This document shows positions 1-64,000 of a stretch of DNA of 64,000 bases, piece after piece. This DNA comes from an uncultured bacterium (GTDB lineage Bacteria; CAIWAD01), in NCBI GenBank assembly GCA_903910645.1, contig CAIWAD010000113.1, positions 45,564 through 109,563 of the forward strand, given 5' to 3'. Positions within the stretch are counted from its first letter, which is position 1, and every line of letters begins with the position of its first letter. The position numbers and the translations under genes are program-made. A model generated the notes under the pieces. That model was not told where the DNA came from and did no database searches. It saw nothing but the letters and a program-made list of their open reading frames with translations.

Positions 1-150
1 CTGGCCTGGGGCGTGGATTATGAAGGCTACGACCGCGCCGTGGACACGCTCATCGTCCGATTGCGTCGCAAGCTGGTGGGTGAAGGCATGCCCGGCATCC
101 GCACCGCCCGCGGCATGGGATATCGCCTTTCGCTGGAGCCCGAGGCGTGA
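1..150 (+). CDS. Response regulator, C-terminal winged-helix (OmpR/PhoB-type) fragment; the 5' part lies outside the window
   Basis: Frame-1 translation LAWGVDYEGYDRAVDTLIVRLRRKLV...GYRLSLEPEA* matches the trans_reg_C DNA-binding domain. The stop TGA at 148-150 overlaps the kinase GTG at 147 (GTGA). Confidence 0.6.
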   Translation: MAWGVDYEGYDRAVDTLIVRLRRKLVGEGMPGIRTARGMGYRLSLEPEA

Positions 151-1610
151 GGCTGTGGCCCAAGGCCCCCGGCGGTCTGGCTGCGCGCTTCGGCAGCCTG
201 GCTGCGCGCTACGGCGGCTTGCTCCTGATCCTGCTTCTGCTGCAGGCCCTGCTGGCCGGCATCCTCGTCTCCTCCTGGATCAATGCGCGTGATCTTGTCC
301 TCCATCAGCAGGAATTGAAAGAGCAGGCCCGCCTCCTGTTGCCCGCCGTGGAGGACAGTTTGGCCCTGTGGGCGGGGGCCGGACCCATGATCAGCCGCAA
401 GGCCGAGTTGCGCCACCGCATGCAACTAAGCCTGGGGCGTCCTCAGGCCATGAGCCTGGTTTGGGTGGATCGCGGTGGCAATGTGGCGGCGGCCGGCTTT
501 CTAAGCACCGACAAACGACTGGCGCGGCTGAAGGGCTTGGCTCTGGACAGCGAGCGCCCAGAGGCGCTTGAGGCCTGGGCCGCAGAGGAACATCTGGCCC
601 TGGTGGCCCGCCGCACGCCCCAGGGCTGGCTGCTGCTGGCGGGATCGCGGGCCAACTCTCTGTGGAGCGTGGAAGGCCAGGGCCTGCTGGTGCTCATCCT
701 GTTGGCCAGCGCGGCCAGCGCCGGTGGGGCCGGATGGTTGCTGGCACGCCCCTTGTTGCGCCGCTTCAACCGCTTCCATGAGGCCTTTTCCCGCCTGGGC
801 GATGGACATATGGAAAGCCGCCTGGAGGACGCCCATCCGGATGAGCTGGGCCAATTGGGCCAGGAGTTCAATCGCATGGCCTCGCGGTTGCAGCAGCTCA
901 CCTTGCAACTGGAACGCAGTGACCGGGAGCGTCGCCAGCTTGTCAGCGAGGTCAGCCACGAGTTGGGCGCACCACTTACCACGGTGATTGGGCATTTGGA
1001 CATGCTGGAAAGGCGTCTGGATGACGCGGATAGCTTGCGCAGCCTGCGTCTGTGCCGCAGCCAGGCCCGACGCCTGGACACCCTGATCATGGATCTGCTG
1101 GACTTGGCCCGTCTGGATGATGCCGGTCTACGCCTGCGCCTTCATCCCTGTGATCTGCGCGAACTGGTGGATCAGGAAGTGGCGGCGGTGGAGCTGGCCT
1201 GCCTGGATCGGGATATCGACCTGTTCTGGCAACGCCCGGCGGACGCCATTCTTGTACAAGGGGATGAAGCCCGGCTTGCCCAGATCCTGCGTAATCTGCT
1301 GCGCAATGCCGTGACTCATTTGGGCATGCTTGCCTCAGGAAGCGCAAGACTGGAGGTCACCCTTCGGCAGGTGGAATCCATGGCCTGCGTGGTGGTGAAG
1401 GACAATGGCCCTGGCATGTCCACGGAGACCCTGGAGCGCCTTTTCGAGCGCTATTTCCGCCCCCACAGCGCCTTCAGCGAGGGTAGCGGTCTGGGCCTGT
1501 GCATCAGCCGCCGTCTGGCGGAGCTGCACAACGGCAGCCTGGAAGCCTCTTCCCCAGGCGAGGGCCAGGGCGCCAGCTTCACCCTGCTCCTCCCGCTTAC
1601 ATATCGGTAG
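147..1610 (+). CDS. Sensor histidine kinase (TM + HAMP + HisKA + HATPase_c)
   Basis: H-box SHELGAPLT, an N/G-box region (LRNLLRNAVTH...GSGLGL), N-terminal hydrophobic segments, and translational coupling to the upstream response regulator. Confidence 0.85.
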   Translation: MRLWPKAPGGLAARFGSLAARYGGLLLILLLLQALLAGILVSSWINARDLVLHQQELKEQARLLLPAVEDSLALWAGAGPMISRKAELRHRMQLSLGRPQAMSLVWVDRGGNVAAAGFLSTDKRLARLKGLALDSERPEALEAWAAEEHLALVARRTPQGWLLLAGSRANSLWSVEGQGLLVLILLASAASAGGAGWLLARPLLRRFNRFHEAFSRLGDGHMESRLEDAHPDELGQLGQEFNRMASRLQQLTLQLERSDRERRQLVSEVSHELGAPLTTVIGHLDMLERRLDDADSLRSLRLCRSQARRLDTLIMDLLDLARLDDAGLRLRLHPCDLRELVDQEVAAVELACLDRDIDLFWQRPADAILVQGDEARLAQILRNLLRNAVTHLGMLASGSARLEVTLRQVESMACVVVKDNGPGMSTETLERLFERYFRPHSAFSEGSGLGLCISRRLAELHNGSLEASSPGEGQGASFTLLLPLTYR

Positions 1611-1616
1611 CAAGCA

Positions 1617-1662
1617 GGTGCCAGGACGGTGCCAGGAGCGCTCCTGGCACCGTCCTGGCACC
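1617..1662. repeat. Perfect 46-bp palindrome (23-bp arms) containing two CCTGGCACC motifs per arm; REP-like extragenic palindrome between convergent genes
   Basis: GGTGCCAGGACGGTGCCAGGAGC|GCTCCTGGCACCGTCCTGGCACC read directly. The same 23-nt module recurs at 4513-4535. Confidence 0.6.
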
Positions 1663-1682
1663 GGATTCTCCCGGTGAAGGCG

Positions 1683-1708
1683 AAAAGGGGGCACGAGTGC
1701 CCCCTTTT
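1683..1708. terminator. Bidirectional rho-independent terminator between the kinase gene and glnA
   Basis: AAAA-GGGGGCAC-GA-GTGCCCCC-TTTT: perfect 8-bp GC stem with an A-tract and a T-tract. Confidence 0.7.
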
Positions 1709-1731
1709 CCATGTTGCTGCTTCCGTTGCGC

Positions 1732-3075
1732 CTAATAGATGGCCAGGTAGCGGTCCAGCTCCCATTTGGAGACCTGAAGGCGATAAGCGTCCCACTCCTG
1801 GGTTTTGGCATTCAGGTAGGATTGGAAGAGCTCTTCGCCAAAAACCTGGCGCACCAATCGGCTCTTCTTGTACTCGCGAATGGCCTCTCCCAGCGAACCC
1901 GGCATGGACACCATGCGCTGGCGCCTGGCCTCGGAGACGTGGAAAAGATCCTCCTCCGCCGCCTTGGGCGCCTCCATCTTCCTCTTCACGCCATCCAGGC
2001 CGGCGGCCAGCATGACCGCGAAGGCCAGATAAGGATTGGAAGTGGGGTCCGGACAGCGCAGCTCGATGCGCGTGGCATTTTCGCGCCCGGGGCTGATGCG
2101 TGGCACGCGGATGAGGGCGCTGCGGTTGCTGGTGGCCCAGCTGATGTAAACCGGTGCTTCATAACCCGGCACCAGGCGCTTGTAGCTGTTCACCAGGGGA
2201 GCAATGACCGCGCTCATGCTGCGGGCGTGCGTCAGCTGTCCAGCGATGAAGTACTTGGCCAGATCGCTTAAACCGTGACTGTCCTTGCCGCCGTAGAAGG
2301 CGTTCTTGCCATCCTTCCACATGCTCTGGTTGGTGTGCATGCCGGAGCCGTTCTCACCAAAGATGGGCTTGGGCATGAAAGTGGCGTAAAGCCCGTACTT
2401 CTGGGCCACCGCCTTGATGGTAAGGCGCAGCGTGACGGCGTTGTCCGCCGTGGCCAAGGCCTTGTCGTACTTGAAGTTGATCTCATGCTGGCCAACGGCC
2501 ACTTCGTGGTGAAGGGCCTCAATCTCCAGGCCCATTTTGACCAGGTTGTCCACCATGTGGCGACGCACTGTGTGGGCCAGATCCGTGGACACATCGAAAT
2601 ACCCGGCCTGATCCTGCGGCACCAAAGGCAGCAGGCTACCGTCTGGATGGGGCTTGAACAGAAAGAACTCCAGCTCCGTGCCGGTGTAGTAGGTAAGACC
2701 CTGGGCATCCGCTTCCATAAGCTGGCGGCGCAACACGCGGCGGGGATCCCCTTCGAAGGGCGAACCGTCCGGGTGGAAGACATCGCAAATCACGCGGGCA
2801 GTGGGCACATCCTCATCCCAGGGGATTTGAATGAAAGTGGGCAGATCCGGCACCAGCAACATGTCGCTCTCGGCGATGCGGGCAAAGCCCTGGATGGAGC
2901 TGCCATCAAACCACTGGCCATGATCCAGCACATCCTGCCACATGGTAACAGGAATGCCCACGCTCTTGGCAATGCCATTGATGTCCGTGAACTGAAGGTT
3001 GATGAAACGAATGCCAGCCTTGCGGATGAGTTCGTCCACCCGCTCCACTTGGGCTTTGTCATGGGTGAGGGCCAT
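1732..3075 (-). CDS. glnA: Glutamine synthetase type I
   Basis: 448 aa with a GSGMH-like motif (NGSGMHTNQS) and full-length GS fold similarity. RBS GGGAGG 5 nt upstream of the ATG at 3075. Confidence 0.9.
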   Translation of the reverse strand: MALTHDKAQVERVDELIRKAGIRFINLQFTDINGIAKSVGIPVTMWQDVLDHGQWFDGSSIQGFARIAESDMLLVPDLPTFIQIPWDEDVPTARVICDVFHPDGSPFEGDPRRVLRRQLMEADAQGLTYYTGTELEFFLFKPHPDGSLLPLVPQDQAGYFDVSTDLAHTVRRHMVDNLVKMGLEIEALHHEVAVGQHEINFKYDKALATADNAVTLRLTIKAVAQKYGLYATFMPKPIFGENGSGMHTNQSMWKDGKNAFYGGKDSHGLSDLAKYFIAGQLTHARSMSAVIAPLVNSYKRLVPGYEAPVYISWATSNRSALIRVPRISPGRENATRIELRCPDPTSNPYLAFAVMLAAGLDGVKRKMEAPKAAEEDLFHVSEARRQRMVSMPGSLGEAIREYKKSRLVRQVFGEELFQSYLNAKTQEWDAYRLQVSKWELDRYLAIY

Positions 3076-3348
3076 TCTTCCTCCCAAAAGTGAATTATTT
3101 TTTGCGTTTCCGTTTCGAGCCGATTCAGCGCTTTTCAAATCACTTCTGACCGATTTTTCGTCATGAATATGTGTTTTTTCATCCGTTTCTGCAATTCCTT
3201 TCTCACGAACATTGCTTCAATCAAATTATCCCCACCTCATCGTCCAGCATAGGAAATTGACATTTCTTGATTTTTCTCATTTCACGGCACTCCATTCTTG
3301 ATTTTTTCAATTCCACTGTCAATCTTTACCACAGACAGAGGAGGTAGA

Positions 3349-3804
3349 ATGGAAGACTGGTTGCGTTTGGCACACTGGACCCAGGGCAAGCCTTATCGCA
3401 TTGAACGGGTGCGTCTGGTGGACGAAGAGCTTCTGTTGGAAGGTGACTTCGCGCCTTCGCCCCTGGCCCTGTTGACGCCGGAGGATCAGGTTTTCGTGGC
3501 GGCCTTTGTGCGCGCCCACGGTTCCATCAAACAAATGGAAGCCTCCTTCGGCCTTAGCTATCCCACCATCAAGAAAAGACTGGATCGGCTGGCGGAGGGG
3601 CTCACTTTCGTGGAGGCTCAAGTGCAAACCGTGGCCACGAAAGCTCCGACTCCTTCGGCACCGGGGCTATCTGCACTACTGGATGCCCTGGAAGCCGGTT
3701 CCATGGGCGTTGCGGAAGCCTTGGCGCGTTTGGAAAGCAAAACTTCCGCGGACAAAGCGACGGAGAATCAAGACGAACGGCCCGTTGGACCGTCCATCCC
3801 ATAA
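3349..3804 (+). CDS. DUF2089-like DNA-binding protein (HTH)
   Basis: RBS GGAGG before the ATG at 3349. Segment FVAAFVRAHGSIKQMEASFGLSYPTIKKRLDRLAE resembles the DUF2089 HTH region. It lacks the usual N-terminal Cys ribbon, so the family call is tentative. Confidence 0.45.
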   Translation: MEDWLRLAHWTQGKPYRIERVRLVDEELLLEGDFAPSPLALLTPEDQVFVAAFVRAHGSIKQMEASFGLSYPTIKKRLDRLAEGLTFVEAQVQTVATKAPTPSAPGLSALLDALEAGSMGVAEALARLESKTSADKATENQDERPVGPSIP

Positions 3805-3960
3805 GTCTCGCACACGGGTGGCTTGTGGAAGCCGGTGAGTTTGCCTTGGGCCAGGGGAATGGGCATTTGACAGCGACAGGGAAGTCGTTGATACAGGGCT
3901 GGCCACCAATCGGCCGGGTTCAACAGACTGTTGGGGACTAGCGTGAAGGGGGATGATCAA

Positions 3961-4395
3961 ATGAACGAGCGGTTGCGCATTCTGGAACTGTTGGCTGAAG
4001 GGAAAATCAACGCCATGGAGGCTGAACGCCTGCTGGACGCGGTGCGCCGGGAGGAACAGACTCCCCAAGAGGCATTGCCCGTGGACGGTGACGCGGAGGA
4101 AGGCAAGGGCGCCGGTCGCAAGGTGAGCACGCTGCGCGTCCTGGTGAACAAGGTGGATGGTGAACAAGTGAACATCCGCGTGCCGTTGGGCCTCCTGCGG
4201 GCAGGCTTGAAGTTGAAGGGCCTGCTGCCCGGGAAAACCAGGGCCCAGGTGGATGTGGCCATGCAGGAACGGGGCTTGAACTTCAACATCGATGATTTGG
4301 ACAGCAAATCCCTGGACGCCATCGTGGCCGCGCTTAGCGAGACACGCATTGAAATCAACAGCGACAAAGAGCGCGTTCAGGTCTACTGCGAATAG
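3961..4395 (+). CDS. Hypothetical protein with an N-terminal SHOCT-like motif
   Basis: ERLRILELLAEGKINAMEAERLLDAV motif. Co-directional with and immediately downstream of the DUF2089-like gene, a common pairing. Confidence 0.4.
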   Translation: MNERLRILELLAEGKINAMEAERLLDAVRREEQTPQEALPVDGDAEEGKGAGRKVSTLRVLVNKVDGEQVNIRVPLGLLRAGLKLKGLLPGKTRAQVDVAMQERGLNFNIDDLDSKSLDAIVAALSETRIEINSDKERVQVYCE

Positions 4396-4410
4396 AAAAG
4401 GAGGCTTCTC

Positions 4411-4512
4411 ATGCGTTGCCCCAATGTGAACGAGCTGCGGCATGAACAAGAAGAATGCCGATGGTACCTGGGCAGTGTCTCCCTGCAATGCGGGCTGGGC
4501 ATTGTGATCTGA
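4411..4512 (+). CDS. Small ORF (33 aa) with three Cys and a strong RBS
   Basis: AAAGGAGG sits 7 nt upstream of the ATG. Peptide MRCPNVNELRHEQEECRWYLGSVSLQCGLGIVI ends right before the REP-like motif and a terminator. Confidence 0.25.
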   Translation: MRCPNVNELRHEQEECRWYLGSVSLQCGLGIVI

Positions 4513-4535
4513 CCTGGCACCAACCTGGCACCGGA
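4513..4535. repeat. Second copy of the CCTGGCACC-NN-CCTGGCACCGGA module (REP-like)
   Basis: CCTGGCACCAACCTGGCACCGGA, near-identical to 1643-1665. It lies in a convergent intergenic region adjacent to a terminator hairpin. Confidence 0.5.
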
Positions 4536-4546
4536 GCCAAAAAGAA

Positions 4547-4580
4547 AGAGGGCCGGCGATTGCCGGCCCTCTTCTTGTGG
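4547..4580. terminator. Bidirectional terminator hairpin
   Basis: AGAGGGCCGGC-GATT-GCCGGCCCTCT perfect 11-bp stem followed by TCTTGT. Confidence 0.65.
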
Positions 4581-4598
4581 GCGAATGCCCGCCAGGAA

Positions 4599-6116
4599 CT
4601 ACTGGTTCAGGTAGTTCAGGGCGTTGGTCAGCAGGCTCTTGGCGTAAGCCGGGTTGTGCACACCCATGCTGCCGTCGTTCTTCACGAAGAGGTAGCAATA
4701 CACCGCTTCGCGCCAGGCCGTGTTGGTCCACTCCGGATGGAGGACGGCGCTGGTGAAAGTGGTGCTGGACAGGGAGTCCGTGGGCACCGTGAAGCCAAAC
4801 TGAGCCGTGAAGTAATCTTCAATCTGGCCCATGAGGTTCGCCACTTCCGTCTGGCCACCCACGCCGTTCACACCACCGAAGTCGATGTCGAAGCTGGTGG
4901 CACCATTATGGCAGCTCTGGCAAGCCGTCAGGCTGGCTTCGAAGCTGTGGTCATGAATGGTGTAGCCGTGCGGGGCGCTGGCTTCCATGTGACAGGTCAC
5001 ACAGGGATCCGGCACATTGTTGTGCATGGCCGTGCGGTTGTAGGTGAAGCCCGGGATTTCGTAGGAGCCGGCACCCAGGAACATGTCCATCTGGGGGGAC
5101 TCGTGCGGGCCGCGCAGCAGGCTGAACACGCCGCTGGCGTTGGAGAACACCTGGTCGTTCACATTGGTGAGCGTACGACGGGCGTGGTGGCACTGGGCGC
5201 ACAGCTGGCTGTTGGCACGACCGGTGAAGGTGGTGGCGGTGCCGCCGGCCGGAACATAGACCGTGCTGTAGTCGGCAACGGTGCGCAGCTGGGCTTCGTT
5301 GGTGCCATTGTGCGGGTCGTGGCAAGTGACGCAGCCAACCTGATTCAGGGTGGCGCCGCTCACAGGCGTGGTGCCCGTGTAGTCCGGATCGTAAGCAGCC
5401 AGGAAGCCCTGGGTACCGTGACAGGTCCAGCAGCTGCCACTGTTCCACTCAGCCGAGTAGTCTTCAATGGTCACGCCGGGATTCTTGCCCAGGTGGTCGT
5501 GGGCGCCGCCCAGCCACTCTTCCATCTGGCCTTCATGGCAGGTGGCGCAAGCCGCGTCGTCGCCTTCCGCCGGGTTGGTGGCGAAGGAGATCTCGGGGCT
5601 GTGACCGTACAGGTTCGGGCCCATGCTGCTATGGCAGGACTCGCACTGCACACCCTGCAGGGCATGCAGACGGGCGGTGTCCGCCTCGTCGGCGGCCGGC
5701 CAGAAGTCGTCATAGCCACCGTCGAACATGCCATGGTCCGTGATGGTGGTGTCGCCGTAGGCCACGGGGGCGTCCCAGCCCAGCGTATGGCACTGCAGAC
5801 AGTAGGGATTGTTGGACTGGCCAGCAGCCTCCAGGGTGGCGAAGGCATTGGGATGGCCCGTGCCCGTCCACTCCGTCACCGTCTCCGAGTGACAGGTGTA
5901 GCAGGAGCTTCCATTGTTACCAACCCAGGCCCAGGCGTAAAGATCTTCGCCGTCCTGTCCATTCTGACCGTCCTGACCGTCCTGACCGTCCGCACCAGTC
6001 GGTCCTGCAGGTCCAATGGGGCCAGCGGGACCAACAGCTCCATCCTCGCCGGCACAGCCAACCAGCATGATGCCGGTCAGAACCATTGCAGGCAGCGGTC
6101 GAAGCCACTTCTTCAT
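4599..6116 (-). CDS. Multiheme (9x CXXCH) c-type cytochrome lipoprotein with an N-terminal collagen-like Gly-X-Y stalk
   Basis: Signal peptide with lipobox-like LVGC, 10 consecutive GXY triplets (GPAGPIGPAGPTGADGQDGQDGQNGQDGED), and nine CXXCH motifs. RBS GGAGG 7 nt upstream of the ATG at 6116. Confidence 0.85.
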   Translation of the reverse strand: MKKWLRPLPAMVLTGIMLVGCAGEDGAVGPAGPIGPAGPTGADGQDGQDGQNGQDGEDLYAWAWVGNNGSSCYTCHSETVTEWTGTGHPNAFATLEAAGQSNNPYCLQCHTLGWDAPVAYGDTTITDHGMFDGGYDDFWPAADEADTARLHALQGVQCESCHSSMGPNLYGHSPEISFATNPAEGDDAACATCHEGQMEEWLGGAHDHLGKNPGVTIEDYSAEWNSGSCWTCHGTQGFLAAYDPDYTGTTPVSGATLNQVGCVTCHDPHNGTNEAQLRTVADYSTVYVPAGGTATTFTGRANSQLCAQCHHARRTLTNVNDQVFSNASGVFSLLRGPHESPQMDMFLGAGSYEIPGFTYNRTAMHNNVPDPCVTCHMEASAPHGYTIHDHSFEASLTACQSCHNGATSFDIDFGGVNGVGGQTEVANLMGQIEDYFTAQFGFTVPTDSLSSTTFTSAVLHPEWTNTAWREAVYCYLFVKNDGSMGVHNPAYAKSLLTNALNYLNQ

Positions 6117-6372
6117 GTCACACCTCCAATAAAAAATCGGGTAGCCTTTCCAGCGAACTCCCAAAATGTCGCGCCTTTGTCATCGGATGTCAACCAATCT
6201 GTCAACAATTTTACACTTTTTCACCTTTAATGATATGCTATTATCAATTAATGATCGCGTTGTAAATCAAGATGATAAGATGATTTCATACTATGAAAAT
6301 TCTCTATTCCGTTCATTCTGACTCGCTTTGATGTGCACTTCGGCACGAAACTGAAGCATTCCCATTACGAAA

Positions 6373-6395
6373 AGAGGCCGCACAGGGCGGCCTCT
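6373..6395 (-). terminator. Terminator hairpin downstream of the rubrerythrin-like gene
   Basis: AGAGGCCGC-ACAGG-GCGGCCTCT with a T-run on the minus-strand side. Confidence 0.55.
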
Positions 6396-6416
6396 GGTTT
6401 GGATGTGATGGAGATG

Positions 6417-6941
6417 TCAGAAAGGCCAGAAGTTGTTGTCGTGCCAATATTCGGAACGCAACGACTCGTGCAGCTTGACCATGGTGCCGTAGTGCTCGTC
6501 CTCAAACTGGGCCAGCCACACCAGGATCTTCCTCAATTCAGCATCGTCCACCTTTTGGGCGGCCTTGGCATAGAAGTCCCGCGCCTCCTTCTCCAACACA
6601 ATGGCAATGTCCAGCGCCGTGGTATCGAAGTGGGTGGTGCCCAAGCTCTTCTTGAATGCTTCGCTCAGGATGGGATCGTGGATGTCGAAGGCGTGCTCCC
6701 GCCCGCTGCGCAGAATCTCTTCATTCCAGGTGGCCTTGTCCCGCCAGGTGCGGTACAATTCCGTAAGGATGCGCTTGTGATCCAGCTCTTCCTGGGCGAA
6801 TTCCTGGAAGAACTGGCGCGCCGTCTCGTTGGTGGTGCGCTCGGCGGTGGCCAGGTAGAATTCGTGGCCCCGGCTCTCCACCAGAATGGCGTATTTGAAA
6901 ATGTCTTCCACGGTCTTGAATTCGGGCTCTCGTCCGCTCAT
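6417..6941 (-). CDS. Rubrerythrin/ferritin-like diiron protein (no rubredoxin domain)
   Basis: Two EX(2)H motifs (EFAQEELDH, QFEDEHY) in a four-helix-bundle-like sequence. AAGGAG is 6 nt upstream of the second ATG. Confidence 0.6.
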   Translation of the reverse strand: MSGREPEFKTVEDIFKYAILVESRGHEFYLATAERTTNETARQFFQEFAQEELDHKRILTELYRTWRDKATWNEEILRSGREHAFDIHDPILSEAFKKSLGTTHFDTTALDIAIVLEKEARDFYAKAAQKVDDAELRKILVWLAQFEDEHYGTMVKLHESLRSEYWHDNNFWPF

Positions 6942-7175
6942 GGTCATCTCCTTATGATGGATGGGCGCCATGATAGGCAAATGGCGCTTGCCGCGAAAGT
7001 GCCCCCTGCCCCGCGCTTCACCTGTCAGGAAAAAAACCAGGTACCATTTTGGAACAATGGGGCAGGCATGCGAGTATGATGGCCCTGTCCCGGATGGGTC
7101 CACGGCTGTGGAACCACCCGCGCAGGCGCACACGGTCACAACCAATTTTCTCAAAGCTGTCGGAAAGGACATTTC

Positions 7176-7646
7176 ATGAAGAAGATCCTGGCCATCCTCA
7201 CCGGTGCCCTCGTGGTGTTCGCACTGGTTCAAAGCACTCCTGCCCTGGCCGGCGCCGGCTGCTGCCCCAAGGGCGAGAAGACCGCCAAGGCCTCCTCCTG
7301 CGGCGCCCCCGGTGCCGATGCCGCCCACGCCTCCAAGACCTGCACGGTGGACGGCAAAACCACCACCTGCACCATGAACGCCGATGGCAGCTGCAGTTTC
7401 CCCGCCGGCACGGTGGACCCCGCCACGGCCAAGGATGGCCTGAAGACCTGCGTGGTGGACGGCAAGACCGTCACCTGCAAGGTGAGCGCCGACGGCTCCT
7501 GCAGCATGAAGGGCGCCGAGGCTTGCCACGGTGCCGCCGCTGCCGCCAAGGGTTCCTGCTCCATGCCCTGCACCCCCGGCGCCGGCTGCCCGAGCAAGGC
7601 CGCCAAGGCCGTGAACAAGGATCCTTTCAAGGCCAGCGGCCTCTGA
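7176..7646 (+). CDS. Secreted Cys-rich protein (15 Cys) with a duplicated ~22-aa module
   Basis: Signal peptide MKKILAILTGALVVFALVQSTPALA. Repeats KTCTVDGKTTTCTMNADGSCSF and KTCVVDGKTVTCKVSADGSCSM, plus CC and C-x-C pairs. Confidence 0.6.
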   Translation: MKKILAILTGALVVFALVQSTPALAGAGCCPKGEKTAKASSCGAPGADAAHASKTCTVDGKTTTCTMNADGSCSFPAGTVDPATAKDGLKTCVVDGKTVTCKVSADGSCSMKGAEACHGAAAAAKGSCSMPCTPGAGCPSKAAKAVNKDPFKASGL

Positions 7647-7671
7647 TCCTCCGCCTTCAGCACCAATTGGA

Positions 7672-7700
7672 AGGGCCCGGCACCATGTCGGGCCCTTTCT
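7672..7700 (+). terminator. Rho-independent terminator after the Cys-rich protein gene
   Basis: AGGGCCCG-(9 nt loop)-CGGGCCCT followed by TTCT. Confidence 0.6.
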
Positions 7701-7852
7701 GCGCTATGGCGGTGCCATTTGTTTGATGAATGTCATGGATATTTCAGGGCCTGCTCATTATCATTATCGGCTCGGCGCTTGTCCTCAAGACCTCAGTCGC
7801 CTACGGAGCAAAGCGTTTCCGGTAGGCCGAAACCGAAGGCAGACAGAAGACC

Positions 7853-8449
7853 ATGCAGGCAGTTGACCGCTTCCTTCGCGTAGGTCTGCCGCTGACCGTC
7901 GTGAGCGTGCTCATCACGGTCATCCTGGTAGGCTGGAACACCCAACCGGACCGCTACCACATTGGTTATGCGCCGGAGCAGCCCATTCCCTACTCCCACA
8001 AGGTGCACGCCGGGGACAACCACATCCCTTGCGAGTACTGCCACACGGGAGCCCGCCAGGGACGACACGCCATGGTGCCGGCGGTGGAGGCCTGCTTCAA
8101 GTGCCACAACCTTACGCGCACGGACAGCCCGCACATCCAGCGCCTGAAGGCCGCCCTGGATGCCGGCCAGGCCTTCCCCTGGAAGCGCATCCACGACCTG
8201 CCCGACCATGTGTACTTCGACCATCGGCCCCATGTGGGCCTGGGCATCGCCTGCCAGGAATGCCACGGTCCAGTGGAGACCATGGAAGTGGTGGAGCAGG
8301 TGCTGAACATGCGCATGGGCGCCTGCCTTGAGTGCCATCGCGGCCAGCGCCAGTGGTCCACGCCCGTGCCCGCTCCCCGGGCGGACATGGTGCAGGTGGC
8401 TTCCGGCCACCCCACCGGCCCCACCAGTTGCAATGCCTGCCATCGTTGA
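7853..8449 (+). CDS. actA: Alternative Complex III pentaheme cytochrome c subunit
   Basis: N-terminal TM helix plus five CXXCH motifs (CEYCH, CFKCH, CQECH, CLECH, CNACH). First gene of the actABCDEF cluster. Confidence 0.85.
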   Translation: MQAVDRFLRVGLPLTVVSVLITVILVGWNTQPDRYHIGYAPEQPIPYSHKVHAGDNHIPCEYCHTGARQGRHAMVPAVEACFKCHNLTRTDSPHIQRLKAALDAGQAFPWKRIHDLPDHVYFDHRPHVGLGIACQECHGPVETMEVVEQVLNMRMGACLECHRGQRQWSTPVPAPRADMVQVASGHPTGPTSCNACHR

Positions 8450-8476
8450 CATGAACTTCCTGGAGGTTCCGTGCAG

Positions 8477-8674
8477 ATGACGCACACCACCCGGCGACAG
8501 GCCCTGGGAACCCTGGGAGGCCTGCTGGCCGCCCTGGCGCTCTTCCTGGTGCCCGGCTCCAGTGCCCTTGCGGCGCTGCGCAAGCCGGCCGCCACGCCGC
8601 GGACATCCGCTCCGGCCAAGGGCGAAGCGCCCGTGGTCCGGCCGCCCCAACATTCGGTGAGCCGCCATGGCTGA
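8477..8674 (+). CDS. Small (65 aa) putative Tat/Sec-signal protein between actA and actB
   Basis: GGAGG 9 nt upstream of the ATG at 8477. Sequence MTHTTRRQALGTLGGLLAALALFLVPGSSALAAL... has a twin-Arg motif plus a hydrophobic helix. Confidence 0.35.
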   Translation: MTHTTRRQALGTLGGLLAALALFLVPGSSALAALRKPAATPRTSAPAKGEAPVVRPPQHSVSRHG

Positions 8675-11600
8675 TCACACCCCTTCATCGCCGCGCTTCT
8701 GGCGCAGCCGGGCCGAGCAGGCCGCCGATCCCGCCTTCCAGGAACCGCTGCAGCGCGAGTTCGAGCCGAACAGCGCCCACCAGCCGGAAGATCCCGCCGC
8801 GGGCATGTCCCGCAGGCGCTTCCTGGGCTTGCTGGGAGCCTCCGCCGCCTTGGCGGCAGGGGCCGCTGGCTGTGGCCGAAACATCGACCGCGGAGACATT
8901 GTGCCCTACACGCGCCGCCCGGAGGATGGCCTTCCCGGGCGTGCCATGTGGTATGCCACCAGCAGCGCGGAAGCCTGCTGGGTCTTCCCCTTGCTGGTGA
9001 AGACCCGGGAATCGCGACCCATCCTCATTGAAGGCAATGACAGCCATCCCGACTCCCTGGGAGCCGCCCCCATGCGGGCCCAGGCGGAATTGCTGGGCCT
9101 TTACGATCCCGAGCGCCTGCAGGCACCGGCCAAGGCGGGGGCCACGGAGTCGTGGGACAACGCCCTGGCCGCCCTGGCGTCCGGAATGGGCAAAGGCAAG
9201 AGCCTTCTGCTCACGGGCGCCGTGGTGTCGCCATCCCGCCAGGCCCTGCTGGAGCGTTTGGCCCAGAGCTATCCCGGCGTGGAAATCCACTGTTGGGAAG
9301 CCGCCGCGCCCCATGGTGCCCTGGCCGCCAGCCAGCAATTGGGCGCCGGCCAGTTGCTGCCGCGCCTGAACCTGGAAAAGGCCCGGGTGGTGCTCAGCCT
9401 GGAAGCCGAGCTTTTCGCGGGTGAGGGAGATCTTCCCCGACAGATCCGCGCCTTTGCTGCCGCGCGTCGGCCGTTGACCCACGGGGAGGCCACGCCTGAA
9501 GGCATGAACCGCCTGTGGGCGGCGGAATCCCGCATGACTTTGACCGGCGGCAAGAGTGATCATCGCCTGGCCCTGCGCTCCAGCGCGCTGCCCGCCCTGG
9601 CTTTCGCCCTGGCCCGCCGACTGAACGAACTGGGGTTGGCCTGGCCCGGCGCGCCGTTGTCCGCGCCCTCCCTGGCGGAATTCGCCAAGGCGGAAGGCCT
9701 GGATGGCAAGCTGTTGGAGTTATTGGCCCAGGATCTGAAGCAGGCTGGCCCCGCCGCCGTGGTGGTGGCCGGCAACCAGGGCAGCGCCGCCCTTCATGGC
9801 GCGGCCTTGGTGCTGAACCGCATGCTGGGTGCCGAGGGCAATACCTTCAGCTGGCGTCCTGCCGCCTTGCGCCCCCTGGCCTCCCACGCGGAAATGTCCC
9901 AGCTGGGCAAGCGGCTCCAGGCGGGGGAATTCGCCACCGTGGTGCTGGCCGGCGTGAATCCTGTCTACGATGGCCCGGCGGGGCTGGATTGGGCCAAGGC
10001 CCTGTCCGGCGCGGGCGAGCGCTTCCACCTTGGCCTTTTGCCCGACGAGAGCGCCGCCGCCTGCACATGGTCCCTGCCCCTGAACCATTGGCTGGAATGC
10101 TGGGGCGACCACATGGGCGGCCTCCTGCAACAGCCTGTGGTGGCTCCCCTTTACGACACCCGCGCCCTGGACGAAATTCTGCTGAACCTGCTGGCCAAGG
10201 GTGGCCAAAGCGTTCCCGCGGATGGCTTGTCCTGGCTGAAGGGGCTCTGGCAGGCTGAGTACGCCCGCCAGGGCAGCCCGCTGGCTTTTGACGCCTTCTG
10301 GCATGCCTCGCTACAGCAGGGCTTCAGCGCCACGGCCTTCCCCGCTGCCCCCGCGCCTGTTCTTTCCGCTGGCGCCCTCACGGCCTGGTCCGCGCCCATG
10401 GCCGCCTCCAAGCTGGAATTGACGCTTCATGCGGACCGCCGCCTCTTCGATGGACGCGGCGCCAACATCGGCTGGCTGCAGGAGCTCCCGGATCCCGTGA
10501 CCAAGTGCACCTGGGGCAATCCTTTGTCAATTGCCCCGGCGGACGCCAAGGCCCAAAGTTTGAAGGACGGCGACCGCGTCATGTTGTCAAGCGGCGCCCA
10601 GTCGCTGGAGTGCACCGTGCTGGTGCAGCCCGGCCAGAAGGTTGGCACTTGCGCCCTGGCCCTGGGCCATGGACGCACGGCCTTGTCGGTGGCGGAAGGC
10701 ATCGGCGTGAACGCCTTCACCCTGATGCAGGGCGGCGCCACCTTGCTGCCCAATGTGAGCCTGGCCAAGGCCACCACCACCGCCATGACCCACACCACCC
10801 AGGAACACCAGCTGATGGAAGGCCGCGACATTGTGCGCAGCCTGCCGCTGGCCTCCTTTGCCGCCGGCGAGACCGGCGCACCTTCCCATGGCGCCCACGC
10901 GGGTGGCCAAAGTGAAGGGAAGGGTGCTGAGCATGGTGCCGCCGCCGCAGCCGCCCTGGCCACGGGTCGGGACCATGGATTGAAACAGAAGGAAGAGGCT
11001 CCCCTGACCCTGTACCCGGACCACGAGTACCTGGGCCACAAATGGGGCATGGCCATTGACCTTAGCGCCTGTGTGGGCTGCGCCGGTTGCGTTATTGCCT
11101 GCCAGGCGGAGAACAACATTCCCACTGTGGGCCCAGAGCGCGTGGACGAAGGCCGCGAAATGCACTGGATCCGCATCGACCGCTATTACGAGGGCGATGA
11201 GGAGAATCCGGACATGGTCTTCCAGCCCATGTTGTGCCAGCACTGCGACCACGCCCCCTGCGAGAATGTCTGCCCGGTGGCCGCCACCACGCACAACGAG
11301 GAAGGTCTGAACCAGATGACCTACAACCGTTGTGTGGGCACGCGCTACTGCGCCAACAACTGCCCCTACAAGGTGCGCCGCTTCAACTACTTCAGCTACA
11401 CGGGTGAACTGGCCGCCGTGCTGCAGCTGGCCGCCAATCCGGAAGTGAGTGTGCGTCCTCGTGGTGTCATGGAGAAGTGCACGTTCTGCGTGCAGCGCAT
11501 CAACGAGGCCAAGAATCAGGCCAAGGCCGAGGCGCGCCCGCTGGTGGATGGGGAAATCAAGCCCGCCTGCGCGGTGGCCTGCGCCGCCGGCGCCATCACT

Positions 11601-11753
11601 TTCGGCGATTTGAACGCCGACAGCGAGGTGGCGCGCCTGTCCCAGGCCGACCGTCGTTACAAAGTGCTGGAAGAACTGGGAGTGAGGCCCGCCGTGACCT
11701 ACCTGGCCGAACTGCGCAACCCCCTTGCCGCCGGAGGCGCCCATGAGTCATGA
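8667..11753 (+). CDS. actB: Alternative Complex III subunit B (molybdopterin-oxidoreductase-like domain + 4Fe-4S ferredoxin domain)
   Basis: Tat motif [22 protein letters not shown], a large MopB-like region, and a C-terminal Cys-cluster region ([42 protein letters not shown]). The start could alternatively be the ATG at 8805. Confidence 0.9.
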
Positions 11754-13125
11754 GGCCGTGCTGGCCGAGATCCGGCCCAAGCCCCTGGTGGTGGGGGAAG
11801 TCAGCCTGGGAGCCGTGGACGATGCCGTCTACGCCCCCATGGAATCCAAACCGCCCATGGTGTGGTGGGTGGCCCTGGCCTTCACCAGCGCCCTCATGCT
11901 CCTGGGCTTCGCCCTGATTGGCTACACGTTCTACGAAGGCATTGGCGTGTGGGGCAACAACGACCCGGTCTTTTGGGGCTGGGACATCACCAACTTCGTC
12001 TTCTGGGTGGGCATCGGCCACGCCGGAACCCTCATCAGCGCCGTGCTCTTCCTGTTCCGGCAGCGCTGGCGCAACGCCATTGCCCGCCTGGCGGAGGCCA
12101 TGACCATCTTCGCCGTGATGTGCGCGGCCATTTACCCCGCCATCCATGTGGGCAGGCCCTGGTTCGCCTTCTGGCTCTTCCCCTATCCCAACCAGCGCGG
12201 CATGTGGATCAATTTCAACAGCCCACTGGCCTGGGATGTCTTCGCGGTGAGCACCTACTTCACCGTCAGCCTCTTCTTCTGGTATGTGGGTCTTATCCCG
12301 GACCTGGCCAGCGCCCGGGACCGCGCCACGGGCAAGGTGCAGAAGGCCGTGTTCGGCGCCTTGAGCCTGGGCTGGCGCGGTGCCGCCCGGCACTGGACCC
12401 ACTATGAAAAGGCCTACATGATCCTGGCCGGCCTGGCCACGCCGCTGGTGCTCAGCGTGCACAGCATCGTGTCCTTCGACTTCGCCACCAGCGTCATCCC
12501 CGGCTGGCACACCACCATTTTCCCGCCTTACTTCGTGGCGGGCGCCGTGTTCAGCGGCTTCGCCATGGTGGTCACCGTGCTGGTCTTCGTGCGCAAGATC
12601 ATGCGCCTGGACCACCTCATCACCCTGGACCACATGGAAGTGATGAACAAGGTGATCCTTACCACGGGCTCCATTGTGGGTTACGCCTACGGCATGGAGT
12701 TCTTCATTGCCTGGTACGGCGGCGTGCCCGCCGAGCACTATGTCTTCATGAACCGCGCCACGGGCCCCTACGCCTGGGCCTACTGGACCATGGTCAGCTG
12801 CAACGTGATCTTCCCCCAGCTCTTCTGGTTCCGCAAGATCCGCCGCAGCATCGTGGCCATGTTCATCATTTCCATTTTTGTGAACATCGGCATGTGGTTC
12901 GAACGCTTCGTGATCATTGCCACCAGCCTGCACCGGGATTACCTGCCCAGCGCCTGGGGCTACTTCCGCCCCACACTGGTGGACATGGGCATCTTCGCCG
13001 GAACCTTCGGCCTTTTCTTCACCATGATCCTGCTCTTCAGCCGCACCCTGCCGGTGATTGCCACGGCGGAGCTGAAAGCGGTGCTTCCCGGCGCGCAGCC
13101 CGGCCATGGAGGTCATCATGAGTGA
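11743..13125 (+). CDS. actC: Alternative Complex III NrfD/PsrC-like membrane subunit
   Basis: Polytopic membrane protein of the NrfD family. GGAGG RBS, and it overlaps the actB stop. Confidence 0.9.
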
Positions 13126-14299
13126 TCGTCCCTTCCTGGTGCTGGGCCTGTTCCAGGACGCCGACAAGCTGGTCCACGGCATTCGTGCCCTGAAATCGAC
13201 CTACGGCGACAAGCTGGAAGCCTACACGCCCTATCCCATCCACGGGATCGAGAAGGAACTGGGCATTCCAAAATCCCATGTGGGGAAAATCGTCCTCGCC
13301 CTGGGATTGTCGGGCCTGACCCTGGCCCTGGGTTTCCAGAGCTGGGTGTTCACCACGGACTACCAGATCCAGTTCGGCGGCAAGCCCTACTTCAGTTGGG
13401 CCAGCTTCGTGCCCATTGTGTTTGAAGTGACCGTGCTGCTGGCCTGCATTGTGGGCGCCGTGTTCGGCATGCTGGTGTTGGTGAACAAGCTGCCGCACTA
13501 CTCGCACCCCATCCTGTCCAGCCGCAGCATGCCCAAGATCACGCGGGACCGCTTCGCCCTGGCGGTGAGCGTGGACACGGCGGAGGACGCCGCCCGCGCC
13601 GAGGCCGCCCTGCGCCAGGCCGGCGCGCCGGAAACAGAAGTGGTGCACGGCACGGACGAAATTGGATCCGGCCCCTTGCTGCCGCTGAAGCCCGTGCTGG
13701 CCACGGTGATCATCTGCGTGCTGGCGGGTCTGGGCACCTGGCACCTGCAGCGGTTATGGAACAAGCTGCCGCTCATCTCCATCATGGATGAGCAAACCAA
13801 GGTGCTGCCCTTCCGCGCCAACGCCTTCTACCCCGACGGCCAGTCCATGCGCCCGCTGGTGCCGGGCACCGTGTCGCGCAGCGCCGAGTACGCCGCCTGG
13901 ACCACGCCGGAGGAAGCCGGTCAAATGCTGGTCAACCCCCTGTCGGCGGACAGCCTGACTCTTGCCAAGGGTCGCCGGGGCTATGAAACCCATTGCCTGG
14001 TATGCCACGGCCAGTTGGGCGATGGCACGAAACTGCTGAGCGACAAATACACGGGCGCTCCCGCCAACCTGCACCAGGCACGCTTGAAGGAAGCCCCGGA
14101 CGGTCACCTGTTCGCGGTGGTCACCGCCGGCAAGAACACCATGGCCGGTTACGGCAAGGACATTCCCGCCGCCGACCGCTGGGCCATTGTGCACTATGTG
14201 CGCGTGCTGCAGCGGGCCCTGGACGCCAGCGACGCCGATGTCCAGGCGGCCCAGGCCGTGGCTGCGGCCGCGCCTGTTGCCCAGGGAGGAAGCCACTGA
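13118..14299 (+). CDS. actDE: Fused ActD (DUF3341 membrane subunit) and ActE (monoheme cytochrome c)
   Basis: N-terminal half is ActD-like ([25 protein letters not shown]...). C-terminal half carries the single CLVCHG heme motif typical of ActE. It is one continuous ORF. Confidence 0.8.
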
Positions 14300-15450
14300 T
14301 GGGCAAGACCATGCTACCCAAGTTGATGGCCGGTCTGGGCCTGCTGGGCGTGATTGGCGCCTGGTTTGCCGGGGATTCCGCCCGTTTCAGCGCCAACTGG
14401 TTCGTGTGGAGCATCCTGCTCCTGGCCGTGGCCCTGGGTTCCCTGTTCATCGTTGCGCTGGAGCACCTGACCCGCGCCCAGTGGAGCATTGTGTTGCGCC
14501 GCGTGCCGGAACGCCTGTCGGGCCTCCTGCCCGCTCTGGCCGTTGTATTTGCCATTGGCGCGGCCCTGGGCCTTGCCGGGAATTTCGGTTGGTCCACCCC
14601 GGCCTTCCGTGAAGCCCTGGCCACAGAGCCCCACCTGCATGGCAAGGCCATCTGGTACAGCTCGCCCTTCTTCATTGGCCGTCTGGTCTTCATTTTTGCC
14701 GTGTGGCTCATGAGCTGGAAGCTCCTGGCCGGTGGCAGCATGAAGCAGGATGAGACGAAAGATCCGCGCTTCAGTCTTTTCGCCAAGCGCTTCAGTGCGC
14801 CTTTCATGTGGCTCTTCGCCATTAGCGTCACGGTGTTGACGGTGGACTGGCTCATGGGCATGAGCCCGCGCTGGTTCAGCACCATCTTCGGCGTCTACGG
14901 CTTCTCGGGCATCTTTCTGAGCGGTCTGGCGGCCACGGTGCTGGGCATCCTGCACCTGAAGAAGCAAGGCCGCCTCCAGGAAGTGCGTCCGGACCACTTG
15001 TACAGCCTGGGCGGGTTCCTGTTCGCCTTTACGGTGTTCTGGGCTTACATCGCTTTCAGCCAGTTCATGCTCATCTGGTACGCCAACCTGCCGGAAGAGA
15101 CCTTCTGGTTCCACACCCGCCTGACGGGTGGCTGGTACCCGGTCACCTTCATCCTGCCCATCCTGCGCTTCATCGTGCCCTTCTTCGCCCTGCTTTCGCG
15201 GGAAGTGAAGATGGATGCCCGTCGCCTGTCCCTCGTGGCGGTGCTGGTGCTGGTGGGCCAGGCCCTGGACCTGTACTGGCTGATTGTCCCGGAACTGGGT
15301 CGTGGCGTGCTCTTCGGCTGGCAGGAAGTGGCCTTCGGCCTCTTCTTCACGGGCCTGGGACTTAGCCTGGCGGAAGCCCGCATGAATGTGGGCAAGGACC
15401 TGCCGGAAGGCGACCCCAATCTGGACGCCAGTCTTCATTATCACCTGTAG
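14299..15450 (+). CDS. actF: Alternative Complex III second NrfD-like membrane subunit
   Basis: Polytopic membrane protein paralogous to ActC. GGAGGA RBS, and TGATG overlap with actDE. Confidence 0.85.
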   Translation: MGKTMLPKLMAGLGLLGVIGAWFAGDSARFSANWFVWSILLLAVALGSLFIVALEHLTRAQWSIVLRRVPERLSGLLPALAVVFAIGAALGLAGNFGWSTPAFREALATEPHLHGKAIWYSSPFFIGRLVFIFAVWLMSWKLLAGGSMKQDETKDPRFSLFAKRFSAPFMWLFAISVTVLTVDWLMGMSPRWFSTIFGVYGFSGIFLSGLAATVLGILHLKKQGRLQEVRPDHLYSLGGFLFAFTVFWAYIAFSQFMLIWYANLPEETFWFHTRLTGGWYPVTFILPILRFIVPFFALLSREVKMDARRLSLVAVLVLVGQALDLYWLIVPELGRGVLFGWQEVAFGLFFTGLGLSLAEARMNVGKDLPEGDPNLDASLHYHL

Positions 15451-15459
15451 GAAGCAGTC

Positions 15460-16335
15460 ATGGCGCAACCTGAACGCAACAGCATTCTCCCCACCCTGGC
15501 CTGGAGCCTGGCCATCCTCTTGGCCATGGGCATCTTCTTCGGCCTGCTGGTGGGTCCGGCCCTGACAAAGGGCGGCGCGGGCACGGCCCACGGCTATCTG
15601 CCTCCCCAGGCGCCCACGGACCTGACGGAGTTCGATGCGGTGAAGGGCCGTCAGGCGCCGGGCATCAACCTGGGTCAGGCCGTGGCGGGTGATCCTGCAC
15701 TGAAGACCTGGGCCAAGGATGAATACGGCAAGATCTGCGTGGCCTGCCATGGACCCGCGGGCAAGGGCGATGGCCCCGCCGGTCTGGCCCTGCAGGCGCG
15801 CAACTTCACGCTGAACGAGGCCTGGAAGAACGGGCCCAAGCTCACGCAGATCTTCCAGACGCTGAGCAAGGGTTTGCCGCCCAAGATGCCCGCCTACGAC
15901 ACCTACACCCCGGCCCAGCGGCTGGCGCTGGCCCATGTGGTGCAGGGCTTCATGGCCTTCCCCAAGCCGGCGGCCAGCGCGGCGGAGGTGGCGGCCATGG
16001 ACGCGGAATTCAGTCTCAGCGCAGGCGTGCGGGATCCCGGACGCGTAAGCGTAAGTGTGGCCGCCCAGCGCGTGGCCCAGGAAAGTCAGGCCACAAGCTT
16101 GAATGTGGAGGCCCTGCCAGCCGATCTGCGCCATCTGGTGCGTCATGCGGCCAAGGCCGGCCAGACCCTGGTGGGCCTGAAGGGCTTGAGCGGCGCCAAT
16201 TGGACGGCGGCCCTGCATGCGGGAGCACCGGCCAACGGCTTCTCTCCGGCGGTGGGGGCTCTGGGCGGCGCCGATTGGCAGCGTTTGAACGCGGCCCTGG
16301 CGGTGGCCACCCAGGCCGGCACCAGCACCAACTAG
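15460..16335 (+). CDS. Membrane-anchored class I monoheme cytochrome c
   Basis: N-terminal TM helix and one CVACHG motif. Sits between the ACIII and oxidase modules, so it is the likely electron carrier. Confidence 0.7.
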   Translation: MAQPERNSILPTLAWSLAILLAMGIFFGLLVGPALTKGGAGTAHGYLPPQAPTDLTEFDAVKGRQAPGINLGQAVAGDPALKTWAKDEYGKICVACHGPAGKGDGPAGLALQARNFTLNEAWKNGPKLTQIFQTLSKGLPPKMPAYDTYTPAQRLALAHVVQGFMAFPKPAASAAEVAAMDAEFSLSAGVRDPGRVSVSVAAQRVAQESQATSLNVEALPADLRHLVRHAAKAGQTLVGLKGLSGANWTAALHAGAPANGFSPAVGALGGADWQRLNAALAVATQAGTSTN

Positions 16336-16342
16336 GCAGCTC

Positions 16343-16376
16343 AGGCGGCTGCGGTCCTGGACCCGGCCGCCTTTTT
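16343..16376 (+). terminator. Hairpin with a T-run between the cytochrome c gene and sco1 (possible partial terminator/attenuator)
   Basis: AGGCGGC...GCCGCCT followed by TTTT. The loop is long (16 nt), so confidence is low. Confidence 0.3.
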
Positions 16377-16436
16377 CCTGCCTCGCAAGTTCGTCTGGAC
16401 TAAGTTTGTTGATTGAATAACAAGTCAGGAGAACCC

Positions 16437-17306
16437 ATGGCCCCTTCCCCCCCTTTCCGACGATGGGTGCCCATCGTCCTGTTGGTGGCCAGCCTTGCCG
16501 CCTTCCCAGCCCGGGCCGCGCAGCCCGCGGCGGAGGAGGACAAGGCCGGCGTGTTTTTCGATGAGCATCTGGGACAGGTCCTGCCCGGCGATGTGTTGCT
16601 GCGCGACGAAGCGGGCAATCCCGTGCGGCTGGACTCCCTGGTGGACAAGCCCACCATCTTGAACTTCGTCTACTTCGATTGCCCCGGCGTGTGCACGCCC
16701 CTGCTGAACGAAGTGGCGGACATCCTGGGCAAGACGGACCTGGATCCGCGCAAGGAGCCCTTCCAGATCCTGACGGTGAGTTTCGAGCCCCGGGACACGC
16801 CGGAGGTGGCGTCCGAGAAGCGCGCCAATTATCTGGCCATGCTCAGCCGCCCCCTGCCCCAGGAGAGCTGGCGCTTCCTGACCGGCGACGCGGAACCGCT
16901 GGCGCGCCTCACCAAGGCCGCGGGCTTTTCCTACAAGAAGGCCGGCTTTGAATATGTGCATCCCGGCGGGCTCATCCTGCTGGCGCCAGACCGCACCATT
17001 GTGCGCTATCTCTACGGCACCAAGTTCCTGCCCTTCGATTTCAAGATGGGCATCGCCGAAGCCGCAAAGGGACATGTGCTTCCCACCACGGCACGCCTGC
17101 TCACCATCTGCTTCAGCTACGACCCCGAGGGCCGCACCTATGTCTTCAACACCATGCGCGTGGTGGGCAGCAGCATGCTGCTGACGGTGGGCCTCTTCGC
17201 CGGCTTCCTGGCGGTCACCCAGAAGCGCGGCAGCCGTGGCCTGGGCCGCAAAGCCCGCCAGGACAACACAGCAACCACCAGCACCCAGAATCGGGAGGAC
17301 GCATGA
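16437..17306 (+). CDS. SCO1/SenC copper chaperone (thioredoxin-like)
   Basis: CPGVC motif (FDCPGVCTPLLNEV), an N-terminal signal/anchor, and AGGAGA RBS. Confidence 0.85.
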   Translation: MAPSPPFRRWVPIVLLVASLAAFPARAAQPAAEEDKAGVFFDEHLGQVLPGDVLLRDEAGNPVRLDSLVDKPTILNFVYFDCPGVCTPLLNEVADILGKTDLDPRKEPFQILTVSFEPRDTPEVASEKRANYLAMLSRPLPQESWRFLTGDAEPLARLTKAAGFSYKKAGFEYVHPGGLILLAPDRTIVRYLYGTKFLPFDFKMGIAEAAKGHVLPTTARLLTICFSYDPEGRTYVFNTMRVVGSSMLLTVGLFAGFLAVTQKRGSRGLGRKARQDNTATTSTQNREDA

Positions 17307-18931
17307 CGGACAAGGCCAGCGGAGCCACCCCTCCGCGCGGATTTTACGGGCCGGAAGGCGGCGGGGGAGGTCTCCTCTCCTGGGTCTTCTCCACGGACCA
17401 CAAGCGCGTGGGTCTGCTCTACCTCTACTCGCTCCTGAGCTTCTTCGCCATCGGGGCCATCCTGGGCCTTACCATGCGCGCGGAGCTCCTGATGCCCGGC
17501 CAGCAATTGGTCAGTCCCCGGGTTTACAACAGTCTCTTCACCCTGCACGGCGTGATCATGATCTTCCTGTTCATTGTGCCGGGCATTCCCGCCATCATGG
17601 GCAACTTCATGCTGCCCTTGCAGATTGGCGCGGAGGATGTGGCCTTTCCCCGCCTGAATCTGGCCAGCTGGTGGGTGTACATGGTGGGCGCCTTCCTGGC
17701 CGTCACCAGCCTGTTCAGCGGCGGCGGCGCTCCGGACACGGGCTGGACCTTTTACGCGCCTTATTCCATCCGCACCAACTCCAATGTGAGCCTGGCCGTG
17801 CTGGCGGCCTTCATCCTGGGCTTCAGCAGCGTGCTCACGGGCATCAACTTCATCACCACCATCCACCGCATGCGGGCCAAGGGCATGGGATTCTTCCGCA
17901 TGCCGCTCTTCGTGTGGAGCCTTTACGCCACCAGCTGGATCCAGGTCATCGCCACACCGGTGGTGGGCATCACTCTGGTCCTGGTGGTGCTGGAGCGATT
18001 GCTGGGCATTGGCTTCTTTGATCCGGCGGCAGGCGGTGATCCCATCCTCTACCAGCACCTTTTCTGGATTTACAGCCATCCCGCCGTGTACATCATGATC
18101 CTCCCCGCCATGGGTGTCATCAGCGAAATCCTGCCCACTTTTTCCCGGCGCACCATTTTCGGCTACAAGGCCATCGCCATGAGCAGCATGGCCATTGCTG
18201 GCGTGGGCTACCTGGTGTGGGGGCATCACATGTTCACCACGGGCATGAGCGACACCAGCCGCGTGGTGTTCAGCCTCATGACCTTCCTTGTGGCCATCCC
18301 CACAGGCATCAAGATTTTCAACTGGGTGGCCACGCTCTACAGGGGCAGCATCAGTCTTGAAAGCCCCATGCTTTACGCCATGGCCTTCATCTTCCTGTTC
18401 AGCATCGGCGGCCTGACGGGTCTGGTGAACGGCGCCCTGTCCACGGACATCCATGTGCACGACACCTACTTCGTGGTGGGCCACTTCCACTATGTGATGT
18501 TCGGCGGCACGGGCATTGCCCTGTTCGCCGCCCTCCACTATTGGCTGCCCAAGATCAGCGGCCGCATGGTGAATGAGAAGAAAGCCAAGCGCGCCTTCTG
18601 GCTGGTGGTCATTGGCTTCAACCTGCTCTACTTCCCCATGCTGGTGCTGGGCATCATGGGCATGCCGCGCCGTTACCACGATTACCTGCCCATTTTCCAA
18701 ACGCCGCATGTGATCAGCACCATCGGCTCCTGGGTCATTGCCACGGGTCTTGTGCTCATGTTCTGGAATCTGTGGAGCAGCGCCCGCCGGGGCGCCCTGG
18801 CGGGGAACAACCCCTGGGGAGGCACAACGCTGGAATGGCAGACCACCAGCCCGCCGCCCACGCTGAACTTCGACGCCCCCGTCACGGTGACGGCCGGCCC
18901 CTACGAGCGCGGTGAAGGGAGAACGGCATGA
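17303..18931 (+). CDS. ctaD: Cytochrome c oxidase subunit I
   Basis: 12-TM heme-copper oxidase subunit I with conserved His ligands (e.g. GHFHYV, HHMF). ATGA overlap with sco1. Confidence 0.95.
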   Translation: MTDKASGATPPRGFYGPEGGGGGLLSWVFSTDHKRVGLLYLYSLLSFFAIGAILGLTMRAELLMPGQQLVSPRVYNSLFTLHGVIMIFLFIVPGIPAIMGNFMLPLQIGAEDVAFPRLNLASWWVYMVGAFLAVTSLFSGGGAPDTGWTFYAPYSIRTNSNVSLAVLAAFILGFSSVLTGINFITTIHRMRAKGMGFFRMPLFVWSLYATSWIQVIATPVVGITLVLVVLERLLGIGFFDPAAGGDPILYQHLFWIYSHPAVYIMILPAMGVISEILPTFSRRTIFGYKAIAMSSMAIAGVGYLVWGHHMFTTGMSDTSRVVFSLMTFLVAIPTGIKIFNWVATLYRGSISLESPMLYAMAFIFLFSIGGLTGLVNGALSTDIHVHDTYFVVGHFHYVMFGGTGIALFAALHYWLPKISGRMVNEKKAKRAFWLVVIGFNLLYFPMLVLGIMGMPRRYHDYLPIFQTPHVISTIGSWVIATGLVLMFWNLWSSARRGALAGNNPWGGTTLEWQTTSPPPTLNFDAPVTVTAGPYERGEGRTA

Positions 18932-19554
18932 GCGACACCACCCTGGCCCATGGTGCACATGCTCCGCACAAGGACTACGAAGGCGCAAAGACGGGCATGT
19001 GGATCTTCCTGTTCACGGAACTCCTGCTCTTCGGCGGCCTGTTCCTGGTGTACTCGGTCTATCGCACCCTGTACACCCATGACTTCCACCTGGCCGCCGG
19101 GCACCTGAATGTGCCACTGGGCGTCACCAACACCTTCGTGCTCCTCACCAGCAGCCTGACCATGGTGCTCTCCGTGACGGCCCTGCAAAAGGGTGACCGC
19201 CAGAGCGCCCTGAACACACTGGGCTGGACGCTCTTCCTGGCCGGGCTCTTCCTGGTGATCAAATTCTTCGAATGGAGCGCCAAGATCGAGCACGGCCTCT
19301 ACCCCGGCTCACCCGTGCTGAAGTCCCTGCCCGCCGGCGAGGGCCTCTTCTACGGCCTCTATTTCGTCATGACCGGTCTGCACGGCTTCCATGTCATTGT
19401 GGGAATGATCCTCCTGAGCGTCATCGCCTTCCAGGTGAAGAGCGGGCGCGTCCACCAGGGAGACTTCGTGAAGCTGGAGAACGCGGGCCTCTACTGGCAC
19501 CTGGTGGATCTGGTGTGGATCTTCCTTCTGCCTCTTTTCTACCTCACCAACTGA
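18928..19554 (+). CDS. ctaE: Cytochrome c oxidase subunit III
   Basis: Subunit III-like membrane protein. ATGA overlap with ctaD. Confidence 0.9.
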   Translation: MSDTTLAHGAHAPHKDYEGAKTGMWIFLFTELLLFGGLFLVYSVYRTLYTHDFHLAAGHLNVPLGVTNTFVLLTSSLTMVLSVTALQKGDRQSALNTLGWTLFLAGLFLVIKFFEWSAKIEHGLYPGSPVLKSLPAGEGLFYGLYFVMTGLHGFHVIVGMILLSVIAFQVKSGRVHQGDFVKLENAGLYWHLVDLVWIFLLPLFYLTN

Positions 19555-19880
19555 TGGACGGCACCATGCACGACAATACCCATGCACATGGGGACGGCCG
19601 CACCGCGGAGCACGCTCCCCAGCCTTACGGGCTCTTCATCAAGGTGTGGGCGGCGCTCATGCTGCTCACCTGCATCACCGTGGGCGCATCGGTGAACTGG
19701 CCGGGCGCCGTGGGCACCGCGGTGGCCATGGCCGTTACGCCGGTGAAGGCCAGCCTGGTCCTGCTCTTCTTCATGCATTTGAAGTGGGAGCCCCCGGTGT
19801 TCAAAATCATGTTCCTCACCGCCGTGGGGCTGATGGCCGTGTTCTTCGGCCTCAGCTTCTTCGACTATCTCTACCGTTAG
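19554..19880 (+). CDS. Cytochrome c oxidase subunit IV (prokaryotic small subunit)
   Basis: 108-aa three-TM protein with FFMHLKWE-type motif, translationally coupled (TGATG). Confidence 0.7.
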   Translation: MDGTMHDNTHAHGDGRTAEHAPQPYGLFIKVWAALMLLTCITVGASVNWPGAVGTAVAMAVTPVKASLVLLFFMHLKWEPPVFKIMFLTAVGLMAVFFGLSFFDYLYR

Positions 19881-19889
19881 GAGCTCGCC

Positions 19890-20783
19890 ATGCAAGGAGT
19901 TTCAAGCTATTCCGGCATTGTCGATGGCGCCTTCTGGTATATCCTGGGCATCTCGGCCGTGCTGCTTGTTGGCATCACCATCGTGATGATCTGGTTCGCC
20001 TTCCGTTACAGCGTGAAGCGCAATCCCAACCCGGCCCAGATCCACGGCAGCGTGGCGCTGGAGACCCTGTGGACGGTCATTCCCACGCTGCTCGTGCTCA
20101 GCATGTTCTGGTACGGCTGGACGGGCTTCAAGCGCATGCGGGATGTGCCCCAGGAAGCCATGCTGGTGAAGGTGACGGCCCGCATGTGGAGCTGGAGTTT
20201 CGAGTATCCGGATGGCCGCCGCAGCCAGGAGCTGGTGGTGCCCGTGGGCCGTCCCGTACGCCTGGAGCTGCTAAGCAAGGATGTGCTGCACAGCTTCTTC
20301 GTGCCTGCCTTCCGCCTGAAGGAGGACGCGGTGCCCGGGCGCACCAACCACGCCTGGTTCCAGGCGGACAAGGCCGGCTCCTACGATCTGCTGTGCGCCG
20401 AGTACTGCGGTGACCAGCACAGCAAAATGCTGGGCACGGTGCGCGTGCTGCCGGATGCGGACTACGCCACCTGGCAGGCCAATCCTCCCGCCATGGTGAC
20501 CGGTCCGGAGCTGCTGGCCGCCAAGGGTTGCACCACCTGCCACAGCCAGGACGGCAGCCGCATGGTGGGTCCCTCCTTCAAGGGCCTGATGGGGCGCAAG
20601 GAGATGGTGGTGCAGACGGATGGGGAGAGCGAAGTCACCGTGGATGAGGCCTATCTGCGCCGCAGCATCCTGGAGCCCAAGGCCCAGGTGGTGAAGGGCT
20701 TCGACCCGGTCATGCCCGAGCAGCGTGACCTGTTGAGCGACGAGGAGCTGGACGAGATCATCAAGGTCCTGCAGGGCCTCTAA
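19890..20783 (+). CDS. ctaC: Cytochrome c oxidase subunit II with a fused C-terminal cytochrome c domain (caa3-type)
   Basis: CuA site H-x34-CAEYCG-x2-H, plus a C-terminal CTTCH heme motif. Confidence 0.9.
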   Translation: MQGVSSYSGIVDGAFWYILGISAVLLVGITIVMIWFAFRYSVKRNPNPAQIHGSVALETLWTVIPTLLVLSMFWYGWTGFKRMRDVPQEAMLVKVTARMWSWSFEYPDGRRSQELVVPVGRPVRLELLSKDVLHSFFVPAFRLKEDAVPGRTNHAWFQADKAGSYDLLCAEYCGDQHSKMLGTVRVLPDADYATWQANPPAMVTGPELLAAKGCTTCHSQDGSRMVGPSFKGLMGRKEMVVQTDGESEVTVDEAYLRRSILEPKAQVVKGFDPVMPEQRDLLSDEELDEIIKVLQGL

Positions 20784-20931
20784 ATGTGGACAGGGCCCCT
20801 TCCGGCCCGCGCCGGGAGGGGCCCGCACTTCACAAGATCTGCCGGGTGGCATTTGCAGATCATGACAGGGGTCGGACGATTCGTGGACAGGCAAACCCAT
20901 GGGGAAGCGTCCACCAGCTTGAGGGAGCACC

Positions 20932-21819
20932 ATGAAGACGCTGCTTGAACTGATGAAGGTGAAAATCACCGCCGCCGTGACCTTCACCACCGCCGTGGGT
21001 TATGTGCTGGCCCGTGGCACTTTCGACGCTGATGTGGCGGCGCCTCTCCTGGGACTCTTCCTGCAGGCGGCGGGGGCGGCGGCCTTGAACCACGCCCAGG
21101 AGGCGGATGTGGACGCCCTGGTGCCGCGCACGGCCCAGCGCCCCATTCCCAGTGGCCGCATCAGCCGTGGGGGCGTGGTGCTGTGGGCCACCACGCTGCT
21201 CACCCTGGGAAGCGTGGTGTTGTGGATGGGCGCGGGTTGGCTGCCCATGGCCATTGGCCTGGTCACAGCCGTGCTTTACAACGGCATCTATACTCCGTTG
21301 AAACGGCGCACCCCCTTCGCCGTGCTGCCGGGCAGCTTCATTGGCGCCCTGCCGCCACTGGCAGGCTGGGTGGCCGGCGGCGGCTGGCTGCAGGATTTGA
21401 CCATCCATCAGGTGGCTTTCTTCTTCTTCATCTGGCAGGTGCCTCATTTCTGGCTCCTGTTGCTCTTCCACGAACGCGCTTATCGGGAAAACGGCCTGCC
21501 CAGTCTTTTTGACCGATTCGAGAAGCGCCAGATCCTGCGCCTGACCTTCGCCTGGACCAGCGCCACGGCCATTGCCGGCCTGATGATGCCCCTGTTTCGC
21601 GCCGTGCGCCACGATGTCACCGGTTGGCTGATTGCGCTGTCGGCCCTGCTGCTCATGGGAGCGGCGGCCCGCTGGCTGGGCGCCGGCTTCATGGCAAGCA
21701 CCACCGAGGCCGTGGCGGACGAACGGGGGCGCAAGGTGTTCATCCGCTGTTTTGCCGCGGTGAACAGCTATGCCTTGTTCGTGATGATCGCGCTGATTGT
21801 GGATCGCCTGTCGTCCTGA
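20932..21819 (+). CDS. ctaB: Protoheme IX farnesyltransferase (heme O synthase)
   Basis: UbiA-family polyprenyltransferase with an RPIPSGRIS-type motif. Confidence 0.9.
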   Translation: MKTLLELMKVKITAAVTFTTAVGYVLARGTFDADVAAPLLGLFLQAAGAAALNHAQEADVDALVPRTAQRPIPSGRISRGGVVLWATTLLTLGSVVLWMGAGWLPMAIGLVTAVLYNGIYTPLKRRTPFAVLPGSFIGALPPLAGWVAGGGWLQDLTIHQVAFFFFIWQVPHFWLLLLFHERAYRENGLPSLFDRFEKRQILRLTFAWTSATAIAGLMMPLFRAVRHDVTGWLIALSALLLMGAAARWLGAGFMASTTEAVADERGRKVFIRCFAAVNSYALFVMIALIVDRLSS

Positions 21820-22044
21820 TTCACCCATAGGCAAAACAGCTCTCGTCTCGAGTCTCGAACTCCATCTCAGCGCAGCGCTTCTCCTGCCCTGCACCCTGTC
21901 CTTCCAGCGAAAGCTGGGATCTGGAGTCAGCCTGGATTCCCGTTTTCGCGGGAATGACAGGTCCGTGTTCCGCTACTATGTGCAGCAACGCTCCTGCACC
22001 GAGCCGAACATCAAAACCCTGCCGGGCCGATCCTGCCACCAAGA

Positions 22045-22071
22045 GCAAGGGCCCCACGCGGGGGCCCTTGC
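22045..22071. other. GC-rich stem-loop in the convergent intergenic region (no U-tract)
   Basis: GCAAGGGCCCC-ACGCG-GGGGCCCTTGC. Confidence 0.4.
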
Positions 22072-22094
22072 AGCAATGCCTGGTTTGAGGGGGA

Positions 22095-23333
22095 TCAGTT
22101 GGTGATCCGGCAAGTACGGAAGCCAAAGTCCGACATCTGATTTGTTTGGCCATTTGGAGCACGCCACACACTGGGCAACCAGGTATTGTCGCGCTGCCAA
22201 CTGCCATTCTTGGCTACGCGGCTGGTGCTCACCGTGGTGGGCCCAACGGGGTTGGTGCGTGGCTGGTTTGGCAGGGAACTTGCGTAGTAGTCGTTGGTGA
22301 ATTCCCCCACATTTCCGCCCATGTCCTGCAGGCCCTGAGCCGTGTTGCCAAACGGATGGCTACCCACAGCGCTGGTCCAACCCACGCAATAGCCTCCGCG
22401 GTTGTAGTTGGCTTCCGTGCATGTGGGCGAGCTGTTACCCCATGGATAGGTGGTGTCACCATTCATGCAAGCCGCATATTCCCATTCCGCTTCCGTTGGC
22501 AAGCGATAGCCAGTGGCCAAATAGGGGTTGTTGACAGACGGATCCATGGCCCAGTTGCCATTGTAAAAGGGAACCAAGCCTTCCATCATGCTGCGCCAAT
22601 CGCAATAGCACGCGGCACCATACCAGCTTACCATCTTGGCCGGATGGACATTGGCGTCGTAGCCACCAGGATAGGCGAAGCCTGGACCAAATGTACCACC
22701 ATTGTAGGTTGAACTCTGCACATAGAATAGCCCTGTGGTGGAGTTGTATCTGATTTCCAGATAATTTATTCCAGATACATAGACCAGTTTGACACCGTAA
22801 GCATACACATTGCTAGTTCCATAAACCGCATCATAGACAACAGTAATCAGGCCTTCAGCTTTTGCCCAGTTCAGGGCTTCCACATACTCGGCATTGGTTA
22901 CTTCGTGTTGACCCAAACAATAGTTGTGCGTTAAAGTGACTTGATTCATAACACCATTGCCCATGTAGAAGGAACCGGCTTGCAGGCCCACCATGCCCAC
23001 GGGTGTGGTTGAATACTCCAGATTCACGCGGAACATGGCGCTGTCCACGCTGATGGGCGAGCTTGTGCCCATGGCGTACACCACGCTGTGCGCGCCCGCG
23101 GCAACACTTCCCACATCGCCGCTCAGCTGCGCCGTGGGGACACTGGTCCAGTTGGTGCCGCCGTCCAGGCTGCGCTCCACCGTCACCGTGCCCGCCGTGT
23201 CCGTGCTGTAGCTGATATCCACCAGGCCCGTGCCATCCGTGCGCTGGGCGAAGCTGACACCCGACACTGTTGCGGCAAGGGCGCTGCCAGCCACCAGGGC
23301 GCCCATCAGGCTGGTCATCAAAGTCTTGTTCAT
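22095..23333 (-). CDS. Secreted protein with a C-terminal FGE-sulfatase (SUMF1/formylglycine-generating-enzyme family) domain
   Basis: Signal peptide MNKTLMTSLMGALVAGSALAA. C-terminal motifs RLPTEAEWEYAA, GNVGEF, KNGSW typical of the FGE-sulfatase fold. AAGGAG RBS. Confidence 0.8.
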   Translation of the reverse strand: MNKTLMTSLMGALVAGSALAATVSGVSFAQRTDGTGLVDISYSTDTAGTVTVERSLDGGTNWTSVPTAQLSGDVGSVAAGAHSVVYAMGTSSPISVDSAMFRVNLEYSTTPVGMVGLQAGSFYMGNGVMNQVTLTHNYCLGQHEVTNAEYVEALNWAKAEGLITVVYDAVYGTSNVYAYGVKLVYVSGINYLEIRYNSTTGLFYVQSSTYNGGTFGPGFAYPGGYDANVHPAKMVSWYGAACYCDWRSMMEGLVPFYNGNWAMDPSVNNPYLATGYRLPTEAEWEYAACMNGDTTYPWGNSSPTCTEANYNRGGYCVGWTSAVGSHPFGNTAQGLQDMGGNVGEFTNDYYASSLPNQPRTNPVGPTTVSTSRVAKNGSWQRDNTWLPSVWRAPNGQTNQMSDFGFRTCRITN

Positions 23334-23344
23334 CAGGATGCTCC

Positions 23345-24313
23345 TTACTTGCTCAACATGAGCTTCTGCGCCTGCTGGCGCCCCGCCGCCTCCAGCACCG
23401 CGATGTACACGCCGCTGGACCACTGGCTGCCATCCACCTGCACCTCGTGGGTGCCGGCTTCCACCAAACCCGTCACCAGGGTGGCCTGCAAGGCGCCCTT
23501 CAGGTCGTAGACCTTCAGGCTGGCCTCGCCCAGCTCATCCATGCTGTAGCGCAGCGTGCAGGAGGGGTTGAAGGGATTCGGGTAGGGATTGGACAGGGCG
23601 AAGGTGGTGGCCAGCTCGCCAGCGTCCACCATGTCGTTCACCTGGCAGATCACCGTGCCGTGGGAGCTGACGATGGAGCACTGGGTCTGGCCGCTGTGAT
23701 CGCCTTCAAAGGTCACCGTCACCGTGACGCTCTCGCCCTGGGCCAGTTCATAGCTCGCGGGGCTGACGCTGAAGGTGCCGCACTCTTCGCTGATGGTGCC
23801 GGCAAGGCTCGTGGGGCAGGTGCCGGTGGAGGTGTTGTGGATGGTGAAGCTGCGCGTCACGGGCCCCATCAGGTTCACCGTGCCGAAGTCCAGCAGCTCC
23901 GCATCCAGGGCCGTGCTTTCCACACAGGCGGGAGGCAGCACAACGACGGGTCCAAGCACGGTGGCGGCGTTGCCGTAGGCATCCAGGGCCGCCACGCGCA
24001 AGGTGTAAAGACCGGTCTCCCCTTCCGTCCAGCTCACCGCGTCCGAGAAAGCGAAGGCCGTGCCCAACACAATCTCATCCACGCTATCGTCCAGCGCCCA
24101 CACGGCACGCACGGCGCCGGGATGTGCATCCGCCGCCACCCAAGAGGCGGACAACAGGGCCGGGGTGTGTCCCAGGGTGGGGAAATCCACGCTGGTGAAT
24201 GTGGGCGGGGTTGTGTCCAGGACGCCCAGGGCACTGGTGCCGGACACCACTGCGGCGAACACCGCGGGGCCTACAGCCAGGCCTGCGCACAGAGCAAGCA
24301 GTCGACGCTTCAT
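23345..24313 (-). CDS. Secreted protein with a T9SS (Por) C-terminal sorting domain
   Basis: Signal peptide, and a C-terminal ~80 aa ending ...SNPYPNPFNPSCTLRYSM...KVYDLKGALQATL...GVYIAVLEA... typical of the T9SS CTD. It sits just upstream of the FGE-family gene in the same orientation. Confidence 0.7.
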   Translation of the reverse strand: MKRRLLALCAGLAVGPAVFAAVVSGTSALGVLDTTPPTFTSVDFPTLGHTPALLSASWVAADAHPGAVRAVWALDDSVDEIVLGTAFAFSDAVSWTEGETGLYTLRVAALDAYGNAATVLGPVVVLPPACVESTALDAELLDFGTVNLMGPVTRSFTIHNTSTGTCPTSLAGTISEECGTFSVSPASYELAQGESVTVTVTFEGDHSGQTQCSIVSSHGTVICQVNDMVDAGELATTFALSNPYPNPFNPSCTLRYSMDELGEASLKVYDLKGALQATLVTGLVEAGTHEVQVDGSQWSSGVYIAVLEAAGRQQAQKLMLSK

Positions 24314-24460
24314 GCCGATTCTCCTTCAAACGATGTTGTGCTTCACGGCCAAGGGCACCCGGCCGTTGGGGGGTCAACAGAGGCCTGGCCGATGACGACA
24401 CTCATCGTCACTTCACAAGTTCAGATTGAGGGGTTCTCGGCTTCAGGGCGCGAAAAGGAG

Positions 24461-24477
24461 TTGCAAGAGTTGTGCCA
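24461..24477 (-). promoter_or_regulatory. Sigma54 (-24/-12) promoter, exact consensus, oriented toward the T9SS-cargo/FGE operon
   Basis: Minus-strand reading TGGCAC-AACTC-TTGCA. It lies ~150 nt upstream of the ATG at 24313. Confidence 0.5.
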
Positions 24478-24757
24478 TTCCTGGCATGGCCACATCAACC
24501 GTTGTGCATCAACAGCTTTCTCTCGAAGTTCTATTCACTTTTAGTTCAAATTCAATGTGCTGATGTTCGTTTTCCGGCACACCTGTCGGATTTGAAACAC
24601 TTTGGGTGGCCGCACTCCATGGTGTCGGCAGCTTTCCCGTCCCAAGCCCTGTCATCCCAGTGAAAGCAGGGATCTCCATTTCAAGCTGTCCTCTTGTTAT
24701 GACAATACAATGGCTTGGGCCGCTGATTGTCAGTGGAGCAGCTTTGAGCTGATGACA

Positions 24758-25060
24758 CACCGCACCGGCACCACACCGGCACCGCACCGGCACCACACCG
24801 GCACCACACCGGCACCACACCGGCACCGCACCGGCACCACACCGGCACCACACCGGCACCGCACCGGCACCGCACCGGCACCACACCGGCACCGCACCGG
24901 CACCGCACCGGCACCGCACCGGCACCACACCGGCACCGCACCGGCACCACACTGGCACCACACCGGCACCGCACCGGCACCACACCGGCACCGCACCGGC
25001 ACCACACTGGCACCACACCGGCACCGCACCGGCACCACACCGGCACCACACCGGCACCAC
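24758..25060. repeat. Tandem repeat of a 12-bp unit CACCGGCACC(A/G)C, ~25 copies (two CACTGGCACCAC variants)
   Basis: Read directly from the sequence. It lies in the divergent intergenic region between the 24313(-) and 25147(+) genes. The ORFs spanning it on both strands are periodic artefacts. Confidence 0.85.
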
Positions 25061-25146
25061 GCTTCCATGAGAGGTCCTTTGTGGGAGGGAGTATCCATCC
25101 GCTGCAGGCTTGGTATCTTGCAACCTGTCAAGCCGGAGATTCCCCC

Positions 25147-25689
25147 ATGTTTGAAAGCTACACCGCTTGGGTTCGCGAGCTTCCTTTCACCAGTGCCTTT
25201 GTTCAATTCGCGGTGTTGGGAACCCTGGGCGAGCTGCTGCCCTGGTGGTTGAAGCATCGCCGCACCCTGCCCTGCACACGCACGCAGTTCATGGGAAAAG
25301 TACTGGGATGGGGGCTGTTGGGCCTGCTCATCAAGCTGGGCTTCCTGATGATGAAGGGCGCCACCACAGCGACCATTGACCATGGTCTCCTGCCGGAGAG
25401 CTTCCGCCAGGGTTTGGGCTGGGCATTCTCCGTAAGCGTGCTCACCAATCTGTTCTTTGGGCCGCAAATGATGTTCGGCCATCGTCTATGGGACAATGTG
25501 ATCCTGCGTCAGCGCAATTGGATTGGCCTGGAAAAGGCATGGTGGACCCTCATCTGGTTCTGGATCCCCGCCCACACCCTCACCTTTTCCCTGCCACCGG
25601 ACTATCAGATTGGTCTGGCCGCCTTGTGGAGCATTGTGCTGGGCGTCATCCTGGGATTCACCACGCGCAAGGGCAAGGCCGCAGCCTGA
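25147..25689 (+). CDS. Hypothetical integral membrane protein
   Basis: About 180 aa with 4-5 hydrophobic segments. The family is not recognised. Confidence 0.45.
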   Translation: MFESYTAWVRELPFTSAFVQFAVLGTLGELLPWWLKHRRTLPCTRTQFMGKVLGWGLLGLLIKLGFLMMKGATTATIDHGLLPESFRQGLGWAFSVSVLTNLFFGPQMMFGHRLWDNVILRQRNWIGLEKAWWTLIWFWIPAHTLTFSLPPDYQIGLAALWSIVLGVILGFTTRKGKAAA

Positions 25690-25731
25690 TTCCTGAACCC
25701 CTTGCTGCTTCCCTGCCCCGGAAGCCGACCC

Positions 25732-25766
25732 AAAAAAGGAAGGCCCGCCAAAAGCGGGCCTTTGTC
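25732..25766. terminator. Bidirectional rho-independent terminator
   Basis: AAAAAA-AGGCCCGC-CAAAA-GCGGGCCT-TTT. Confidence 0.65.
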
Positions 25767-25915
25767 GCCATTGAAATCAGAAGCTGCCAGTGACGATCCC
25801 CGCCGCCGCCCGGAAATCCACCACCACGGGGACTCCCGGGCTTGGGCTGGAACGCAATCACTTTCAGTTTGCGTCCCCTGAAGTCCTTGCCAAGGGTCGT
25901 TCAATGGCCACGCGA

Positions 25916-26518
25916 TTACACAACGGGGGCTGGCGGCGCAGCGCCCCGACCGCCAGCGGCTCCGCCATTGCAGCTGTTCATGGCCTCACGCAGGCCCTTG
26001 CGCAGCCACAGGCGCACGCCACCTTCCGCACGCTCCAGCATGTCACCCACATCCGGGCGCAGCGCCTCTGGCATGGGGGCCAGCACAAAACTCTTCAATT
26101 GGGCGCCGGGCACGGGATGCAGGGGGCGAAAGCCCAGGCGCAGGCGGGGGACCTGCGTTCCCAGGTGCTGCACCACATGGCTCATGCCATTGTGATTGCC
26201 GCCGCTGCCGGATTCGCGGAATCGGATTTCACCCAGGGGCAGGTCTATGTCATCGAAAGCCACAAGCACTTCTTGGACGTCAACCTTGTAGAAGCGGCTC
26301 ACCTCCGCCACGGCCTGGCCGGAGAGATTCATGAAAGTGGTGGGCTTCACCAGCACGGTGTCCTCACCCTCCAGCCGCAGGCGGGCTTCCAGGTAGGAAC
26401 CCCGGCCGCTGCGGAAGGGTGAATTGCCGGCGAGCCGGTCCACAAGGAGAAATCCCAGGTTGTGCCACGTGTTACGGTAGCGCTCCCCGGGATTCCCCAA
26501 GCCACATATGATGCGCAT
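25916..26518 (-). CDS. pth: Peptidyl-tRNA hydrolase
   Basis: MRIICGLGNPG...HNLGF...NHNG motifs. Confidence 0.9.
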   Translation of the reverse strand: MRIICGLGNPGERYRNTWHNLGFLLVDRLAGNSPFRSGRGSYLEARLRLEGEDTVLVKPTTFMNLSGQAVAEVSRFYKVDVQEVLVAFDDIDLPLGEIRFRESGSGGNHNGMSHVVQHLGTQVPRLRLGFRPLHPVPGAQLKSFVLAPMPEALRPDVGDMLERAEGGVRLWLRKGLREAMNSCNGGAAGGRGAAPPAPVV

Positions 26519-26527
26519 CAGACGGGC

Positions 26528-27076
26528 TTACTTGAGGCGGGCCTTGGTGATCTGGACAACGGCCACGTGGTCCGGATTCAACAGGCGGATGGCATCGGTG
26601 TGGAGGTCCTTCACCAGCAGGTTGCGACCCGCCTCCAGCTCCGTCACATCAATGTCAAAGAAGTCCGGCAGCGTACCGGCCGTGCAGCTCACCTTCACCT
26701 TGCCCATGAGACGGCGCAGCTGGCCACCCTGCTTCACGCCCACGGGATTGCCCAGGAGGCGCACGGGCAGATCGGTGTTAATCTTCTGGTCCGGGCTGAC
26801 CACCAGGAAGTCCACATGCAGCACTTCCTCGCTCACCGGGTGGCGCTGGATGTCGCGGATCAGGCAGGTCAGGGCCTTGCCATCCGCATGAAGGTCCACC
26901 ATGCGGGCATGCTTGGCAAGGGCCATTTCCAGGTCGTGAGCTTTCACGGACAAGTGCAGGGTCTCCTGCTTCTGTCCATAGACCACCACCGGCACCATGT
27001 TGCCGCGACGGGTTGTACGGGCGCCGCCCTTGCCAAGGCGTTCGCGGGGTTGGGCGTCAAGGGTGAATGCACCCAT
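26528..27076 (-). CDS. rplY: Ribosomal protein L25/general stress protein Ctc
   Basis: L25/Ctc family similarity, in the conserved position between prs and pth. Confidence 0.9.
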   Translation of the reverse strand: MGAFTLDAQPRERLGKGGARTTRRGNMVPVVVYGQKQETLHLSVKAHDLEMALAKHARMVDLHADGKALTCLIRDIQRHPVSEEVLHVDFLVVSPDQKINTDLPVRLLGNPVGVKQGGQLRRLMGKVKVSCTAGTLPDFFDIDVTELEAGRNLLVKDLHTDAIRLLNPDHVAVVQITKARLK

Positions 27077-27104
27077 GGTTCAATCTCCTGATTTGTTGGT
27101 CTTC

Positions 27105-28037
27105 TCAGCCGAACAGTGTCGCTATGGACTGTTCGTCGTGGATCATACGCACGGCCTCGGCGAAGATGGGCGCCACGCTCAGCACGCGCAAACGCTCCAC
27201 GCCAAGATCCTCCCGGTATGGGATGGTGTCCGTGACGATCAATTCCTTCAAGGGAGCCGCGTTGATGCGCTCCACAGCCTGCCCCGAGAGCAGGGCGTGG
27301 GTGCACACGCAGGTGACGCTAAGCGCGCCCAGGTCCATGGCCACTTTCACGCTCTGGGTCATGGTGCCCGCCGTGTCCGCCATGTCATCCACAATGATCA
27401 CATTGCGGTCCCGCACCTCGCCAATAAGATTCATCACCTCAGCCACATTGGCGCGGGGGCGACGCTTGTCCACAATGGCCAGATCCGCACCCAGACGCTT
27501 GGCGTAACTGCGCGCCATTTTCACGGAACCAATGTCCGGTGCCAGCACCGTGGGGACATCCAGGCCAAGGGTTTCCAGATAAGGCAAGAGCACGGCACGA
27601 CCATAAAGATGGTCGAAAGGGATGTTGAAGAAGCCCTGAATCTGGTCCGCGTGCAGATCCATGGTCAGCACGCGATCCGCTCCGGCGGTGGTGAGCAGGT
27701 CCGCCACCAGCTTGGCGGCGATGCTCACACGGGGCTGGTCCTTGCGGTCCTGCCGGGCGTAGCCGAAGTAGGGAATGACGCAGGTGATGCGCCGGGCACT
27801 GGCGCGCTTGGCGGCATCCATCATGAGCAGGAGCTGCATGAGGTTGTCCGCTGGAGCCACCGTGGACTGCACCAGGAAGACATCCTTTCCCCGGATGTTC
27901 TCCTGGTACTTCACATACAACTCACCATCTGAGAAACGACGAAGATCGACCTCGCCCAGGGGAATACCCAGGCTTTCGGCGATGTTTGTCGCCAGGCGGC
28001 GGGAGATGTCGCCGGCGAAGATGCGAAGCTCCGTCAC
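27105..28037 (-). CDS. prs: Ribose-phosphate pyrophosphokinase
   Basis: PRPP synthetase motifs (DLHADQIQGFF, VDDMADTAGT). GTG start. Confidence 0.95.
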   Translation of the reverse strand: MTELRIFAGDISRRLATNIAESLGIPLGEVDLRRFSDGELYVKYQENIRGKDVFLVQSTVAPADNLMQLLLMMDAAKRASARRITCVIPYFGYARQDRKDQPRVSIAAKLVADLLTTAGADRVLTMDLHADQIQGFFNIPFDHLYGRAVLLPYLETLGLDVPTVLAPDIGSVKMARSYAKRLGADLAIVDKRRPRANVAEVMNLIGEVRDRNVIIVDDMADTAGTMTQSVKVAMDLGALSVTCVCTHALLSGQAVERINAAPLKELIVTDTIPYREDLGVERLRVLSVAPIFAEAVRMIHDEQSIATLFG

Positions 28038-28088
28038 GGCTGTTGGCCCTCGTCTTCATGGGGGTCCGACCTGCGGTTCCCCAAGCCC

Positions 28089-28406
28089 TTATTCCATGCC
28101 GGCCATGGGGCCAGCACCATCCTGCTCGGTATGATCTGCGGCTTCTGGCCCAAGAACGCATTGATTGGCATAAGCTTCCAACACGCGATCCTCCACCTCC
28201 TGACGAAAGTCGTTGGAGATGGGATGGGCAATATCCCGATGGCTGCCGTCCTCCATGCGCCTGCTGGGCATGCACACAAAAAGGCCGCGCTGGCCCTCGA
28301 TCACTTTCAATCCGCGGACGACGAAGACATCATCCAGGGTGATGTTCACGAAGGCGCGCAAACGCTCTTCATGACGCAGGTTGACATGGACCTCGGTAAT
28401 GCGCAT
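28089..28406 (-). CDS. spoVG: SpoVG-family protein
   Basis: MRITEVHVNLRHEERLRAFVNITLDDVFVVRGLKVIEG. GGGAGG RBS. Confidence 0.85.
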   Translation of the reverse strand: MRITEVHVNLRHEERLRAFVNITLDDVFVVRGLKVIEGQRGLFVCMPSRRMEDGSHRDIAHPISNDFRQEVEDRVLEAYANQCVLGPEAADHTEQDGAGPMAGME

Positions 28407-29310
28407 CCGCCTCCCCCTTTTCAGCCTTCCCGCTTGGCGAGGTGTCCAGGGGGAGGGTGGACACCACCACAGGATAGCGGGACTGCAGTTCCTGCGCCAC
28501 AAGCCGGGCCGTCTGCAGATCTTCAAACAATGCGAACAAGGCCGACCCGCTTCCACTCATGGCCGCGAAGCGCGCTCCCATGCGTTTCAACAGGGCTTTT
28601 GCCTCCCGAAGCTGTGGATGAGCGGCAAAGACCACAGTCTCGAAATCATTCTCCGGCCATGTGGACGGATCCGCATGTCCATTCACGAAATCATGGGAAC
28701 CGTGAAAGCTAGCGTAGGCTCCCTGCTTTGTCAACCAACGGGATAGCTCGGCATAGGCCCAGCCGGTGGAGACATGCAATCCAGGCCAGAGCACCACCAC
28801 GGCATCCTGGAACAGCGGTTCGATGGGCGTCAGGATCTCGCCACGCCCCGTGACATGGCACCAGTCCGACTGCAGAAAGAAAGGGACATCGCTGCCCAGC
28901 TTCAAGGCCAATTCCGCCAGTGGAAAACCTGGATCTCCATCACCCAGGTGCTCCTCCAGCAGGAGCAGACAGGCGGCGGCGTCGCTGGAACCACCACCCA
29001 GCCCGGCCCCGGCAGGGATGTTCTTGTGCAAGTGAAGCTGCACGGCCTGGTGGCACAGGGGCCGCCCCCGCCCATGGGATTCCTCCCGCCAAAGCCGCAA
29101 AGCCTTGACTACCAAATTGTTTTCATCCATGGGGAGGGCAGGATCGGAACAGGAGAAATTGTCACGATCCGCCACCTCCATGCACAGGCGGTCGGCCAGT
29201 TGCAGGGGGACGAAAATGGATTCCAGCTCGTGGAAACCATCCGGGCGGCGACCCAAAATCTTCAAGCCCAGATTCAGCTTGGCGGGAGCCTGTCTCTCCA
29301 TGGAATGCAT
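28369..29310 (-). CDS. ispE: 4-diphosphocytidyl-2-C-methyl-D-erythritol kinase
   Basis: GHMP kinase motif PAGAGLGGGSSDAAA and N-terminal AKLNLGLKI. Confidence 0.9.
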   Translation of the reverse strand: MHSMERQAPAKLNLGLKILGRRPDGFHELESIFVPLQLADRLCMEVADRDNFSCSDPALPMDENNLVVKALRLWREESHGRGRPLCHQAVQLHLHKNIPAGAGLGGGSSDAAACLLLLEEHLGDGDPGFPLAELALKLGSDVPFFLQSDWCHVTGRGEILTPIEPLFQDAVVVLWPGLHVSTGWAYAELSRWLTKQGAYASFHGSHDFVNGHADPSTWPENDFETVVFAAHPQLREAKALLKRMGARFAAMSGSGSALFALFEDLQTARLVAQELQSRYPVVVSTLPLDTSPSGKAEKGEADAHYRGPCQPAS

Positions 29311-29415
29311 CAGGTGTTGAAGATTTGGGTTTGAGCGGCGACGAGCTTCCGGTCCATGGTCGGAGAATTGGCCTCCAATCCTGCACCCGGATTCAGGAAC
29401 GCAGCACTCGACAAG

Positions 29416-31776
29416 TCATGAGACATGTTCTGCACGCTCGGGCTGCCCTCGCCGCCGCGTGGAGCGCCGACGGGGGCTTTTGGCTGTTTCACCGTAATAA
29501 TAATAGCGATTATAGTAGTGGTAGTAATAGTAATAACTGCCGTAAACACGCTTAATGTCATAATCATTCAACACCGCACCCACCACTTGGCTGCCGGACT
29601 GCTCCAACTTGGAGAGGGCTTCGGACACTTCCCGATGATGGCTGGAGTTGCTGCGCACCACAATCACCACCGCATCCACCAGCCTGGCCAGAATGGTGGG
29701 ATCCGTCACGGGCACCACCGGCGGAGTGTCCACAATGACGAAGTCGTATTCCCGGCGCGCCCATTCCACCAGTTCGACCATGGCCGAACTGGCCAGCAGT
29801 TCCGCCGGATTGGGCGGAATGGGCCCGGCGCTGAGCACATGGAGATTTTCAATGTCCGTGTCGGAAATGGTGGTGGACGCATTTTGGCTGCCCGCCAGGA
29901 TTCCCGACAGCCCCACATTGCGCTCCAGACCAAAGTTCTTGTGGGCCGTTGGTCGGCGCATGTCGGCGTCAATGATCAAGGTGCGTCGTCCGGTTTGGGC
30001 CAGCGTGACGGCCAGGTTTGCGCTGGTCAGGCTCTTGCCTTCCTGGGTGGTGGACGATGTCACAATGATGGCTGGTGCGCGATTGACATCCTGGCCGTCG
30101 GCAACCGAACGCTCCAGCTTCATGAGAAGGGTGGTGCGCAGACTGCGATAGGCCTCGCTGATGGGCGATTTGGGGCTGAAATGGGTGATGAGCTTGCGCC
30201 GTACTTTCCAGGCGTCCTCTTCACGCAGGGTTTTGCCGGCGTTTTGTTTCAGCGCCCGTTCCAGACGGCGCACATTGATGGTAGGGACGGCCCCCAGCAT
30301 GGGAAGTCCGGCCTTGCGCAGATCCTCCGGCGTGACAATGCGTGTGTCGAAGAGGTGGTAGACGAAGGCCGCGCCCACTCCCAGGAAAAAGCCCAACAGG
30401 ATCCCCAGCAGCAGATTGAGGCGCTTGTTGGGACGCACGGGATGCTGGGGAACTTCCGCCTTGTCCAGCAGGCGCACATTGCCAATCATCCCCGCCGCCA
30501 CCGCCTGGTTCTCCTGGTGCTTCTCCATCAGCAGGCGGTAGAGCTTCTCGTTGATCTCCACATCCCGCGTGAACCGCGCATATTCGCGGCCCGCCTCCGG
30601 CAGCAGGCGCAAACGGCCCTCAAAGTCCGCCACCACCTTGCCCTGGGCATCCTGTGCGGCGCGCAGGGCCCGTCCTTCCACTTCCAGATCAATGATGCGC
30701 TCGAAGATCTGCTGCATGGTGCCAAGTGGGTCGGAACTTTTCATCTCCGTGATGGAAAGCTTGTTGGTCTCCTCCTTCAAGGAACTCTTCACCTTGCGCA
30801 GCTCGTCCTCCAGACGCCGCACATAGTCCTCCCACCCCGGTTCAGCCTTTGCCCGCACATTGGCGATCTGCGTCTGCTTGTCCGCGATTTCCCTGGACAG
30901 ACGCTCGATGGTTCCCGTGGACAAATTGCCCACATCGTCCACCAGGCTGCTCTGGCCCTGGCTGTACTGGCGTCGCAGATTCTCCAGGCTTACCTCGTTG
31001 GAACGCAACTCCAGATTGATGCGACTCAGCTCGGTCTGGGCGTTGGCGCTCTGCTGCACAATGGTGGCGGTTTCCACATCCAGGGCCGCCAGCTTCGAAC
31101 CCTCCTTGAACTGGGTCAAGTTGGTCTCCGCACCCTGCAGGCGCGTGGTCACTTGATCCAGTTGGTCCTTCAGGAAGCTGGTGAGCTCCGTGTACTCGGC
31201 ACGGCTGAACTCCTGGTTCTGCCGATGGAAGTGCTCGGCCAGCGTGTTGGCCAAATAGGCCGCCTCGAAGCCCGATGTGGCTTCAATACTGATGGAGAGC
31301 ACATTGGAATTCAGCACCTGCTTCACGGTCAAATGGGCCAGGAACCATTCGATGGCCTGGTCTTCCGATGCACTGCCCGGAGTGTCGGACTCTCCCAGCA
31401 TGACCAATCGGTCGGCATAGGGACTGGCGGCGGCACTAAGCACCACCTCCCGCGCCAGGCGCCGACTCTCCAGGATGCGCAGTTGGTCGGACACGCTGAA
31501 ATTTCCTGCAGACAGTGCGCCGTCCAAGGCCAGACCCGCTTCCCAGGGGCTGTTGGTGAGCACCATGGCGGTGGCTTCCGCGCGATAGACATAGGTCATG
31601 CGCGAATTGACCACCAAGGCCGCCAGCACGGCCAGCAACAGGGAGGCCAGCACGAACCAGCGCCCGGCGTAGAGGATGCGGTAGAGTTCGCCCAAGTCAA
31701 TGCGTCCGCCCTCGTCCTCGTCCGGGCGGGGTGTCCGGCTTTCTCGCGACGCTTTCACGGGCCGCTCTCCTTCCAT
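29416..31776 (-). CDS. Polysaccharide chain-length determinant/BY-kinase (Wzc/GumC-like) with a C-terminal Tyr cluster
   Basis: N-terminal TM, coiled-coil Wzz region, Walker A (TSSTTQEGKS) and DxD motifs, and a C-terminal SYYYYYHYYNRYYYYGE tail. Confidence 0.85.
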   Translation of the reverse strand: MEGERPVKASRESRTPRPDEDEGGRIDLGELYRILYAGRWFVLASLLLAVLAALVVNSRMTYVYRAEATAMVLTNSPWEAGLALDGALSAGNFSVSDQLRILESRRLAREVVLSAAASPYADRLVMLGESDTPGSASEDQAIEWFLAHLTVKQVLNSNVLSISIEATSGFEAAYLANTLAEHFHRQNQEFSRAEYTELTSFLKDQLDQVTTRLQGAETNLTQFKEGSKLAALDVETATIVQQSANAQTELSRINLELRSNEVSLENLRRQYSQGQSSLVDDVGNLSTGTIERLSREIADKQTQIANVRAKAEPGWEDYVRRLEDELRKVKSSLKEETNKLSITEMKSSDPLGTMQQIFERIIDLEVEGRALRAAQDAQGKVVADFEGRLRLLPEAGREYARFTRDVEINEKLYRLLMEKHQENQAVAAGMIGNVRLLDKAEVPQHPVRPNKRLNLLLGILLGFFLGVGAAFVYHLFDTRIVTPEDLRKAGLPMLGAVPTINVRRLERALKQNAGKTLREEDAWKVRRKLITHFSPKSPISEAYRSLRTTLLMKLERSVADGQDVNRAPAIIVTSSTTQEGKSLTSANLAVTLAQTGRRTLIIDADMRRPTAHKNFGLERNVGLSGILAGSQNASTTISDTDIENLHVLSAGPIPPNPAELLASSAMVELVEWARREYDFVIVDTPPVVPVTDPTILARLVDAVVIVVRSNSSHHREVSEALSKLEQSGSQVVGAVLNDYDIKRVYGSYYYYYHYYNRYYYYGETAKSPRRRSTRRRGQPERAEHVS

Positions 31777-32870
31777 TGCATCACATCCGAAAAACGCAGC
31801 CTGAGGAAAGGCAGGGCCACCAGTCCCAACACGGTCAGCACCAGCCAGGTGATGAGGTGGTTGCCCAAGGCGAAGCTGGTGGCTTCCTCGGCACCCGCCC
31901 CAATGAGACCCATGGCCAGGGCCGTGAAGTACTGCACCGTGCCGAAAGCTCCCGGCGCGGCGGGGATCATGTAGCCCAGGCTGACGAAAACCAGCAGCAT
32001 CAACAGGGAGGCGAAGGGCGCCTGGCCAAAGAGGGCCATCTCCTGATGAAGGCCATAGGCGTGCACCATGCAGGCAAGTGACGCCAGGTAGCAGCCCATC
32101 AGCAAGGAGGTCTGGGCAAGCAGAAGCAAGGCTTCCCATGGGGACCGCAGAATCTCCAGCCCTGATGAGAAGGTGGCGAAGAGGCGATGCAGGCGCGCCG
32201 CCGGACGGGCGGGAAGGAAGCGCGTGAGCAGGGCTTCCGACAACACTAGGCTGCGCTCACGGAAGAGCACCAAAAGGAGCAGAAAGGCCAAGCCCAATCC
32301 TGCGCCGGTGGCCAGCAGCGGTGCCAGCGAACGGAAGCGGTCCAGGGCCCCAAGCGCCTCCGGGCTTGCCGCCCCGGCGGCCTCCAGCAAATCCCCCTGC
32401 ATCAGCACCATCAACACCAACACAGAGAGGGCGCCGATCATGTCCATCATGCGTTCAAGCACAATGGTGGCCAGGGCGCCCGCCACGGGCACCTGACTGC
32501 GCAGGCCCAGCGCGCCGGCGCGCAAGACCTCACCCAGTCGCATGGGCAGCAGGTTGTTGGCCATGTAGCCCAGGTTGGTCAAATGGAACATGCGATCCAA
32601 TGGCACGCGGTCCAGGGGACGGGCAATGAGTTGCCAGCGCCATGCCCGCACCACCAGGGACAGGATGAGGAAGCCCAGGGCTCCGGCAAAGGGCAGCCAC
32701 TTGAGATGCAGCAGAAGCCTGCCCACGGTGGGCCAATCCACGCGGGTGGCCAGAAAGGCCTGTGCCATGGTGGCTTCACCACGGTACCAGGCTCCCGGCG
32801 CGGGATTGAAGACAAAGAGATAGATGAAGAAGAGCGAGATGAGCAGGGCCACCAGGCTGCTGCGCTTCAT
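31755..32870 (-). CDS. Flippase-like membrane protein (UPF0104/lysylphosphatidylglycerol-synthase TM-domain family)
   Basis: Polytopic, ~370 aa, with family-like sequence through the TM region. The start was chosen at MKRSSLVALLISLFF. Confidence 0.55.
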   Translation of the reverse strand: MKRSSLVALLISLFFIYLFVFNPAPGAWYRGEATMAQAFLATRVDWPTVGRLLLHLKWLPFAGALGFLILSLVVRAWRWQLIARPLDRVPLDRMFHLTNLGYMANNLLPMRLGEVLRAGALGLRSQVPVAGALATIVLERMMDMIGALSVLVLMVLMQGDLLEAAGAASPEALGALDRFRSLAPLLATGAGLGLAFLLLLVLFRERSLVLSEALLTRFLPARPAARLHRLFATFSSGLEILRSPWEALLLLAQTSLLMGCYLASLACMVHAYGLHQEMALFGQAPFASLLMLLVFVSLGYMIPAAPGAFGTVQYFTALAMGLIGAGAEEATSFALGNHLITWLVLTVLGLVALPFLRLRFSDVMQWKESGP

Positions 32871-33526
32871 GGGCGGCCCCCGCCGCCGGCACCCGGGCGC
32901 AGATCCACCAGCTCCATGCCGGCAGGCAGGCGGAACGCCAGCTCCTTGGCCTTCACTCCGCGATTCGGCCAGGACTGCCGCTTCAGCACCACAAAGCGCA
33001 TGCGCGTGTCCGTGAAATCCGTGAAGGCCACATCCCGCGGCCACCACTGGTCCTTTTCCTTCTGCAGGGTCAGTTGAACTTCGCGCATGAACTCCGAACC
33101 ACTGCGCGGCGACAAGCGCATCAGTTTGCGCCGTGGACCCGCGCTCTTCAAGGACTGGGGCTTGAAGCGCTCCTCCACCAGGATGAGCAGCTGATGGGGC
33201 AGGAGCACGTCCTCGCTTTGACCAGGCTTCTCCAGCAGAACCTGTGCGCCTCCATCCTCCCAGCGCCACAGGCTTTTGCCATCGCTGAGCAGGTGCATGC
33301 CTTCCATGTCCACGCGGAAACTGCCGTCGGGACAAGCCAGCAGGCGGCCCCGTGTGCGCAGCGTGTCCGTGCCGTGCTGGGGCAGTTGCTGCTGTTCAAA
33401 GGAAAGCTCCCAAAGGTCCCGGGACTGGAAGGCGTTGCGAACCTGGCGCAGAAGCTTCTCCGCCTCGCCAGCCTGGCACACCAAGGCGGCCAGCAGGATC
33501 CCCACACATGCAAGCAGCGCTTTCAC
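32867..33526 (-). CDS. lolA: LolA-like outer-membrane lipoprotein carrier protein
   Basis: Signal peptide plus LolA-like beta-barrel sequence. GTGA overlap with the ftsK stop (ftsK-lolA synteny as in E. coli). Confidence 0.7.
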   Translation of the reverse strand: MKALLACVGILLAALVCQAGEAEKLLRQVRNAFQSRDLWELSFEQQQLPQHGTDTLRTRGRLLACPDGSFRVDMEGMHLLSDGKSLWRWEDGGAQVLLEKPGQSEDVLLPHQLLILVEERFKPQSLKSAGPRRKLMRLSPRSGSEFMREVQLTLQKEKDQWWPRDVAFTDFTDTRMRFVVLKRQSWPNRGVKAKELAFRLPAGMELVDLRPGAGGGGRP

Positions 33527-35952
33527 AGGCTGCGGTGCTCCTCTATCCAGTCCATGTCCACCAGCACTTGCCTTGCCTTGGAGCCATCAAAGGGGCCCAC
33601 CACGCCGGCGATCTCCAGCTCATCAATGAGACGGCTGGCGCGGCTGTGGCCAATGCGCAGGCGCCGTTGCAGCACGGAGACCGATCCTTGTTGGGAAAGA
33701 ATGACTTGTTCCGCCGCATCCCAGAACAGCTCGTCCCGCGCACCGCCTTCCGCCGGCGAGGAGGAGGATCGGCTTCCATCCACTTCCCCCGACACGGGCA
33801 GGCGGAACTTGGGGAAGTCCCGGCTCTGCTTGCGGATGTGGTCCAGCAAGGCGCGGATTTCCTTGCCGGTGATCAGGCTGTTGTGCATGCGCACAGGCTC
33901 GGGGCTGCCCGATGCCAGGTACAACATGTCGCCACGGCCCAGCAGCTGGTCGGCGCCCATGCAATCGATGATGGTCTTGGAGTCCACCTTCTGGCGCACG
34001 GCGAAGGCGATGCGCGCCGGGAAGTTGGCCTTGATGAGGCCGGTGAGCACATCCACGCTGGGGCGCTGGGTGGCCACCACCAAATGGATGCCCACGGCGC
34101 GCGCTTTCTGCGCCAGCCGGGCGATGGAGGTTTCAATCTCCTTGCCCGCCGTCATCATCAAATCCGCCAGCTCGTCGATGATCACCACCAGGTAGACCAT
34201 CTTCTCCGGAGCGCGATCCTGGCGGCCTGGCAGTTCCAAATCCCCTGCTTCCAGGCGGCGTTGCACTTCGCCGGAGAGCAGGGCCTCGTTGAACTCCTGG
34301 ATGGAGCGATAGCCGGTCTGGCTCAGGTAGCGGTAGCGGTTGTCCATTTCCACTTCCAGGGCGGCCAGCACGCGCACGGCATCCTGGGGATCCGTGATCA
34401 CATCCCCTTCCACGCCATCCATGCCGGCAATGAAGTGGTCGGCTATGCGCCGGTAATCGGAGAGCTCGATCATCTTGGGATCCACCATCACGAACTGCAC
34501 CTCGGTGGGCAGCGCGCGCAGCAGGATGCTGCAGATGATGCCGTTCACGCACACGCTCTTGCCGGATCCCGTCTGGCCAGCCACCAGCACATGGGGCATG
34601 GCGCGCAAATCCGCCACCGCCGCCTCGCCGCTGGAGGTTTTCCCAAGAACCACGGCCAGCGGGCTGTCGGCCCGGGTGAACTTCTCCGTGTTCACAATGC
34701 TCTTCATGAACACCGTGTTGCGCACTCGGTTGGGCAGCTCGATGCCCACGGCCCCCTTGCCGGGCACGGGAGCGATGATACGGATGCGTTCCGCCTTGAG
34801 CTTCATGGCCAGATCATCCGCCAGGGCGACAATGCGGCTCACTTTCACGCCAGGGGCGGGCTCCAGGTCGTAGCGCGTGATGACAGGTCCGGGATGCACA
34901 TGCACAACCCTTGCCTCCACGCTGAAGTCCCCCAGGCAGGCCACCAGGGCCTCGGAGTTGGCGCGCAGATCCTCTTCCGTCACGTGGTACTCATCGGCGG
35001 GCGGATCCGCCAGCAGATCCACGGGTGGCGGTTTGTAGCGGAACTCCGAAGTGCGTTCCGCCCGGAACAGGGCTTCGTCTTCAACCACCGGCTGGGTGAT
35101 CTCGAACTCGTCGCCATTGCGCGGCACGGGACGGGGGCGCGGCGCATCCGGCGCGGTGTCTGGCACAAGCGGCGAATCCTGCTCCGGTACGGCGCCCCCA
35201 AGCCCGGTTGCGGGCTCCTCCACCTGGGGAAAGTCCTCCCGCACAGGCAGTGGGCGACGACGCCCTCCGCGCGGCGGACTCGCCTCCGGGCGCTCCAGAG
35301 TCTCCTCCAGATCCTTGGCCTCCGCCTGGCGGCGGGCCAGATCCCGCTCGGCCCTGCGCTGGGCGCGGGCTTCACGCCAATCGTCCAGCCTTTCCAGCAG
35401 GCGTGGGCCAAGGCTGCCCATGCGGGCCAGCAGGCCTTCCAGGAATGGCCCCGGATTCCATTTGAACACAATGGCCAAGGTGAGCAGATCCAGGGTGGCC
35501 AGCAGGATGAACAGGCCCACTGAACCGGTCCAGTCCTCCACCAGACGACGGGTGAGCACGGCCAGCCAGGTTCCAGAGATCCAGGCTCCACCGCTGTCGA
35601 TGCCATGCAGGCTGTAAATGCGGGCGATGGCGCCGTGAGTCAGGGCGCCGGCCAGGCCCAGCAGCAGCAAACGCAGATTGGCCGCCCACACGGGTGCAGG
35701 CTGGGAACGCAACAGATTCCATCCATAGCGGGCCAACATGACGGGAAAAACCAGTGACCAGATCTGGCCCAGGCCCCAGGTGATGAGCGTGCGGGAGAAG
35801 AAATCCCCCATGGCGCCCAGGAGATGCAGACCCTCCTCCTGATGCGCGGCAACCAGGGCCACAGTCAGGAAAAGGCTGAAGCCCATCAGGCCGATTCCCA
35901 ACAGGATCCGCCCCTGCACGCCCTGTTGCTCCATGCCCCTGCTCCTGGCCAT
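33523..35952 (-). CDS. ftsK: DNA translocase FtsK/SpoIIIE
   Basis: N-terminal TMs, Pro-rich linker, Walker A GQTGSGKS, and a C-terminal gamma (winged-helix) domain. Confidence 0.95.
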   Translation of the reverse strand: MARSRGMEQQGVQGRILLGIGLMGFSLFLTVALVAAHQEEGLHLLGAMGDFFSRTLITWGLGQIWSLVFPVMLARYGWNLLRSQPAPVWAANLRLLLLGLAGALTHGAIARIYSLHGIDSGGAWISGTWLAVLTRRLVEDWTGSVGLFILLATLDLLTLAIVFKWNPGPFLEGLLARMGSLGPRLLERLDDWREARAQRRAERDLARRQAEAKDLEETLERPEASPPRGGRRRPLPVREDFPQVEEPATGLGGAVPEQDSPLVPDTAPDAPRPRPVPRNGDEFEITQPVVEDEALFRAERTSEFRYKPPPVDLLADPPADEYHVTEEDLRANSEALVACLGDFSVEARVVHVHPGPVITRYDLEPAPGVKVSRIVALADDLAMKLKAERIRIIAPVPGKGAVGIELPNRVRNTVFMKSIVNTEKFTRADSPLAVVLGKTSSGEAAVADLRAMPHVLVAGQTGSGKSVCVNGIICSILLRALPTEVQFVMVDPKMIELSDYRRIADHFIAGMDGVEGDVITDPQDAVRVLAALEVEMDNRYRYLSQTGYRSIQEFNEALLSGEVQRRLEAGDLELPGRQDRAPEKMVYLVVIIDELADLMMTAGKEIETSIARLAQKARAVGIHLVVATQRPSVDVLTGLIKANFPARIAFAVRQKVDSKTIIDCMGADQLLGRGDMLYLASGSPEPVRMHNSLITGKEIRALLDHIRKQSRDFPKFRLPVSGEVDGSRSSSSPAEGGARDELFWDAAEQVILSQQGSVSVLQRRLRIGHSRASRLIDELEIAGVVGPFDGSKARQVLVDMDWIEEHRSL

Positions 35953-36770
35953 CAGCGCTCCCTGCTCTCCTCTTGGCCTCCACTGGTCGCATCAACTGGG
36001 GAGAGTTCCTCCGGATCCTCCACTTGTGGTGGAGTCAGAGTGATCTCCTCTCCCCATTGGAAAGGCAGGACATCCAGCGCGTCCACGCTGGCACAGGCGT
36101 CCAGGTCCTCGCCAAGTCCCATGGCCTTCAGGCGCTGCCCGTGGGCGCTTTGATCCAGGCAATCGCGCGGATCCCCACCCCAACGCTCCGCCAGCACCAA
36201 ACCCACCCGGGCGGCATCATTCAGCTCCACATCCTGCTCCGGGAGCAATTCCAGCACGCGCGCGATGAGCATGCCGCCACACACGGCATCCTCCAGACAG
36301 AAGCGGCCGGCCTGCCCCGAACACACCACCAGCACATGGCGCTCAGCGCCGGCCAGCCAGCGGGCGGCCGCGCCCAGATTCACCAGGGATGCCACCGCCA
36401 CCGAACGCACATGACGCAGGGCGGCCAGTGCAGGCGTGCCGTTCCCCGTCAACATGATGAGGTTCGTCCCCTTCAGGCGTGGTGAGGTGAACTCCCGTGG
36501 ACTGTTGCCCAAATCGAAGCCGGGAATGGGCCTGGACTCCCGCTCGCCGCCCAACAACACGCGGCTGCGACCCAGGCTTTCCACCAGTTCCGTGACCTCA
36601 CCCAGATCCCCCGCCGCCATGATGCGACGGCATCCCGCCGCCATGGCGTGGCACATGCTGGTGGTGGAGCGCAACACATCAATGACCGCCACGCGGGCAT
36701 CGCGCAGGCCATCCTCCTCGCCGGAAGGGAGGGGTTGGCGGGGAGGGGTCAGTAAAAGGTCAAGCTTCAC
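35952..36770 (-). CDS. comB: 2-phosphosulfolactate phosphatase family protein
   Basis: VIDVLRSTTS and GFDLGNSP motifs. The GTG start overlaps the gcvT stop (GTGA). Confidence 0.7.
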   Translation of the reverse strand: MKLDLLLTPPRQPLPSGEEDGLRDARVAVIDVLRSTTSMCHAMAAGCRRIMAAGDLGEVTELVESLGRSRVLLGGERESRPIPGFDLGNSPREFTSPRLKGTNLIMLTGNGTPALAALRHVRSVAVASLVNLGAAARWLAGAERHVLVVCSGQAGRFCLEDAVCGGMLIARVLELLPEQDVELNDAARVGLVLAERWGGDPRDCLDQSAHGQRLKAMGLGEDLDACASVDALDVLPFQWGEEITLTPPQVEDPEELSPVDATSGGQEESRER

Positions 36771-37870
36771 CGGCACGGCACTTCCAGCTGCACGAAGGGC
36801 GTGGGCACCACCCGCGCGGCACAGCGCCGGCCACCCAGATCCACTTCGAACTCGACGCCGTTGACCGCATGGGGAAGCGCCAGGTAGGCCATGCCAATGG
36901 CCTTTCCCAGCACGGGGCTGTGGCCCCCGCTGGTGACCTGGCCAATGGACAAGCCGTCCATCAGGCAATCCTGGCCATGCCGGGCAATGCCCCGGCCCAG
37001 CACCTCAAAGCCCACAAGCTTGCGCTGCAGGCCCTGGGCCTTCTGGCGCTGCAGGACTTCCAGCCCAAGGAAGGGGCGGCCCTTCTTCATCTTGGTGATC
37101 CAACCCAGGTCCGCCTCCAGCGTGCTGGTGCCCCCGTCGATGTCGTTCCCATAAAGGGCGTACTTCATTTCCAGGCGCAGACTGTCCCGGGCCCCCAGGC
37201 CAATGGGCCCCATGCCGCCTTCACGCAGGGCGGGCATGAGCAGGTCCCACAGCTCCCCGGCGCGCTCGTTTTTCACATAAAGCTCGAAACCGCGCTCCCC
37301 GGTGTAGCCGGTGCGGGCCAGGATAAGGGGAATACCCCCCAGGCTCCCTTCGCGGAACCAGTAATAGGGCAGGTCTTTGAGATCCTGATCGGCCATGCGC
37401 AGCACAAGCTGATAGGCTTCGCGCCCCTGCAAGGCCAGGAGGCTGAATTCGTCGCTGCGATCCTTCAGGGTAACGCCCTCACCCACATGGGCTTGCAGCC
37501 AGGCCCAGTCCTTGTCCCGGTTGGAGGCGTTCACCACCAGCATGAAATGCGTGTCGTCCATGCGGTGCACCAATAGGTCGTCCACAATGCCGCCTTCGGG
37601 GGTCATGAAGGCCGAGTACTGCACCTGTCCGTGGGCCAGGGAGGCCACGTGATTCACGGTGACCGAGTCCAGGAAGGCTTCCGCCCCGGGGCCCTCCACG
37701 AAGAATTCGCCCATGTGGGACACATCGAAAACTCCACCCAGGCGGCGCACCAGGAGATGCTCCTCGATGATGGATCCATATTGGATGGGCATGCGGTAGC
37801 CGGCGAAGTCCACCATTTTGGCCCCGCAGGCCAAGTGGCGGTCGTGCAGCGCGGTGGCTTGTGCGCTCAT
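36767..37870 (-). CDS. gcvT: Glycine cleavage system T protein (aminomethyltransferase)
   Basis: Full-length GcvT similarity (FDVSHMG, ARTGYTGE motifs). Confidence 0.9.
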   Translation of the reverse strand: MSAQATALHDRHLACGAKMVDFAGYRMPIQYGSIIEEHLLVRRLGGVFDVSHMGEFFVEGPGAEAFLDSVTVNHVASLAHGQVQYSAFMTPEGGIVDDLLVHRMDDTHFMLVVNASNRDKDWAWLQAHVGEGVTLKDRSDEFSLLALQGREAYQLVLRMADQDLKDLPYYWFREGSLGGIPLILARTGYTGERGFELYVKNERAGELWDLLMPALREGGMGPIGLGARDSLRLEMKYALYGNDIDGGTSTLEADLGWITKMKKGRPFLGLEVLQRQKAQGLQRKLVGFEVLGRGIARHGQDCLMDGLSIGQVTSGGHSPVLGKAIGMAYLALPHAVNGVEFEVDLGGRRCAARVVPTPFVQLEVPCR

Positions 37871-37920
37871 CTATAGCCTCTCGGTATTGATGGTGTGTGG
37901 CCTCCAATGTAACCAACGGC

Positions 37921-39342
37921 ATGCGATATTCGGCCATGGAAAGGCCCCACACCCAGCGTCCAATCCGCTTGAGCAGCGCCGCCAAGGCCATTCTGGCCCT
38001 TGTCCTGCTCCTCTGCGCCCCGCCCGGAGAGGGGCAGGCCTCCACCCGGCTGGAGGATACGCGCCGCCAATTGGACAGTCTGGCCCGCGCCCAGGAAACC
38101 CAGCGGGGACGCCTGGCGGATCTGTCCGGCCGCGAGGCGGGTGGACTGGATCGCCTGGATCGTCTGGAGGAGCAGGGTGCGGCGCGGCGGCGCCTGTGTC
38201 GCCAACTGGAACAGGAGATTGTCCTGTTGCAGGAGGGTGAGGCGCAGCAAGGTCAGGAGTTGGAACGAAGCCTTTTACGCCTGGACAGCCTTGCCCGGGG
38301 CAGCGATCACGCCAAAACACAGGATGTGGCCCTGCGTCGGGAAAGCGCCCAACTGGCCCGCAAGCTCTTTCCCTTGCGCAGGGTGGACGGTCTGGCCCTG
38401 TGGTTCTCCTCCGCCTGGCAGGCGCGAGAGGGCCGCAGTCTGCGTCTGCTCCCTTATCTGCTGGATGGTCTCCGATCCCGATTGCTGGAGCTGGCGGGGG
38501 TGCAACGGCTGCTGCGCGGAATGCAGGATGGCACGCGGCAGGAGGGAGAACTGCATCGCCAACTGCTCCAGCAGAAGACCCGGGACAAAACACGCGCTGG
38601 CGATGCCCGCCAGGAGGCCGCGCGGGAACTGGATCAGCTGAAAGTGGAGGAGGCGGAACAGGGCCGTCTGCTGACCCAAGTGCGGCGGGACAAGGCCCTG
38701 GCGGCGGAGCAGGCGGAACGCATGCGCCGGGCAGGCGATGAAGTGGCCCGGCAGGTGGCGGATTTGCAGCGTCGCTGGACGGAGCGCGAGAGTCGCCTGG
38801 GCGAGGAGAAACGCCGCCAGGATGCCGTGGCCGGCCGACTGGCCAAAGAAGAGAGTGCGCCATCCGCGGTTCGTCCTGCGCCAGGTCCACTTCCAGCGCC
38901 CGCCACACCACGCACACAGGACAATGCCCCCACCGGCGGACTGTCCGACTTGCGCGGCCGCTTGCCGGCTCCGGTGGGTGGCAAGGTGATCCGACCCTAT
39001 GGCTCCCGTCAGGACACCGCACTTGGGACCGTGCTGGACAATCCCGGAGTGGACTATCGCTGTGCGCCGGGCAGCCCCGTCAAGGCCGTGCACACAGGTC
39101 GCGTTGAGAAAATCACCTGGGTGGCCGGCTTCGGCAACACCATCCTCCTGTCCCATGGTCAGGATTGCTGGACTGTTTACGCCAAGCTGGAGGATGTGGA
39201 TGTGCGCGAAGGTCAAAGCGTGGCGGGCGGCCAGCTGCTGGGACGCGCCGGACGCTTCGACAGCGCCGATCAGGGCGCCCTTCATTTCGAGTTGTGGCAG
39301 GATCGCCAGGCCCGCAACCCCGGCCAGTGGCTGAAGCCCTGA
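37921..39342 (+). CDS. EnvC-like M23 peptidase with an N-terminal coiled coil
   Basis: Signal peptide and a long Q/E/R/L-rich coiled-coil region. C-terminal M23 (LytM) domain with HxxxD/HxH-like residues (GFGNTILLSHG...HFELW). Start is ambiguous (37897 GTG, 37921 or 37936). Confidence 0.75.
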   Translation: MRYSAMERPHTQRPIRLSSAAKAILALVLLLCAPPGEGQASTRLEDTRRQLDSLARAQETQRGRLADLSGREAGGLDRLDRLEEQGAARRRLCRQLEQEIVLLQEGEAQQGQELERSLLRLDSLARGSDHAKTQDVALRRESAQLARKLFPLRRVDGLALWFSSAWQAREGRSLRLLPYLLDGLRSRLLELAGVQRLLRGMQDGTRQEGELHRQLLQQKTRDKTRAGDARQEAARELDQLKVEEAEQGRLLTQVRRDKALAAEQAERMRRAGDEVARQVADLQRRWTERESRLGEEKRRQDAVAGRLAKEESAPSAVRPAPGPLPAPATPRTQDNAPTGGLSDLRGRLPAPVGGKVIRPYGSRQDTALGTVLDNPGVDYRCAPGSPVKAVHTGRVEKITWVAGFGNTILLSHGQDCWTVYAKLEDVDVREGQSVAGGQLLGRAGRFDSADQGALHFELWQDRQARNPGQWLKP

Positions 39343-39425
39343 TCCAGGGCGGGCGGGTTCCCACCGGAAGGCCCCCCGGCGCCCGCCGTTCCTTACCTTC
39401 AAAGCAGTCACGATGGAAGGGGCAC

Positions 39426-40592
39426 ATGTCCACTTATCAGCAGCTGGCAGGTCAGGATGTCCTGGTGCGCATCCTGCGGCGTGCAATGCGCCGTGGGCAA
39501 ATGGCGCATGCCCTGCTGTTCCATGGCGAAAATGGCCAGGGCATGGAGTTGGCGGCCTGGGCCCTGGCCCGCGCCTTGTTGTGCCAGGAAGGTGGCGAGG
39601 AGGCGTGCGAGCGCTGTCCTTCCTGCGCGAAAACCGCCCGTCTGGATCATCCGGATCTGGAGCTGGTGCTTCCCTTGCCCACCCTGGGCGCGGCGGCTGA
39701 CAGCGGGGAAGGCACCGACCAGGCGCTGGGAGACTTCGCCACCCAGGTGCGCCAGGCCTTGGGCAGCTGGATGGAGAAGCCCCACTTCTCTCCGCATGTG
39801 GACAAGGCCCGCCAGATCCAGGTGGCCCAGGTGCGCGCCCTGAAGAAGTGGGCCCTCATGCGCAGTTTTGAGGGCGGGCGGCGTGTGGCCATCCTCTTCG
39901 ATGCCGGGCGGATGGGCATTCAGGCCCAGAATGCCCTGCTGAAGTTGCTGGAGGAGCCCCCCGACGGTCTGGTTCTGCTCCTGTGCACGCATCAGCCGGA
40001 AGCCCTGCTGCCCACCATCCTCAGCCGTTGCCAGCAACTGCACCTGCGGCCGGTGCAATTGGAGCTTCTTGCCGCCTGGGTGGCTGGCCAGGGCCTGGAC
40101 GAAAGCTGCGGCATGGACGCCCATGAGCTGGCCCAACTGTCCAGCGGCAATCCGGGGCGCGCCGTGGAGCTGGCGGATGAGCTGAAATCCGGCGAGCAGG
40201 ACACGCTGTGGCGACCGGAAGCCTTCATTCGAGACATCCTGGCTCGGGAAAGCGATGCGCTCTATCAGCGCATTGTGTCCATGGAGGAATCCCGGGACCG
40301 GGAGCGGGTGAAGCGCTTCCTGGAAGATTTGCAGATCTGGCTGATGGACGCCGAACTGGTGCGCCTGCTGGGCGCGGAAGCAGCGCCCCGGGTGGTGAAC
40401 CGCCAGCAACTGACCAAGCTGGAGACCTTCAGCTCACGCTGGCACTATCCCCGCCTTGACCTGTTGCTGGAAAGCCTGGGAACGGCATCCCGGCGCCTGG
40501 ACCGCAACGTCAACACCTTTTTGCTGCTCACCACTCTGGCGCAAGCCATGCGCCGGGCGGCTGAGCCCATTGCACGAAAGCAACCTGCATGA
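39426..40592 (+). CDS. holB: DNA polymerase III delta' subunit
   Basis: AAA+ clamp-loader fold with HALLFHGENG P-loop-like region and a Zn module CxxC...CxxC (CERCPSC). Confidence 0.85.
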   Translation: MSTYQQLAGQDVLVRILRRAMRRGQMAHALLFHGENGQGMELAAWALARALLCQEGGEEACERCPSCAKTARLDHPDLELVLPLPTLGAAADSGEGTDQALGDFATQVRQALGSWMEKPHFSPHVDKARQIQVAQVRALKKWALMRSFEGGRRVAILFDAGRMGIQAQNALLKLLEEPPDGLVLLLCTHQPEALLPTILSRCQQLHLRPVQLELLAAWVAGQGLDESCGMDAHELAQLSSGNPGRAVELADELKSGEQDTLWRPEAFIRDILARESDALYQRIVSMEESRDRERVKRFLEDLQIWLMDAELVRLLGAEAAPRVVNRQQLTKLETFSSRWHYPRLDLLLESLGTASRRLDRNVNTFLLLTTLAQAMRRAAEPIARKQPA

Positions 40593-41674
40593 ACTTTTTC
40601 GAGATCCAGTTCAAAGGAAACCGCCGCGCCGCCTTCACCAATCCCATGGGCTTCCCTGTGAAACTTGGGGACCATGTCATTGTGAACGCGGAAAAGGGCG
40701 AAGATCTGGGCCGCGTGGTGCAGATCAGCGAGGTGGACCGCATTTCGCAGGAGGAGGAGCGCCATGAAGTGCGCACCATTGTGCGCAAGGCGGGTCCCCA
40801 TGATTTCCAGCGGCGCCGCCGCAACCTGCAGAAGGAGAACCGTGCCGAGGAGGTGTGCCGCCGTCTGGTGCTGGATCATCGTCTGGCCATGAAAGTGGTG
40901 AACGTGGAGTTCCAGCTGGATGGCAAGAAGGTCACCTTCTTCTTCACCGCCGAAGGCCGCGTGGACTTCCGCAACCTGGTGCGGGACCTGGCGGGGGAAC
41001 TGCGCACACGCATCGAGCTGCGTCAGATCGGCGCCAGGGACGAGGCGCGCAAGTTCGGCGGCTTCGGGCCCTGTGGCCAGCGCCAGTGCTGCAGTGGCTG
41101 GTTGTCGCGTTTCGACCCCGTGACCACCTCCATGGCCAAGGAGCAGAACCTGCCCTTGAACCCGGTGAAGCTCTCCGGCAACTGTGGGCGTTTGAAGTGC
41201 TGCCTGCGCTATGAGTTGGACTTCTATCGCAGCGAATTGAAGCGCTACCCGCCCCTGGAGCGGGCGGTGGAGACCCTGCGCGGGGCCGTCTTCATTGAGA
41301 AGATCGACATCTTCAATGAAGACGTGCTCATCCGCTACGCCACGGGCGAGCTGGAGTCCGTCTCTCGGGCGGATTTGGAGCGCCTGATGAATTTCGACCC
41401 CGCCGAGAACCACTGCGAGGGAGCCTGTGGCCGCGAGGGTCTGGGTCCTGAGGACGCGCCTCCACCGGCGGAGCCCGGCATCCTGGTGGCCGCCGCCCTT
41501 CCCCCTGCGGACCTTCCTCCACTGGAGGAAGACGAGGAGGGTGAGGATGGGGCCGAAGGTCCTCCCGGCGAGGAAACTTCCGAGGCCCGTGGAGACGCCC
41601 AGCGTCGCCGCCGGGGTCGGCGGGGTGGGCGCCGCAACCGCCGTCCGGGAGAGGGTGGGGGCCAGGAGTCCTAA
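40589..41674 (+). CDS. PSP1 C-terminal domain protein (RicT/YaaT-like)
   Basis: PSP1 domain similarity, ATGA overlap with holB (holB-yaaT synteny as in Bacillus), and an acidic/Arg-rich tail. Confidence 0.85.
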   Translation: MNFFEIQFKGNRRAAFTNPMGFPVKLGDHVIVNAEKGEDLGRVVQISEVDRISQEEERHEVRTIVRKAGPHDFQRRRRNLQKENRAEEVCRRLVLDHRLAMKVVNVEFQLDGKKVTFFFTAEGRVDFRNLVRDLAGELRTRIELRQIGARDEARKFGGFGPCGQRQCCSGWLSRFDPVTTSMAKEQNLPLNPVKLSGNCGRLKCCLRYELDFYRSELKRYPPLERAVETLRGAVFIEKIDIFNEDVLIRYATGELESVSRADLERLMNFDPAENHCEGACGREGLGPEDAPPPAEPGILVAAALPPADLPPLEEDEEGEDGAEGPPGEETSEARGDAQRRRRGRRGGRRNRRPGEGGGQES

Positions 41675-41886
41675 GCGACCGCCAGGGCCGCTTCACGCTC
41701 TTCACGCCCCAGGCGGGATTGGTTTCTTGGAGGTTCTTGCGGGCAGATCCATTCGCCCGCGAGCACTTCACAGCAGCCGCCGCCACTTGGGCACGAAGCT
41801 TGGCGATGAAGTGGGTCCGGCGGACATGCGGCCCTCCACATGGCGGGTCTTTTCAATGGATCAAGGATTGTGCCACAGGAGGGAAG

Positions 41887-43824
41887 GTGAAGCCGTACTA
41901 CATCACCACGCCGATCTACTATGTGAACTCTGATCTGCATCTGGGCCACGCCTACACCACGGTGCTGGCTGATGTCTTCACGCGCTTCCACCGTCTGCTG
42001 GGGCGCGAGGCTTTCTTCCTGACCGGTGACGACGAGCATGGCCAGAAGGTGCTGGAGGCCGCCCAGCGCGCAGGCATCTCCCCAAAAGAGCTGTGCGACC
42101 GCATGAGCGTGCGCTTCCGTGATCTGTGGACGCGCCTGAACATTGACTACAGCCATTACATCCGCACCACGGATCCCGGGCATGTGACTGTGGTGCAGGC
42201 CATGCTGCAGCGCCTGCACGATGGCGGCCATCTTTACGCCGCGGATTATGAAGGCCAATACTGCGTGCCCTGCGAGCGCTTCTACACGGAGAAGGACCTG
42301 GTGGATGGCGGCTGTCCGGAGTGCCATCGCCCAGTGGAGCTGCTGAAGGAGCGCAACTGGTACTTCCGCATGAGCGCCTTCCAGGACTGGCTGGTGGCGC
42401 ACATCGAGGCCAATCCGGACTTCATCCTTCCCCACACCCGGCGCAACGAGGTGCTGGGTTTCCTGCGCCAACCCTTGCGGGATTTGTGCATAAGCCGCAA
42501 CAAGGAGCGCATGAGCTGGGGCATTGAACTGCCCTTCGACACGGACTATGTGTGCTATGTGTGGGTGGACGCCCTGTTGAACTATGTCTCCGGCGCGGGT
42601 CTGGGGCAGGATGGCGAGCGCTTCCAGAGCCTGTGGCCCGCGGACGCCCACCTGATTGGCAAGGACATTCTCACCACCCATTGCGTCTACTGGCCCACCC
42701 TGCTGAAGGCGCTGGACATCGAAGCTCCCAAGAGCTTCCTCATCCACGGCTGGTGGCTGGCGGGCGAGCAGAAAATGTCCAAGAGCCTGGGGAATGTGGT
42801 GCAACCACTGGACCTCATCGACCGCGTGGGCGTGGATGCCTTCCGCTTCTTCCTGATCCGCGAGATGGTGCCCTGGAACGACAGTTCCTTCAGCGCCGAA
42901 CTGCTGGTGAAGCGGGTGAACACGGATCTGGCCAACGATTTGGGCAACCTGCTCAGCCGCGTGACCAACCTGGCGGCGCGGCACTTTGATGGCAATCTGC
43001 CCGCCGCCACGGGCGCCACGGGAGGCGGTGCGCTGCGCCAGGCGGCGGAGCTGCTGGTGGAGGGCATGGAGCAGCGTCTGGAGCGCATGGATCTTTACGG
43101 GCTGCTGGAGCAGGTCTTTGGCCTGTTGCGCCTGGGGAACCAGTGGATGGAGCAGTGCGCACCATGGAAGCTGGTGAAGACGGAAGCCGAGGCCGCGGGC
43201 CATGTGCTGGCCGACATGGCCGAACTGCTGCGCCTGTGCGCCAGCCTCCTACACCCGGTGATGCCGGTCCTGTGCACGCGCATGCTTGAGCGGCTGGGCG
43301 CCGAGGCTCCGGCGCGGGATGGCCTGTGCTGGAAGGAGCGGGGCGTGGGTCGCATTGTTCATGGGGATCCGCTGGTGCCTCGCATGGACGAGGAGGCCTT
43401 CCTGGCATCCCTGGCGCCTCCCGCGGAGTCCACAACAGCTGACGCCCCTGTCCCGGCAGCCCCAGGGAAGACCGGTGATTCATCCTCACCTGTGGGCGAG
43501 GGCCTCATCGCCTTTGGGGATTTCGGCAAGGTCAAGCTGGTGGCGGCCCGCATCTTGGCGGCCCAGCCCGTCAAGGGCGCCGACCGGGTGCTGCAGTTAA
43601 GCGTGGACTGCGGCGAAGTCCAGGCGCGCACCATTGTGGCGGGCATTGCCGCGGACCATGCGCCGGAAAGCCTGCCCGGGCGCATGATTTGTGTGGTCGC
43701 AAACCTGGAACCCGCCAAGATCCGGGGCATCCTCAGCCAGGGCATGCTGCTGGCGGCCAAGGGTCCCCAGGGGCTGGCCCTGCTGGATCCAGGCCCCGTG
43801 CCGCCGGGGACGCCAATTGGTTGA
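41887..43824 (+). CDS. metG: Methionyl-tRNA synthetase with a C-terminal EMAP/tRNA-binding domain
   Basis: HLGH (HLGHAYT) and KMSKS motifs, and a Zn knuckle CPECH. GTG start with a GGAGGGAAG RBS. Confidence 0.95.
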   Translation: MKPYYITTPIYYVNSDLHLGHAYTTVLADVFTRFHRLLGREAFFLTGDDEHGQKVLEAAQRAGISPKELCDRMSVRFRDLWTRLNIDYSHYIRTTDPGHVTVVQAMLQRLHDGGHLYAADYEGQYCVPCERFYTEKDLVDGGCPECHRPVELLKERNWYFRMSAFQDWLVAHIEANPDFILPHTRRNEVLGFLRQPLRDLCISRNKERMSWGIELPFDTDYVCYVWVDALLNYVSGAGLGQDGERFQSLWPADAHLIGKDILTTHCVYWPTLLKALDIEAPKSFLIHGWWLAGEQKMSKSLGNVVQPLDLIDRVGVDAFRFFLIREMVPWNDSSFSAELLVKRVNTDLANDLGNLLSRVTNLAARHFDGNLPAATGATGGGALRQAAELLVEGMEQRLERMDLYGLLEQVFGLLRLGNQWMEQCAPWKLVKTEAEAAGHVLADMAELLRLCASLLHPVMPVLCTRMLERLGAEAPARDGLCWKERGVGRIVHGDPLVPRMDEEAFLASLAPPAESTTADAPVPAAPGKTGDSSSPVGEGLIAFGDFGKVKLVAARILAAQPVKGADRVLQLSVDCGEVQARTIVAGIAADHAPESLPGRMICVVANLEPAKIRGILSQGMLLAAKGPQGLALLDPGPVPPGTPIG

Positions 43825-43858
43825 TTGATTGGGGATCCTTCGTTGTCGGGGGGACAGA

Positions 43859-46501
43859 ATGAGCCATCGCTTGCTGATCCCGCTGATGGAGAGCAGCCAC
43901 AAGGGCTGTCTGCTCACGGGTCCACAGGGCATTGTGGCGGTGAACGCGGCACTGGAAGCCATGTGCGGCCTGGGCGCCGCCGTGTTGCTGGGCAGGGATC
44001 CCGCAACCCTCATCAGTCCGGCACCTCGCCCGGGCTTCCGCGGCATGGCGCTGCTGGACGCTCAGGACGGCGGACGGCTGCTGGAATGCCAGTGCCACGG
44101 CGGGGAGGACGAGTGGCTGGTGATCCTGGGCGATCCCGCCAGTTTGGACGCCGAGCAACTCTCGGGACGCCTGCAGACCATTCTTGAGATCTCCCGCAAA
44201 ATGGCCGGCGCCGCGGACACGGGCGAACTGCTGCGGGAAATCACGCGGGCCTGCCGCCATCTGGTGGACTCCCATGACACCACCATCTACGGGCTGGCTC
44301 CCGAGGGAGACCGGCTCATCCCCCTCTTCACCGACGCCCCGGATTGGGGCGATCTCACCATGAGTTTCGAAATCCCGCTGGGCACGGGCCTTACCGGCCA
44401 TGTGGCGCGCACGGGACAGGCGACCATCGTCAACGATCCTGCCTCCAGCCCATTGGTGGTGCAGGTTCCGGGCACTCCCGACGAGGCGGACGAAGTCTTG
44501 ATGAGCGTGCCCCTGGTGGCGGGGGAGCGCGTGCTGGGCGCCATTACACTGGCGCGTCCGGTGGACAAGCCCTTCGCCGTAAGTGATCTGGAGATCATCA
44601 GCATCCTGGCCGGACAGGCCGCCGTGCTTTTGGCCCAGACCGAGCTCATCCATCTCATCGCCGAATCCGAGCACCAGTTCCGCAGCCTGGTGGAGAATGC
44701 GCACATCGGCCTGTTCCGTCTGAACCCAGACGGAAGCGTGGTGGGCGTGAATCCCTATGTCTGCCGCGTGCTGGCGCTGCCATCGGCGCTAGATGTGGAA
44801 CCCCGCCGCATCTGGGGCAGTGAGCGCGCCCACCAGGATTTCATGGCCCGCCTGGCGCAGGATGGCGTCGTCACCGATGAACCGGTCACCACCATGAGTG
44901 GCGACGGCCGGGTGGTGGAGTTGCTGGTGTCGGCACGCCGGGTGGAGGGGCAACAGGAGTTCGAAGGCAGTCTGCGGGACGACACGGAGCGCCACCACCT
45001 AGAGCTGGAGAGCCGGGCCCGCCTGGCGTTCCTGGACAACCTGCTCTCCCAATTGCCATTGGGTCTGGTGGTGCTGGATCCGGGTGGCAATGTGCGGCAA
45101 CACAACGCCTTCTTCGTCCGTCTGCTTGGCTTGTCTTCCACAGATGAGGCCGCGGCGGCCTTCGAGAGCCTGCGCCAGCGTCTTCCGGAGATTGCCCGGC
45201 TGTGGCAGCGCGCCCTGCGCAGGGAGGCCGGCCGGGCCGAGGAGCTGGCCCTGCCTGCTGATTGCTGCGGCGATGGCGGCCTGCGCCACATTTCCGCCAC
45301 CACGGTGCCCATGAGCAACCAGGCTGCCGTGCTCACGGATGTGGTCTTCCTCTTCGAGGATGTCAGCGAGCGCCGCCAACTGCGCAACCAGCTGATCCAG
45401 CGGCAGAAGATGGACAGTGTAGGCAGTCTGGCGGGAGGCCTGGCCCATGACTTCAACACCATCCTTTCCGGCATCCTGGGCAACACGGGACAGCTCCGTC
45501 GCCTGGCGGATGGCCAAGAGGAGCTGACTCCGCCCCTGGACACCATTGAACGCAGTGTGGCCCAGGCCGCCCAGCTTACTCGGCAGCTCCTGGGATTTGC
45601 CCGCAAAGGATCGGAAAGCATGGGCGCGGTAAGCTTGAACACCGCCGCCGTGCACAGCCTGGATCTGTTCCGTCGCACCATGAAGGCGGGAATCCGTCTG
45701 GACGAGGATCTGGCCCAGCAGCTTCCCCCCTTGCGTGGCGACGCCATGCAGGTGGAGCAAGCCATCCTGAATCTGCTTATCAACGCCGCCGACGCCATGG
45801 ATCAGGGCGGCGTGATCAGTGTGCGCACGCGGCTGAGGCTGGGGGATCCCAATGCCCATGCCGAGGGGCGGACGCCGGTGGAGCGTTGGCTGGAGGTGGA
45901 GATTCAGGACACGGGCACGGGCATTCCCGATGAGCATCTGGGCAAGGTCTTCGACCCCTTTTTCACCACCAAGGAAAAGGGCCAGGGCAGCGGGCTGGGC
46001 CTGGCCATGGTCTTCACCATCATGCAACGGCACGGTGGACGGGCTGAAATCCAGAGCCGTGTGGGTTACGGCACGCGGCTCAGGCTGCTCTTTCCCGCCC
46101 AGGAAGCCGCCGAGAGTTCCACCGCGGAAGTGGATGCCAGTGCCATGGTGTGGGTGGCCGACGACGACGAGGTCCTGCGCACCATGCTGCGGCGCGTGCT
46201 GGAGAGCCTGCGTTACCGCGTAAAGGTGTTCGACGGCGGCGCCTCGCTGCTGGAGGCCCTCCGCCAAAGTCCCGGCGACCCGGACATCTTCCTGCTGGAT
46301 GTGCTCATGCCCGGCATGAGCGGCATCGAGCTGCGCCATGAGATCGCCGGCCTGCGGCCGGATCTCCGTGTGGTCTTCTGCAGCGGCTACACGCAGGACC
46401 AGCAAGAAGAGCTGATGGGCCTGCCCGGCGTGAAGGGCTTCGTGGGAAAACCCTTCACCATTTCCACCATGGCGACACTTATGCAGCGCGCCCTCAGTTG
46501 A
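43859..46501 (+). CDS. Hybrid sensor histidine kinase (GAF + PAS + HisKA + HATPase_c + C-terminal REC)
   Basis: H-box HDFNTILSGI, G-boxes GSGLGL, and receiver WVADDDEVLRTML...DVLMPGMSG. Confidence 0.85.
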   Translation: MSHRLLIPLMESSHKGCLLTGPQGIVAVNAALEAMCGLGAAVLLGRDPATLISPAPRPGFRGMALLDAQDGGRLLECQCHGGEDEWLVILGDPASLDAEQLSGRLQTILEISRKMAGAADTGELLREITRACRHLVDSHDTTIYGLAPEGDRLIPLFTDAPDWGDLTMSFEIPLGTGLTGHVARTGQATIVNDPASSPLVVQVPGTPDEADEVLMSVPLVAGERVLGAITLARPVDKPFAVSDLEIISILAGQAAVLLAQTELIHLIAESEHQFRSLVENAHIGLFRLNPDGSVVGVNPYVCRVLALPSALDVEPRRIWGSERAHQDFMARLAQDGVVTDEPVTTMSGDGRVVELLVSARRVEGQQEFEGSLRDDTERHHLELESRARLAFLDNLLSQLPLGLVVLDPGGNVRQHNAFFVRLLGLSSTDEAAAAFESLRQRLPEIARLWQRALRREAGRAEELALPADCCGDGGLRHISATTVPMSNQAAVLTDVVFLFEDVSERRQLRNQLIQRQKMDSVGSLAGGLAHDFNTILSGILGNTGQLRRLADGQEELTPPLDTIERSVAQAAQLTRQLLGFARKGSESMGAVSLNTAAVHSLDLFRRTMKAGIRLDEDLAQQLPPLRGDAMQVEQAILNLLINAADAMDQGGVISVRTRLRLGDPNAHAEGRTPVERWLEVEIQDTGTGIPDEHLGKVFDPFFTTKEKGQGSGLGLAMVFTIMQRHGGRAEIQSRVGYGTRLRLLFPAQEAAESSTAEVDASAMVWVADDDEVLRTMLRRVLESLRYRVKVFDGGASLLEALRQSPGDPDIFLLDVLMPGMSGIELRHEIAGLRPDLRVVFCSGYTQDQQEELMGLPGVKGFVGKPFTISTMATLMQRALS

Positions 46502-48833
46502 GGACGCGGGCCAGCACTTCCTCCAGACGGGACACGCCCACGATCTCCAGGTCGGCGCGGATTTCCGCCGGAATCTCCTCCACATCCTTCAGGTTGTCCG
46601 CCGGGGCAAGAATGGTGCGGATGCCCGCCCGGTGGGCGGCCATCACTTTCTCCCTCAATCCGCCGATGGGCAGCACCTTGCCCCGCAGGCTGAGTTCGCC
46701 CGTCATGGCCACATCGTGGCGCAGGGGCCGGTGGCTGAGCAGCGAGACCAGGCAGCTGGCAATGGCAATGCCCGCCGAGGGGCCGTCCTTTGGCGTGGAA
46801 CCCTCGGGGAAGTGCAAGTGCAGATCCGTGGTGCGGTGGAAGTCGGGATCAATGCCCAGCTCCGCCGCGTGGCTGCGGATGTAGCTAAGGGCAATCTCGC
46901 CGGATTCACGCATCACTTCGCCCAGACTGCCCGTCAGGCGCAAATGGCCGCCGCCCGGCATGGATCCCGCCTCAATGAACATCAGGGCGCCACCATAGGG
47001 CGTCCAGGCCATGCCCGTGGCCACGCCCACCTCAGGCTGGCGATTGGCCGTCTCGGGCGTGATGCGGCGGTTGCCCAGCAGGTCCCGCACCACGGTGCGG
47101 CCAGCCTTCACATGAAGGTCCTCGCCTTCCGCCACGCGCCGCGCCACCTTGCGCGCCACGCTGCCAATGCGCTGCTCCAGTTGGCGAACCCCCGCTTCGC
47201 GCGTGTACTCTTCAATGACTGTGCGCAGACCCTCCGGCTGGAAGGCCAGCTGGGCACGCTTCAGGCCACAGGCCTCCAGCTGCCTCGGCACCAGGTATTG
47301 CCGGGCGATCTCCAGCTTTTCCGTGGGCAGGTAACCCGCCAACTGGATGACCTCCATGCGGTCACGCAGCGGCGCCGGAATGCGCTCCAGCTGGTTGGCC
47401 GTGGCAATGAACATCACCTGGCTAAGATCCACCGGCACTTCCATGTAGTGGTCGGCGAAAGTGTGGTTCTGGGCGGGATCCAGCACCTCCAGCAGGGCGG
47501 CGGCGGGATCGCCCTTCACATCGGCGCCCAGCTTGTCGATTTCGTCCAGCATGAAGACCGGGTTGGTGCAGCCCACCTCGCGCAGCTTCTGCACAATGCG
47601 GCCGGGCATGGCGCCCACATAGGTGCGGCGATGGCCGCGGATCTCGCTTTCATCATGCACGCCGCCCAGGGCCAGGCGCACGAAGCGGCGCCCCAGTGAC
47701 TCGGCAATGCTCTTCCCCAGGCTGGTCTTGCCCACGCCGGGAGGTCCGGCGAAGCAGAGGATGGGGCTCTTGCGTCCGCCGCCGGTGAGCTTGCGCACGG
47801 CGATGAACTCCAGGATGCGCTCCTTCACGGTCTCCAGGCCGTAGTGGTCGCGGTCCAGGATGCGCCGGGCGCGGCCCACATCATGCCGGTCGCGGTCCTG
47901 CTTGGACCAGGGGAATTGCACCAGCCAGTCCACATAGGTGCGGGCCACGCTGAACTCCCCGGACGAGGGGCTCATGCGCCCCAGACGACGCAGCTCGCGC
48001 AGGCCGCACTCACGCACACCCTCCGGCATGCCCTGTGCCTCGAAACGCTTGCGCAGCTCTTCCAACTCCGCCTGGGCATCCTCATCCTCACCCAGCTCGT
48101 GACGGATGACTTTGATCTGCTCGCGGAGGTAGTACTCCTTCTGGTTGCGGTCCATGGCGCTGGCCAGGTCGTCCTGGATTTTGCGCGACAGCTCCGCCAG
48201 CTCCACTTCCCGACGAAGCAGCTTCAGCACGGCCTTGGCCCGCTCCACCACGCCCAGTTCCCCCAGCACGCGCTGGCGATCCACCACACTGAAGCTGAGG
48301 TTGGCGCAGATAAGGTCCGCCATGCGACCCAGCTCCGGCACACTGCGCAGGGATTGGCGCAGCTCATCCCCCACCCAGCTGTTGTGCTGGCAGAAATCCT
48401 CAAAGGACTTCTGCAGGGCCTGACGGTAGCTCTCCGTGCGCACCGAGGTGCGCATGTCGTCGCTGTGGCGCTCCACCTTCACCATCAGGTGCGGCGAGCG
48501 GGCGGCCACCTCCTGGAAGCGCAGACGGCCCACACCCTGCAGCAACAAACCCAGGCTGCCGTCGGGCACGCTGAACATTTTCAGGACCTGGGCGGCGGCG
48601 CCCACCGGGGCCAGGCGGCCATTCTCCTCGTTCTCCTGCTTCAGGAAAACGGCCAGCATGCGGCTGCCGCGCAAGGCGTCCTGCACGGCGCGGATGAGGC
48701 GGGGATCGCTGACCACATAGGGCAGCACCAGTCCGGGAAACACCACCGCGTCGGTGACAGGCAACAGGTGCAGGACTTCGGGGAATGTGGTGGCGGGAAC
48801 CAGTTCCTGGCCCTCGGGCACATCGGTTCTCAT
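46494..48833 (-). CDS. lon: ATP-dependent Lon protease
   Basis: LON N-domain, AAA+ (GPPGVGKTS), and a protease domain with the catalytic S in PKDGPSAG. Confidence 0.95.
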   Translation of the reverse strand: MRTDVPEGQELVPATTFPEVLHLLPVTDAVVFPGLVLPYVVSDPRLIRAVQDALRGSRMLAVFLKQENEENGRLAPVGAAAQVLKMFSVPDGSLGLLLQGVGRLRFQEVAARSPHLMVKVERHSDDMRTSVRTESYRQALQKSFEDFCQHNSWVGDELRQSLRSVPELGRMADLICANLSFSVVDRQRVLGELGVVERAKAVLKLLRREVELAELSRKIQDDLASAMDRNQKEYYLREQIKVIRHELGEDEDAQAELEELRKRFEAQGMPEGVRECGLRELRRLGRMSPSSGEFSVARTYVDWLVQFPWSKQDRDRHDVGRARRILDRDHYGLETVKERILEFIAVRKLTGGGRKSPILCFAGPPGVGKTSLGKSIAESLGRRFVRLALGGVHDESEIRGHRRTYVGAMPGRIVQKLREVGCTNPVFMLDEIDKLGADVKGDPAAALLEVLDPAQNHTFADHYMEVPVDLSQVMFIATANQLERIPAPLRDRMEVIQLAGYLPTEKLEIARQYLVPRQLEACGLKRAQLAFQPEGLRTVIEEYTREAGVRQLEQRIGSVARKVARRVAEGEDLHVKAGRTVVRDLLGNRRITPETANRQPEVGVATGMAWTPYGGALMFIEAGSMPGGGHLRLTGSLGEVMRESGEIALSYIRSHAAELGIDPDFHRTTDLHLHFPEGSTPKDGPSAGIAIASCLVSLLSHRPLRHDVAMTGELSLRGKVLPIGGLREKVMAAHRAGIRTILAPADNLKDVEEIPAEIRADLEIVGVSRLEEVLARVLN

Positions 48834-49291
48834 GCCTGCTCCTCCCCGTGCCAGGTGACTTCAGATCCTTCCTGCCGAGGAATGCGGATGAGCAGCAAGC
48901 CATCACGGTAGCTGGCCGCCACTTCCTCCATGAGCAGGCCCGCCGGAAGGGGAATCCGCCGCTCGAAGCCGCCCGTGGAGATCTCCATGGCCAGCCAGCG
49001 TTCCTTGTCCGCCTCCACCACCTCGCGGCGCCGCCCCTGCACCACCAGCTCGTCCAGGCCGGTGGATAGGCGCACATCCTCGCGGCGAATGCCGGCCAGC
49101 TCCATCACCACCACCAGCTCCTTGTCGGTCATGACCAGGTCGGTGGGCGGGGTGAAGGCTCCCGCGGCGTCCAGCTCGTCGGTGCGGTTCTCCAGCAAGG
49201 TGCGGAAGCGACGCTCCAGCTCGGGGTCGGCGCTGCGGATCTGTTCCAACTGTCGGCGATCAAGCATGGATTTCTCTCCTGTGAGGGGCAT
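48830..49291 (-). CDS. Hsp20/alpha-crystallin small heat-shock protein
   Basis: ACD domain sequence. AAGGGGAG RBS. ATGA coupling with lon. Confidence 0.85.
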   Translation of the reverse strand: MPLTGEKSMLDRRQLEQIRSADPELERRFRTLLENRTDELDAAGAFTPPTDLVMTDKELVVVMELAGIRREDVRLSTGLDELVVQGRRREVVEADKERWLAMEISTGGFERRIPLPAGLLMEEVAASYRDGLLLIRIPRQEGSEVTWHGEEQA

Positions 49292-49378
49292 GTCTCAAGC
49301 TCCCCTTCTCATCGGCTCCAAAGCAGGGTGAATTGACCCTCTGTTGGCCAAGGGCGCCACCCAGCTGAGGGGGCGCGC

Positions 49379-50338
49379 TCAGCGCAGGAAGGGATTCTCA
49401 TCCAGGGCGGGAAGCGCATCCAGGTCCAGGCGCTCGCGCAGAATGGCTTCCCATTCCCCCATGCGGCGCCGGTCCGCCAGGCGCAGCTGGATGTCCGCCA
49501 TGGGTGGAATTCCCAGCAGTGTGGCCAGGCCCGGCAGGATGCGCTTTCCCTCCTCCAGGTCCAGATCGCAGGCCATGGCGCGCAGCATGCGGGACAAGAG
49601 CCGGGCACGGGCAGCCGCATCCAGGTCCGGACGCCTCAGACAAGCGCCAAAAATCCACGGCGAGGAAATGGCCGCCCTTCCCAGCACCACCGCTTCCAGG
49701 CGCGGTTGTCCGGCCAGTGCCGCCCGGGCCTCCGCCGCGCTGCGCAGATCCCCACCCGCCCACAGGCGCGGACCACCCGCGGGAAGCAGCTCCACCAGGC
49801 TCCAATCCACCGCCTCGCGGTAGGCCCCTTCCAGGCTGCGCGGATGCAGGCTGAACCAATCCAGGCCCGCTTCCCCGGCCAGTTCGTGCAGCAGCACGAA
49901 ATCCCTGTCCCCTGTCCGCCTCCCGCAGCGGCACTTCACGCCCGCGGGCATGCCACAACCAGCAAGAGCGCTGAGCATGGGTTTCAGGATCTGCCATTGT
50001 CCCAGCAGGGCACTGCCACAGCCGCGCTCCACAATGGGGCCGGCGGGGCAACCCAGATTCAGTTCCACTCCCTGGAATCCCAATTCATCCGCCATGGCCA
50101 GGGCCGGCACAAGTGTGTCCACATCCGGGGCGAAGAGCTGCAGGATCTGGGGACCCTGGCCTTCGCCACGATGGGCGCGGCGCAGACTTCCCGGCGAGCG
50201 TCGCGCCAGCCCTTGTGCGTCCACCAGCCCGGTGCTGGCGCATCCCGCCCCCTGCTCCAGGCAGATGGCACGCATGCCCGCCGTGCTGATACCGGCCATG
50301 GGAGCAAGCAGGAAGGGAGAGGCAAGAGTCAGTGACAT
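49379..50338 (-). CDS. tRNA-dihydrouridine synthase
   Basis: FLLAPMAGIS...ELNLGCP TIM-barrel Dus motifs. Confidence 0.8.
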   Translation of the reverse strand: MSLTLASPFLLAPMAGISTAGMRAICLEQGAGCASTGLVDAQGLARRSPGSLRRAHRGEGQGPQILQLFAPDVDTLVPALAMADELGFQGVELNLGCPAGPIVERGCGSALLGQWQILKPMLSALAGCGMPAGVKCRCGRRTGDRDFVLLHELAGEAGLDWFSLHPRSLEGAYREAVDWSLVELLPAGGPRLWAGGDLRSAAEARAALAGQPRLEAVVLGRAAISSPWIFGACLRRPDLDAAARARLLSRMLRAMACDLDLEEGKRILPGLATLLGIPPMADIQLRLADRRRMGEWEAILRERLDLDALPALDENPFLR

Positions 50339-50429
50339 GGGTTGAAGGTAGCAGGCTTGCAGCGGGCTTGCCTGGAAATGAAAAGGTCCGGCCGAAGCCG
50401 GACCTGATGCTTGCAGAATGGAAAAGGAA

Positions 50430-51350
50430 TCAGCCTGTGAGTTCACTCACCATGCCGCGCACACGCTCCCGCGATCCCTTGATGTCCCGCCGCATGGCGG
50501 CCAGCAGTTCACGCGTGCCTTCCTCGTCCAGCGCGGGCTTCATGCTGCACAGCACATGCCAGGCGGGATCCAGCTCCAGCTCCCACAGGCTGTCCTCGCC
50601 CAGGCAGCTCAGATCCTCATCCTTCACCAGGTGGTTGGCCATGCGCACGCAGGCCACCAGGTTGGCGCTGGGATGGGCTGGATCGAAGGCGTGATGTTGG
50701 CTGATGGCCGCGCTCAGGCTGTCCGGCAGTCCCCACTTGGCGGCCAGCTTCTCCCCCACATCGGCATGGTCCAGCCCAAGCAGGCGGGTCTCCGCCTCGA
50801 ACTGGGGCAGGCCGCGCCGGTGGGACAAATCCAGACAGTCGCGGAATTCAGCGTGGAAATGCTGGTCCAGGACCACCTTGCCCACATCGTGCAGAAGGCC
50901 TGCGGTGAAATCCACGCCACGGAAGTCCAGCCCGAAATGGGCCGCCACGCGCACGGCGATCTCCCCCGTGCCCACGCTGTGGGCCCAAAACTGCTCCTTG
51001 TCCAGGATGCGTCCACGAGTGAAGGCGTCGTCGAAGGAGCGCATGACCGAGATGGTGGTCACCAGGCGATGGATCTCCTTCGCCCCCAGCAGCACCATGG
51101 CCTCGTGCAGGCTGTCAATCTGCCGTGGGCGCCCGTAGATGGCGCTGTTGGCCAGCTTCAGCAGCCGCGCGGTCAGGGCGGGATCCTGCTGCACCAGTCC
51201 CATCAGCTCATCGATGTTGTAGTTGGCGTCGGACAACAGGCGCAACATGTCGGACACCACACGCGGCAGCGAGGGCAGGGTGTCCAGAGTGGCGATGCGC
51301 TCCAGAATGCGCTGGCGGCGCTCGTGCTCCATCCGCCGGGCTTCAGTCAT
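50430..51350 (-). CDS. HDOD domain signalling protein
   Basis: HDOD family similarity (LPSLPRVVSDMLRLLSD...HDVGK). Confidence 0.75.
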   Translation of the reverse strand: MTEARRMEHERRQRILERIATLDTLPSLPRVVSDMLRLLSDANYNIDELMGLVQQDPALTARLLKLANSAIYGRPRQIDSLHEAMVLLGAKEIHRLVTTISVMRSFDDAFTRGRILDKEQFWAHSVGTGEIAVRVAAHFGLDFRGVDFTAGLLHDVGKVVLDQHFHAEFRDCLDLSHRRGLPQFEAETRLLGLDHADVGEKLAAKWGLPDSLSAAISQHHAFDPAHPSANLVACVRMANHLVKDEDLSCLGEDSLWELELDPAWHVLCSMKPALDEEGTRELLAAMRRDIKGSRERVRGMVSELTG

Positions 51351-52023
51351 TGACCACTCCCAAGAAGCTTTGCACGCGTAACCCAAGTTCGCCAAGCCGG
51401 AAGGGCTTGGTCATGAAGCCCACATTGTTGTAATGGAAGGTCTCGAAGACCTGGCTCACGGAGGTGCTTCCCGTCATGAGCAGGACCGGCAGATCCGGCG
51501 AGCAGCTCTTGATCTCCATGAGGATCTTGAAGCCGTTCATGCGTGGCATGTAGACATCGCACAGCACCAGATCCGGGTGGCACTTGTGGAAGAGCTGCAT
51601 GGCCTCCAGCCCATTGTGGGCCTGGATCACCTCATAGCCCCGTTGTTGCAGATACCACGACACCGTGGCGTTGCTGTCCACATCATCCTCCGCCACCAGA
51701 ACGGTCTGCTTGCGCTGCGCAACGGATTCATTCGCCCGCGCGGCGGCGCCCTCCTGGCGGGCATTCTCGATCTCTCGCCGTTCGTCGATGCTGCGCGCCA
51801 GCAAGCGGGCCACCAGCTCGGGCCGTTTCATGGCCAGCTTGAGCAGCTCGTCACCGGAAGTGCACTTCTCCATCACAAGCTTCAGCATGGCGTCCTCATC
51901 GGTGAGCGAGGACAGGGCCAGCTCCAGGCCGCCCCCACCTTCCTCAGACAAGGTTGCCAGCAACTCGTCCTCATCCGTCCGCTGGGCGCCATGGACGGGA
52001 ACCACCTGCTCCGCGCCCTTCAC
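51343..52023 (-). CDS. Response regulator (N-terminal unknown region + C-terminal REC)
   Basis: REC motifs VLVAEDD...DVYMPRMNGFK. GTG start. Confidence 0.75.
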   Translation of the reverse strand: MKGAEQVVPVHGAQRTDEDELLATLSEEGGGGLELALSSLTDEDAMLKLVMEKCTSGDELLKLAMKRPELVARLLARSIDERREIENARQEGAAARANESVAQRKQTVLVAEDDVDSNATVSWYLQQRGYEVIQAHNGLEAMQLFHKCHPDLVLCDVYMPRMNGFKILMEIKSCSPDLPVLLMTGSTSVSQVFETFHYNNVGFMTKPFRLGELGLRVQSFLGVVND

Positions 52024-53312
52024 GATGCGGACCCCAGCATGCTGCGGATGCGCTCACCCAGCTCGCTAAGCCGGAAGGGCTTGGCCAGGAAGCTGACATT
52101 GCGGTACTTGGATGAGTTCAAGACCTCGGCGGCGGAGCTGTAGCCCGTCATCATGAGCATGGGCAGTTCCGGCACGCGGTTCTTCACCTCAAGCAAAAGC
52201 TTGAACCCATTCATGCGCGGCATGTAGACATCGCTGAGGATAAGGGCCGGACGGCGGGCCTTGAACAAGCTCATGGCCTCCACGCCATCCTCCGCCTGAT
52301 GGACTTCGTAGCCCTGCAATAGCAGGTAGTGGGCCGTGAGTTCGCGGATGTTCTGCTCGTCCTCCACCAGCAGCAGGACGGGCACCACATTGTCCTGGCT
52401 TACCCGGGCGCGGATCTGGCTGGCCAGTTCCGCCGGGCCGGAGGCCGTGGCGGCCAACAACGCGCTGATGTCCCTGGACAGGCGGCGCATGCCGCGATCC
52501 CCTTCGTCGGGGATTTGGATGATGCGCAGGCAAGGGTTGGAACGGCGCATCTGCGTTAGCAGGCTGGCATGCCGCTCGGCGCACACGCTGTCCACAATCA
52601 GGAAGTCCACTTCGTCGCTTTCCGCCAGGGTGCCGTTCTCACCCACGCGAAGCGGGCTGGCGCCCACATCCACCAGGGCCTCAAGCAGATCGCTCTGCTG
52701 GTCGGCCAGGCTTAGCAGCACGCGGATGCGGCTGTTCACCACGGGAAGCGCGGAGTCACCATCCGGAACGGGCAGAGTGGGCAAGCCCGCAGGCGGCGCG
52801 CTCTCACGCGGGGCCTTGGCCGGTTCCGGGGCGCGGGGCGTGGCGGCGGGCGTCCCCAGGGTGGAATTGAGCCCCTGGGAGCCTGCGGGCAATTCCGCCT
52901 GCTGGCGGAACTCCAAGGCACGCTGTTGCAAAGCGTGGAGGCGTTCCAGGTAGAAGCTGTCCGGTGTGTTGCGCGGCAGGTACTCGGCCAATTGGATCAG
53001 CGCCAGCTGCTCGCGCTCTTCGCGCAGCGCCACCCGGTCCGCGGGATCGGCCGAACCAATCACAATCACGCCGCCGGCGGCCATGCGCGGGAAAATCTCC
53101 CGGATCATGGTCATGGCCACCGTCACATCCCGGCGCTCCTCGCGCAGATCGAAAATGACCACATCCGGCAAGGCCGTGCGGTAGGCGGACAGGGCACCGC
53201 GTCCCACGGGAAAGAACTGCACGCGGCCCAGGCGCTCATCCCGGACGCTCTCGTCCAGGTGCTCGGCCCAGGTGGCGTCGCTGCTGATCAGATAGACGAT
53301 GGTGGACTTCAC
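52020..53312 (-). CDS. Multi-REC response regulator (two degenerate REC-like domains + canonical C-terminal REC), paralogous to the downstream regulator
   Basis: C-terminal REC shares the DVYMPRMNGFKLL motif with 51343-52023. GTG start overlapping the stop of the sigma54 activator. Confidence 0.7.
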   Translation of the reverse strand: MKSTIVYLISSDATWAEHLDESVRDERLGRVQFFPVGRGALSAYRTALPDVVIFDLREERRDVTVAMTMIREIFPRMAAGGVIVIGSADPADRVALREEREQLALIQLAEYLPRNTPDSFYLERLHALQQRALEFRQQAELPAGSQGLNSTLGTPAATPRAPEPAKAPRESAPPAGLPTLPVPDGDSALPVVNSRIRVLLSLADQQSDLLEALVDVGASPLRVGENGTLAESDEVDFLIVDSVCAERHASLLTQMRRSNPCLRIIQIPDEGDRGMRRLSRDISALLAATASGPAELASQIRARVSQDNVVPVLLLVEDEQNIRELTAHYLLLQGYEVHQAEDGVEAMSLFKARRPALILSDVYMPRMNGFKLLLEVKNRVPELPMLMMTGYSSAAEVLNSSKYRNVSFLAKPFRLSELGERIRSMLGSAS

Positions 53313-54832
53313 AAATGGCCTGAATGCTTGCTCTGTGCGTTGTGCGCGTGACTCTCCTTTGCCCTATCGGCAGGCGGGACGGGCAACTTGCGTGCCGACG
53401 GATCGGAACCGTGCCCTTTCGCCGGACTTTTCCGGCGGAACTGCGAAGGCTCAAGACCCAGGCGCTTCAGCTTGGCTTGCAGGTTCTTGCGCGCGATGCC
53501 CAGGCGCCGGGAACAGGCGGAGACATTGCCGTCCTCCTCTTCCAGCACGCGGGCCAGCAAGTCCTGCTCAAAGCGCTCCCGGGCCTCTTCAAGGGTAAGA
53601 CCTGCCAGATCGGCACCCCAAGGCGGATGCGGGGCCTCGGCGCCGGTGCGGCGATACTCCGGCGGCAACTGCGCCAGGCCCAAACTGTCGCCAACATGCA
53701 GGAGGCAGCGCTCTAGCAGGTTTTCCAGTTCACGAATGTTGCCCGGCCAATCCAGGTTGGCCAGGTGCTCCAGCAGCTCATCATCCACGCGGGGCAGCTC
53801 CCGCCGCAAGCGTTGGCAGTGACGGGCCAGGATGAAGTCCACCAGCTCCGGCAGGTCCTCGCGCCGTTCGCGCAAGGGAGGCAAATGCAGTTCCAGCACA
53901 TTCAGCCGGTAGTAGAGATCCTGGCGGAACTCGCCATCCGCCATGGCTTTGGACAGGTTGCGATTGGTGGCGCTGATGAGGCGGATGTTCACCTTGCGGG
54001 TGCGCGAACTCCCCACCGGCTCGAATTCCCGTTCCTGCAGCACGCGCAGCAGTTTGGCCTGCAGTTCGGGCCGCAGTTCGCCAATCTCGTCCAGGAACAG
54101 CGTGCCGCCCTCGGCTTCCGCCACGCGGCCCTTGCGATCCCTGTCCGCGCCGGTGAAGGCTCCGCGCACATGGCCGAAAAGTTCACTCTCCAACAGGGTG
54201 GCGGGAATGGCCGCCGCACTGACGCGTATGAATGGACCGACGCGGCGAGGGGAGAAATGGTGGATCAGGCTGGCCATCAATTCCTTGCCCGTACCGGATT
54301 CCCCAGTCACCAGCACGCTGGCATCGCTGTCCGCAATGCGGTTGATGGTAAGCTGCAAGAGGTTGTTCATGCGACGGTTGCGGCTGGCGGGAAGGCCCTG
54401 CTGCAGGCGTCGCAGCATTTCCGTCATCAGTTGACCGCCCCGGGAGGACAAGTGCAGATCCTGGGCAAGGACCTGGATGTCCGCCAACAAGCGGGGAAAG
54501 TCCACTGGTTTGGTGATGTAGCCCAGGGCGCCCTTGCGCATGGCGGCCACGGCATCGGGAATACTGCCATAGCCGGTGAACAGCATGACGCGTGTGCCCG
54601 GATGCTGGGCAAGCACCGCATCCAACAATTGCAGCCCGTCCATGCGCGGCATGCGGATATCAGACAGCACCAGCTGGGCGGGGGCCTCTTCCAACAGCTG
54701 CAGGGCTTCCCGGCCATCCATGGCTTGGCGCACGCGGTGTCCGGCCTCGACAAGAAGCTCGGAAACCACTTCGCGGACAACGCGCTCGTCGTCCACCACC
54801 AGAATGCTCAGCGGCGTATCAGTGCTGTCCAT
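53309..54832 (-). CDS. Sigma54-dependent transcriptional activator (REC + AAA+ sigma54-interaction + Fis-type HTH), NtrC family
   Basis: GESGTGKE Walker A, GAFTGA motif, and a C-terminal HTH. Confidence 0.9.
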   Translation of the reverse strand: MDSTDTPLSILVVDDERVVREVVSELLVEAGHRVRQAMDGREALQLLEEAPAQLVLSDIRMPRMDGLQLLDAVLAQHPGTRVMLFTGYGSIPDAVAAMRKGALGYITKPVDFPRLLADIQVLAQDLHLSSRGGQLMTEMLRRLQQGLPASRNRRMNNLLQLTINRIADSDASVLVTGESGTGKELMASLIHHFSPRRVGPFIRVSAAAIPATLLESELFGHVRGAFTGADRDRKGRVAEAEGGTLFLDEIGELRPELQAKLLRVLQEREFEPVGSSRTRKVNIRLISATNRNLSKAMADGEFRQDLYYRLNVLELHLPPLRERREDLPELVDFILARHCQRLRRELPRVDDELLEHLANLDWPGNIRELENLLERCLLHVGDSLGLAQLPPEYRRTGAEAPHPPWGADLAGLTLEEARERFEQDLLARVLEEEDGNVSACSRRLGIARKNLQAKLKRLGLEPSQFRRKSPAKGHGSDPSARKLPVPPADRAKESHAHNAQSKHSGHL

Positions 54833-55014
54833 GGGTGAAGGCCCAATCGATGCAAGGATTGGTCAACCGGTTCCAACTGCGTGACCAATGTACCCAGCGC
54901 CTGCTCCCAGCGCAATGCGGAAGGCTGGGCTCCTTTCAAAGCAAGGGAATGGCGCCTGGCTTGATCCTTGATGGAGACAGTGATTTTTCTCGCCCCGCCT
55001 GCCGACATTGGAGC

Positions 55015-55320
55015 ATGGTCGTCAAGCTTTTCGCCTGGAATCCCTATCGCTTCCACTGCTACGGCGTGCCCGGCTCCGGCATGCCCGGACTGGCGCCGGG
55101 GCCCGAGGACGATGCGGACGAAATCTGGATTGCCGACCTCTTCCCTGCGTGGATGATTCCCGGCCTGGCTCTGCATGAATGGGTGGAATTGAAGTGGGGA
55201 AGCCATCGGCTGGCGGTGGCGGCGGAACTTGTGTGTTACAACCTGCTCTGGCCCGCCTACCACCTTAGCTACTTGTGGATCGTGTGGCGCCATCCCTTGT
55301 CCAACAAACTCTTCGAATAG
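55015..55320 (+). CDS. Hypothetical small protein (101 aa)
   Basis: ORF with a GGAG upstream. Trp/aromatic rich, no family recognised. Confidence 0.3.
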   Translation: MVVKLFAWNPYRFHCYGVPGSGMPGLAPGPEDDADEIWIADLFPAWMIPGLALHEWVELKWGSHRLAVAAELVCYNLLWPAYHLSYLWIVWRHPLSNKLFE

Positions 55321-55331
55321 GCCCGCCGGGC

Positions 55332-56210
55332 TCAGTCGCTGTCTCCCTCCTCCAGCAGTCTGCGCAGCTTCTCCGCCAAACGGCGTGCGCGGAATCCCGT
55401 GACCGGTCGAATGCGCGCCCCCAGCTCCAATACCAGATCCCCCATGCCCTGGGCGGCGGGCAGGCCCTGTCCCTTCAAGCGGATGCGCTGCCCCTGCTGG
55501 CTTCCGGCGGGTAGATTCAAGTCCAGATTGCGGCCCTTGGGCGTGCGCAGGCTGTAGCTTCCGCCCGTCATGAGCAGGAGAGCGTCCACCTCCACAGTCA
55601 GGTGCAGATCCGACCCCTCCAGGCGAAGTCCAGCAGGCAACTGGGCGTGCAGCACCAGGATCAGGCGCCCTGCCGGCCCGCCATGGCGGCCGGGCAAGCC
55701 CATGCCGGGCAGGACCAATTCATCACCTGGAATGATGCGCAGAGGAAGTTTGAGATCCAGTGGAGGCTGGCTGCCCAGCTCCACGCGGAAGGATCCGCCG
55801 CCTTCAAACCGCTCCAGGGGCAGGGGGAGATGGCGCCGCAGATCCTGTCCCGCCTGGGGTCGAGGGGCCTCCGGACGCGGCCCTTCCGTGCTGTCCCGTT
55901 GCGGCCTGGGGCCCCCTTCCCGGGCGGCTGGTCGGGGCCGTGAAGGTCCAGGACGCGGAGCACCGCCGGCACGGGGTCGGTCGGCAGGGCCGGCCAAGCG
56001 CGCGTCATACGCGGCGCGCTGGGCGGGATCACCCAACACACGATATGCCTCATGCAGTGCTTTGAAGCGATCTTCCGCTTGAGGATCATTGGGATTGCGG
56101 TCCGGATGCCACTCCTTGGCCAGGCGCTTCCACGCCCGGCGAATGTCTTCATCCGAAGCCCCCGGCAGCAGACCAAGGCGCTGGTAAAAGTCCCCTGCGG
56201 CTTCCGCCAT
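55332..56210 (-). CDS. J-domain protein (CbpA/DnaJ-like, J domain + DnaJ C-terminal-like domain, no Zn finger)
   Basis: J domain DFYQRLGL...HPDRNP (HPD motif), a Pro/Arg-rich linker, and a C-terminal substrate-binding-like region. Confidence 0.8.
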   Translation of the reverse strand: MAEAAGDFYQRLGLLPGASDEDIRRAWKRLAKEWHPDRNPNDPQAEDRFKALHEAYRVLGDPAQRAAYDARLAGPADRPRAGGAPRPGPSRPRPAAREGGPRPQRDSTEGPRPEAPRPQAGQDLRRHLPLPLERFEGGGSFRVELGSQPPLDLKLPLRIIPGDELVLPGMGLPGRHGGPAGRLILVLHAQLPAGLRLEGSDLHLTVEVDALLLMTGGSYSLRTPKGRNLDLNLPAGSQQGQRIRLKGQGLPAAQGMGDLVLELGARIRPVTGFRARRLAEKLRRLLEEGDSD

Positions 56211-56592
56211 GGCAATCCCCCGTCCTGACATCCACTTCCAACATAATACCACGAAAGGCCGTGGGGCTTTGATCCATCCCTGAACTTCAGGCACAAGAAG
56301 AAGCCGGCATACCCGCCACCGACCTTCAGGATCCTGGGAAAGTCCCTTCAGCGGCTACGATGAAGCCCGCCAGGCGGCCATTTCAAGGGGATTCGCTGAC
56401 AGGGCAGCCTTGTCCCCCCCTTGCCCGCCACTCTGAGACCCCAGGGTTCCACTCCAGTGCCACGCGCTTTCAAAAAGGTGAATAGCCCAACCTGGAGCTG
56501 GTTCGATTCACCCATTTTGGTTCAGGCAACCTGTTGCGATTCAATCACTTCCACACTTGAGCGACTGACCAAGTTCCGAAGTTCGCAAGAGC

Positions 56593-56608
56593 TGGCACGG
56601 CCTTTGCG
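56593..56608 (+). promoter_or_regulatory. Sigma54 (-24/-12) promoter, exact match
   Basis: TGGCAC-GGCCT-TTGCG with correct GG-N10-GC spacing, 36 nt upstream of the ATG at 56644. Confidence 0.5.
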
Positions 56609-56643
56609 CTATGGGATTATCGACAAAGCAGCAGGAGGAAAAA

Positions 56644-56952
56644 ATGGCCTTTGCATCCCCTTCCCTTCCCGAGAGCGCCCATTTGGCCGACACGCTTCGC
56701 CGCTTCAAGATGCACAAGCGCACCTTGGAAGCACGCTTGCAGGCTGTGCGTGAGGAGAGGGACGACTTGCGCCACATGGTGAGCATCCCGGTGAATCCCC
56801 GCAGCCGTCAGCAGCCGCTGATGGATGTGGAAAAGGACAGCCGCCTGGTGGAGATCTTCGCAAAGGTGGACAAGGGCCGTTATTTCCAGCGTGATCTGGC
56901 GGAGGACATCAGTGAGAAGCTGATGGATCGCCTCTGGAGCATCACCTTTTAA
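56644..56952 (+). CDS. Hypothetical small protein (102 aa), candidate sigma54-dependent gene
   Basis: AGGAGGAAAAA-ATG RBS. Coiled-coil-like sequence with no Cys. Confidence 0.4.
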   Translation: MAFASPSLPESAHLADTLRRFKMHKRTLEARLQAVREERDDLRHMVSIPVNPRSRQQPLMDVEKDSRLVEIFAKVDKGRYFQRDLAEDISEKLMDRLWSITF

Positions 56953-57280
56953 CTCGACCTACCTTCTTGATCTGGCTGAGGTGACAGGCGTGGCCTGTCG
57001 CGGATCGGACGCCCGCCAGGGTTTCCGCTTCGCGGCGGGCCACCGCTTTATCAGCCAATTGCAATCCCCGCTATCGCTTTCATTTGCCCGCCGGGGCTGC
57101 CATCGCTGCGTAGGCCGGGATCTCTCTTCACCACAGATTCCCGCTGGCGCTTAACTGACGGACGGCGGGCCATGTTTCCCTTTCCCCACAACAGCAACGG
57201 GAACGGGAAGGAGTCGATAACTTGGTGGAGCAAGACCATGACGGCTTGACCACTTTGGCACTTCCAATCGCGAGGCAAAC

Positions 57281-58735
57281 ATGAACCGTGCACTGTGTTT
57301 GGCAACTCCCCTGCTGCTCCTGGGCGCGCTGCCCTTGATGGCCCAGGAGGAGGGAGCGGTCCCGGAGCAAGCTGCGGAAGGGATGAAGGCAGCCATGGGA
57401 ATCGGCGCCGTCACCATGGATGGCCAGACCTGGACCCAGATCGCCCTGCGGCCGGAGATTCCCATTGGCAAACTGGGCATAGCCCTGGACCTTACCCTGT
57501 ATTTCGACTCGGATGGCAACATCCGCAAGCAGGATTGGGATGAGGGCAAGGACCTGATCGAGAAGATCTACTACATCCGCTGGGGCCACAAAGGGGATAA
57601 CCTATACCTGAAGGCCGGCGCCCTGGATGATGTGACCCTGGGCTACGGCATGCTGGTGCGCCACTACGCCAACACGGTCGAGTACCCCGCCGTGCGCCGG
57701 GTGGGTGGCGAGTTCGACGTGAAACTGGGCGGCCCCCAGGTGGAAGGCTTCGTGGGCAATGTGCGCGAGCTGGACGGTCCCGGTCTCGTCGGCCTGCGCG
57801 CCAGCTACCCGGTCATTGGCAACCTGCGGGTGGGCGCCTCCTTCGTGATGGACGGCAACCTCTACGCCGGCATGGCCGACCAGGACGACGACCATGTTCC
57901 GGATCAGCTGGACCGTTTTCCCGACCACAACGACAGCGACGAATATGTGCTGTGGGATGATCTGCACACCGCGCTGGGGGATGGCGAGTTGTGGGAACGC
58001 ATGAAAGAGAGCGCCAGCTATCCCGGCGACGACTGGCTGGACAATCCGCTGGCGGACTATTCAAAAGCTGAAGAGAGCCTGCAGGCCATGGGGGCGGATC
58101 TGGGCTACGAGTTGCTGCCCAATCTGGATCTCTATTTCCAGGCGGCCAGCTTCACGGGTTATGGCACTGGCTGGGCGCCGGGTGTGCGCTGGCGGCCCTT
58201 CAACTGGCTGCAGGCCGGCGCCGAGTACCGCAACTGGGGCGAGCAGTTCATTGGGGATTTCTTCAACCGCACCTATGATGTGGAGCGCACCATTTTCCGC
58301 GGCGACAGCTTGTACACGCGGGAAGAGCTGCTGAAGGACGCCCCCGCCATGAGCGGCCTCTACGCCGACGCCAGCGCCAGCCTCTTCAACCTCATCACCT
58401 TCAGCGCGGCATGGAACACCATGAAGCCCAAGGACGCGGCGAATGCCGTGGACTGGAACAGTTTGTGGGGCGATGCCCGCTTGAATCTGGCCAAGGTGCC
58501 CAAGATCAAGGAGCTGAGCGCCTACTACAACCAGGTGGGCGCGGAGGATCTGCTGGACATCAAGAACGAGCACGCCGTGCACGGCCTGCGCGTTGGTTAC
58601 GAGGTGGCCCCGGGCGCCCTCATGCGCCTGGACTGGCGCACCACCTACACGGATCGCAATGGCGACGGTGAGATCAAGGGCGACGCCGAGGAGAACCGCA
58701 CCTTCCTGGTGGAGACCGTTTTCCAGCTGAAATAG
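57281..58735 (+). CDS. Secreted, probable outer-membrane protein of unknown family
   Basis: Signal peptide MNRALCLATPLLLLGALPLMAQE, beta-strand-rich alternating pattern, and a C-terminal aromatic (F-Q-L-K). Confidence 0.55.
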   Translation: MNRALCLATPLLLLGALPLMAQEEGAVPEQAAEGMKAAMGIGAVTMDGQTWTQIALRPEIPIGKLGIALDLTLYFDSDGNIRKQDWDEGKDLIEKIYYIRWGHKGDNLYLKAGALDDVTLGYGMLVRHYANTVEYPAVRRVGGEFDVKLGGPQVEGFVGNVRELDGPGLVGLRASYPVIGNLRVGASFVMDGNLYAGMADQDDDHVPDQLDRFPDHNDSDEYVLWDDLHTALGDGELWERMKESASYPGDDWLDNPLADYSKAEESLQAMGADLGYELLPNLDLYFQAASFTGYGTGWAPGVRWRPFNWLQAGAEYRNWGEQFIGDFFNRTYDVERTIFRGDSLYTREELLKDAPAMSGLYADASASLFNLITFSAAWNTMKPKDAANAVDWNSLWGDARLNLAKVPKIKELSAYYNQVGAEDLLDIKNEHAVHGLRVGYEVAPGALMRLDWRTTYTDRNGDGEIKGDAEENRTFLVETVFQLK

Positions 58736-58759
58736 TCGCCTGGCGGCTTGAACATGCAT

Positions 58760-58791
58760 GGGCCTCGTCCACCGGGACGGGGCCCTTTTTT
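58760..58791 (+). terminator. Rho-independent terminator
   Basis: GGGCCTCGTCC-ACCG-GGACGGGGCCC followed by TTTTTT. Confidence 0.7.
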
Positions 58792-59076
58792 ATGCTGGCC
58801 AAGACCACCCACTTTGGCTCAATTCCACCAATCCCGCCATGGGAAGTGCTTGACTCCAAAGCTGATTCCATTGGCACAGCACTTGCAATATGCAGGTCTG
58901 AGAAGGGCGGCCGTGTGGGGACGGCCCTGGCTGGCGGATCCGACCGGAGATGTTCCGTGGGGACGGTGAAGGCGTCCTGGTCCCGGTCCGCAGCTTTCCT
59001 TCCGGGAAAGTGGCCACGACAAAGCAGAAGGGCGGCGGCGATTGTAGGCAGAGTTCGCCCCCGACCGTTGAAGGAG

Positions 59077-59114
59077 GACCCGGATTCCAGGGGTGGGATC
59101 CGGGTCGTTTTTTT
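59077..59114 (+). terminator. Second plus-oriented terminator hairpin about 300 nt downstream of the first
   Basis: GACCCGGAT-(12 nt)-ATCCGGGTC followed by GTTTTTTT. Confidence 0.55.
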
Positions 59115-59132
59115 GATGGACTGGGACTTCGC

Positions 59133-59903
59133 CTACTTGCTGAGGCCCTTCAGCTTGGTGACCACCCAGGTGCCGCCACGGGTTTTATCCCGGGTGACTT
59201 CCAGGATGTCGTTGCGCGCGGCGTCCTCCAGGAACTCGCCGAAGTTGTTGTAGCCCAGGCTGCTTTCACTGAAGCTGGGGTTCTTGCGCTTGATCGTGTC
59301 CTTGATGAGGCTGGCCAGCAGAAGTTCCGTGCCTTCGCGCAGCAGGGCGTTCACGGCGCTGACCAGCTGCTTCATGGCGGAGAGCTTGTCCTTGGGAATG
59401 GTCTTGGTCAGGGAGCTCTCCTGGGCCTTCTCCTCCGCGCCCAGATTCTCATAGAACAGGAATTCGTCGCAATTCTCCACCAGCAGGTTGGAGCTGCTCT
59501 CGCGCATGCCAATGCCGATGATGGTCTTGTTGTTCTCCCGCAACTTGCTCACCAGGGGACTGAAGTCGCTGTCACCGGAAAAAATGACGAAGGTGTCGAT
59601 GTGCGAATTGGTGTGGCACAGGTCCATGGCGTCCACCACCAGACGGATGTCCGCACTGTTCTTCCCGGTCATGCTGCGCTTGGGGATTTCAATGAGTTCA
59701 ATGCCGTGGGCGTGAAGTTCGTCCTTGTACTTGGTGTAGAAATGCCAGTCGGCATAGGCGCGCTTGGTGATAATGCGCCCCTTTTCGAGCAAGCGATTGA
59801 GCACCATGCGGATGTCCAGCTTGGTGCCATTCTTGGATTTGAAGCCGATGGCGATGTTGTCGAAGTCGATGTACAAGGCCAGGTTGCGTTGGGTCGTTGT
59901 CAT
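59133..59903 (-). CDS. NYN-domain protein with a C-terminal OST-HTH/LOTUS domain
   Basis: LALYIDFDNI...DTFVIFSGDSDFSPLV NYN (PIN-like) motifs, plus a C-terminal LOTUS-like region. Confidence 0.8.
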   Translation of the reverse strand: MTTTQRNLALYIDFDNIAIGFKSKNGTKLDIRMVLNRLLEKGRIITKRAYADWHFYTKYKDELHAHGIELIEIPKRSMTGKNSADIRLVVDAMDLCHTNSHIDTFVIFSGDSDFSPLVSKLRENNKTIIGIGMRESSSNLLVENCDEFLFYENLGAEEKAQESSLTKTIPKDKLSAMKQLVSAVNALLREGTELLLASLIKDTIKRKNPSFSESSLGYNNFGEFLEDAARNDILEVTRDKTRGGTWVVTKLKGLSK

Positions 59904-59984
59904 GTCTCGTTCCTTGCTCCACCCTTCCGCGCTGCAGAAGGGAGGGTGGTCTGTGCTGTGGGACCGGCGCCCGCCGGCCCTTGA

Positions 59985-61151
59985 TCAATCCTCGGAGTCG
60001 CGGTCCTGCCGCAGGCTCCGACCCTTGCGCGGCGTCGCCATGCCGCGATGCTTGTCCGCCCAGCTCCACACGCTGCTGGTGGAGGCGGGCAGGGGACCGT
60101 CCCGCAGGGTCTCCCTGGCCAGTACTTCGGCCATATCCGGCGGCATGGGAGCCTCGAAATCCAGCTCTTGCCCCAGCACCGGATGGCGGAAGCCCATGCG
60201 CCAGCTGTGCAGGGCCTGGCGGCGGATGCAGTCCAGGTAGTGGTGGGCGCGGCTCTGGCGGTCCCCCGTGAAACCCGCCCGTCGCAGGTCCCGCCCGTCG
60301 TAGTCCGCATCCCCGAACACGGGGTGGCCCAGATGTTTCATATGCACGCGAATCTGGTGCGTGCGCCCGGTTTCCAGTTTCAATTCCATCAAAGAGAGGA
60401 AGTCGAAGCGCGCCGTGGTCTTGTAGTGGGTCACCGCGTGGCGGCCAATGGGTTCCGGCACCACGGCCATCTTCAGGCGATCCCGGGGATCCCGCCCGAT
60501 GCCCGCGTCCACGCTGCCCTGCAACTGGCGCGGACTTCCCCACACCAGGGCGCGGTAAATGCGATGGATCTCCCGGTCGTGGAACATGCGGCTAAGCTCT
60601 CGCACGGCCTCCGGTGTTTTGCCAATCACCATCAGTCCCGTGGTGTCCCGGTCCAGACGATGCACGATGCCCGGGCGGAAGTCCTCCCCCGCCGACTCCG
60701 GCATTTCGTCCAGGTAATTCATCAACGCGTTCACCAGGGTGCCGTTGAAGTTGCCCCGGGCCGGATGCACCACCATGCCCGCCGCCTTGTTGATGACCAT
60801 GAGGTGCGCGTCCTCGTGCAAAACCTCCAGGGGGATGTCCTCGGCGGTGATGAGGGGACGGGGCTTGCGCGGCACCCGCACCAACAGCCGCTCGCCAGGG
60901 GAGACGCGCTGGCTGGGTTTCAGCACGGGACGGCCCTCCACCAGCACCATGCCCTCTTCGATGATGTGCTGGATGAAGGTGCGGCTCACGAAGCGGATCT
61001 GGCGGGAGAGCCACAGGTCCACACGCTCGGGGGACTGGTTTGCGCCAATTTCCAGCTGGATCTCCTCCACCTGGATGTGCTCCGGATCCGGGGGCGTGGC
61101 GGGAGGCGCCGACGCGTAGCGCACATAGCTCTGGCGGCCCCGCGGGCTCAC
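59985..61151 (-). CDS. rluD: 23S rRNA pseudouridine synthase, RluA family (RluD-like) with S4 domain
   Basis: S4 motif RVDLWLS and catalytic HRLDRDTTG. Start chosen as the GTG overlapping the lspA stop (GTGA). The long 602-aa ORF in the track is an artefact of read-through into the lspA region. Confidence 0.8.
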   Translation of the reverse strand: MSPRGRQSYVRYASAPPATPPDPEHIQVEEIQLEIGANQSPERVDLWLSRQIRFVSRTFIQHIIEEGMVLVEGRPVLKPSQRVSPGERLLVRVPRKPRPLITAEDIPLEVLHEDAHLMVINKAAGMVVHPARGNFNGTLVNALMNYLDEMPESAGEDFRPGIVHRLDRDTTGLMVIGKTPEAVRELSRMFHDREIHRIYRALVWGSPRQLQGSVDAGIGRDPRDRLKMAVVPEPIGRHAVTHYKTTARFDFLSLMELKLETGRTHQIRVHMKHLGHPVFGDADYDGRDLRRAGFTGDRQSRAHHYLDCIRRQALHSWRMGFRHPVLGQELDFEAPMPPDMAEVLARETLRDGPLPASTSSVWSWADKHRGMATPRKGRSLRQDRDSED

Positions 61152-61663
61152 GGCGCGGCGTCCAGGGGAGGCGGGTCGCCGGATCCGGCCGGAATGGGGG
61201 CGGGCTCCTCCTCCAGCTTGCCCGTGAAGCTGAAGACAATGAGCAGGATCATGCCGGTGAAGATGTAGCAGTCCGCCAGGTTGAAGACCCACCAGCGCTC
61301 CAGCTGGAAGACCCCCAGCGCGATGTTGGGGATGTCCACATCCAGCATGTCCGTCACCTGACCGAAGATCAGTCGGTCGAAGAGATTGCCCGCCGCGCCC
61401 CCCACCACCCAGGGCAGGATGCGCGCCAGCCAGCTGCGGCTGGGAAGGCGACGCCACATCCACCAGGCCATGATGGCCATGGCGGGCAGGCTGGCCAGGG
61501 TGACTACCCACAAGGGCAACAGGGAGATGCCCATCACGGCGGCGCGGTTTTCCACATAGGTGAAGCGGAACACATCCCCCAGCACTTGCACGCTCTGGGA
61601 TTCCACCATGGAGGAACGCACCGCCACTTTGAGCAGCTGGTCCGAGGCGAAGCAGAAGGCCAT
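61148..61663 (-). CDS. lspA: Lipoprotein signal peptidase II
   Basis: FNLADxxI motif (FNLADCYIFTG). Confidence 0.9.
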   Translation of the reverse strand: MAFCFASDQLLKVAVRSSMVESQSVQVLGDVFRFTYVENRAAVMGISLLPLWVVTLASLPAMAIMAWWMWRRLPSRSWLARILPWVVGGAAGNLFDRLIFGQVTDMLDVDIPNIALGVFQLERWWVFNLADCYIFTGMILLIVFSFTGKLEEEPAPIPAGSGDPPPLDAAP

Positions 61664-61699
61664 GATCAAAAAGGCACGCTGGCGTGTGATGGCGGGCTC

Positions 61700-62080
61700 C
61701 TATTCCTCGGGGGTCTTGCAGTTCACGCAAAGCTTGGCCGTGGGCACAATGCGCAGGCGCTGCTCGGCAATCTGGCAGCCGCACTTCACGCACACGCCGT
61801 AACGGCCCTCTTCAATGCGCTCCAGGGCCATGTCCACGGTCTGCACGAATTTGCCCTGGCGGGAGGCGAACATGAAGGTCTTCTCCTGCTCCTGGGCGTC
61901 CGTGCCCTGGTCCGCCATGTGGAACGAGTAGGTGCTGCTGTCTCCAGCTGCCTGGGAAAGGCCCTCCTCCAGCTCCTTCTTCAGGTAGTCCAGCTCCTCA
62001 AGCGCCTCCTTGCGCTTGTCCAGGAGGATCTGGCGGAACTCCTCAAGCTTCTCGGGCGAGTAGAATGGGTTGCTGATCAT
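61700..62080 (-). CDS. dksA: DksA/TraR-family C4 zinc-finger transcription factor
   Basis: CVKCGCQI...AKLCVNCK C4 finger and a coiled-coil N-terminus. GGAGGA RBS. Confidence 0.85.
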   Translation of the reverse strand: MISNPFYSPEKLEEFRQILLDKRKEALEELDYLKKELEEGLSQAAGDSSTYSFHMADQGTDAQEQEKTFMFASRQGKFVQTVDMALERIEEGRYGVCVKCGCQIAEQRLRIVPTAKLCVNCKTPEE

Positions 62081-62113
62081 GCGTCCTCCATGCCGGGACC
62101 GATGGGTCCGGCG

Positions 62114-64000
62114 TCAAGCTTCATGCCCGGCCCGCGCCAGTCCGATGGCGGTGGGCACCTCGTTCAAAATACACTCGCGAAGGGGGGCGGAGTCAAGCAC
62201 CAGGTGCAGCTCCACCGCCAGGGTCTCCCGGGCGATGCGCTCGCCGTGGGCTTCCACCACGCGGCGCAGCTCCGGCCCGTCCAGGATGGACAGCGCGATG
62301 CGGTCGCTCACCTGCAGGCCACTGTCCTTGCGCAGGTTCTGCACGCGATTGATGAGTTCCCGGGCCAGGCCTTCCAGCACCAGATCCTCATCCAGCTCCG
62401 TGTCCAGCGCTATGGTGAAGCCGCGCTCGGTGACCACCTTCAAACCCTCGCGCTCCTTGCGCTGGATCACCAGATCCTCCAGCAGCACCTGTTCGCCCAG
62501 GACCTCCAGCATCTCGCCGTGCTCCAGCATGGCGATCTCCGCCGTGCCCCAGGCGCCAATGATCTCCGAGGCCTCCTTCATGCGCGGACCCAGGCGCTTG
62601 CCCAGGGTGCGGAAGTTGGGCTTCACCGAGATCTCCACCAGCTCGTGCTCGTCGCGGCTGATTTCGATGTGGCGCACATTCAATTCCTCGCGGATGAGGC
62701 CGGCCATGCGCCGGATGCAGCTGTCATCCTCGCCGGCGCCCACCACCACCAACATTTTGCGCAAGGGCTGGCGCGTCTTCAACTGGTGCTGCGCCCGCAG
62801 TGCGCGCCCCAGCTTCACCGCGTGGTAGACCAGATCCATTTCGCGCTCCAGCACAACATCGCGGTAGCCCTGATCCGCCTGGGGCCAGTCGCAGAGGTGC
62901 ACGGATAGGGGCAGGCCGGGCTCCGCAGGCCGCAGCAGGCGCTGGTGCACCACTTCCGTCACAAAGGGCAGGAAGGGGGCCAGGATCTGCGTCAGTTCGC
63001 GGATGCAACGGTAGAGCGTGCTGTAGGCGCGGTGCTTGTCGGCATCGTCCTCGCTCTTCCAGAAGCGGGCGCGGCTGCGTCGGATGTACCAATTGGACAG
63101 CTCGTCCAGGTGATCGGTGATGGCCTCGCTGGCGCTGAACACATCGAAGGCGTCCAGGGCGGCGCACACACGCTCGTTCAACCGCTCCGTGGCGCTGAGG
63201 ATCCAGCGATCCAGTTCCGTCTCCGGGGCCGCCAGGCCCTTGTCCGGCGACCAGCCGTCAATCTCAGCGTAAGTGGCGAAGAAGGCGTAGATGTTCCAGT
63301 AGGGCAGCACCACCTGCTTCACAGCCTCGCGGATCAGGTCCTCGCTGAAGCGCTTGGCGTTCCAGGGATGGCTGTTGAAGAAGGTCCAGCGCACGGCGTC
63401 GGCGCCAAAGTCCTCGAAGACATCCATGGGGTCAATGACATTCCCCAGGGTCTTGGACATTTTGCGGCCGTCCTTGTCCGCCACCAGGCCGGTGCAGATC
63501 ACATTGCGGAAGGAGCTCTCGCCAGTGAGGATGGTGGACAGAGCCAACAGCGTGTAGAACCAGCCCCGTGTCTGGTCCAGGCCTTCACAGATGAAGTCCG
63601 CCGGATACTGCCCCTGGAAGATCTCCCGCGAGCCCTTCCTGGCAGGATAGCCGAACTGCCCCCAGGGCATAAGGCCGGCGTTGAACCAGCAGTCCAGCAC
63701 ATAGGGTTCGCGGCGCATGGCCTTGCCACAGGCGGGGCAGGACACAGGCAGCTGGTCGATCCACGGCATGTGCGGGTCGAAGTCCGGGCCGATCTCCGCC
63801 GATGTGAGGCCACGCAACTCGTCCAGGCTTTCCACGCAGAGGCGATGACCGCAGCCGTCATCCCCCTCGCAGCACCACACGGGCAAGGGACTGCCCCAGT
63901 AGCGCTCACGTGAAACAGCCCAGTCCACATTGTTTTCCAGCCAGCTGCCGAAGCGGCCTTCGCCGATGCTGGCGGGCACCCAGTTGATGCGGCTGTTGGC
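62114..64000 (-). CDS. ileS: Isoleucyl-tRNA synthetase, C-terminal ~630 codons (the N-terminus lies beyond the window end)
   Basis: KMSKS motif (KMSKTLGN), CP1/anticodon-binding similarity, and a Zn-binding CxxC...CxxC. The ORF is open to the window edge. Confidence 0.9.
   Translation of the reverse strand, partial: ANSRINWVPASIGEGRFGSWLENNVDWAVSRERYWGSPLPVWCCEGDDGCGHRLCVESLDELRGLTSAEIGPDFDPHMPWIDQLPVSCPACGKAMRREPYVLDCWFNAGLMPWGQFGYPARKGSREIFQGQYPADFICEGLDQTRGWFYTLLALSTILTGESSFRNVICTGLVADKDGRKMSKTLGNVIDPMDVFEDFGADAVRWTFFNSHPWNAKRFSEDLIREAVKQVVLPYWNIYAFFATYAEIDGWSPDKGLAAPETELDRWILSATERLNERVCAALDAFDVFSASEAITDHLDELSNWYIRRSRARFWKSEDDADKHRAYSTLYRCIRELTQILAPFLPFVTEVVHQRLLRPAEPGLPLSVHLCDWPQADQGYRDVVLEREMDLVYHAVKLGRALRAQHQLKTRQPLRKMLVVVGAGEDDSCIRRMAGLIREELNVRHIEISRDEHELVEISVKPNFRTLGKRLGPRMKEASEIIGAWGTAEIAMLEHGEMLEVLGEQVLLEDLVIQRKEREGLKVVTERGFTIALDTELDEDLVLEGLARELINRVQNLRKDSGLQVSDRIALSILDGPELRRVVEAHGERIARETLAVELHLVLDSAPLRECILNEVPTAIGLARAGHEA

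Follow-up and report, generated by a model that had tools for sequence, protein, structure and literature searches.

Thirteen co-directional genes on the + strand, at 7853-21819 of the window (the whole 64,000-nucleotide stretch of DNA that was analysed), encode ACIII and a cytochrome c oxidase, and together they very probably constitute a chromosomal module for aerobic respiration of a widespread and already described type, which combines an ActDE-type ACIII, an A2-type haem-copper oxidase and two assembly genes. The cluster is an ordinary further example of the known ActDE-type ACIII-oxidase cassette. Its fused ActDE protein and its oxidase gene order I-III-IV-II are the normal, previously published layout, which is common to many phyla.

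Gene content and organization of the cluster

The following features were identified.

actA, 7853..8449, +, pentahaem cytochrome c with an N-terminal TM helix; Pfam Cytochrome_C7 and c3_2; five CxxCH motifs
small ORF, 8477..8674 (alternative start 8471), +, 65 aa, conserved family
actB, 8667..11753, +, molybdopterin-like B1 and 4-cluster Fe-S B2; 6f0k_B, E 1e-191
actC, 11743..13125, +, NrfD-like quinol-binding membrane subunit; Pfam NrfD, 5e-26
actDE, 13118..14299, +, one 393-aa ORF; Pfam ActD and Cytochrome_CBB3
actF, 14299..15450, +, second NrfD-like membrane subunit; 6f0k_F, 5e-60, and 6btm_F, 4e-45
membrane-anchored monohaem cytochrome c, 15460..16335, +, Pfam Cytochrome_CBB3; helix 13-31; CVACH
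hairpin and T5 run, intrinsic-terminator-like, 16343..16376, +, directly 3' of the cytochrome c stop codon
SCO1/SenC copper chaperone, 16437..17306, +, Pfam SCO1-SenC; CPGVC motif
ctaD, oxidase subunit I, 17303..18931, +, Pfam COX1, 7e-156
ctaE, oxidase subunit III, 18928..19554, +, Pfam COX3, 1e-20
prokaryotic oxidase subunit IV, 19554..19880, +, Pfam COX4_pro, 2e-12; three TM helices
ctaC, oxidase subunit II, 19890..20783, +, Pfam COX2_TM and COX2; CuA site; C-terminal monohaem cytochrome c domain
ctaB, protohaem IX farnesyltransferase (haem O synthase), 20932..21819, +, Pfam UbiA, 9e-39

Pfam matches, PDB sequence matches and cofactor motifs all agreed with the gene-by-gene annotation of this region that had been proposed in an earlier note on this DNA, and the haem, CuA and copper-chaperone motifs are all intact. 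The overlaps of 1-11 nt described in that note are present at seven junctions (8, 11, 8, 1, 4, 4 and 1 nt), while the remaining junctions are gaps of 9-148 nt. The 11-nt overlap between actB and actC, which results from the ATG start of actC and is also found in a related locus (L081), has an alternative in a TTG start at 11725. The SCO1 protein has hydrophobic helices near both ends, as judged by hydropathy, and its ATG is preceded by an AGGAG Shine-Dalgarno sequence. In relatives, ctaB is the final gene of the conserved cluster. No RNA family was detected by an Rfam scan of the whole window, and a sigma-70 promoter scan returned a few weak matches, none of them informative for an FCB-group organism. 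A neighbouring gene carries a T9SS sorting domain.

Distribution of the gene order and of the ActD-ActE fusion

A genome scan yielded 589 relatives, and gene order was compared in the best 80 of these. The order actA-B-C-DE-F-cytc-sco-ctaD-E-IV-C-ctaB was identical in all of the best 80 of 589, as far as the contigs reach, and the extra cytochrome c was located at the same position in every locus extending far enough. Independent gene calls gave the same architecture in loci L081, L083, L085 and L087-L089. The carriers among the best 80 of 589 belong to at least eight labelled phyla and include Acidobacteriota, Holophagae/Geothrix, Myxococcota-labelled MAGs, Elusimicrobia, Ignavibacteria/Melioribacter, Methylomirabilota, Binatia and Riflebacteria. 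The nearly invariant order across this range indicates that the fusion, the extra membrane cytochrome c and the I-III-IV-II order travel as one module.

The joining of ActD and ActE in a single 393-aa ORF, as noted earlier, was upheld, and the two halves of the protein match separate PDB chains: residues 8-181 match the ActD chain 6f0k_D (9e-24) and residues 223-376 match the ActE chain 6f0k_E (1e-28). The ActD part (Pfam PF11821, 3e-48) consists of a cytoplasmic domain and two TM helices, and a third TM helix (approximately residues 190-213) joins it to the monohaem ActE domain, in which the haem ligands are C293xxC296H297 and Met342. The AF2 model of ActDE has a pLDDT of 83.5, and its top Foldseek matches are ActD and ActE chains. 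The ActDE homologues among the matches listed, which were drawn from NCBI, JGI, ENA and Logan assemblies, are 369-488 aa in length with the exception of one of 316 aa (120 proteins), and in 65 aligned homologues the fusion is kept and the haem ligands are invariant.

Textbook oxidase operons have the order II-I-III, and ActD and ActE are separate chains in the structurally solved ACIIIs, both of which favour regarding the fusion and the I-III-IV-II order as unusual innovations of the window's lineage. That interpretation is extremely unlikely, because fusion and order alike are shared by at least eight labelled phyla among the best 80 of 589 relatives and because the fusion has been in the literature since 2012 (PMC3362086, PMC3534657). 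It was explicitly described in that year for IALB_1390 of Ignavibacterium album (PMC3362086), Mros0042 of Melioribacter roseus was reported in 2013 to have three TM helices (PMC3534657), and in 2017 'fused ActDE', CoxI/II and SCO1 were reported as detected or induced when M. roseus was grown aerobically (PMC5492636). It is scarcely conceivable that the fusion is an assembly or frameshift artefact and that two separate genes exist in reality, since both domains are present in 120/120 homologues among the matches listed, with identity down to about 32%, and since the fusion is kept across all 80 best genome loci. The linker, moreover, holds a conserved third TM helix that is required by the topology, and the fused protein was seen by proteomics in M. 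roseus. The fusion and the ctaD-ctaE-subunit IV-ctaC order are thus present as the earlier note had read them, but its suggestion that they stand out was not sustained: the fusion is shared by all of the listed homologues and already published, and the order that had been called non-canonical is the norm in the best 80 of 589 relatives, which the note itself had named as a finding that would tell against it.

Identity of the act half

The subunits expected of an ACIII were all found, namely ActA, ActB, two NrfD-like subunits, and ActD and the monohaem ActE in one polypeptide. ActA has its helix at residues 8-26 and is pentahaem, as in ACIII, and five haem motifs were found in every related locus. 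ActB matches Pfam Molydop_binding and Fer4 as well as NCBIfam TIGR04519. ActF had no Pfam or NCBIfam match and was identified by PDB sequence search. The membrane cytochrome c has one TM helix and one CxxCH motif, and its C-terminal domain, roughly 125 aa long, is conserved; in M. roseus this cytochrome corresponds to Mros0040, which was there called 'actE'. In keeping with the earlier note, no actG-like gene was seen, as judged from the lack of an additional ORF after actF and from the literature on relatives, M. roseus likewise lacking the gene (PMC3534657).

The act half is a putative menaquinol:cytochrome c oxidoreductase, an activity supported by homology and by the M. roseus and R. marinus data. 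It is very unlikely to be a Qrc-like or other CISM-family quinone reductase functionally unrelated to the adjacent oxidase. The best NCBIfam matches of ActA and ActB are indeed QrcA, QrcB and QrcC, but all of these are far below the cut-offs, and ActB matches R. marinus ActB at 1e-191. Furthermore, the ACIII-specific ActD (PF11821, 3e-48), an ActF-type subunit (5e-60) and ActE are all present, the act genes are invariably linked to the oxidase in the best 80 of 589 loci, and the homologous M. roseus proteins are aerobically induced (PMC5492636).

Type of the oxidase and its haem

Helix VI of CtaD contains the motif YSHPAVY, within ...LFWIYSHPAVYIMILP..., and YSHPxV (Tyr-Ser) in place of the A1 glutamate motif is what we take to be the marker of the A2 subtype. 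By its sequence, CtaD is an A-type haem-copper oxidase subunit I of the A2 subtype, and its closest solved relative is that of the T. thermophilus caa3 oxidase (2yev_A, 4e-144). A cytochrome c domain fused to the CuA-bearing subunit II is present in CtaC, which carries the CuA motif CAEYCGDQHSKM and one haem c motif, CTTCH, its Pfam cytochrome c matches being sub-threshold.

A caa3 enzyme would have haem A in both of its haem sites and would need CtaA, the haem A synthase. The sole haem-synthesis gene linked to the cluster is ctaB. Pfam analysis of flanking ORFs and a hydropathy screen found no ctaA in the window, where all ORFs outside the cluster have three or fewer hydropathy-predicted TM helices and none is CtaA-like. 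For the relatives that have been characterised, the oxidases carry the designation cc(o/b)o3 (PMC5492636). The label 'caa3' for the window oxidase is unverified, and the enzyme may be either caa3 or c(o/b)o3.

A predicted terminator between the cytochrome c and sco genes

The hairpin with a T-run reported earlier at 16343-16376 is present, with its stem at 16343-16372 and a short T-run (T5) at 16372-16376. The 71-nt segment folds with -33.3 kcal/mol (z = -3.2), and 0/200 shuffles were as stable. The hairpin was the top-listed terminator-like site in the region. A hairpin and T-run at the same position, with other sequence, were found in loci L001, L081 and L085/L086, and 4/4 independent clade members have a strong stem followed by T4-T7 that starts no more than 45 nt from the stop codon. 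That an equivalent element with a different sequence occurs in all four suggests that it is probably a real terminator or attenuator whose structure, rather than sequence, is conserved. Downstream of the hairpin is a leader of 60-100 nt with a semi-conserved block and a Shine-Dalgarno sequence. In the other phyla no such hairpin was found, and hardly any space separates the cytochrome c gene from sco.

Alternatively, the hairpin might stabilise the transcript or serve in its processing, or it might be a GC-rich palindrome of neutral effect; in any of these cases the 13 genes would form one uninterrupted operon. Such a possibility is consistent with the GC-rich hairpins without T-runs at 7671-7697, 20793-20824 and 22046-22071, with the number of terminator-like sites in the region, which does not exceed that expected from shuffles (12 found vs 13.5 expected), and with the absence of the element from other phyla. 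It is nevertheless rather unlikely, given the stem and T-run close to the stop codon in 4/4 clade members with differing sequences, and given the leader and Shine-Dalgarno sequence that follow. The same recurrence lends support to the view, put forward in the earlier note, that the hairpin separates two expression units. As a predicted terminator or attenuator, it would divide the module into an upstream part with ACIII and the cytochrome c and a downstream part with SCO1, the oxidase and ctaB, and transcription is probably stopped or attenuated there, which would allow the halves to differ in expression level.

A small-protein family at the actA-actB junction

In the protein encoded by the small ORF at 8477-8674, a Tat-like RRxAL motif and a hydrophobic segment are joined by a variable linker to a conserved C-terminal PPxHSV(K/S)RHG. 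The ORF runs 8 nt into actB, which suggests that it is probably translationally coupled to actB, and the same 8-nt overlap is found in the window's clade and in locus L087. The family to which it belongs has members of about 55-90 aa, in which a Tat-like R-R/K-x-F motif is combined with a hydrophobic segment and with P-x-[AS]-V-[KS]-R conserved at the C terminus. The family profile matched 40 of the 8085 small ORFs from all loci, and 40/40 of these matches lie between actA and actB, where three look-ups seeded from small-ORF matches also all landed. The small ORF is called as a gene in relatives, and its database matches comprised 210 and 508 proteins; the family amounts to about 500 sequence clusters. 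Every named protein among the 120 matches listed is labelled 'hypothetical', no Pfam domain occurs in any of the 120, and the window's small ORF itself had no Pfam, NCBIfam or PDB match. The small ORF is not included in the published ACIII gene lists of I. album (PMC3362086) and M. roseus (PMC3534657). The I. album ACIII locus tags skip IALB_1387 (PMC3362086), which fits the position of the small ORF between actA and actB.

Two roles were considered for the small ORF and rejected. It does not supply a missing Tat signal to ActB, which has its own signal, SRRRFL; a canonical Tat signal of ActB itself, with or without the small ORF, is found in every locus with a readable N-terminus. Nor is it ActG or ActH, as none of the chains in the ACIII entries of the PDB matches it; for ActH, homologues are reported to be confined to Rhodothermus (PMC5928083). 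Tentatively, and with somewhat less than even probability, the small ORF may encode a so far overlooked component of the ActDE-type ACIII or a factor in its assembly.

Proposed electron path

On the basis of homology to solved ACIII structures, quinol would be oxidized at ActC, and electrons would pass via the Fe-S clusters of ActB to the five ActA haems and then to the haem of the ActE domain. The next acceptor would be the membrane-anchored monohaem cytochrome c, the cytochrome c domain of CtaC, or both, and the electrons would then move through CuA to the binuclear centre of CtaD. Putative proton paths run via ActC and ActF, and proton pumping is predicted. SCO1 would deliver copper to CuA, and CtaB would make haem O. 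ACIII and the oxidase may form a supercomplex, and the extra cytochrome c may have a role as proposed above; in R. marinus, ACIII and the caa3 oxidase are physically associated (PMC5928083).

Relationship to characterised systems

The closest known system is the M. roseus cluster Mros0045-0033 (PMC3534657; PMC5492636), which shares actA, actB, actC, fused actDE and actF with the window, as well as the extra monohaem cytochrome c, SCO1 and the oxidase genes, with no actG seen in either. The gene order in the M. roseus MAG loci L067 and L074 is the same as that in the window, the M. roseus ActDE likewise has three TM helices and one CxxCH motif, and its CoxI is A2-type like the window CtaD. However, amino-acid identity between the two clusters is only about 23-67%. 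The M. roseus paper gives four haem motifs for ActA, but the count obtained here is five, both for the window and for the MAG loci of M. roseus. In the M. roseus MAG L067, CtaC is short and contains no haem c motif, in contrast to the window CtaC with its single motif; M. roseus also has no hairpin of the kind located between the cytochrome c gene and sco in the window's clade.

In I. album, ACIII (IALB_1386, 1388-1391) is clustered with a 'caa3-type' cytochrome c oxidase and ActDE is fused as in the window (PMC3362086), but the organism is from another phylum and its genome is AT-rich. Unlike the window CtaC, subunit II contains no haem c motif in Ignavibacterium-labelled loci.

The core subunits of the window are homologous to those of the solved ACIIIs of Rhodothermus marinus (6F0K), Flavobacterium johnsoniae (6BTM), Roseiflexus (6LOD) and Chloroflexus (8K9E), with matches of 1e-191 for ActB, 5e-60 for ActF, 9e-24 for ActD and 1e-28 for ActE. 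A pentahaem ActA and an ActB with a Tat signal are common to the solved complexes and the window. An A-type oxidase is the partner of ACIII in both R. marinus and F. johnsoniae, and in the window the genes for such an oxidase lie beside the act genes. The solved complexes differ in having ActD and ActE as separate chains instead of one polypeptide, and R. marinus has ActG and ActH, neither of which was found in the window cluster. In F. johnsoniae, ActE is lipid-anchored and dispensable (PMC8552683), whereas in the window it is tethered to ActD by the third TM helix, which would return the ActE domain to the periplasm in place of a lipid anchor.

According to the M. roseus study (PMC5492636), the cc(o/b)o3 oxidase of D. 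vulgaris falls in the same A2 subclade as the oxidase of the M. roseus-type cluster, and its electron donor, as cited in PMC5492636 and PMC4383621, is a monohaem cytochrome c. The D. vulgaris oxidase has two haem c motifs in subunit II, compared with one in the window.

In conclusion, the window adds one uncultured lineage, probably Delongbacteria-related (FCB group), to the many carriers of the ActDE-type cassette. In the window's clade, a terminator-like element has been acquired that would split the module into two units. In addition, an unannotated small-protein family tied only to the actA-actB junction is a candidate for a missing ACIII subunit or assembly factor.

Gene content of the respiratory cluster

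Pfam, NCBIfam and PDB sequence searches identified 13 co-directional ORFs on the + strand between positions 7853 and 21819, which comprise alternative complex III (act) and cytochrome c oxidase (cta) genes.

Features of the cluster
7853-8449 (+), actA: Cytochrome_C7, five CxxCH motifs, N-terminal helix
8471/8477-8674 (+), small ORF between actA and actB
8667-11753 (+), actB: 6f0k_B, E 1e-191; Fe-S and molybdopterin-like domains, own Tat signal
11743-13125 (+), actC: NrfD
13118-14299 (+), actDE: 393 aa; PF11821 ActD, 3e-48, and a cytochrome c domain
14299-15450 (+), actF: 6f0k_F, 5e-60; no Pfam match
15460-16335 (+), cytochrome c gene: membrane-anchored, monohaem
16437-17306 (+), SCO1: CPGVC motif
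17303-18931 (+), ctaD: COX1, 7e-156
18928-19554 (+), ctaE: COX3
19554-19880 (+), subunit IV gene: COX4_pro
19890-20783 (+), ctaC: CuA motif CAEYCGDQHSKM and CTTCH
20932-21819 (+), ctaB: UbiA

Seven junctions are overlaps of 8, 11, 8, 1, 4, 4 and 1 nt, and the remaining ones are gaps of 9-148 nt. The gene content, the ActD-ActE fusion, the I-III-IV-II order of the oxidase genes and the hairpin at 16343-16376, all described in the earlier note, were confirmed by ORF calls, by domain and PDB matches, and by folding. At residues ~165-291, the cytochrome c has a C-terminal domain that is conserved, belongs to no known family and shows invariant GF, V, L, W and L positions.

A known type of respiratory module

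Clusters of the same type have been published. In Ignavibacterium album, IALB_1390 is an ActD-ActE fusion clustered with cytochrome oxidase (PMC3362086). Melioribacter roseus Mros0042 is also such a fusion, with three transmembrane helices, and this organism has an extra monohaem "actE" (Mros0040), lacks actG and has adjoining oxidase genes (PMC3534657). Multi-omics analysis of M. roseus found the "fused ActDE", CoxI/II and SCO1 protein to be specific to or preferential in aerobically grown cells, and placed the oxidase in an A2 subclade shared with the cc(o/b)o3 enzyme of Desulfovibrio vulgaris (PMC5492636).

The fusion, which the earlier note had singled out, is both already published and the rule among homologues. 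Among 5.8 billion proteins searched, 154 ActDE homologues were found, and all 120 listed carried both the ActD and ActE domains at identities down to 32%; apart from one 316-aa sequence, those listed were 369-488 aa long. Screening one genome per species gave 589 relatives. When the 13 window proteins were compared with the best 80 of these 589 loci by tblastn, the order actA-actB-actC-actDE-actF-cytochrome c-SCO1-ctaD-ctaE-subunit IV-ctaC-ctaB was found in all 80, to the limits of the contigs, and independent gene calls and Pfam labels on the relatives' loci gave the same architecture. These 80 loci were labeled as Acidobacteriota, Holophaga/Geothrix, Myxococcales or "delta proteobacterium", Elusimicrobia, Ignavibacteria/Melioribacter, Methylomirabilota, Binatia and Riflebacteria. 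The I-III-IV-II order, previously called non-canonical, is thus standard in clusters of this type as a whole, beyond the lineage of the window. The window cluster is a known type of respiratory module, and the features flagged as remarkable are the published norm of that type. In one related locus (L087, 9170-12260), ActB is encoded as two genes, B1 (721 aa) and B2 (253 aa), and an additional 90-aa ORF lies ahead of actDE.

The ActD-ActE fusion is real. In solved ACIII structures, ActD and ActE are separate chains, which match residues 8-181 (6f0k_D, 9e-24) and 223-376 (6f0k_E, 1e-28) of ActDE, respectively, and a third hydrophobic helix joins the two halves. The AlphaFold2 model, built on an alignment of 65 homologues, had a mean pLDDT of 83.5, and its top Foldseek matches were ActD and ActE chains from four ACIII structures; all 65 sequences keep C293, C296, H297 and M342 as haem ligands. 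Because ActD has both termini in the cytoplasm and ActE lies in the periplasm, the fusion requires an extra membrane pass, the third helix. Free ActE of Flavobacterium johnsoniae has a lipid anchor (PMC8552683), for which the third helix would substitute in ActDE.

The oxidase

The window CtaD carries YSHPAVY, the established A2 signature, and its nearest solved relative is Thermus caa3 subunit I. The only haem-synthesis gene linked to the cluster is ctaB (haem O synthase); a hydropathy screen and Pfam searches of the flanking ORFs revealed no polytopic protein resembling CtaA in the rest of the window, which leaves the "caa3" label of the earlier note provisional. Subunit II carries a single haem c motif. 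This cytochrome c domain is kept in the window and in GC-rich lineages, whereas in the Ignavibacteria-type loci (L041-L080) subunit II is mostly ~205-230 aa long and most lack CxxCH. In the Ignavibacteria type, the oxidase may depend on the extra membrane cytochrome c as its obligatory donor.

Genomic surroundings

The window has a high GC content of ~0.57-0.70 (2-kb windows), and that of the cluster matches that of its flanks, so nothing indicates that the cluster was acquired recently. The remainder of the window is ordinary chromosome (GlnA, Pth, L25, PRPP synthetase, FtsK, GcvT, MetRS and others), and a gene neighbouring the cluster encodes a T9SS sorting domain, which is among the signs of an uncultured lineage of the FCB group. 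The relative L085, from the window's own clade, is 69% identical.

Directly upstream of actA lies a 156-aa ORF (7176-7646, +) for a secreted, low-complexity protein that is rich in Cys, has repeated KTCVVDGKTVTC-like motifs and no Pfam family, and is conserved in the related loci L081, L083 and L085; it might bind metal in the periplasm. Genes for a multihaem cytochrome c that has a collagen-like repeat and for a rubrerythrin-domain protein (4599-6164, -; 6417-7529, -), upstream of the act cluster and divergent from it, also occur in these three loci. In two Ignavibacteria-type contigs, tatC is found two genes ahead of actA (L088, 6508-7272; L089, 6462-7226), which may be chance synteny. In L081 (16750-17950), ctaB is followed by two small genes and then Pth and L25. 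In the window, ~4 kb (21820-25900) separates ctaB from Pth and contains an FGE-sulfatase-domain gene (22095-23423, -) and a gene for a T9SS-sorted Ig-like protein (23345-24313, -).

A hairpin between the two halves of the cluster

The hairpin after the cytochrome c gene has an interrupted stem of 13 bp (16343-16372) and then T5; the folding energy of its 71-nt segment is -33.3 kcal/mol, which none of 200 shuffled sequences matched. The three closest assemblies and the closest genome were compared (L081, L085/L086 and L001, of the window's clade), and a strong stem with a T4-T7 run was found ≤45 nt past the cytochrome c stop. The clade's stems are mutually unrelated in sequence (GGGCCGTCCGC...GCGGGCGGC, GGAAGGCCGC...GCGGCCTTCC, AAAAAGACTGTC...GGCAGTCTTTTT), and 3' of them lies a 60-100-nt leader containing a semi-conserved block. 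Function is favoured because structure and position are conserved and sequence is not. In other phyla, no such hairpin was found, and the cytochrome c-sco gap is mostly <60 nt. The positional equivalents support the earlier proposal that the hairpin divides the ACIII and oxidase halves, as a clade-specific feature. Judged from sequence and predicted folding, it is most likely an intrinsic terminator or attenuator between the ACIII-cytochrome c unit and the SCO1-oxidase-ctaB unit.

Other strong GC-rich hairpins, with no clear T-run, lie at 7671-7697 (after the Cys-rich ORF), 20793-20824 (between ctaC and ctaB) and 22046-22071 (between ctaB and the convergent FGE-sulfatase gene).

The small ORF between actA and actB

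The least expected element of the cluster is the small ORF, which the earlier note had mentioned in passing. It likely starts at ATG 8477, preceded by GGAGG, and ends 8 nt into actB. Counterparts of 53-79 aa fill the actA-actB gap in both GC-rich and AT-rich relatives. The family has an N-terminal, Tat-like R-[RK]-x-[FIL] motif, a hydrophobic stretch, a variable linker and a conserved C-terminal [KR]-h-x-h-x-x-x-P-x-[AS]-V-[KS]-R motif. When a profile of 28 members was run against 8085 ORFs (35-130 aa, six frames; 86 loci and the window), 40 matched, every one of them on the coding strand and immediately downstream of actA. The small ORF was scored in 36 of the 61 loci with both actA and actB (genome-scan loci and the window), with a few more recognized by eye, and is absent altogether from several Acidobacteriota and Myxococcota-labelled loci.

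Protein-database searches gave 210 matches (word-indexed search) and 508 cluster representatives (full HMM search). Listed matches were 51-94 aa long and, where named, were "hypothetical protein"; no Pfam domain was found in any of the 120 listed of the 210. Three look-ups seeded from the matches all fell between ActA and ActB in ActDE-type clusters. The small ORF itself has no Pfam, NCBIfam or PDB relative, aside from a weak Tat-signal resemblance.

That the small ORF is a detached ActB signal was considered and ruled out, since ActB retains a Tat signal of its own at all loci with a readable N-terminus. The ACIII gene list of I. album omits IALB_1387 (PMC3362086), which fits a small ORF that was annotated but left out of ACIII. 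We tentatively suggest, at somewhat less than even odds, that the small ORF encodes a component of ACIII that has gone unrecognised; it might be a single-pass subunit or an assembly factor related to Tat, or have another role.

Follow-up and report, generated by a model that had tools for sequence, protein, structure and literature searches.

What is encoded between actA and actB in the window, a 64,000-nucleotide stretch of a contig from an uncultured bacterium, and where does actB begin? The genes belong to alternative complex III (ACIII), which substitutes for the bc1 complex in many bacteria and whose coupling mechanism and biogenesis are not yet clear. The initial annotation had pointed to a 65-aa ORF between the two genes, proposing either a small additional subunit or membrane anchor of ACIII, or a downstream actB start that would leave the intervening DNA untranslated.

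The actA-actB junction

The small ORF is part of an ACIII-caa3 oxidase operon (Table 1). The product of actA, which is syntenic in all related loci, has an N-terminal TM helix and five CxxCH motifs, and the best PDB relatives of the window's ActB are the ActB chains 6F0K_B, 8K9E_B, 6LOD_B and 6BTM_B. All downstream ORFs of at least 150 aa could be assigned (actC, actD-cytochrome c, a 383-aa ORF, a cytochrome c, SCO1 and COX genes); the 383-aa ORF has no Pfam match and was taken as actF by position, and the operon runs on into SCO1/SenC and COX1/COX3/COX2 genes. The genome paper of Melioribacter roseus gives no locus tag between actA (Mros0045) and actB (Mros0044).

Table 1. Features of the actA-actB region, in positions of the window
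Feature	Position	Strand	Evidence or remark
actA, pentahaem cytochrome c subunit, 198 aa	7853..8449	+	Pfam Cytochrome_C7, Cytochrom_c3_2
Shine-Dalgarno GGAGG of the small ORF	8462..8466	+	10 nt ahead of ATG 8477
Small ORF, 65 aa plus stop, conserved "hypothetical protein"	8477..8674	+	ATG 8477, TGA 8672-8674
Small ORF residues 1-34, Tat-like signal or anchor	8477..8578	+	Pooled in-frame pN/pS 0.41; TIGR01409 below cutoff; hydropathy; AF2 helix
Small ORF residues 35-53, Pro/Ala/basic linker	8579..8635	+	pN/pS 1.06; disordered in AF2
Small ORF residues 54-65, conserved C-terminal motif	8636..8671	+	Pooled in-frame pN/pS 0.17
Overlap of actB start codon and small-ORF stop, ATGGCTGA	8667..8674	+	8 nt shared
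actB, 1028 aa	8667..11753	+	Molybdopterin-like B1 domain and 4-cluster Fe-S B2 domain
ActB residues 9-53, "extended TAT" leader (RFWRS…EF…) into twin arginine	8691..8825	+	TIGR04519
ActB residues 47-69, Tat signal proper with lipobox-like Cys	8805..8873	+	TIGR01409; invariant residues

About a dozen distinct homologues of the small ORF, 58-65 aa long and with identity down to 43%, were found on Candidatus Delongbacteria-type contigs, and the exact sequence occurs on 19 public contigs under the name "hypothetical protein" only. Conservation in related operons, which the initial annotation had left to be checked, was found in the Delongbacteria-type loci: the small ORF directly precedes actB in L001-L009 and L011-L014, with actA upstream wherever the contig reaches (L010, whose contig ends before actB, was left out of this count). 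The ActBs of these ORF-bearing relatives are 57-82% identical to that of the window, for some of them only 57-67%, and the operons with the ORF group together as one clean clade of the ActB tree. The sister operon L015 (ActB 49%) lacks the small ORF and has an actA-actB spacing of 11 nt.

The reading frame and its 8-nt overlap with the actB ATG (ATGGCTGA) are as initially annotated, and so is the GGAGG ahead of it, but the spacer is 10 nt rather than 9. An in-frame GTG at 8471 offers an alternative start, and the relative L011 has ATG there. The ATGnnTGA overlap of the window recurs in every Delongbacteria-type locus as well as in L050 and L097; elsewhere the junction reads ATGGCGCATAA (L025 and L096) or is a gap of 2-10 nt (L043, L059 and L061).

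The small ORF has a GC3 of 0.83, compared with 0.84 for actA and 0.81 for actB, and a GC3-GC2 difference of +0.185, compared with +0.30 ± 0.15 in-frame and -0.11/-0.19 out-of-frame for 198-nt windows of the neighbouring genes. Five distinct close DNA copies contain no indels, in the linker or elsewhere in the ORF. Pooled pN/pS is well below 1 in the ORF frame for codons 1-34 and 54-65 (Table 1) and at least 0.97 in the other two frames. Third positions account for 7 of the 10 variable sites in the C-terminal motif, and a Val codon varies between GTG, GTA and GTC inside the putative actB Shine-Dalgarno sequence, so the constraint on the motif is on the amino acid. Overlap with the actB Shine-Dalgarno sequence and ATG is a further constraint on the final two codons (H-G) and on part of the C-terminal region. 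The small ORF's own Shine-Dalgarno sequence (GGAGG/AGGAGG) and its spacing are kept in 5/5 distinct relatives, even in L005, where the spacer has otherwise diverged. Spacers in act operons with large actA-actB gaps (L019, L044, L045, L051 and L092) are stop-rich, showing that the spacer as such is not kept open.

Homologues in the same slot, frame-specific purifying selection and a conserved Shine-Dalgarno sequence thus bear out the claim of a real small gene. Absence of the ORF from syntenic act operons and a periodicity like that of non-coding DNA had been named as findings that would count against it; the ORF is conserved in act operons and its GC3 is gene-like. As judged from these comparisons, the ORF at 8477-8674 is a genuine, conserved, separately translated and operon-locked gene under purifying selection.

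The start of actB is at 8667, and the first 46 residues of ActB are a known extended leader ahead of the Tat motif. TIGR04519 (MoCo_extend_TAT, "TAT-variant-translocated molybdopterin oxidoreductase") matches whole ActB with 34.9 bits against a cutoff of 20.6, and the 78-aa N-terminal fragment with 39.9 bits over profile positions 1-44 of 45. The leader (WRS…EF…) can be aligned across 18 ActBs from many phyla, in which R49, R50 and C69 are invariant, and the same 78-aa fragment reaches 17.1 bits with TIGR01409 (cutoff 16.7). Mature ActB of R. marinus lacks the first 74 residues (PMC5928083), and ActB of R. castenholzii is cleaved at A71LA73 (PMC7439408). The start is therefore not ambiguous, as had been suggested, and the candidate start at 8805 with 8667-8804 untranslated is contradicted by the TIGR04519 match, the leader alignment and the published processing (PMC5928083, PMC7439408). 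The Tat signal from residue 47 (nt 8805) is present in the translation, and what had been described as two Tat-like peptides in tandem resolves into one ordinary extended ActB leader and one separate small protein. A long N-terminal extension is normal for ActB, and annotation should keep it rather than trim it.

Signal, helix and tail in two types of small ORF

Operons of Ignavibacteria/Bacteroidota carry a look-alike ORF (KRRSFF…INPLAVxR) in the same slot (7/7 contexts examined), represented by ~63 clusters of 53-89 aa. It consists of K/RRR-FF, a GGIAGGW-type helix, a linker and then V.V.INPLAV.R, with RK in place of RR in one subgroup. Its host genomes are AT-rich, an open frame of that length being expected by chance at 0.006-0.04 per frame, and its pN/pS is 0.43-0.54. 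Apart from the truncated L010, every Delongbacteria-type locus has the ORF inside the act operon and co-inherited with it, as do 7/7 loci of the Ignavibacteria/Bacteroidota type. No statistically supported sequence homology was found between the two types: hhalign (A4 vs A5) gave 20% probability, for the N-terminus only; the A5 HMM ranked the small ORF 8th among all 1056 ORF segments of the window (E=11); and the two host clades are not sisters in the ActB tree. They share only their position, size and architecture and, in sequence, a V-R-x4-(A/S)-V-x-R pattern, and the likeness may be convergence or an over-reading of a short motif. We count the look-alike ORF as an independent parallel for the reading of the small ORF.

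The n-region of the window's small protein, TTRRQAL, is followed by a Gly/Ala-rich hydrophobic helix with a G11xxxG15xxxA19 pattern, a helix breaker (P26-G27) and ALA at residues 30-32. Every family member has an uncharged stretch of 15-27 residues and P26-G27 followed by an AxA-like site. The N-terminus conforms to the (S/T)-R-R-x-hydrophobic-hydrophobic pattern (TRRQAL or TRREAL), with RR invariant in 11/11 Delongbacteria-type sequences. With TIGR01409 it scores 13.9 bits, below the cutoff of 16.7; within the family the L013 ORF reached 13.8 bits and the other ORFs had no match, and Pfam TAT_signal matched none. Of the twin-arginine-like signal and TM-like helix that had been proposed, the RR motif and the hydrophobic helix stand. 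"Tat-like" is a fair label for the N-terminus, and a Tat signal is a prediction.

The hydrophobic stretch has a 19-residue Kyte-Doolittle mean of 2.15 in the window ORF, 1.96 for the Delongbacteria type and 1.27 for the Ignavibacteria/Bacteroidota type, and is followed by basic residues. AF2 predicts a helix at residues 6-24 of the window ORF (pLDDT about 80) and, for both types, an N-terminal helix and an extended tail, with a bump in pLDDT over the conserved motif. The H-region contains invariant residues in both types (G11, L20 and L22 in the Delongbacteria type; GGIAGGWIAGNLF in the Ignavibacteria/Bacteroidota type). To judge by this pattern of conservation, a retained packing helix would fit better than a disposable signal peptide.

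The linker is free in sequence, with only modest change in length (whole protein 58-65 aa). The conserved C-terminal motif reads VRPPQHSVxRHG, within a family pattern of (V/A)R(P/A)P(Q/R)(H/N/G)(S/A)V(S/K/R)RH(G/A), and it is also kept in L011-L014 and L099. The tail as a whole is strongly basic (net about +5), which by the positive-inside rule argues weakly against a periplasmic location, unless export is by Tat or driven by a partner. A passenger of ~30 unstructured residues has no obvious need for Tat, an observation that runs against the Tat reading.

Proposed role and rival explanations

We propose that the ORF encodes an accessory subunit or assembly partner of ACIII, signal-anchored or exported through a Tat-like signal and translationally coupled to actB, and give this reading a probability of about 0.55. 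The small ORF has a Shine-Dalgarno sequence of its own. Because its stop overlaps the actB ATG, its translation is most likely coupled to that of actB. The product would be a 65-aa pre-protein with a twin-arginine n-region, a Gly/Ala-rich helix, a Pro/Ala-rich spacer of ~20 residues and a basic C-terminal motif. Its N-terminus would act as a Tat-type, or at least N-in, signal that either remains as a signal anchor or is removed by cleavage behind the AxA site near residues 30-32, so that the extended C-terminal tail faces the periplasm. The conserved motif would then dock onto the periplasmic ActA/ActB module, making the small protein a lineage-specific supernumerary subunit or assembly partner. 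We infer the export route, the topology and the physical association with ACIII. Of the extra subunit or anchor initially suggested, the conserved and operon-locked small gene, the RR N-terminus and the hydrophobic helix are all observed, and association with the complex is predicted; "candidate undescribed ACIII-associated small protein" is a fair reading. ACIII carries lineage-restricted accessory subunits in other organisms (ActH and ActG; PMC5928083).

If it is an ACIII component, the mini-protein would add a component to the complex in at least two phylum-level lineages. It is a concrete and cheap experimental target, and a further case of the small proteins overlooked in respiratory operons, labelled so far as "hypothetical" only.

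The small protein could instead serve as an escort or hitch-hiker for Tat export, an explanation we consider unlikely. Its C-terminal motif would bind ActB, already folded, while both are in the cytoplasm; the two would then be exported together, with the small protein supplying a second twin-arginine signal or a membrane anchor rather than acting as a passive structural subunit. Both proteins have Tat-like signals and come from overlapping, coupled cistrons. In L025, L061 and L096 an ActB with SRKQFL (RK) is paired with an RR small ORF; the pairing is reversed in L050 and L097, with RK in the small ORF and RR in ActB, and no operon examined has RK in both; ActB has RK in 3/14 ORF-bearing and 1/76 ORF-less operons. 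The three RK ActBs form one clade, however, making the association anecdotal, a single evolutionary event. The N-terminus also resembles the signal region of the model for MelC1, the apotyrosinase chaperone that acts as Tat-signal carrier for tyrosinase, but the match is weak (17 bits against a cutoff of 120) and confined to the signal region. The full ActB leader, the Tat motif and the lipobox Cys are complete in every ORF-bearing operon, so ActB needs no carrier. It is similarly doubtful that Candidatus Delongbacteria and Ignavibacteria/Bacteroidota keep the twin-arginine mini-protein as an obligatory partner in ActB export or assembly, a second Tat signal or anchor that is co-translated, bound to ActB via the C-terminal (A/S)-V-x-R and co-translocated. 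If they did, this would be a new mode of Tat-dependent biogenesis of a respiratory complex, possibly evolved twice, and the reciprocal RR/RK pattern of ActB and the mini-protein would be functional compensation.

Because the operon runs on to SCO1/SenC and COX1/COX3/COX2, the partner need not be ACIII, and the gene might encode an exported or membrane mini-protein unrelated to ACIII structure and merely co-transcribed with it, such as a periplasmic peptide, a helper in oxidase or haem/copper assembly, or a protein with some other partner. This is quite improbable, as the position is locked directly before actB in every readable locus of both types and holds despite differing downstream content (in L096, the genes after actB look different).

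A role of the small ORF as regulatory leader or arrest peptide has little chance of being right. In such a "monitoring substrate" the signal would engage the export or insertion machinery while the C-terminal motif stalls the ribosome just before actB, so that actB translation is matched to export capacity or the mRNA is brought to the membrane. The layout resembles that of known monitoring substrates, small secretory or membrane proteins in which a variable linker leads to a conserved block at the C-terminus and whose genes lie directly ahead of the next one and overlap it. RAPP-like motifs are reported to concentrate close to the C-terminal ends of small proteins, secretory or membrane-bound, that are encoded ahead of genes of diverse function (PMC12992588). 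R-P-P in the window and R-A-P in L012 and P0127 even fall at the matching position. The defining core, a C-terminal R-(A/G/S/P)-P-P, RAPG or RAGP with Pro or Gly in the A site (PMC12992588), is nevertheless absent from the window (VRPPQH, with RPPQ), from L012 and P0127 (ARAPRH, with RAPR in L012) and from the Ignavibacteria/Bacteroidota type (INPLAV). RNA structure around the actB Shine-Dalgarno sequence and ATG does not exceed that of shuffled controls (z=0.29), and no structure masking the ribosome-binding site was found. If a ribosome paused 2-10 codons short of the stop, it would sit over the actB start instead of freeing it, and since helix and motif lie only ~25-30 residues apart, most of the signal would at that point not yet have left the exit tunnel. 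Conservation of the H-region sequence is likewise more than a simple targeting signal would lead one to expect.

The evidence already speaks against a spurious ORF in GC-rich non-coding spacer, with or without an actB start at 8805: the GC-rich window (63.7% GC) does contain many long chance ORFs (93 of at least 50 aa in 14 kb) and the actB ATG is AGG in one 517-nt contig (L010), but the small ORF persists down to 43% identity with frame-specific selection, zero indels and a conserved Shine-Dalgarno sequence, the large actA-actB gaps of other act operons are stop-rich, and the ActB leader matches TIGR04519 above cutoff and is translated, then removed, in R. marinus (PMC5928083) and R. castenholzii (PMC7439408).

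Comparison with known systems

The proposed ACIII accessory protein had been called undescribed, and this is borne out by searches of Pfam, NCBIfam and PDB, which gave no match to the small ORF, and of the accessible ACIII literature, in which no description was found. A PDB-wide search with a profile of 14 family members returned no ACIII chain at E ≤ 10 (ActH is a chain of 6F0K). A comparable model is TIGR02811, "formate dehydrogenase region TAT target", a hypothetical equivalog of NCBIfam with 66 positions, to which to our knowledge no function has been assigned. It describes a small protein named for a Tat-targeting signal and for its place near formate dehydrogenase genes; formate dehydrogenase and ActB are members of one molybdoenzyme superfamily. 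TIGR02811 goes with another enzyme system, however. The window ORF gives no match to it (cutoff 48.45 bits), and the best score in the family, 17.1 bits for the L059 ORF, comes from the signal region only.

Small additional subunits in ACIII structures had been cited as precedent; those reported, ActH and ActG, differ from the small protein in size, sequence or gene position. The actG gene lies at the end of its cluster (actABCDEFG) and not between actA and actB, and we know of no twin-arginine N-terminus in ActG; the small ORF is set apart from it by gene position, and no PDB chain was matched. ActG of R. marinus and Chloroflexus is a small, cofactor-less seventh subunit with a predicted single TM helix, absent from many act clusters and apparently non-essential (PMC5928083). 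ActH of R. marinus (Rmar_1979; PDB 6F0K), a cofactor-less protein with no homologues outside close relatives, is a proposed stabiliser of the periplasmic ActA/ActB/ActE module, and it has its locus tag but no place in the paper's act gene list (PMC5928083). The small protein resembles ActH as a lineage-restricted, cofactor-less accessory protein of ACIII, its own role being predicted, and differs in its 65 aa, its place between actA and actB and its make-up of a helix and an extended tail.

The ActBs of the ACIII entries in the PDB (6F0K, 6BTM, 6LOD/6LOE and 8K9E/8K9F/8X2J/9ILT) are only distantly related to that of the window. None of the four organisms with solved structures belongs to the lineages in which the small ORF was found, so the existing ACIII maps are no test for unassigned densities. 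The ORF is absent from the sampled operons of Rhodothermales and Bacteroidia, relatives of two of these organisms; Chloroflexi operons were outside the sample.

Like the RAPP-type arrest peptides and monitoring substrates (SecM, ApdA, ApdP and ApcA), the small ORF encodes a small secretory or membrane protein with a conserved Arg- and Pro-containing C-terminal block, directly ahead of another gene (PMC7897499, PMC10951233, PMC12992588), but its downstream gene encodes an export substrate rather than export machinery.

In architecture the small protein can be set beside two kinds of single-helix protein. Uncleaved Tat signal anchors, for example the N-terminus of the Rieske protein, keep an RR-bearing, N-in hydrophobic helix in place as the membrane anchor, and tiny operon-encoded single-helix subunits (R. 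sphaeroides bc1 subunit IV, CydX and CcoQ) stabilise quinol oxidoreductases or oxidases. A supernumerary bc1 subunit is mentioned in PMC10041115. None of these is ACIII-associated or similar in sequence to the small ORF, and unlike them the small protein carries as its passenger a tail of ~30 residues ending in a conserved motif.

A conserved mini-gene between actA and actB

Re-reading of the sequence bears out the initial annotation of a 65-codon ORF ahead of actB in the alternative complex III (ACIII) operon, with an 8-nt overlap that places the actB ATG within the final codons of the small ORF (ATGGCTGA). The ribosome-binding GGAGG reported for it is present, with a spacer to the ATG of 10 nt, not 9. 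Five homologues, 98-65% identical and each exactly 65 aa long, turned up among 5.8 billion proteins searched. In the related act loci L001-L009 the small ORF lies directly 5' of actB with the identical 8-nt overlap, preceded by actA where the contig reaches that far; this statement covers the homologues with readable flanks, the 517-nt contig L010 being left out.

The six distinct DNA versions of the ORF align without indels. When the window and its four divergent relatives are combined (the sixth version is a single base away), the ORF frame has a pN/pS of 0.41 over codons 1-34, 1.06 over codons 35-53 and 0.17 over codons 54-65; read in the other two frames, the conserved parts give 0.97-3.4. 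The codon for Val61, inside the putative actB Shine-Dalgarno (SD) sequence, varies between GTG, GTA and GTC, and the constraint therefore acts on the amino acid and not on the SD alone. Even relatives with an otherwise diverged spacer keep the small ORF's own GGAGG at the conserved distance. In the window, with a GC content of 63.7%, the GC3 of the ORF (0.83) and its GC3-GC2 (+0.185) fall inside the in-frame and outside the out-of-frame distributions of the neighboring genes. The ORF is thus kept between actA and actB in related act operons, and its frame-specific pN/pS and GC3 are gene-like, unlike non-coding high-GC DNA, the two signatures initially proposed for telling a gene from a spurious frame. 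It is a real, conserved, uncharacterized mini-gene of the ACIII operon.

The exact protein occurs in 19 public contigs, where its sole name is "hypothetical protein". No member of either small-ORF type (the second is described below) scored above cutoff in Pfam or NCBIfam, and no relative was found among PDB chains, including the ACIII entries 6F0K, 6BTM, 6LOD/6LOE and 8K9E/8K9F/8X2J/9ILT. The formate_TAT family TIGR02811 was rejected (best small-ORF score 17 bits vs. a cutoff of 48), as was identity with ActH, to which the small ORF has no similarity; ActG is set apart by gene position. In M. roseus, where the genome paper assigns ACIII to Mros0045 (actA) through Mros0040, with actB as Mros0044, neither that paper nor the proteomics supplements contain a gene or locus tag between actA and actB; because the ORF was unannotated, later proteomics could not have detected the small protein.

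Source names of the closest ActB and ORF relatives point to Candidatus Delongbacteria, and the ORF occupies the same place even in operons whose ActB is 57-67% identical to that of the window. The next-closest operon examined, L015 (ActB 49%), has no small ORF and an actA-actB gap of 11 nt. In a neighbor-joining tree of 89 ActBs, the operons bearing the Delongbacteria-type ORF form one clade (6/6), with the ORF-less L015 as its sister. This type is rare, since a profile of the six closest ORFs found just 3 matches among 1.84 billion representatives. Metagenome contigs scanned with the ORF alignment yielded three loci, one a duplicate. Genome contigs scanned with the N-terminal third of ActB gave no match; scanned with the ActB alignment, they gave no Delongbacteria genome among the matches listed, all of which are relatives at ~40% identity or less, and these distant loci served as ORF-less background.

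Features of the act locus in the window and in related loci from database contigs (L handles)
Locus	Feature	Position	Strand	Details
Window	~150-aa ORF, just 5' of actA	7176-7646	+	no Pfam match
Window	actA	7853-8449	+	198 aa, five CxxCH motifs
Window	GGAGG of small ORF	8462-8466		
Window	in-frame GTG, two codons 5' of small-ORF ATG	8471 (8471-8476)		GTGCAGATG
Window	small ORF	8477-8674	+	ATG 8477, TGA 8672-8674
Window	actB ATG	8667		
Window	ActB Met47	8805		
Window	ActD-cytochrome c fusion	13106-14299		
Window	actF by position	14299-15450		383 aa, no Pfam match
Window	cytochrome c	15460-16335		291 aa
Window	SCO1/SenC, COX1, COX3, COX2 with C-terminal cytochrome c domain	16413-20783		
L001	copy of ~150-aa ORF	835-1299		syntenic
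L011	copy of ~150-aa ORF	3507-3959		syntenic
L012	copy of ~150-aa ORF	3474-3926		syntenic
L010	end of small ORF (= window 8666-8674)	440-448		CAT GGC TGA -> CAG GGC TGA
L011	ATG at GTG-equivalent position	4811-4816		MQMEPSTRR…
L011	small ORF			65 aa, …STRREMLGRLGGLLAGLALTLVPG…ARPPQHAVKRHG
L012	small ORF			65 aa, …ARAPRHAVKRHA
L013	small ORF			58 aa, …ARPPQGSVRRHG
L014	small ORF			59 aa, …PRPPQHSVKRHG
L099	small ORF			59 aa, …VRPPQNSVKRHG
L025	second-type small ORF	2790-3002		
L043	second-type small ORF	2814-2975		
L050	second-type small ORF	2742-2948		
L059	second-type small ORF	2822-2986		
L061	second-type small ORF	2740-2931		
L096	second-type small ORF	6001-6240		
L097	second-type small ORF	6001-6216		
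L052	actA	2297-2866		
L052	actB	from 2911		

The operon is an ACIII-caa3-type supercluster. The ~150-aa ORF upstream of actA is found in every Delongbacteria-type locus extending far enough (L001, L002 and L011-L014, and at 230 aa in L007) and may be another uncharacterized operon-associated gene; in those related loci a divergently transcribed rubrerythrin-like gene lies upstream of it. No tRNA genes, and no Rfam families at gathering threshold, were found across the 64-kb window, so these scans supply no marker of its taxon.

Two variations affect the ends of the frame. The in-frame GTG upstream of the small-ORF ATG is conserved, and L011 has an ATG at the equivalent position; the true N-terminus of the small protein could be two residues longer, with the GGAGG then just 4 nt away. 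In L010, a 517-nt ENA contig otherwise identical to the window, a substitution changes H64 of the small protein to Q and the actB ATG to AGG. This may be an artifact of sequencing or assembly, or else a variant that would force another actB start.

The actB start and the anatomy of the small protein

Translation confirms that a canonical Tat signal begins at ActB Met47, and the initial annotation had allowed for actB starting there, leaving the upstream extension untranslated. That reading is rejected on three grounds. ActB residues 9-53 match NCBIfam TIGR04519 ("TAT-variant-translocated molybdopterin oxidoreductase", an extended-Tat leader) over profile positions 1-44 of 45, scoring 34.9 bits with whole ActB and 39.9 bits with the N-terminal fragment (cutoff 20.6). 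The leader (…WRS…EF…) persists across 18 aligned ActBs of many phyla, in which R49, R50 and C69 are invariant. Published processing agrees: the first 74 residues are missing from mature ActB of R. marinus (PMC5928083), and R. castenholzii ActB is cleaved at A71LA73 (PMC7439408). The actB start is unambiguous, and this half of the observation is ordinary and already explained. A programmed frameshift joining the small ORF to ActB was also discarded, the stop codon being conserved everywhere and three Ignavibacteria-type loci having a gap of 2-10 nt and no overlap.

The N-terminus of the small protein is laid out like a twin-arginine signal. In the Delongbacteria type the RR is invariant and is followed by 15-27 uncharged residues rich in Gly and Ala (Kyte-Doolittle 19-residue mean, KD19, 1.96) and then, in every member, by a Pro-Gly breaker and an AxA-like site; the window's ORF scored 13.9 bits with a Tat HMM, under the cutoff of 16.7. 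The second type, with a KD19 of 1.27, has the weak hydrophobicity typical of Tat h-regions, and basic residues after the h-region. Sequence conservation extends into the h-region (G11, L20 and L22 in the Delongbacteria type, GGIAGGWIAGNLF in the second); this would be unusual if the signal peptide were discarded and suggests that the helix is retained and packs. AlphaFold2, run on family alignments, models residues 6-24 (3-32 in the second type) as an N-terminal helix with pLDDT ~80, followed by an extended tail in which confidence rises at the conserved C-terminal block. This tail carries a strong positive charge (net ~+5).

A second ORF type in the same slot

Among 80 ACIII loci from GTDB genomes, sampled from the matches listed, actA and actB mostly overlap or lie <80 nt apart, and the few larger gaps hold stop-rich spacers. 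In at least five loci (L025, L043, L050, L059 and L061, from Ignavibacteria, Melioribacter and Bacteroidota MAGs) the slot holds a 53-73-aa ORF whose stop abuts or overlaps the actB ATG. It comprises K/R-R-R-x-F-F, a Gly-rich hydrophobic stretch (GGIAGGWIAGNLF-type helix), a linker and a strongly conserved V.V.INPLAV.R block; the protein of Melioribacter sp. Ez-97 reads MERIYKRRKFFEIIGVLSLAGFIAGLLPKRFLKFKSNNKIKVSIHKDAVKRVK. L096 and L097 add two more contexts with the order actA-ORF-actB. A profile search collected 75 clusters (~12 Delongbacteria type and ~63 second type), all of 53-89 aa and named "hypothetical protein" wherever the source names them. At the 34-44% GC of the second-type genomes, chance would rarely leave such a frame open (0.006-0.04 per frame). 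Three pairwise comparisons give a pN/pS of 0.43-0.54, and the most divergent pair gives 0.84.

The two types share position, size, architecture and a V-R-x4-(A/S)-V-x-R pattern. Homology between them could not be shown: hhalign gave a probability of 20% over the N-terminus only, and a second-type HMM run against 1056 window ORF segments ranked the small ORF 8th (E=11); the second type is therefore treated as a positional and architectural analogue. The ActB tree does not place the host clades of the two types as sisters. As an analogue, the second type strengthens the case that the slot encodes something functional; it does not prove a single family. The ActB of L052, on a contig labeled uncultured Hyphomicrobiales, nests within the Ignavibacteria/Bacteroidota ORF-bearing clade, but its actA and actB are only 44 nt apart, with no small ORF between them; the ORF may have been lost following horizontal transfer, or the contig may be mis-binned.

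Possible roles of the small protein

The best-supported reading is that the mini-protein would be translationally coupled to actB, anchored or exported by its Tat-like N-terminus, and docked through its conserved C-terminal motif onto the periplasmic ActA/ActB module, as a supernumerary ACIII subunit or an assembly partner specific to its lineage. That the gene is coding, conserved, linked to the operon and without earlier description is shown; its route of export, topology, any cleavage and its partner are inferred. Of the undescribed ACIII-associated subunit proposed initially, the undescribed, conserved gene thus stands, and docking on ACIII as a subunit or assembly partner is its probable role.

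The small ORF could instead encode a Tat escort or hitch-hiker for ActB, as a reciprocal RR/RK pattern might suggest. The ActB Tat motif carries R-K in L025, L061, L096 (SRKQFL) and L084 (SRKGFL), and where ActB has R-K the accompanying small ORF has R-R; the small ORF carries R-K in L050 and L097 (KRKKFF/GRKKFF), whose ActB has R-R, and R-K never appears in both proteins of one operon. R-K in ActB is seen in 3/14 ORF-bearing vs. 1/76 ORF-less operons, but the three form one clade and the pattern rests on one or two evolutionary events, so the reciprocity was set aside as phylogenetically non-independent. ActB, moreover, keeps its own full signal everywhere.

A SecM/ApdA-like arrest peptide would fit the overall layout, and RAPP-like motifs have been reported to lie C-terminally in small secretory proteins encoded ahead of diverse genes (PMC12992588). 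The small ORFs, however, lack a RAPP-type arrest motif (core RxPP/RAPG/RAGP), and the distance from helix to motif is short. RNA folding around the actB start gave nothing beyond shuffles (z=0.29), hence no RBS-masking structure, which weakens a SecM-like switch. A further rival is a co-transcribed peptide that would serve SCO1, the oxidase or some other partner. A chance ORF is contradicted by the homologues, synteny, frame-specific selection, SD conservation and GC3.

What makes the small ORF notable is its export-signal-like N-terminus combined with tight coupling to actB. With a subunit or assembly role on ACIII as the preferred reading, it would join a known kind, the small lineage-specific accessory proteins of respiratory complexes. 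The precedent for a lineage-restricted ACIII accessory subunit is ActH of R. marinus, a periplasmic subunit of the complex with homologues confined to close relatives (PMC5928083).

Follow-up and report, generated by a model that had tools for sequence, protein, structure and literature searches.

The 11-bp tandem array at positions 24758-25060 of the window, i.e. the whole 64-kb stretch of DNA analysed here, is the longest copy seen in this study of an 11-bp repeat family. We consider it probable that the array belongs to a lineage-specific family and represents the cognate flanking repeat of a HUH/Y1 transposase of the RAYT type that is encoded elsewhere in the genome. The family consists of head-to-tail 11-bp units with the core C(C/T)GGCAC, which are scattered in the extragenic DNA of an uncultivated, T9SS-bearing, 64%-GC bacterium and its relatives. 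REP/RAYT is the best-studied system in which a domesticated transposase maintains a population of short repeats in bacterial genomes, and the family described here looks like a RAYT-associated, tandem-repeat variant of it, that is, mobile-repeat DNA rather than a sigma-54 enhancer.

Structure and locus of the array

The array sits in an 833-bp gap between a gene with a T9SS tail on the minus strand and a gene for a 180-aa protein on the plus strand. The original prediction had placed it in the divergent region between a T9SS-cargo/FGE operon (minus) and a plus-strand gene, and the open reading frames and Pfam matches agree with this placement. The features of the locus are as follows:

22095..23333, minus strand: FGE-sulfatase gene, with a product like formylglycine-generating enzyme, a downstream member of this minus-strand operon (Pfam FGE-sulfatase, 1e-32)
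23345..24313, minus strand: encodes a secreted protein that combines an Ig-like domain with a C-terminal T9SS sorting domain (Pfam Por_Secre_tail, 8e-09; HYDIN_VesB_CFA65-like_Ig, 9e-09)
24462..24477, minus strand: predicted sigma-54-type promoter TGGCACAACTCTTGCA, facing the T9SS-cargo/FGE operon (exact match to TGGCAC-N5-TTGCW)
24651..24674, plus strand: another dispersed short hairpin element, GTCATCCCAGCGAAAGCTGGGATC-like
24758..25060, plus strand: 11-bp tandem array (TRF, unit list and R pattern, composition)
25111..25119, plus strand: extended -10-like motif TGGTATCTT (by-eye alignment with L129 5884-6000 and L124 3421-3481)
25147..25689, plus strand: gene for a conserved 180-aa protein (ORF; no Pfam match)

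The FGE-sulfatase gene has been called as 412 aa in other assemblies. The 180-aa protein, which is read from its sequence as a putative membrane protein, has 772 homologues, including those of MAGs labelled Krumholzibacteriia, Zixibacteria and LCP-89, and the ATG of its gene lies 87 nt from the array end. The genes ispE, prs, an L25 gene and pth are located next door, and the array is therefore taken to be chromosomal. The GTCATCCCAGCGAAAGCTGGGATC-like element precedes the array by 84 nt and has a second copy at 21898-21921; these two matches in the window, with 2 mismatches each, compare with 0 expected, and the element also flanks the array in L139.

Near-perfect head-to-tail repetition was detected at 24758-25060 by TRF (period 11, 27.5 copies, score 508, 92% matches). 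Twenty-seven complete units occupy 24763-25059, the unit being 11 bp long with the sequence CACCGGCACC(A/G), i.e. CACCGGCACCR, and none of 100 shuffles showed a motif count as high as that of the array. The composition is extreme (GC 0.73-0.78, AT skew about +1), with a plus strand that is C-rich and nearly free of T. The array itself and its two variant units had been described correctly, CACTGGCACCA units being found at 24950 and 25005; the reported size of about 25 copies of a 12-bp unit is revised here to 27 full units of 11 bp, since the 12-bp period resulted from a double count of the C that begins each following unit.

The array is crossed in all six frames by open reading frames of 122-250 aa, with a periodicity of 33 nt or 11 residues, and these frames would favour a coding sequence for a protein with 11-residue repeats. 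We give this reading virtually no credence. The 11-bp unit lacks stop codons in all six frames, so that the frames persist through the array and their openness follows simply from the missing stop triplets. The period of 11 nt is no multiple of 3, the family members contain 2 to 27 units in counts that are not multiples of 3, and a crude GC3-based gene screen called nothing within the array proper; its one overlapping call covers the last 26 nt of the array and is an upstream-extended form of the 180-aa gene. The earlier view of the frames on both strands as periodic artefacts stands, although the reason given for it (12 nt keeps frame) does not.

An exact sigma-54 promoter had been proposed to face the minus-strand operon, and TGGCACAACTCTTGCA was found at 24462-24477, with the start codon at 24313 located 149 nt downstream. 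In L129, a relative with 75% identity, TGGCATGAGAGTTGCC occupies the equivalent position upstream of the orthologous T9SS gene, and the window encodes an activator with a Sigma54_activat domain. Judging from the conserved match, the predicted minus-strand promoter is real. The sigma-54 element proposed on the plus strand (25106-25122) did not hold up: its spacing is GG-N11-GC, and the -24/-12 pair is not kept in relatives, with L129 and L124 retaining only TGGTAKCTT. The motif TGGTATCTT is likely to be the core promoter of the 180-aa gene, relatives having TGGTAGCTT at an equal distance to the ATG. A sigma-70 consensus scan of 24200-25300 returned no promoter, and a terminator scan of the same interval returned one terminator-like site inside the 180-aa gene, which is within chance expectation. 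No Rfam match was obtained at gathering thresholds in the whole window, and no inverted repeats were found in 24314-24770. Derivation of the intergenic region by decay of a 326-aa gene, the occupant of this position in the 75% relative, was rejected after tblastn gave no significant match in the window as a whole and none within this region. As read from the sequence, the genuine regulatory elements are the predicted sigma-54 promoter at 24462-24477 and the short conserved, putative promoter region before the 180-aa gene.

Strain variation and dispersal of the repeat

The array is present in strains that are approximately 98-100% identical (L002, L003, L004, L130 and L138) and lacking at this locus in relatives whose proteins are 86% and 75% identical. 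The comparison of copy number among strains that the original prediction had suggested revealed differences in length and in the internal A/G pattern: the window has 27 units and L003 has 18; L138 has 16 or more, with its A/G variants ordered differently. Compared with L003, the window contains internal duplications of 4 and 5 units (44 and 55 bp), which are too short for the difference to be an assembly collapse at k=141. Many short-read contigs end inside the array. This copy of the repeat is young, unstable and strain-variable in length; the suggestion of a microsatellite prone to slippage fits the variation of unit number and A/G order and the frequent breaks of assemblies within the array. 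L001 was considered as an array-less allele with another left flank and rejected; the tetranucleotide profile of this flank fits the window poorly (r 0.81, compared with 0.93-0.96 for chunks of the same genome), and the L001 contig may therefore be chimeric.

The polymorphic unit number, together with an array that stops some 55 bp short of the putative transcription start, raises the question of a copy-number-dependent modulator, which would act on the 180-aa gene through the distance or topology between upstream elements and promoter. The 7-bp repeats of hmw1/2 in H. influenzae and the TAAA repeats of nadA in N. meningitidis are comparable tandem arrays just before a promoter with strain-variable copy number, whereas the array type described here is mostly found at 3' ends elsewhere and has a unit of about one helical turn. 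An hmw-like role appears improbable, for the conserved promoter-proximal sequence lies wholly downstream of the array, an intergenic region of 61 bp serves the gene in the 86% relative, and the family members are mostly located away from promoters.

The same repeat occurs at other loci. A metagenome scan for three exact units returned 14 stretches, one of which is the window locus in another strain (L138, 97.8% identical). Arrays of CACCGGCACCA with 6-12 units were found in other contexts in L132, L134, L136, L139, L141, L142 and L143; L132 and L143 abut one array, leaving at least six other loci. Each of these six lies near the 3' end of a gene or in the gap between two convergent genes (L143 once the adjoining RAYT-like ORF is recognised), and the genes that end before such arrays include OTCase, DTW, SfsA and DUF1295. 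One array, in L136, mixes CCTGGCACC and CCGGCACC units. In tetranucleotide usage, L132, L141, L142 and L143 correlate with the window at 0.90-0.95, the 86% relative at 0.94 and the best of 43 unrelated controls at 0.84; the assignment of the dispersed loci to one genome rests on this composition and on co-occurrence in the same metagenomes. Within the 64-kb window, the family has three sites, the array and two smaller ones:

1617..1662, no strand assigned: perfect 46-bp palindrome in which two CCTGGCACCGT-type units are opposed by two units in inverted orientation, REPIN-like (CCTGGCACC-type doublets)
4512..4532, plus strand: direct doublet ACCTGGCACCA ACCTGGCACC, CCTGGCACC-type, closely flanked by a TGA triplet before it and a terminator-like hairpin after it, in the gap between two convergent genes

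The palindrome lies between the stop codons of a histidine-kinase gene and of glnA, and its DNA hairpin has a predicted energy of -29.4 kcal/mol (z = -10.9). The unit of the 4512-4532 doublet also builds the arrays behind the RAYT-like genes of L145, L155 and L156. Neither these two small sites nor the link to a RAYT-like transposase figured in the original prediction.

A scan of viral contigs for three exact units returned nothing. In the species-genome scan, the pattern of GGCACC-N5 four times was too general, matching at least 118 loci in many phyla, and CACCGGCACCR occurred in none of the matches listed. Short 11-bp arrays of the GGCACC type are common in many phyla with no RAYT nearby, and some lie within genes. 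We claim no general RAYT link for the GGCACC arrays of other phyla; among the matches listed, only L100 (Thermoanaerobaculia) has a distant Y1 gene, approximately 310 bp from a small array. In L076 (Planctomycetota), a RAYT-like gene is flanked by ordinary REP hairpins; this case and the frequent arrays with no RAYT nearby count against the RAYT reading.

A plain variable-number tandem repeat, arising from a chance 11-bp duplication within a long intergenic stretch free of constraint, followed by slippage or unequal recombination, with neither function nor enzyme, would account for the very pure units, for strain changes by whole units that include blocks of 4 and 5, for the relatives at 86% and 75% that have no array and for the frequency of short 11-bp arrays across many phyla. 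That the length changes are explicable by plain slippage alone counts against the RAYT reading. Independent origin, however, cannot explain an identical 11-mer at six or more other loci, and it leaves unexplained the two related doublets in the window and the arrays directly behind a RAYT-like gene in all seven lineages with DNA. We regard this explanation as unlikely; slippage probably contributes to length change without accounting for dispersal.

RAYT-like genes adjoining the arrays

The array of L143 begins 4 nt past the stop codon of a 212-aa ORF that resembles HUH/Y1 transposases and has matches to Pfam Y1_Tnp and to NF047646, the NCBIfam model for REP-associated tyrosine transposases. 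That model is also the top family of all 15 aligned homologues, at 49.8 bits against a curated cut-off of 80, and this position below the NCBIfam RAYT cut-off counts against the RAYT reading. The residues H60 and H62 (HxH) and Y120 (the Tyr of YIxxNP) are invariant in 15/15 homologues. The AlphaFold model of the protein (pLDDT 86) was best matched by Foldseek to 4ER8, E. coli TnpA_REP with a REP hairpin (E 2e-8), compared with about 1e-4 for the TnpA proteins of IS608 and ISDra2; a sequence search of the PDB returned only ISDra2 TnpA and the D. radiodurans Y1 transposase 2FYX.

An array with an 11-bp period follows the stop codon at 0-16 nt in each of the seven gene lineages with DNA (41-100% identity), and the sequence of the unit behind the gene varies by lineage:

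L143: CACCGGCACCA
L145, L155 and L156: CCTGGCACCNN
L149-152: CCGGCACGTCA and CCGGCACCACA
L146-148: GGTGCTCYTGA, 17 copies
L153/154: repeats on both sides of the RAYT-like gene

The gene order Peptidase_M1 - RAYT - array - OTCase is found across the abutting L143 and L132, in L145 and in L149, and the L155 contig shows Peptidase_M1 - RAYT before it ends, at 59-63% identity. Fixed synteny is typical of RAYTs and not of insertion sequences. Three types of RAYT-like paralogues co-occur in the same metagenomes. No RAYT-like gene was detected within the 64-kb window by tblastn and the family HMM, and we therefore infer from relatives and metagenome contigs that the genome of the window encodes one.

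These contexts bear on the earlier reading of the array as an enhancer or UAS, in which the units would be sites for an NtrC-type activator or a binding or decoy array for holoenzyme, thereby tuning the adjacent promoter and the plus-strand gene. The resemblance to the -24 box that had been pointed out is real, in that the unit contains GGCAC and the core CTGGCAC equals the box; the 11-bp spacing recreates GG-N10-GC, and two adjoining CCTGGCACC units form TGGCAC-N5-TGGCA, with one mismatch to the consensus. An NtrC-type sigma-54 activator gene is present in the window at 53309-54832, and the array lies upstream of the exact sigma-54 promoter (24462-24477) at a distance of 281-580 bp. Eleven base pairs add about one helical turn, and helical phase would be roughly preserved when units are gained or lost. 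Nevertheless, the arrays also lie past the stop codons of unrelated genes (OTCase, DTW, SfsA and DUF1295), mostly at gene 3' ends and in non-promoter contexts, and the array is not co-conserved, the 75% relative L129 having the promoter without it. Activator sites are normally dyads located 80-150 bp upstream, whereas the units here are direct repeats that start 281 bp off, with no inverted repeats in 24314-24770. The GGTGCTCYTGA arrays of one RAYT lineage break the GG-N10-GC geometry, and the supposed plus-strand promoter is mis-spaced and unconserved. A sigma-54 regulatory array is thus very unlikely.

Comparison with known systems and implications

The closest parallel is provided by the REP/REPIN-RAYT systems ('REPtrons'), such as E. 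coli TnpA_REP with REP/BIME and the REPINs of Pseudomonas. Shared features are an HUH/Y1 transposase-like gene in fixed synteny, a short repeat that flanks this gene and is also dispersed extragenically with a preference for gene 3' ends, and a repeat sequence that shifts with the transposase lineage. The inverted pair at 1617-1662 forms a long, REPIN-like hairpin, and the best structural match of the RAYT-like protein is 4ER8. The known repeats are hairpins of 20-40 bp in alternating orientation, whereas the units described here are non-palindromic, 11 bp long and arranged head to tail in 2 to at least 27 copies. No GTAG or CGTC tag was seen in the repeats here, six of the seven lineages have their array on the 3' side of the gene alone, and the protein falls under the curated RAYT threshold.

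The direct arrays have a hairpin potential no better than that of shuffles (z -1.5, -2.2 and +0.6), which counts against the RAYT reading. To our knowledge, the described REP/RAYT cases all use hairpin-forming palindromes, and every characterised RAYT and IS200/IS605 enzyme recognises hairpins. The STRR of cyanobacteria, tandemly repeated heptamers at many extragenic loci of one genome, resemble the present family in having a short tandem unit at many extragenic loci, with a period of 7 bp rather than 11 bp; we know of no transposase associated with them. The parC site of plasmid R1 consists of ten 11-bp iterons bound by ParR, arranged head to tail at about one per helical turn; the array here has the same head-to-tail 11-bp design, but is chromosomal and present at many loci, with neither parM nor parR seen near it. 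Tandem arrays were not described in the parts of the RAYT literature examined, including those of PMC3116915. Searches of the literature on RAYTs combined with direct or tandem repeats, on tandem repeats of 11 bp and on the sequences of the units turned up no such arrays; coverage of the literature was incomplete, so that this is weak evidence of novelty.

If the array is the cognate repeat of a RAYT-type transposase, the enzyme would act on single-stranded DNA as TnpA_REP and IS608 TnpA do, thereby seeding copies at new sites, and the enzyme, ordinary replication slippage or both would gain and lose whole units. The array would have landed or expanded at about -55 to -355 from the likely promoter of the 180-aa gene, and an effect on either promoter, if any, would arise incidentally through spacing, topology or occupancy and would not be the reason for the array. 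A bolder proposal, which we hold to be rather unlikely, is that a new RAYT clade amplifies non-palindromic 11-nt direct repeats with one cleavage and rejoining site per unit, the enzyme expanding, contracting and dispersing the arrays. Dispersed copies could then also bind sigma-54 holoenzyme, as CCTGGCACC units spaced 11 bp apart mimic the -24/-12 geometry with one mismatch; if true, such binding would connect a family of mobile repeats with the sigma-54 regulon.

Neither a gene nor a sigma-54 enhancer should be annotated at the position of the array. A RAYT-like clade with an 11-bp head-to-tail cognate repeat would widen the substrate range of HUH/Y1 enzymes and provide a way for bacterial 'satellite' DNA to be made enzymatically, and RAYT-linked arrays would explain a class of metagenome contig breaks in this uncultivated lineage.

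Structure and genomic context of the array

Tandem Repeats Finder (TRF) detected a single strong tandem array (period 11, 27.5 copies, 92% matches, score 508) in the 833 bp that separate a pair of divergent genes.

Features of the array region (window positions)
23345-24313, minus strand: T9SS-tail protein gene, with an FGE-sulfatase gene downstream
24462-24477, minus strand: sigma-54 promoter TGGCACAACTCTTGCA, an exact consensus match
24758-25060: the period-11 array
25147-25689, plus strand: conserved gene for a 180-aa protein, without a Pfam family

The motif count was 49 versus 6.5 ± 2.4 in shuffled sequences, far over chance. The original prediction was partly confirmed: the array is real, and its period and copy number had been given wrongly. 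The period is 11 and not 12 bp, the first C of the next unit having been counted twice, and cutting in 11-nt steps from 24763 yielded 27 complete units of CACCGGCACC(A/G) and not about 25. The two variant units that had been reported are CACTGGCACCA, at 24950 and 25005 (2 of the 27 units). The A/G order along the array is AGAAAGAAGGAGGGAGAaGAGAaGAAA (lower case, CACTGG variants). The plus strand is rich in C and nearly lacks T, and all six reading frames are open because the unit contains no stop triplet. Long ORFs through the array are therefore artefacts, as proposed, although the reason offered, that 12 nt keeps frame, does not apply. With a period of 11, which is not a multiple of 3, the array cannot be an ordinary coding repeat.

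The 180-aa product reads as a putative membrane protein, and its gene is followed by pth, the L25 gene, prs and ispE, so the array DNA is chromosomal. The exact minus-strand sigma-54 promoter is credible because a relative with 75% identity in the 180-aa protein (L129) carries TGGCATGAGAGTTGCC upstream of the orthologous T9SS gene. The weaker plus-strand sigma-54 site was not upheld, its spacing being GG-N11-GC, without conservation. Approximately 28 nt before the ATG of the 180-aa gene, TGGTA(T/G)CTT is common to the window, L129 and another relative (L124) and looks like an extended -10 element; on this reading, the array lies upstream of the core promoter of this gene. The array is at least 281 bp from the promoter at 24462-24477, and the interval between them yielded no dyad repeats of the sort expected for activator sites. 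Rfam matched nothing in the window. A second exact sigma-54 consensus (TGGCACAGCACTTGCA, 58872-58887, plus strand) was observed past the end of a plus-strand gene, facing a minus-strand NYN-domain gene.

Strain variation and dispersed copies

Contigs encoding identical flanking proteins often stop in the array (L002, L004) or contain a gap within it (L002), and a contig with a 98% identical 180-aa protein (L130) starts inside it. Comparison among strains, as had been suggested, revealed copy-number heterogeneity: 27 units in the window, 18 in a contig that spans the array and is 99.5-99.8% identical to the window (L003), and at least 16, in a different A/G order, in a contig that is 97.8% identical (L138). 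The window carries two blocks that L003 lacks, one of 4 and one of 5 units; these blocks (44 and 55 bp) are too short for collapse by a k=141 assembler, so the difference is probably real. In an 86% relative, the UbiA gene is directly followed by the 180-aa gene, without the array or the FGE/T9SS pair. The 75% relative also lacks the array and has in its position a 326-aa gene, for which tblastn gave no significant match in the window, the array region included. Given this variation among close strains and the absence from both relatives, the array is young and length-variable at this locus. One contig (L001, 1-7523; ena:ERZ27313396:k141_205411) is 99.98% identical to the window right of the array, lacks the array and has unrelated DNA with CBS and PFOR genes on the left; GGCACCA meets CGCTTCC at the junction. 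The tetranucleotide correlation of this left part with the window is 0.81, compared with 0.93-0.96 for same-genome chunks; the contig may be chimeric, or DNA may have been rearranged or acquired where the array ends, and it was not used as evidence.

Two further window sites with CCTGGCACC units at 11-bp spacing were located by TRF and pattern search.

Further sites in the window
1617-1662: perfect 46-bp palindrome GGTGCCAGGACGGTGCCAGGAG CG CTCCTGGCACCGTCCTGGCACC, two units facing two inverted units, flanked by the stops of the histidine-kinase and glnA genes, which converge on it, and closely followed by a terminator-like hairpin
4512-4532: direct doublet of CCTGGCACC units in a convergent intergenic region, with a TGA triplet just ahead of it and a terminator-like hairpin just behind

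Each arm of the palindrome is one mismatch from the sigma-54 consensus, and the inverted pair forms a hairpin (-29.4 kcal/mol, z -10.9). Searching metagenomes for three exact CACCGGCACCR units yielded 14 stretches, including L138. Arrays of 6-12 units of the same 11-mer were found in other gene contexts in L132, L134, L136, L139, L141, L142 and L143, which were counted as six other loci (L138 excluded) since L132 and L143 adjoin one array. Each of the six lies close to the 3' end of a gene or in a convergent intergenic region, L143 being counted via the RAYT-like ORF adjoining its array; genes for OTCase, DTW, SfsA, DUF1295 and T9SS cargo are among the neighbours. Tetranucleotide correlations with the window were 0.90-0.95 for L132, L141, L142 and L143; the 86% relative gave 0.94, and none of 43 unrelated controls exceeded 0.84. 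Several array-bearing contigs come from metagenomes containing the 86% relative. The mixture of CCTGGCACC and CCGGCACC units within one array of L136 ties the window doublets and the long array to one family. The window array is likely to belong to a dispersed 11-bp repeat family, and its description as a slippage-prone microsatellite was half right.

Another dispersed element, a short GTCATCCCAGCGAAAGCTGGGATC-like hairpin, was observed at 21898-21921 and 24651-24674 of the window, the latter 84 nt left of the array, and at 1002-1084 of L139, where copies also flank the array.

A RAYT-like gene associated with the arrays

The array of L143 starts 4 nt past the stop codon of a 212-aa ORF; joining L143 and L132 via the shared array gives the order Peptidase_M1, ORF, array and, facing them, OTCase. 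The ORF has a weak Pfam Y1_Tnp match and scores 49.8 bits, under the cut-off of 80, with NCBIfam NF047646 (REP-associated tyrosine transposase, RAYT), which is the best family for all 15 aligned homologues; the HxH motif and the Tyr of YIxxNP are kept among these (n = 15). The top match of its AlphaFold model (pLDDT 86) is 4ER8, E. coli TnpA_REP with a REP hairpin (E 2e-8), and IS608 and ISDra2 TnpA are near 1e-4. By these several measures, the ORF is a predicted RAYT-like HUH/Y1 transposase. No RAYT-like gene was found in the 64-kb window. The DNA around homologues at 41-70% identity was examined, and in all seven lineages with DNA a period-11 array begins 0-16 nt past the stop.

Period-11 arrays of RAYT-like genes (contigs; identity to the L143 ORF; unit; extent)
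L143; 100%; CACCGGCACCA; contig ends within array
L145; 61%; CCTGGCACCAA; 8 copies
L155; 59%; CCTGGCACCAA; contig ends within array
L156; 67%; CCTGGCACCNN; 6 copies
L149-152; 63%; CCGGCACGTCA / CCGGCACCACA; about 10 copies
L146-148; 60%; GGTGCTCYTGA; 17-20 copies
L153/154; 41%; NNCCTGGCAC(C/G); 4 upstream and 6 downstream

Peptidase_M1 lies upstream and OTCase downstream of the gene in L143+L132, L145 and L149; in L155 only the Peptidase_M1 side is visible, up to the contig end. With such constant neighbours, the gene behaves as a vertically inherited RAYT would, unlike an insertion sequence.

An enhancer role of the array with sigma-54 had been proposed, and the unit does resemble the -24 box: TGGCAC-N5-TGGCA arises from two CCTGGCACC units. 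However, this likeness is not family-wide, being absent from the GGTGCTCYTGA arrays, and most family copies sit in non-promoter contexts; the regulatory interpretation is largely unsupported, and the array may incidentally affect the promoters on either side.

In L146-L148 (Ga0172373, Ga0172367), a RAYT paralogue sits after ApbE, unlike the Peptidase_M1/OTCase context. Three RAYT types with three unit types occur together in the same metagenomes, possibly in one genome. Perfect DnaA-box sequences were observed in L156 (TTATCCACC, ~1720-1730), in a conserved non-coding stretch just 3' of the array behind the RAYT-like gene, and in the matching array flank of L136 (TTATCCACA, ~150-160), a contig that starts in the array, with no RAYT gene visible.

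Relation to REP/RAYT systems and other phyla

Four features resemble REP/RAYT systems: a short repeat flanks a conserved gene of Y1 transposase-like type, the sequence of this repeat changes along with the gene lineage, copies of it are scattered extragenically, chiefly at gene 3' ends, and one inverted hairpin-forming pair is present (1617-1662). In contrast to REP, the unit measures only 11 bp, lacks palindromic symmetry and runs head to tail in up to 27 units, and the folding of the direct arrays does not surpass that of shuffled sequence. Given these substantial differences, we regard the array as a variation on REP/RAYT systems that falls outside the REP family in the strict sense. An HUH enzyme cutting and rejoining at one site per unit would produce gains and losses of whole units, as would replication slippage, and we regard the chances that the RAYT-like enzyme drives the spread of the family as evenly balanced. 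In the RAYT/REPIN papers PMC5581495 and 10.1101/279083, a term search gave no passage on flanking repeats of tandem, direct-repeat or array type, the title and abstract of PMC3116915 describe no tandem arrays, and a literature search of incomplete coverage for 11-bp tandem repeats and the unit sequences returned nothing relevant; the novelty of RAYT-linked tandem arrays is probable, not proven. The best-supported account, which we consider reasonably likely, is that the array has expanded recently, varies between strains and belongs to a RAYT-associated 11-bp tandem-repeat family.

The Planctomycetota MAG MFD00731.bin.2.201 has at least eight copies of an element (L019, L034, L056, L076, L081-L084) with a mostly conserved head, …CAGGGTGCCACCACCACCCTCGGACACCCCGT, from which L019 and L034 deviate. 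After the head come TGGCACC-N4 repeats spaced 11 bp apart, their spacers variable, and often a similar tail; the RAYT-like gene of this MAG (L076, 4149-4583) is flanked by ordinary REP hairpins. In a Thermoanaerobaculia MAG (L100), a distant Y1/RAYT-like ORF (1015-2043, HMM E 6e-13) has a TGGCACCCCGA array of 3.5 units (2351-2390) approximately 310 bp downstream, the sole Y1-plus-array case among the 118 broad-scan matches listed. In Thermodesulfobacteriota and Muribaculaceae MAGs (L074, minus strand; L120, 925-964; L006, 3753-3803), long ORFs contain 11-bp arrays of GGCACCAAGTC or GGCACCCAGTC, which encode …QVGTKSAPSRHQVGTKS…; similar arrays were observed in Longimicrobiales, Omnitrophota and other MAGs. 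Within such an ORF, adding or losing a single unit would change the reading frame, thereby making phase variation possible.
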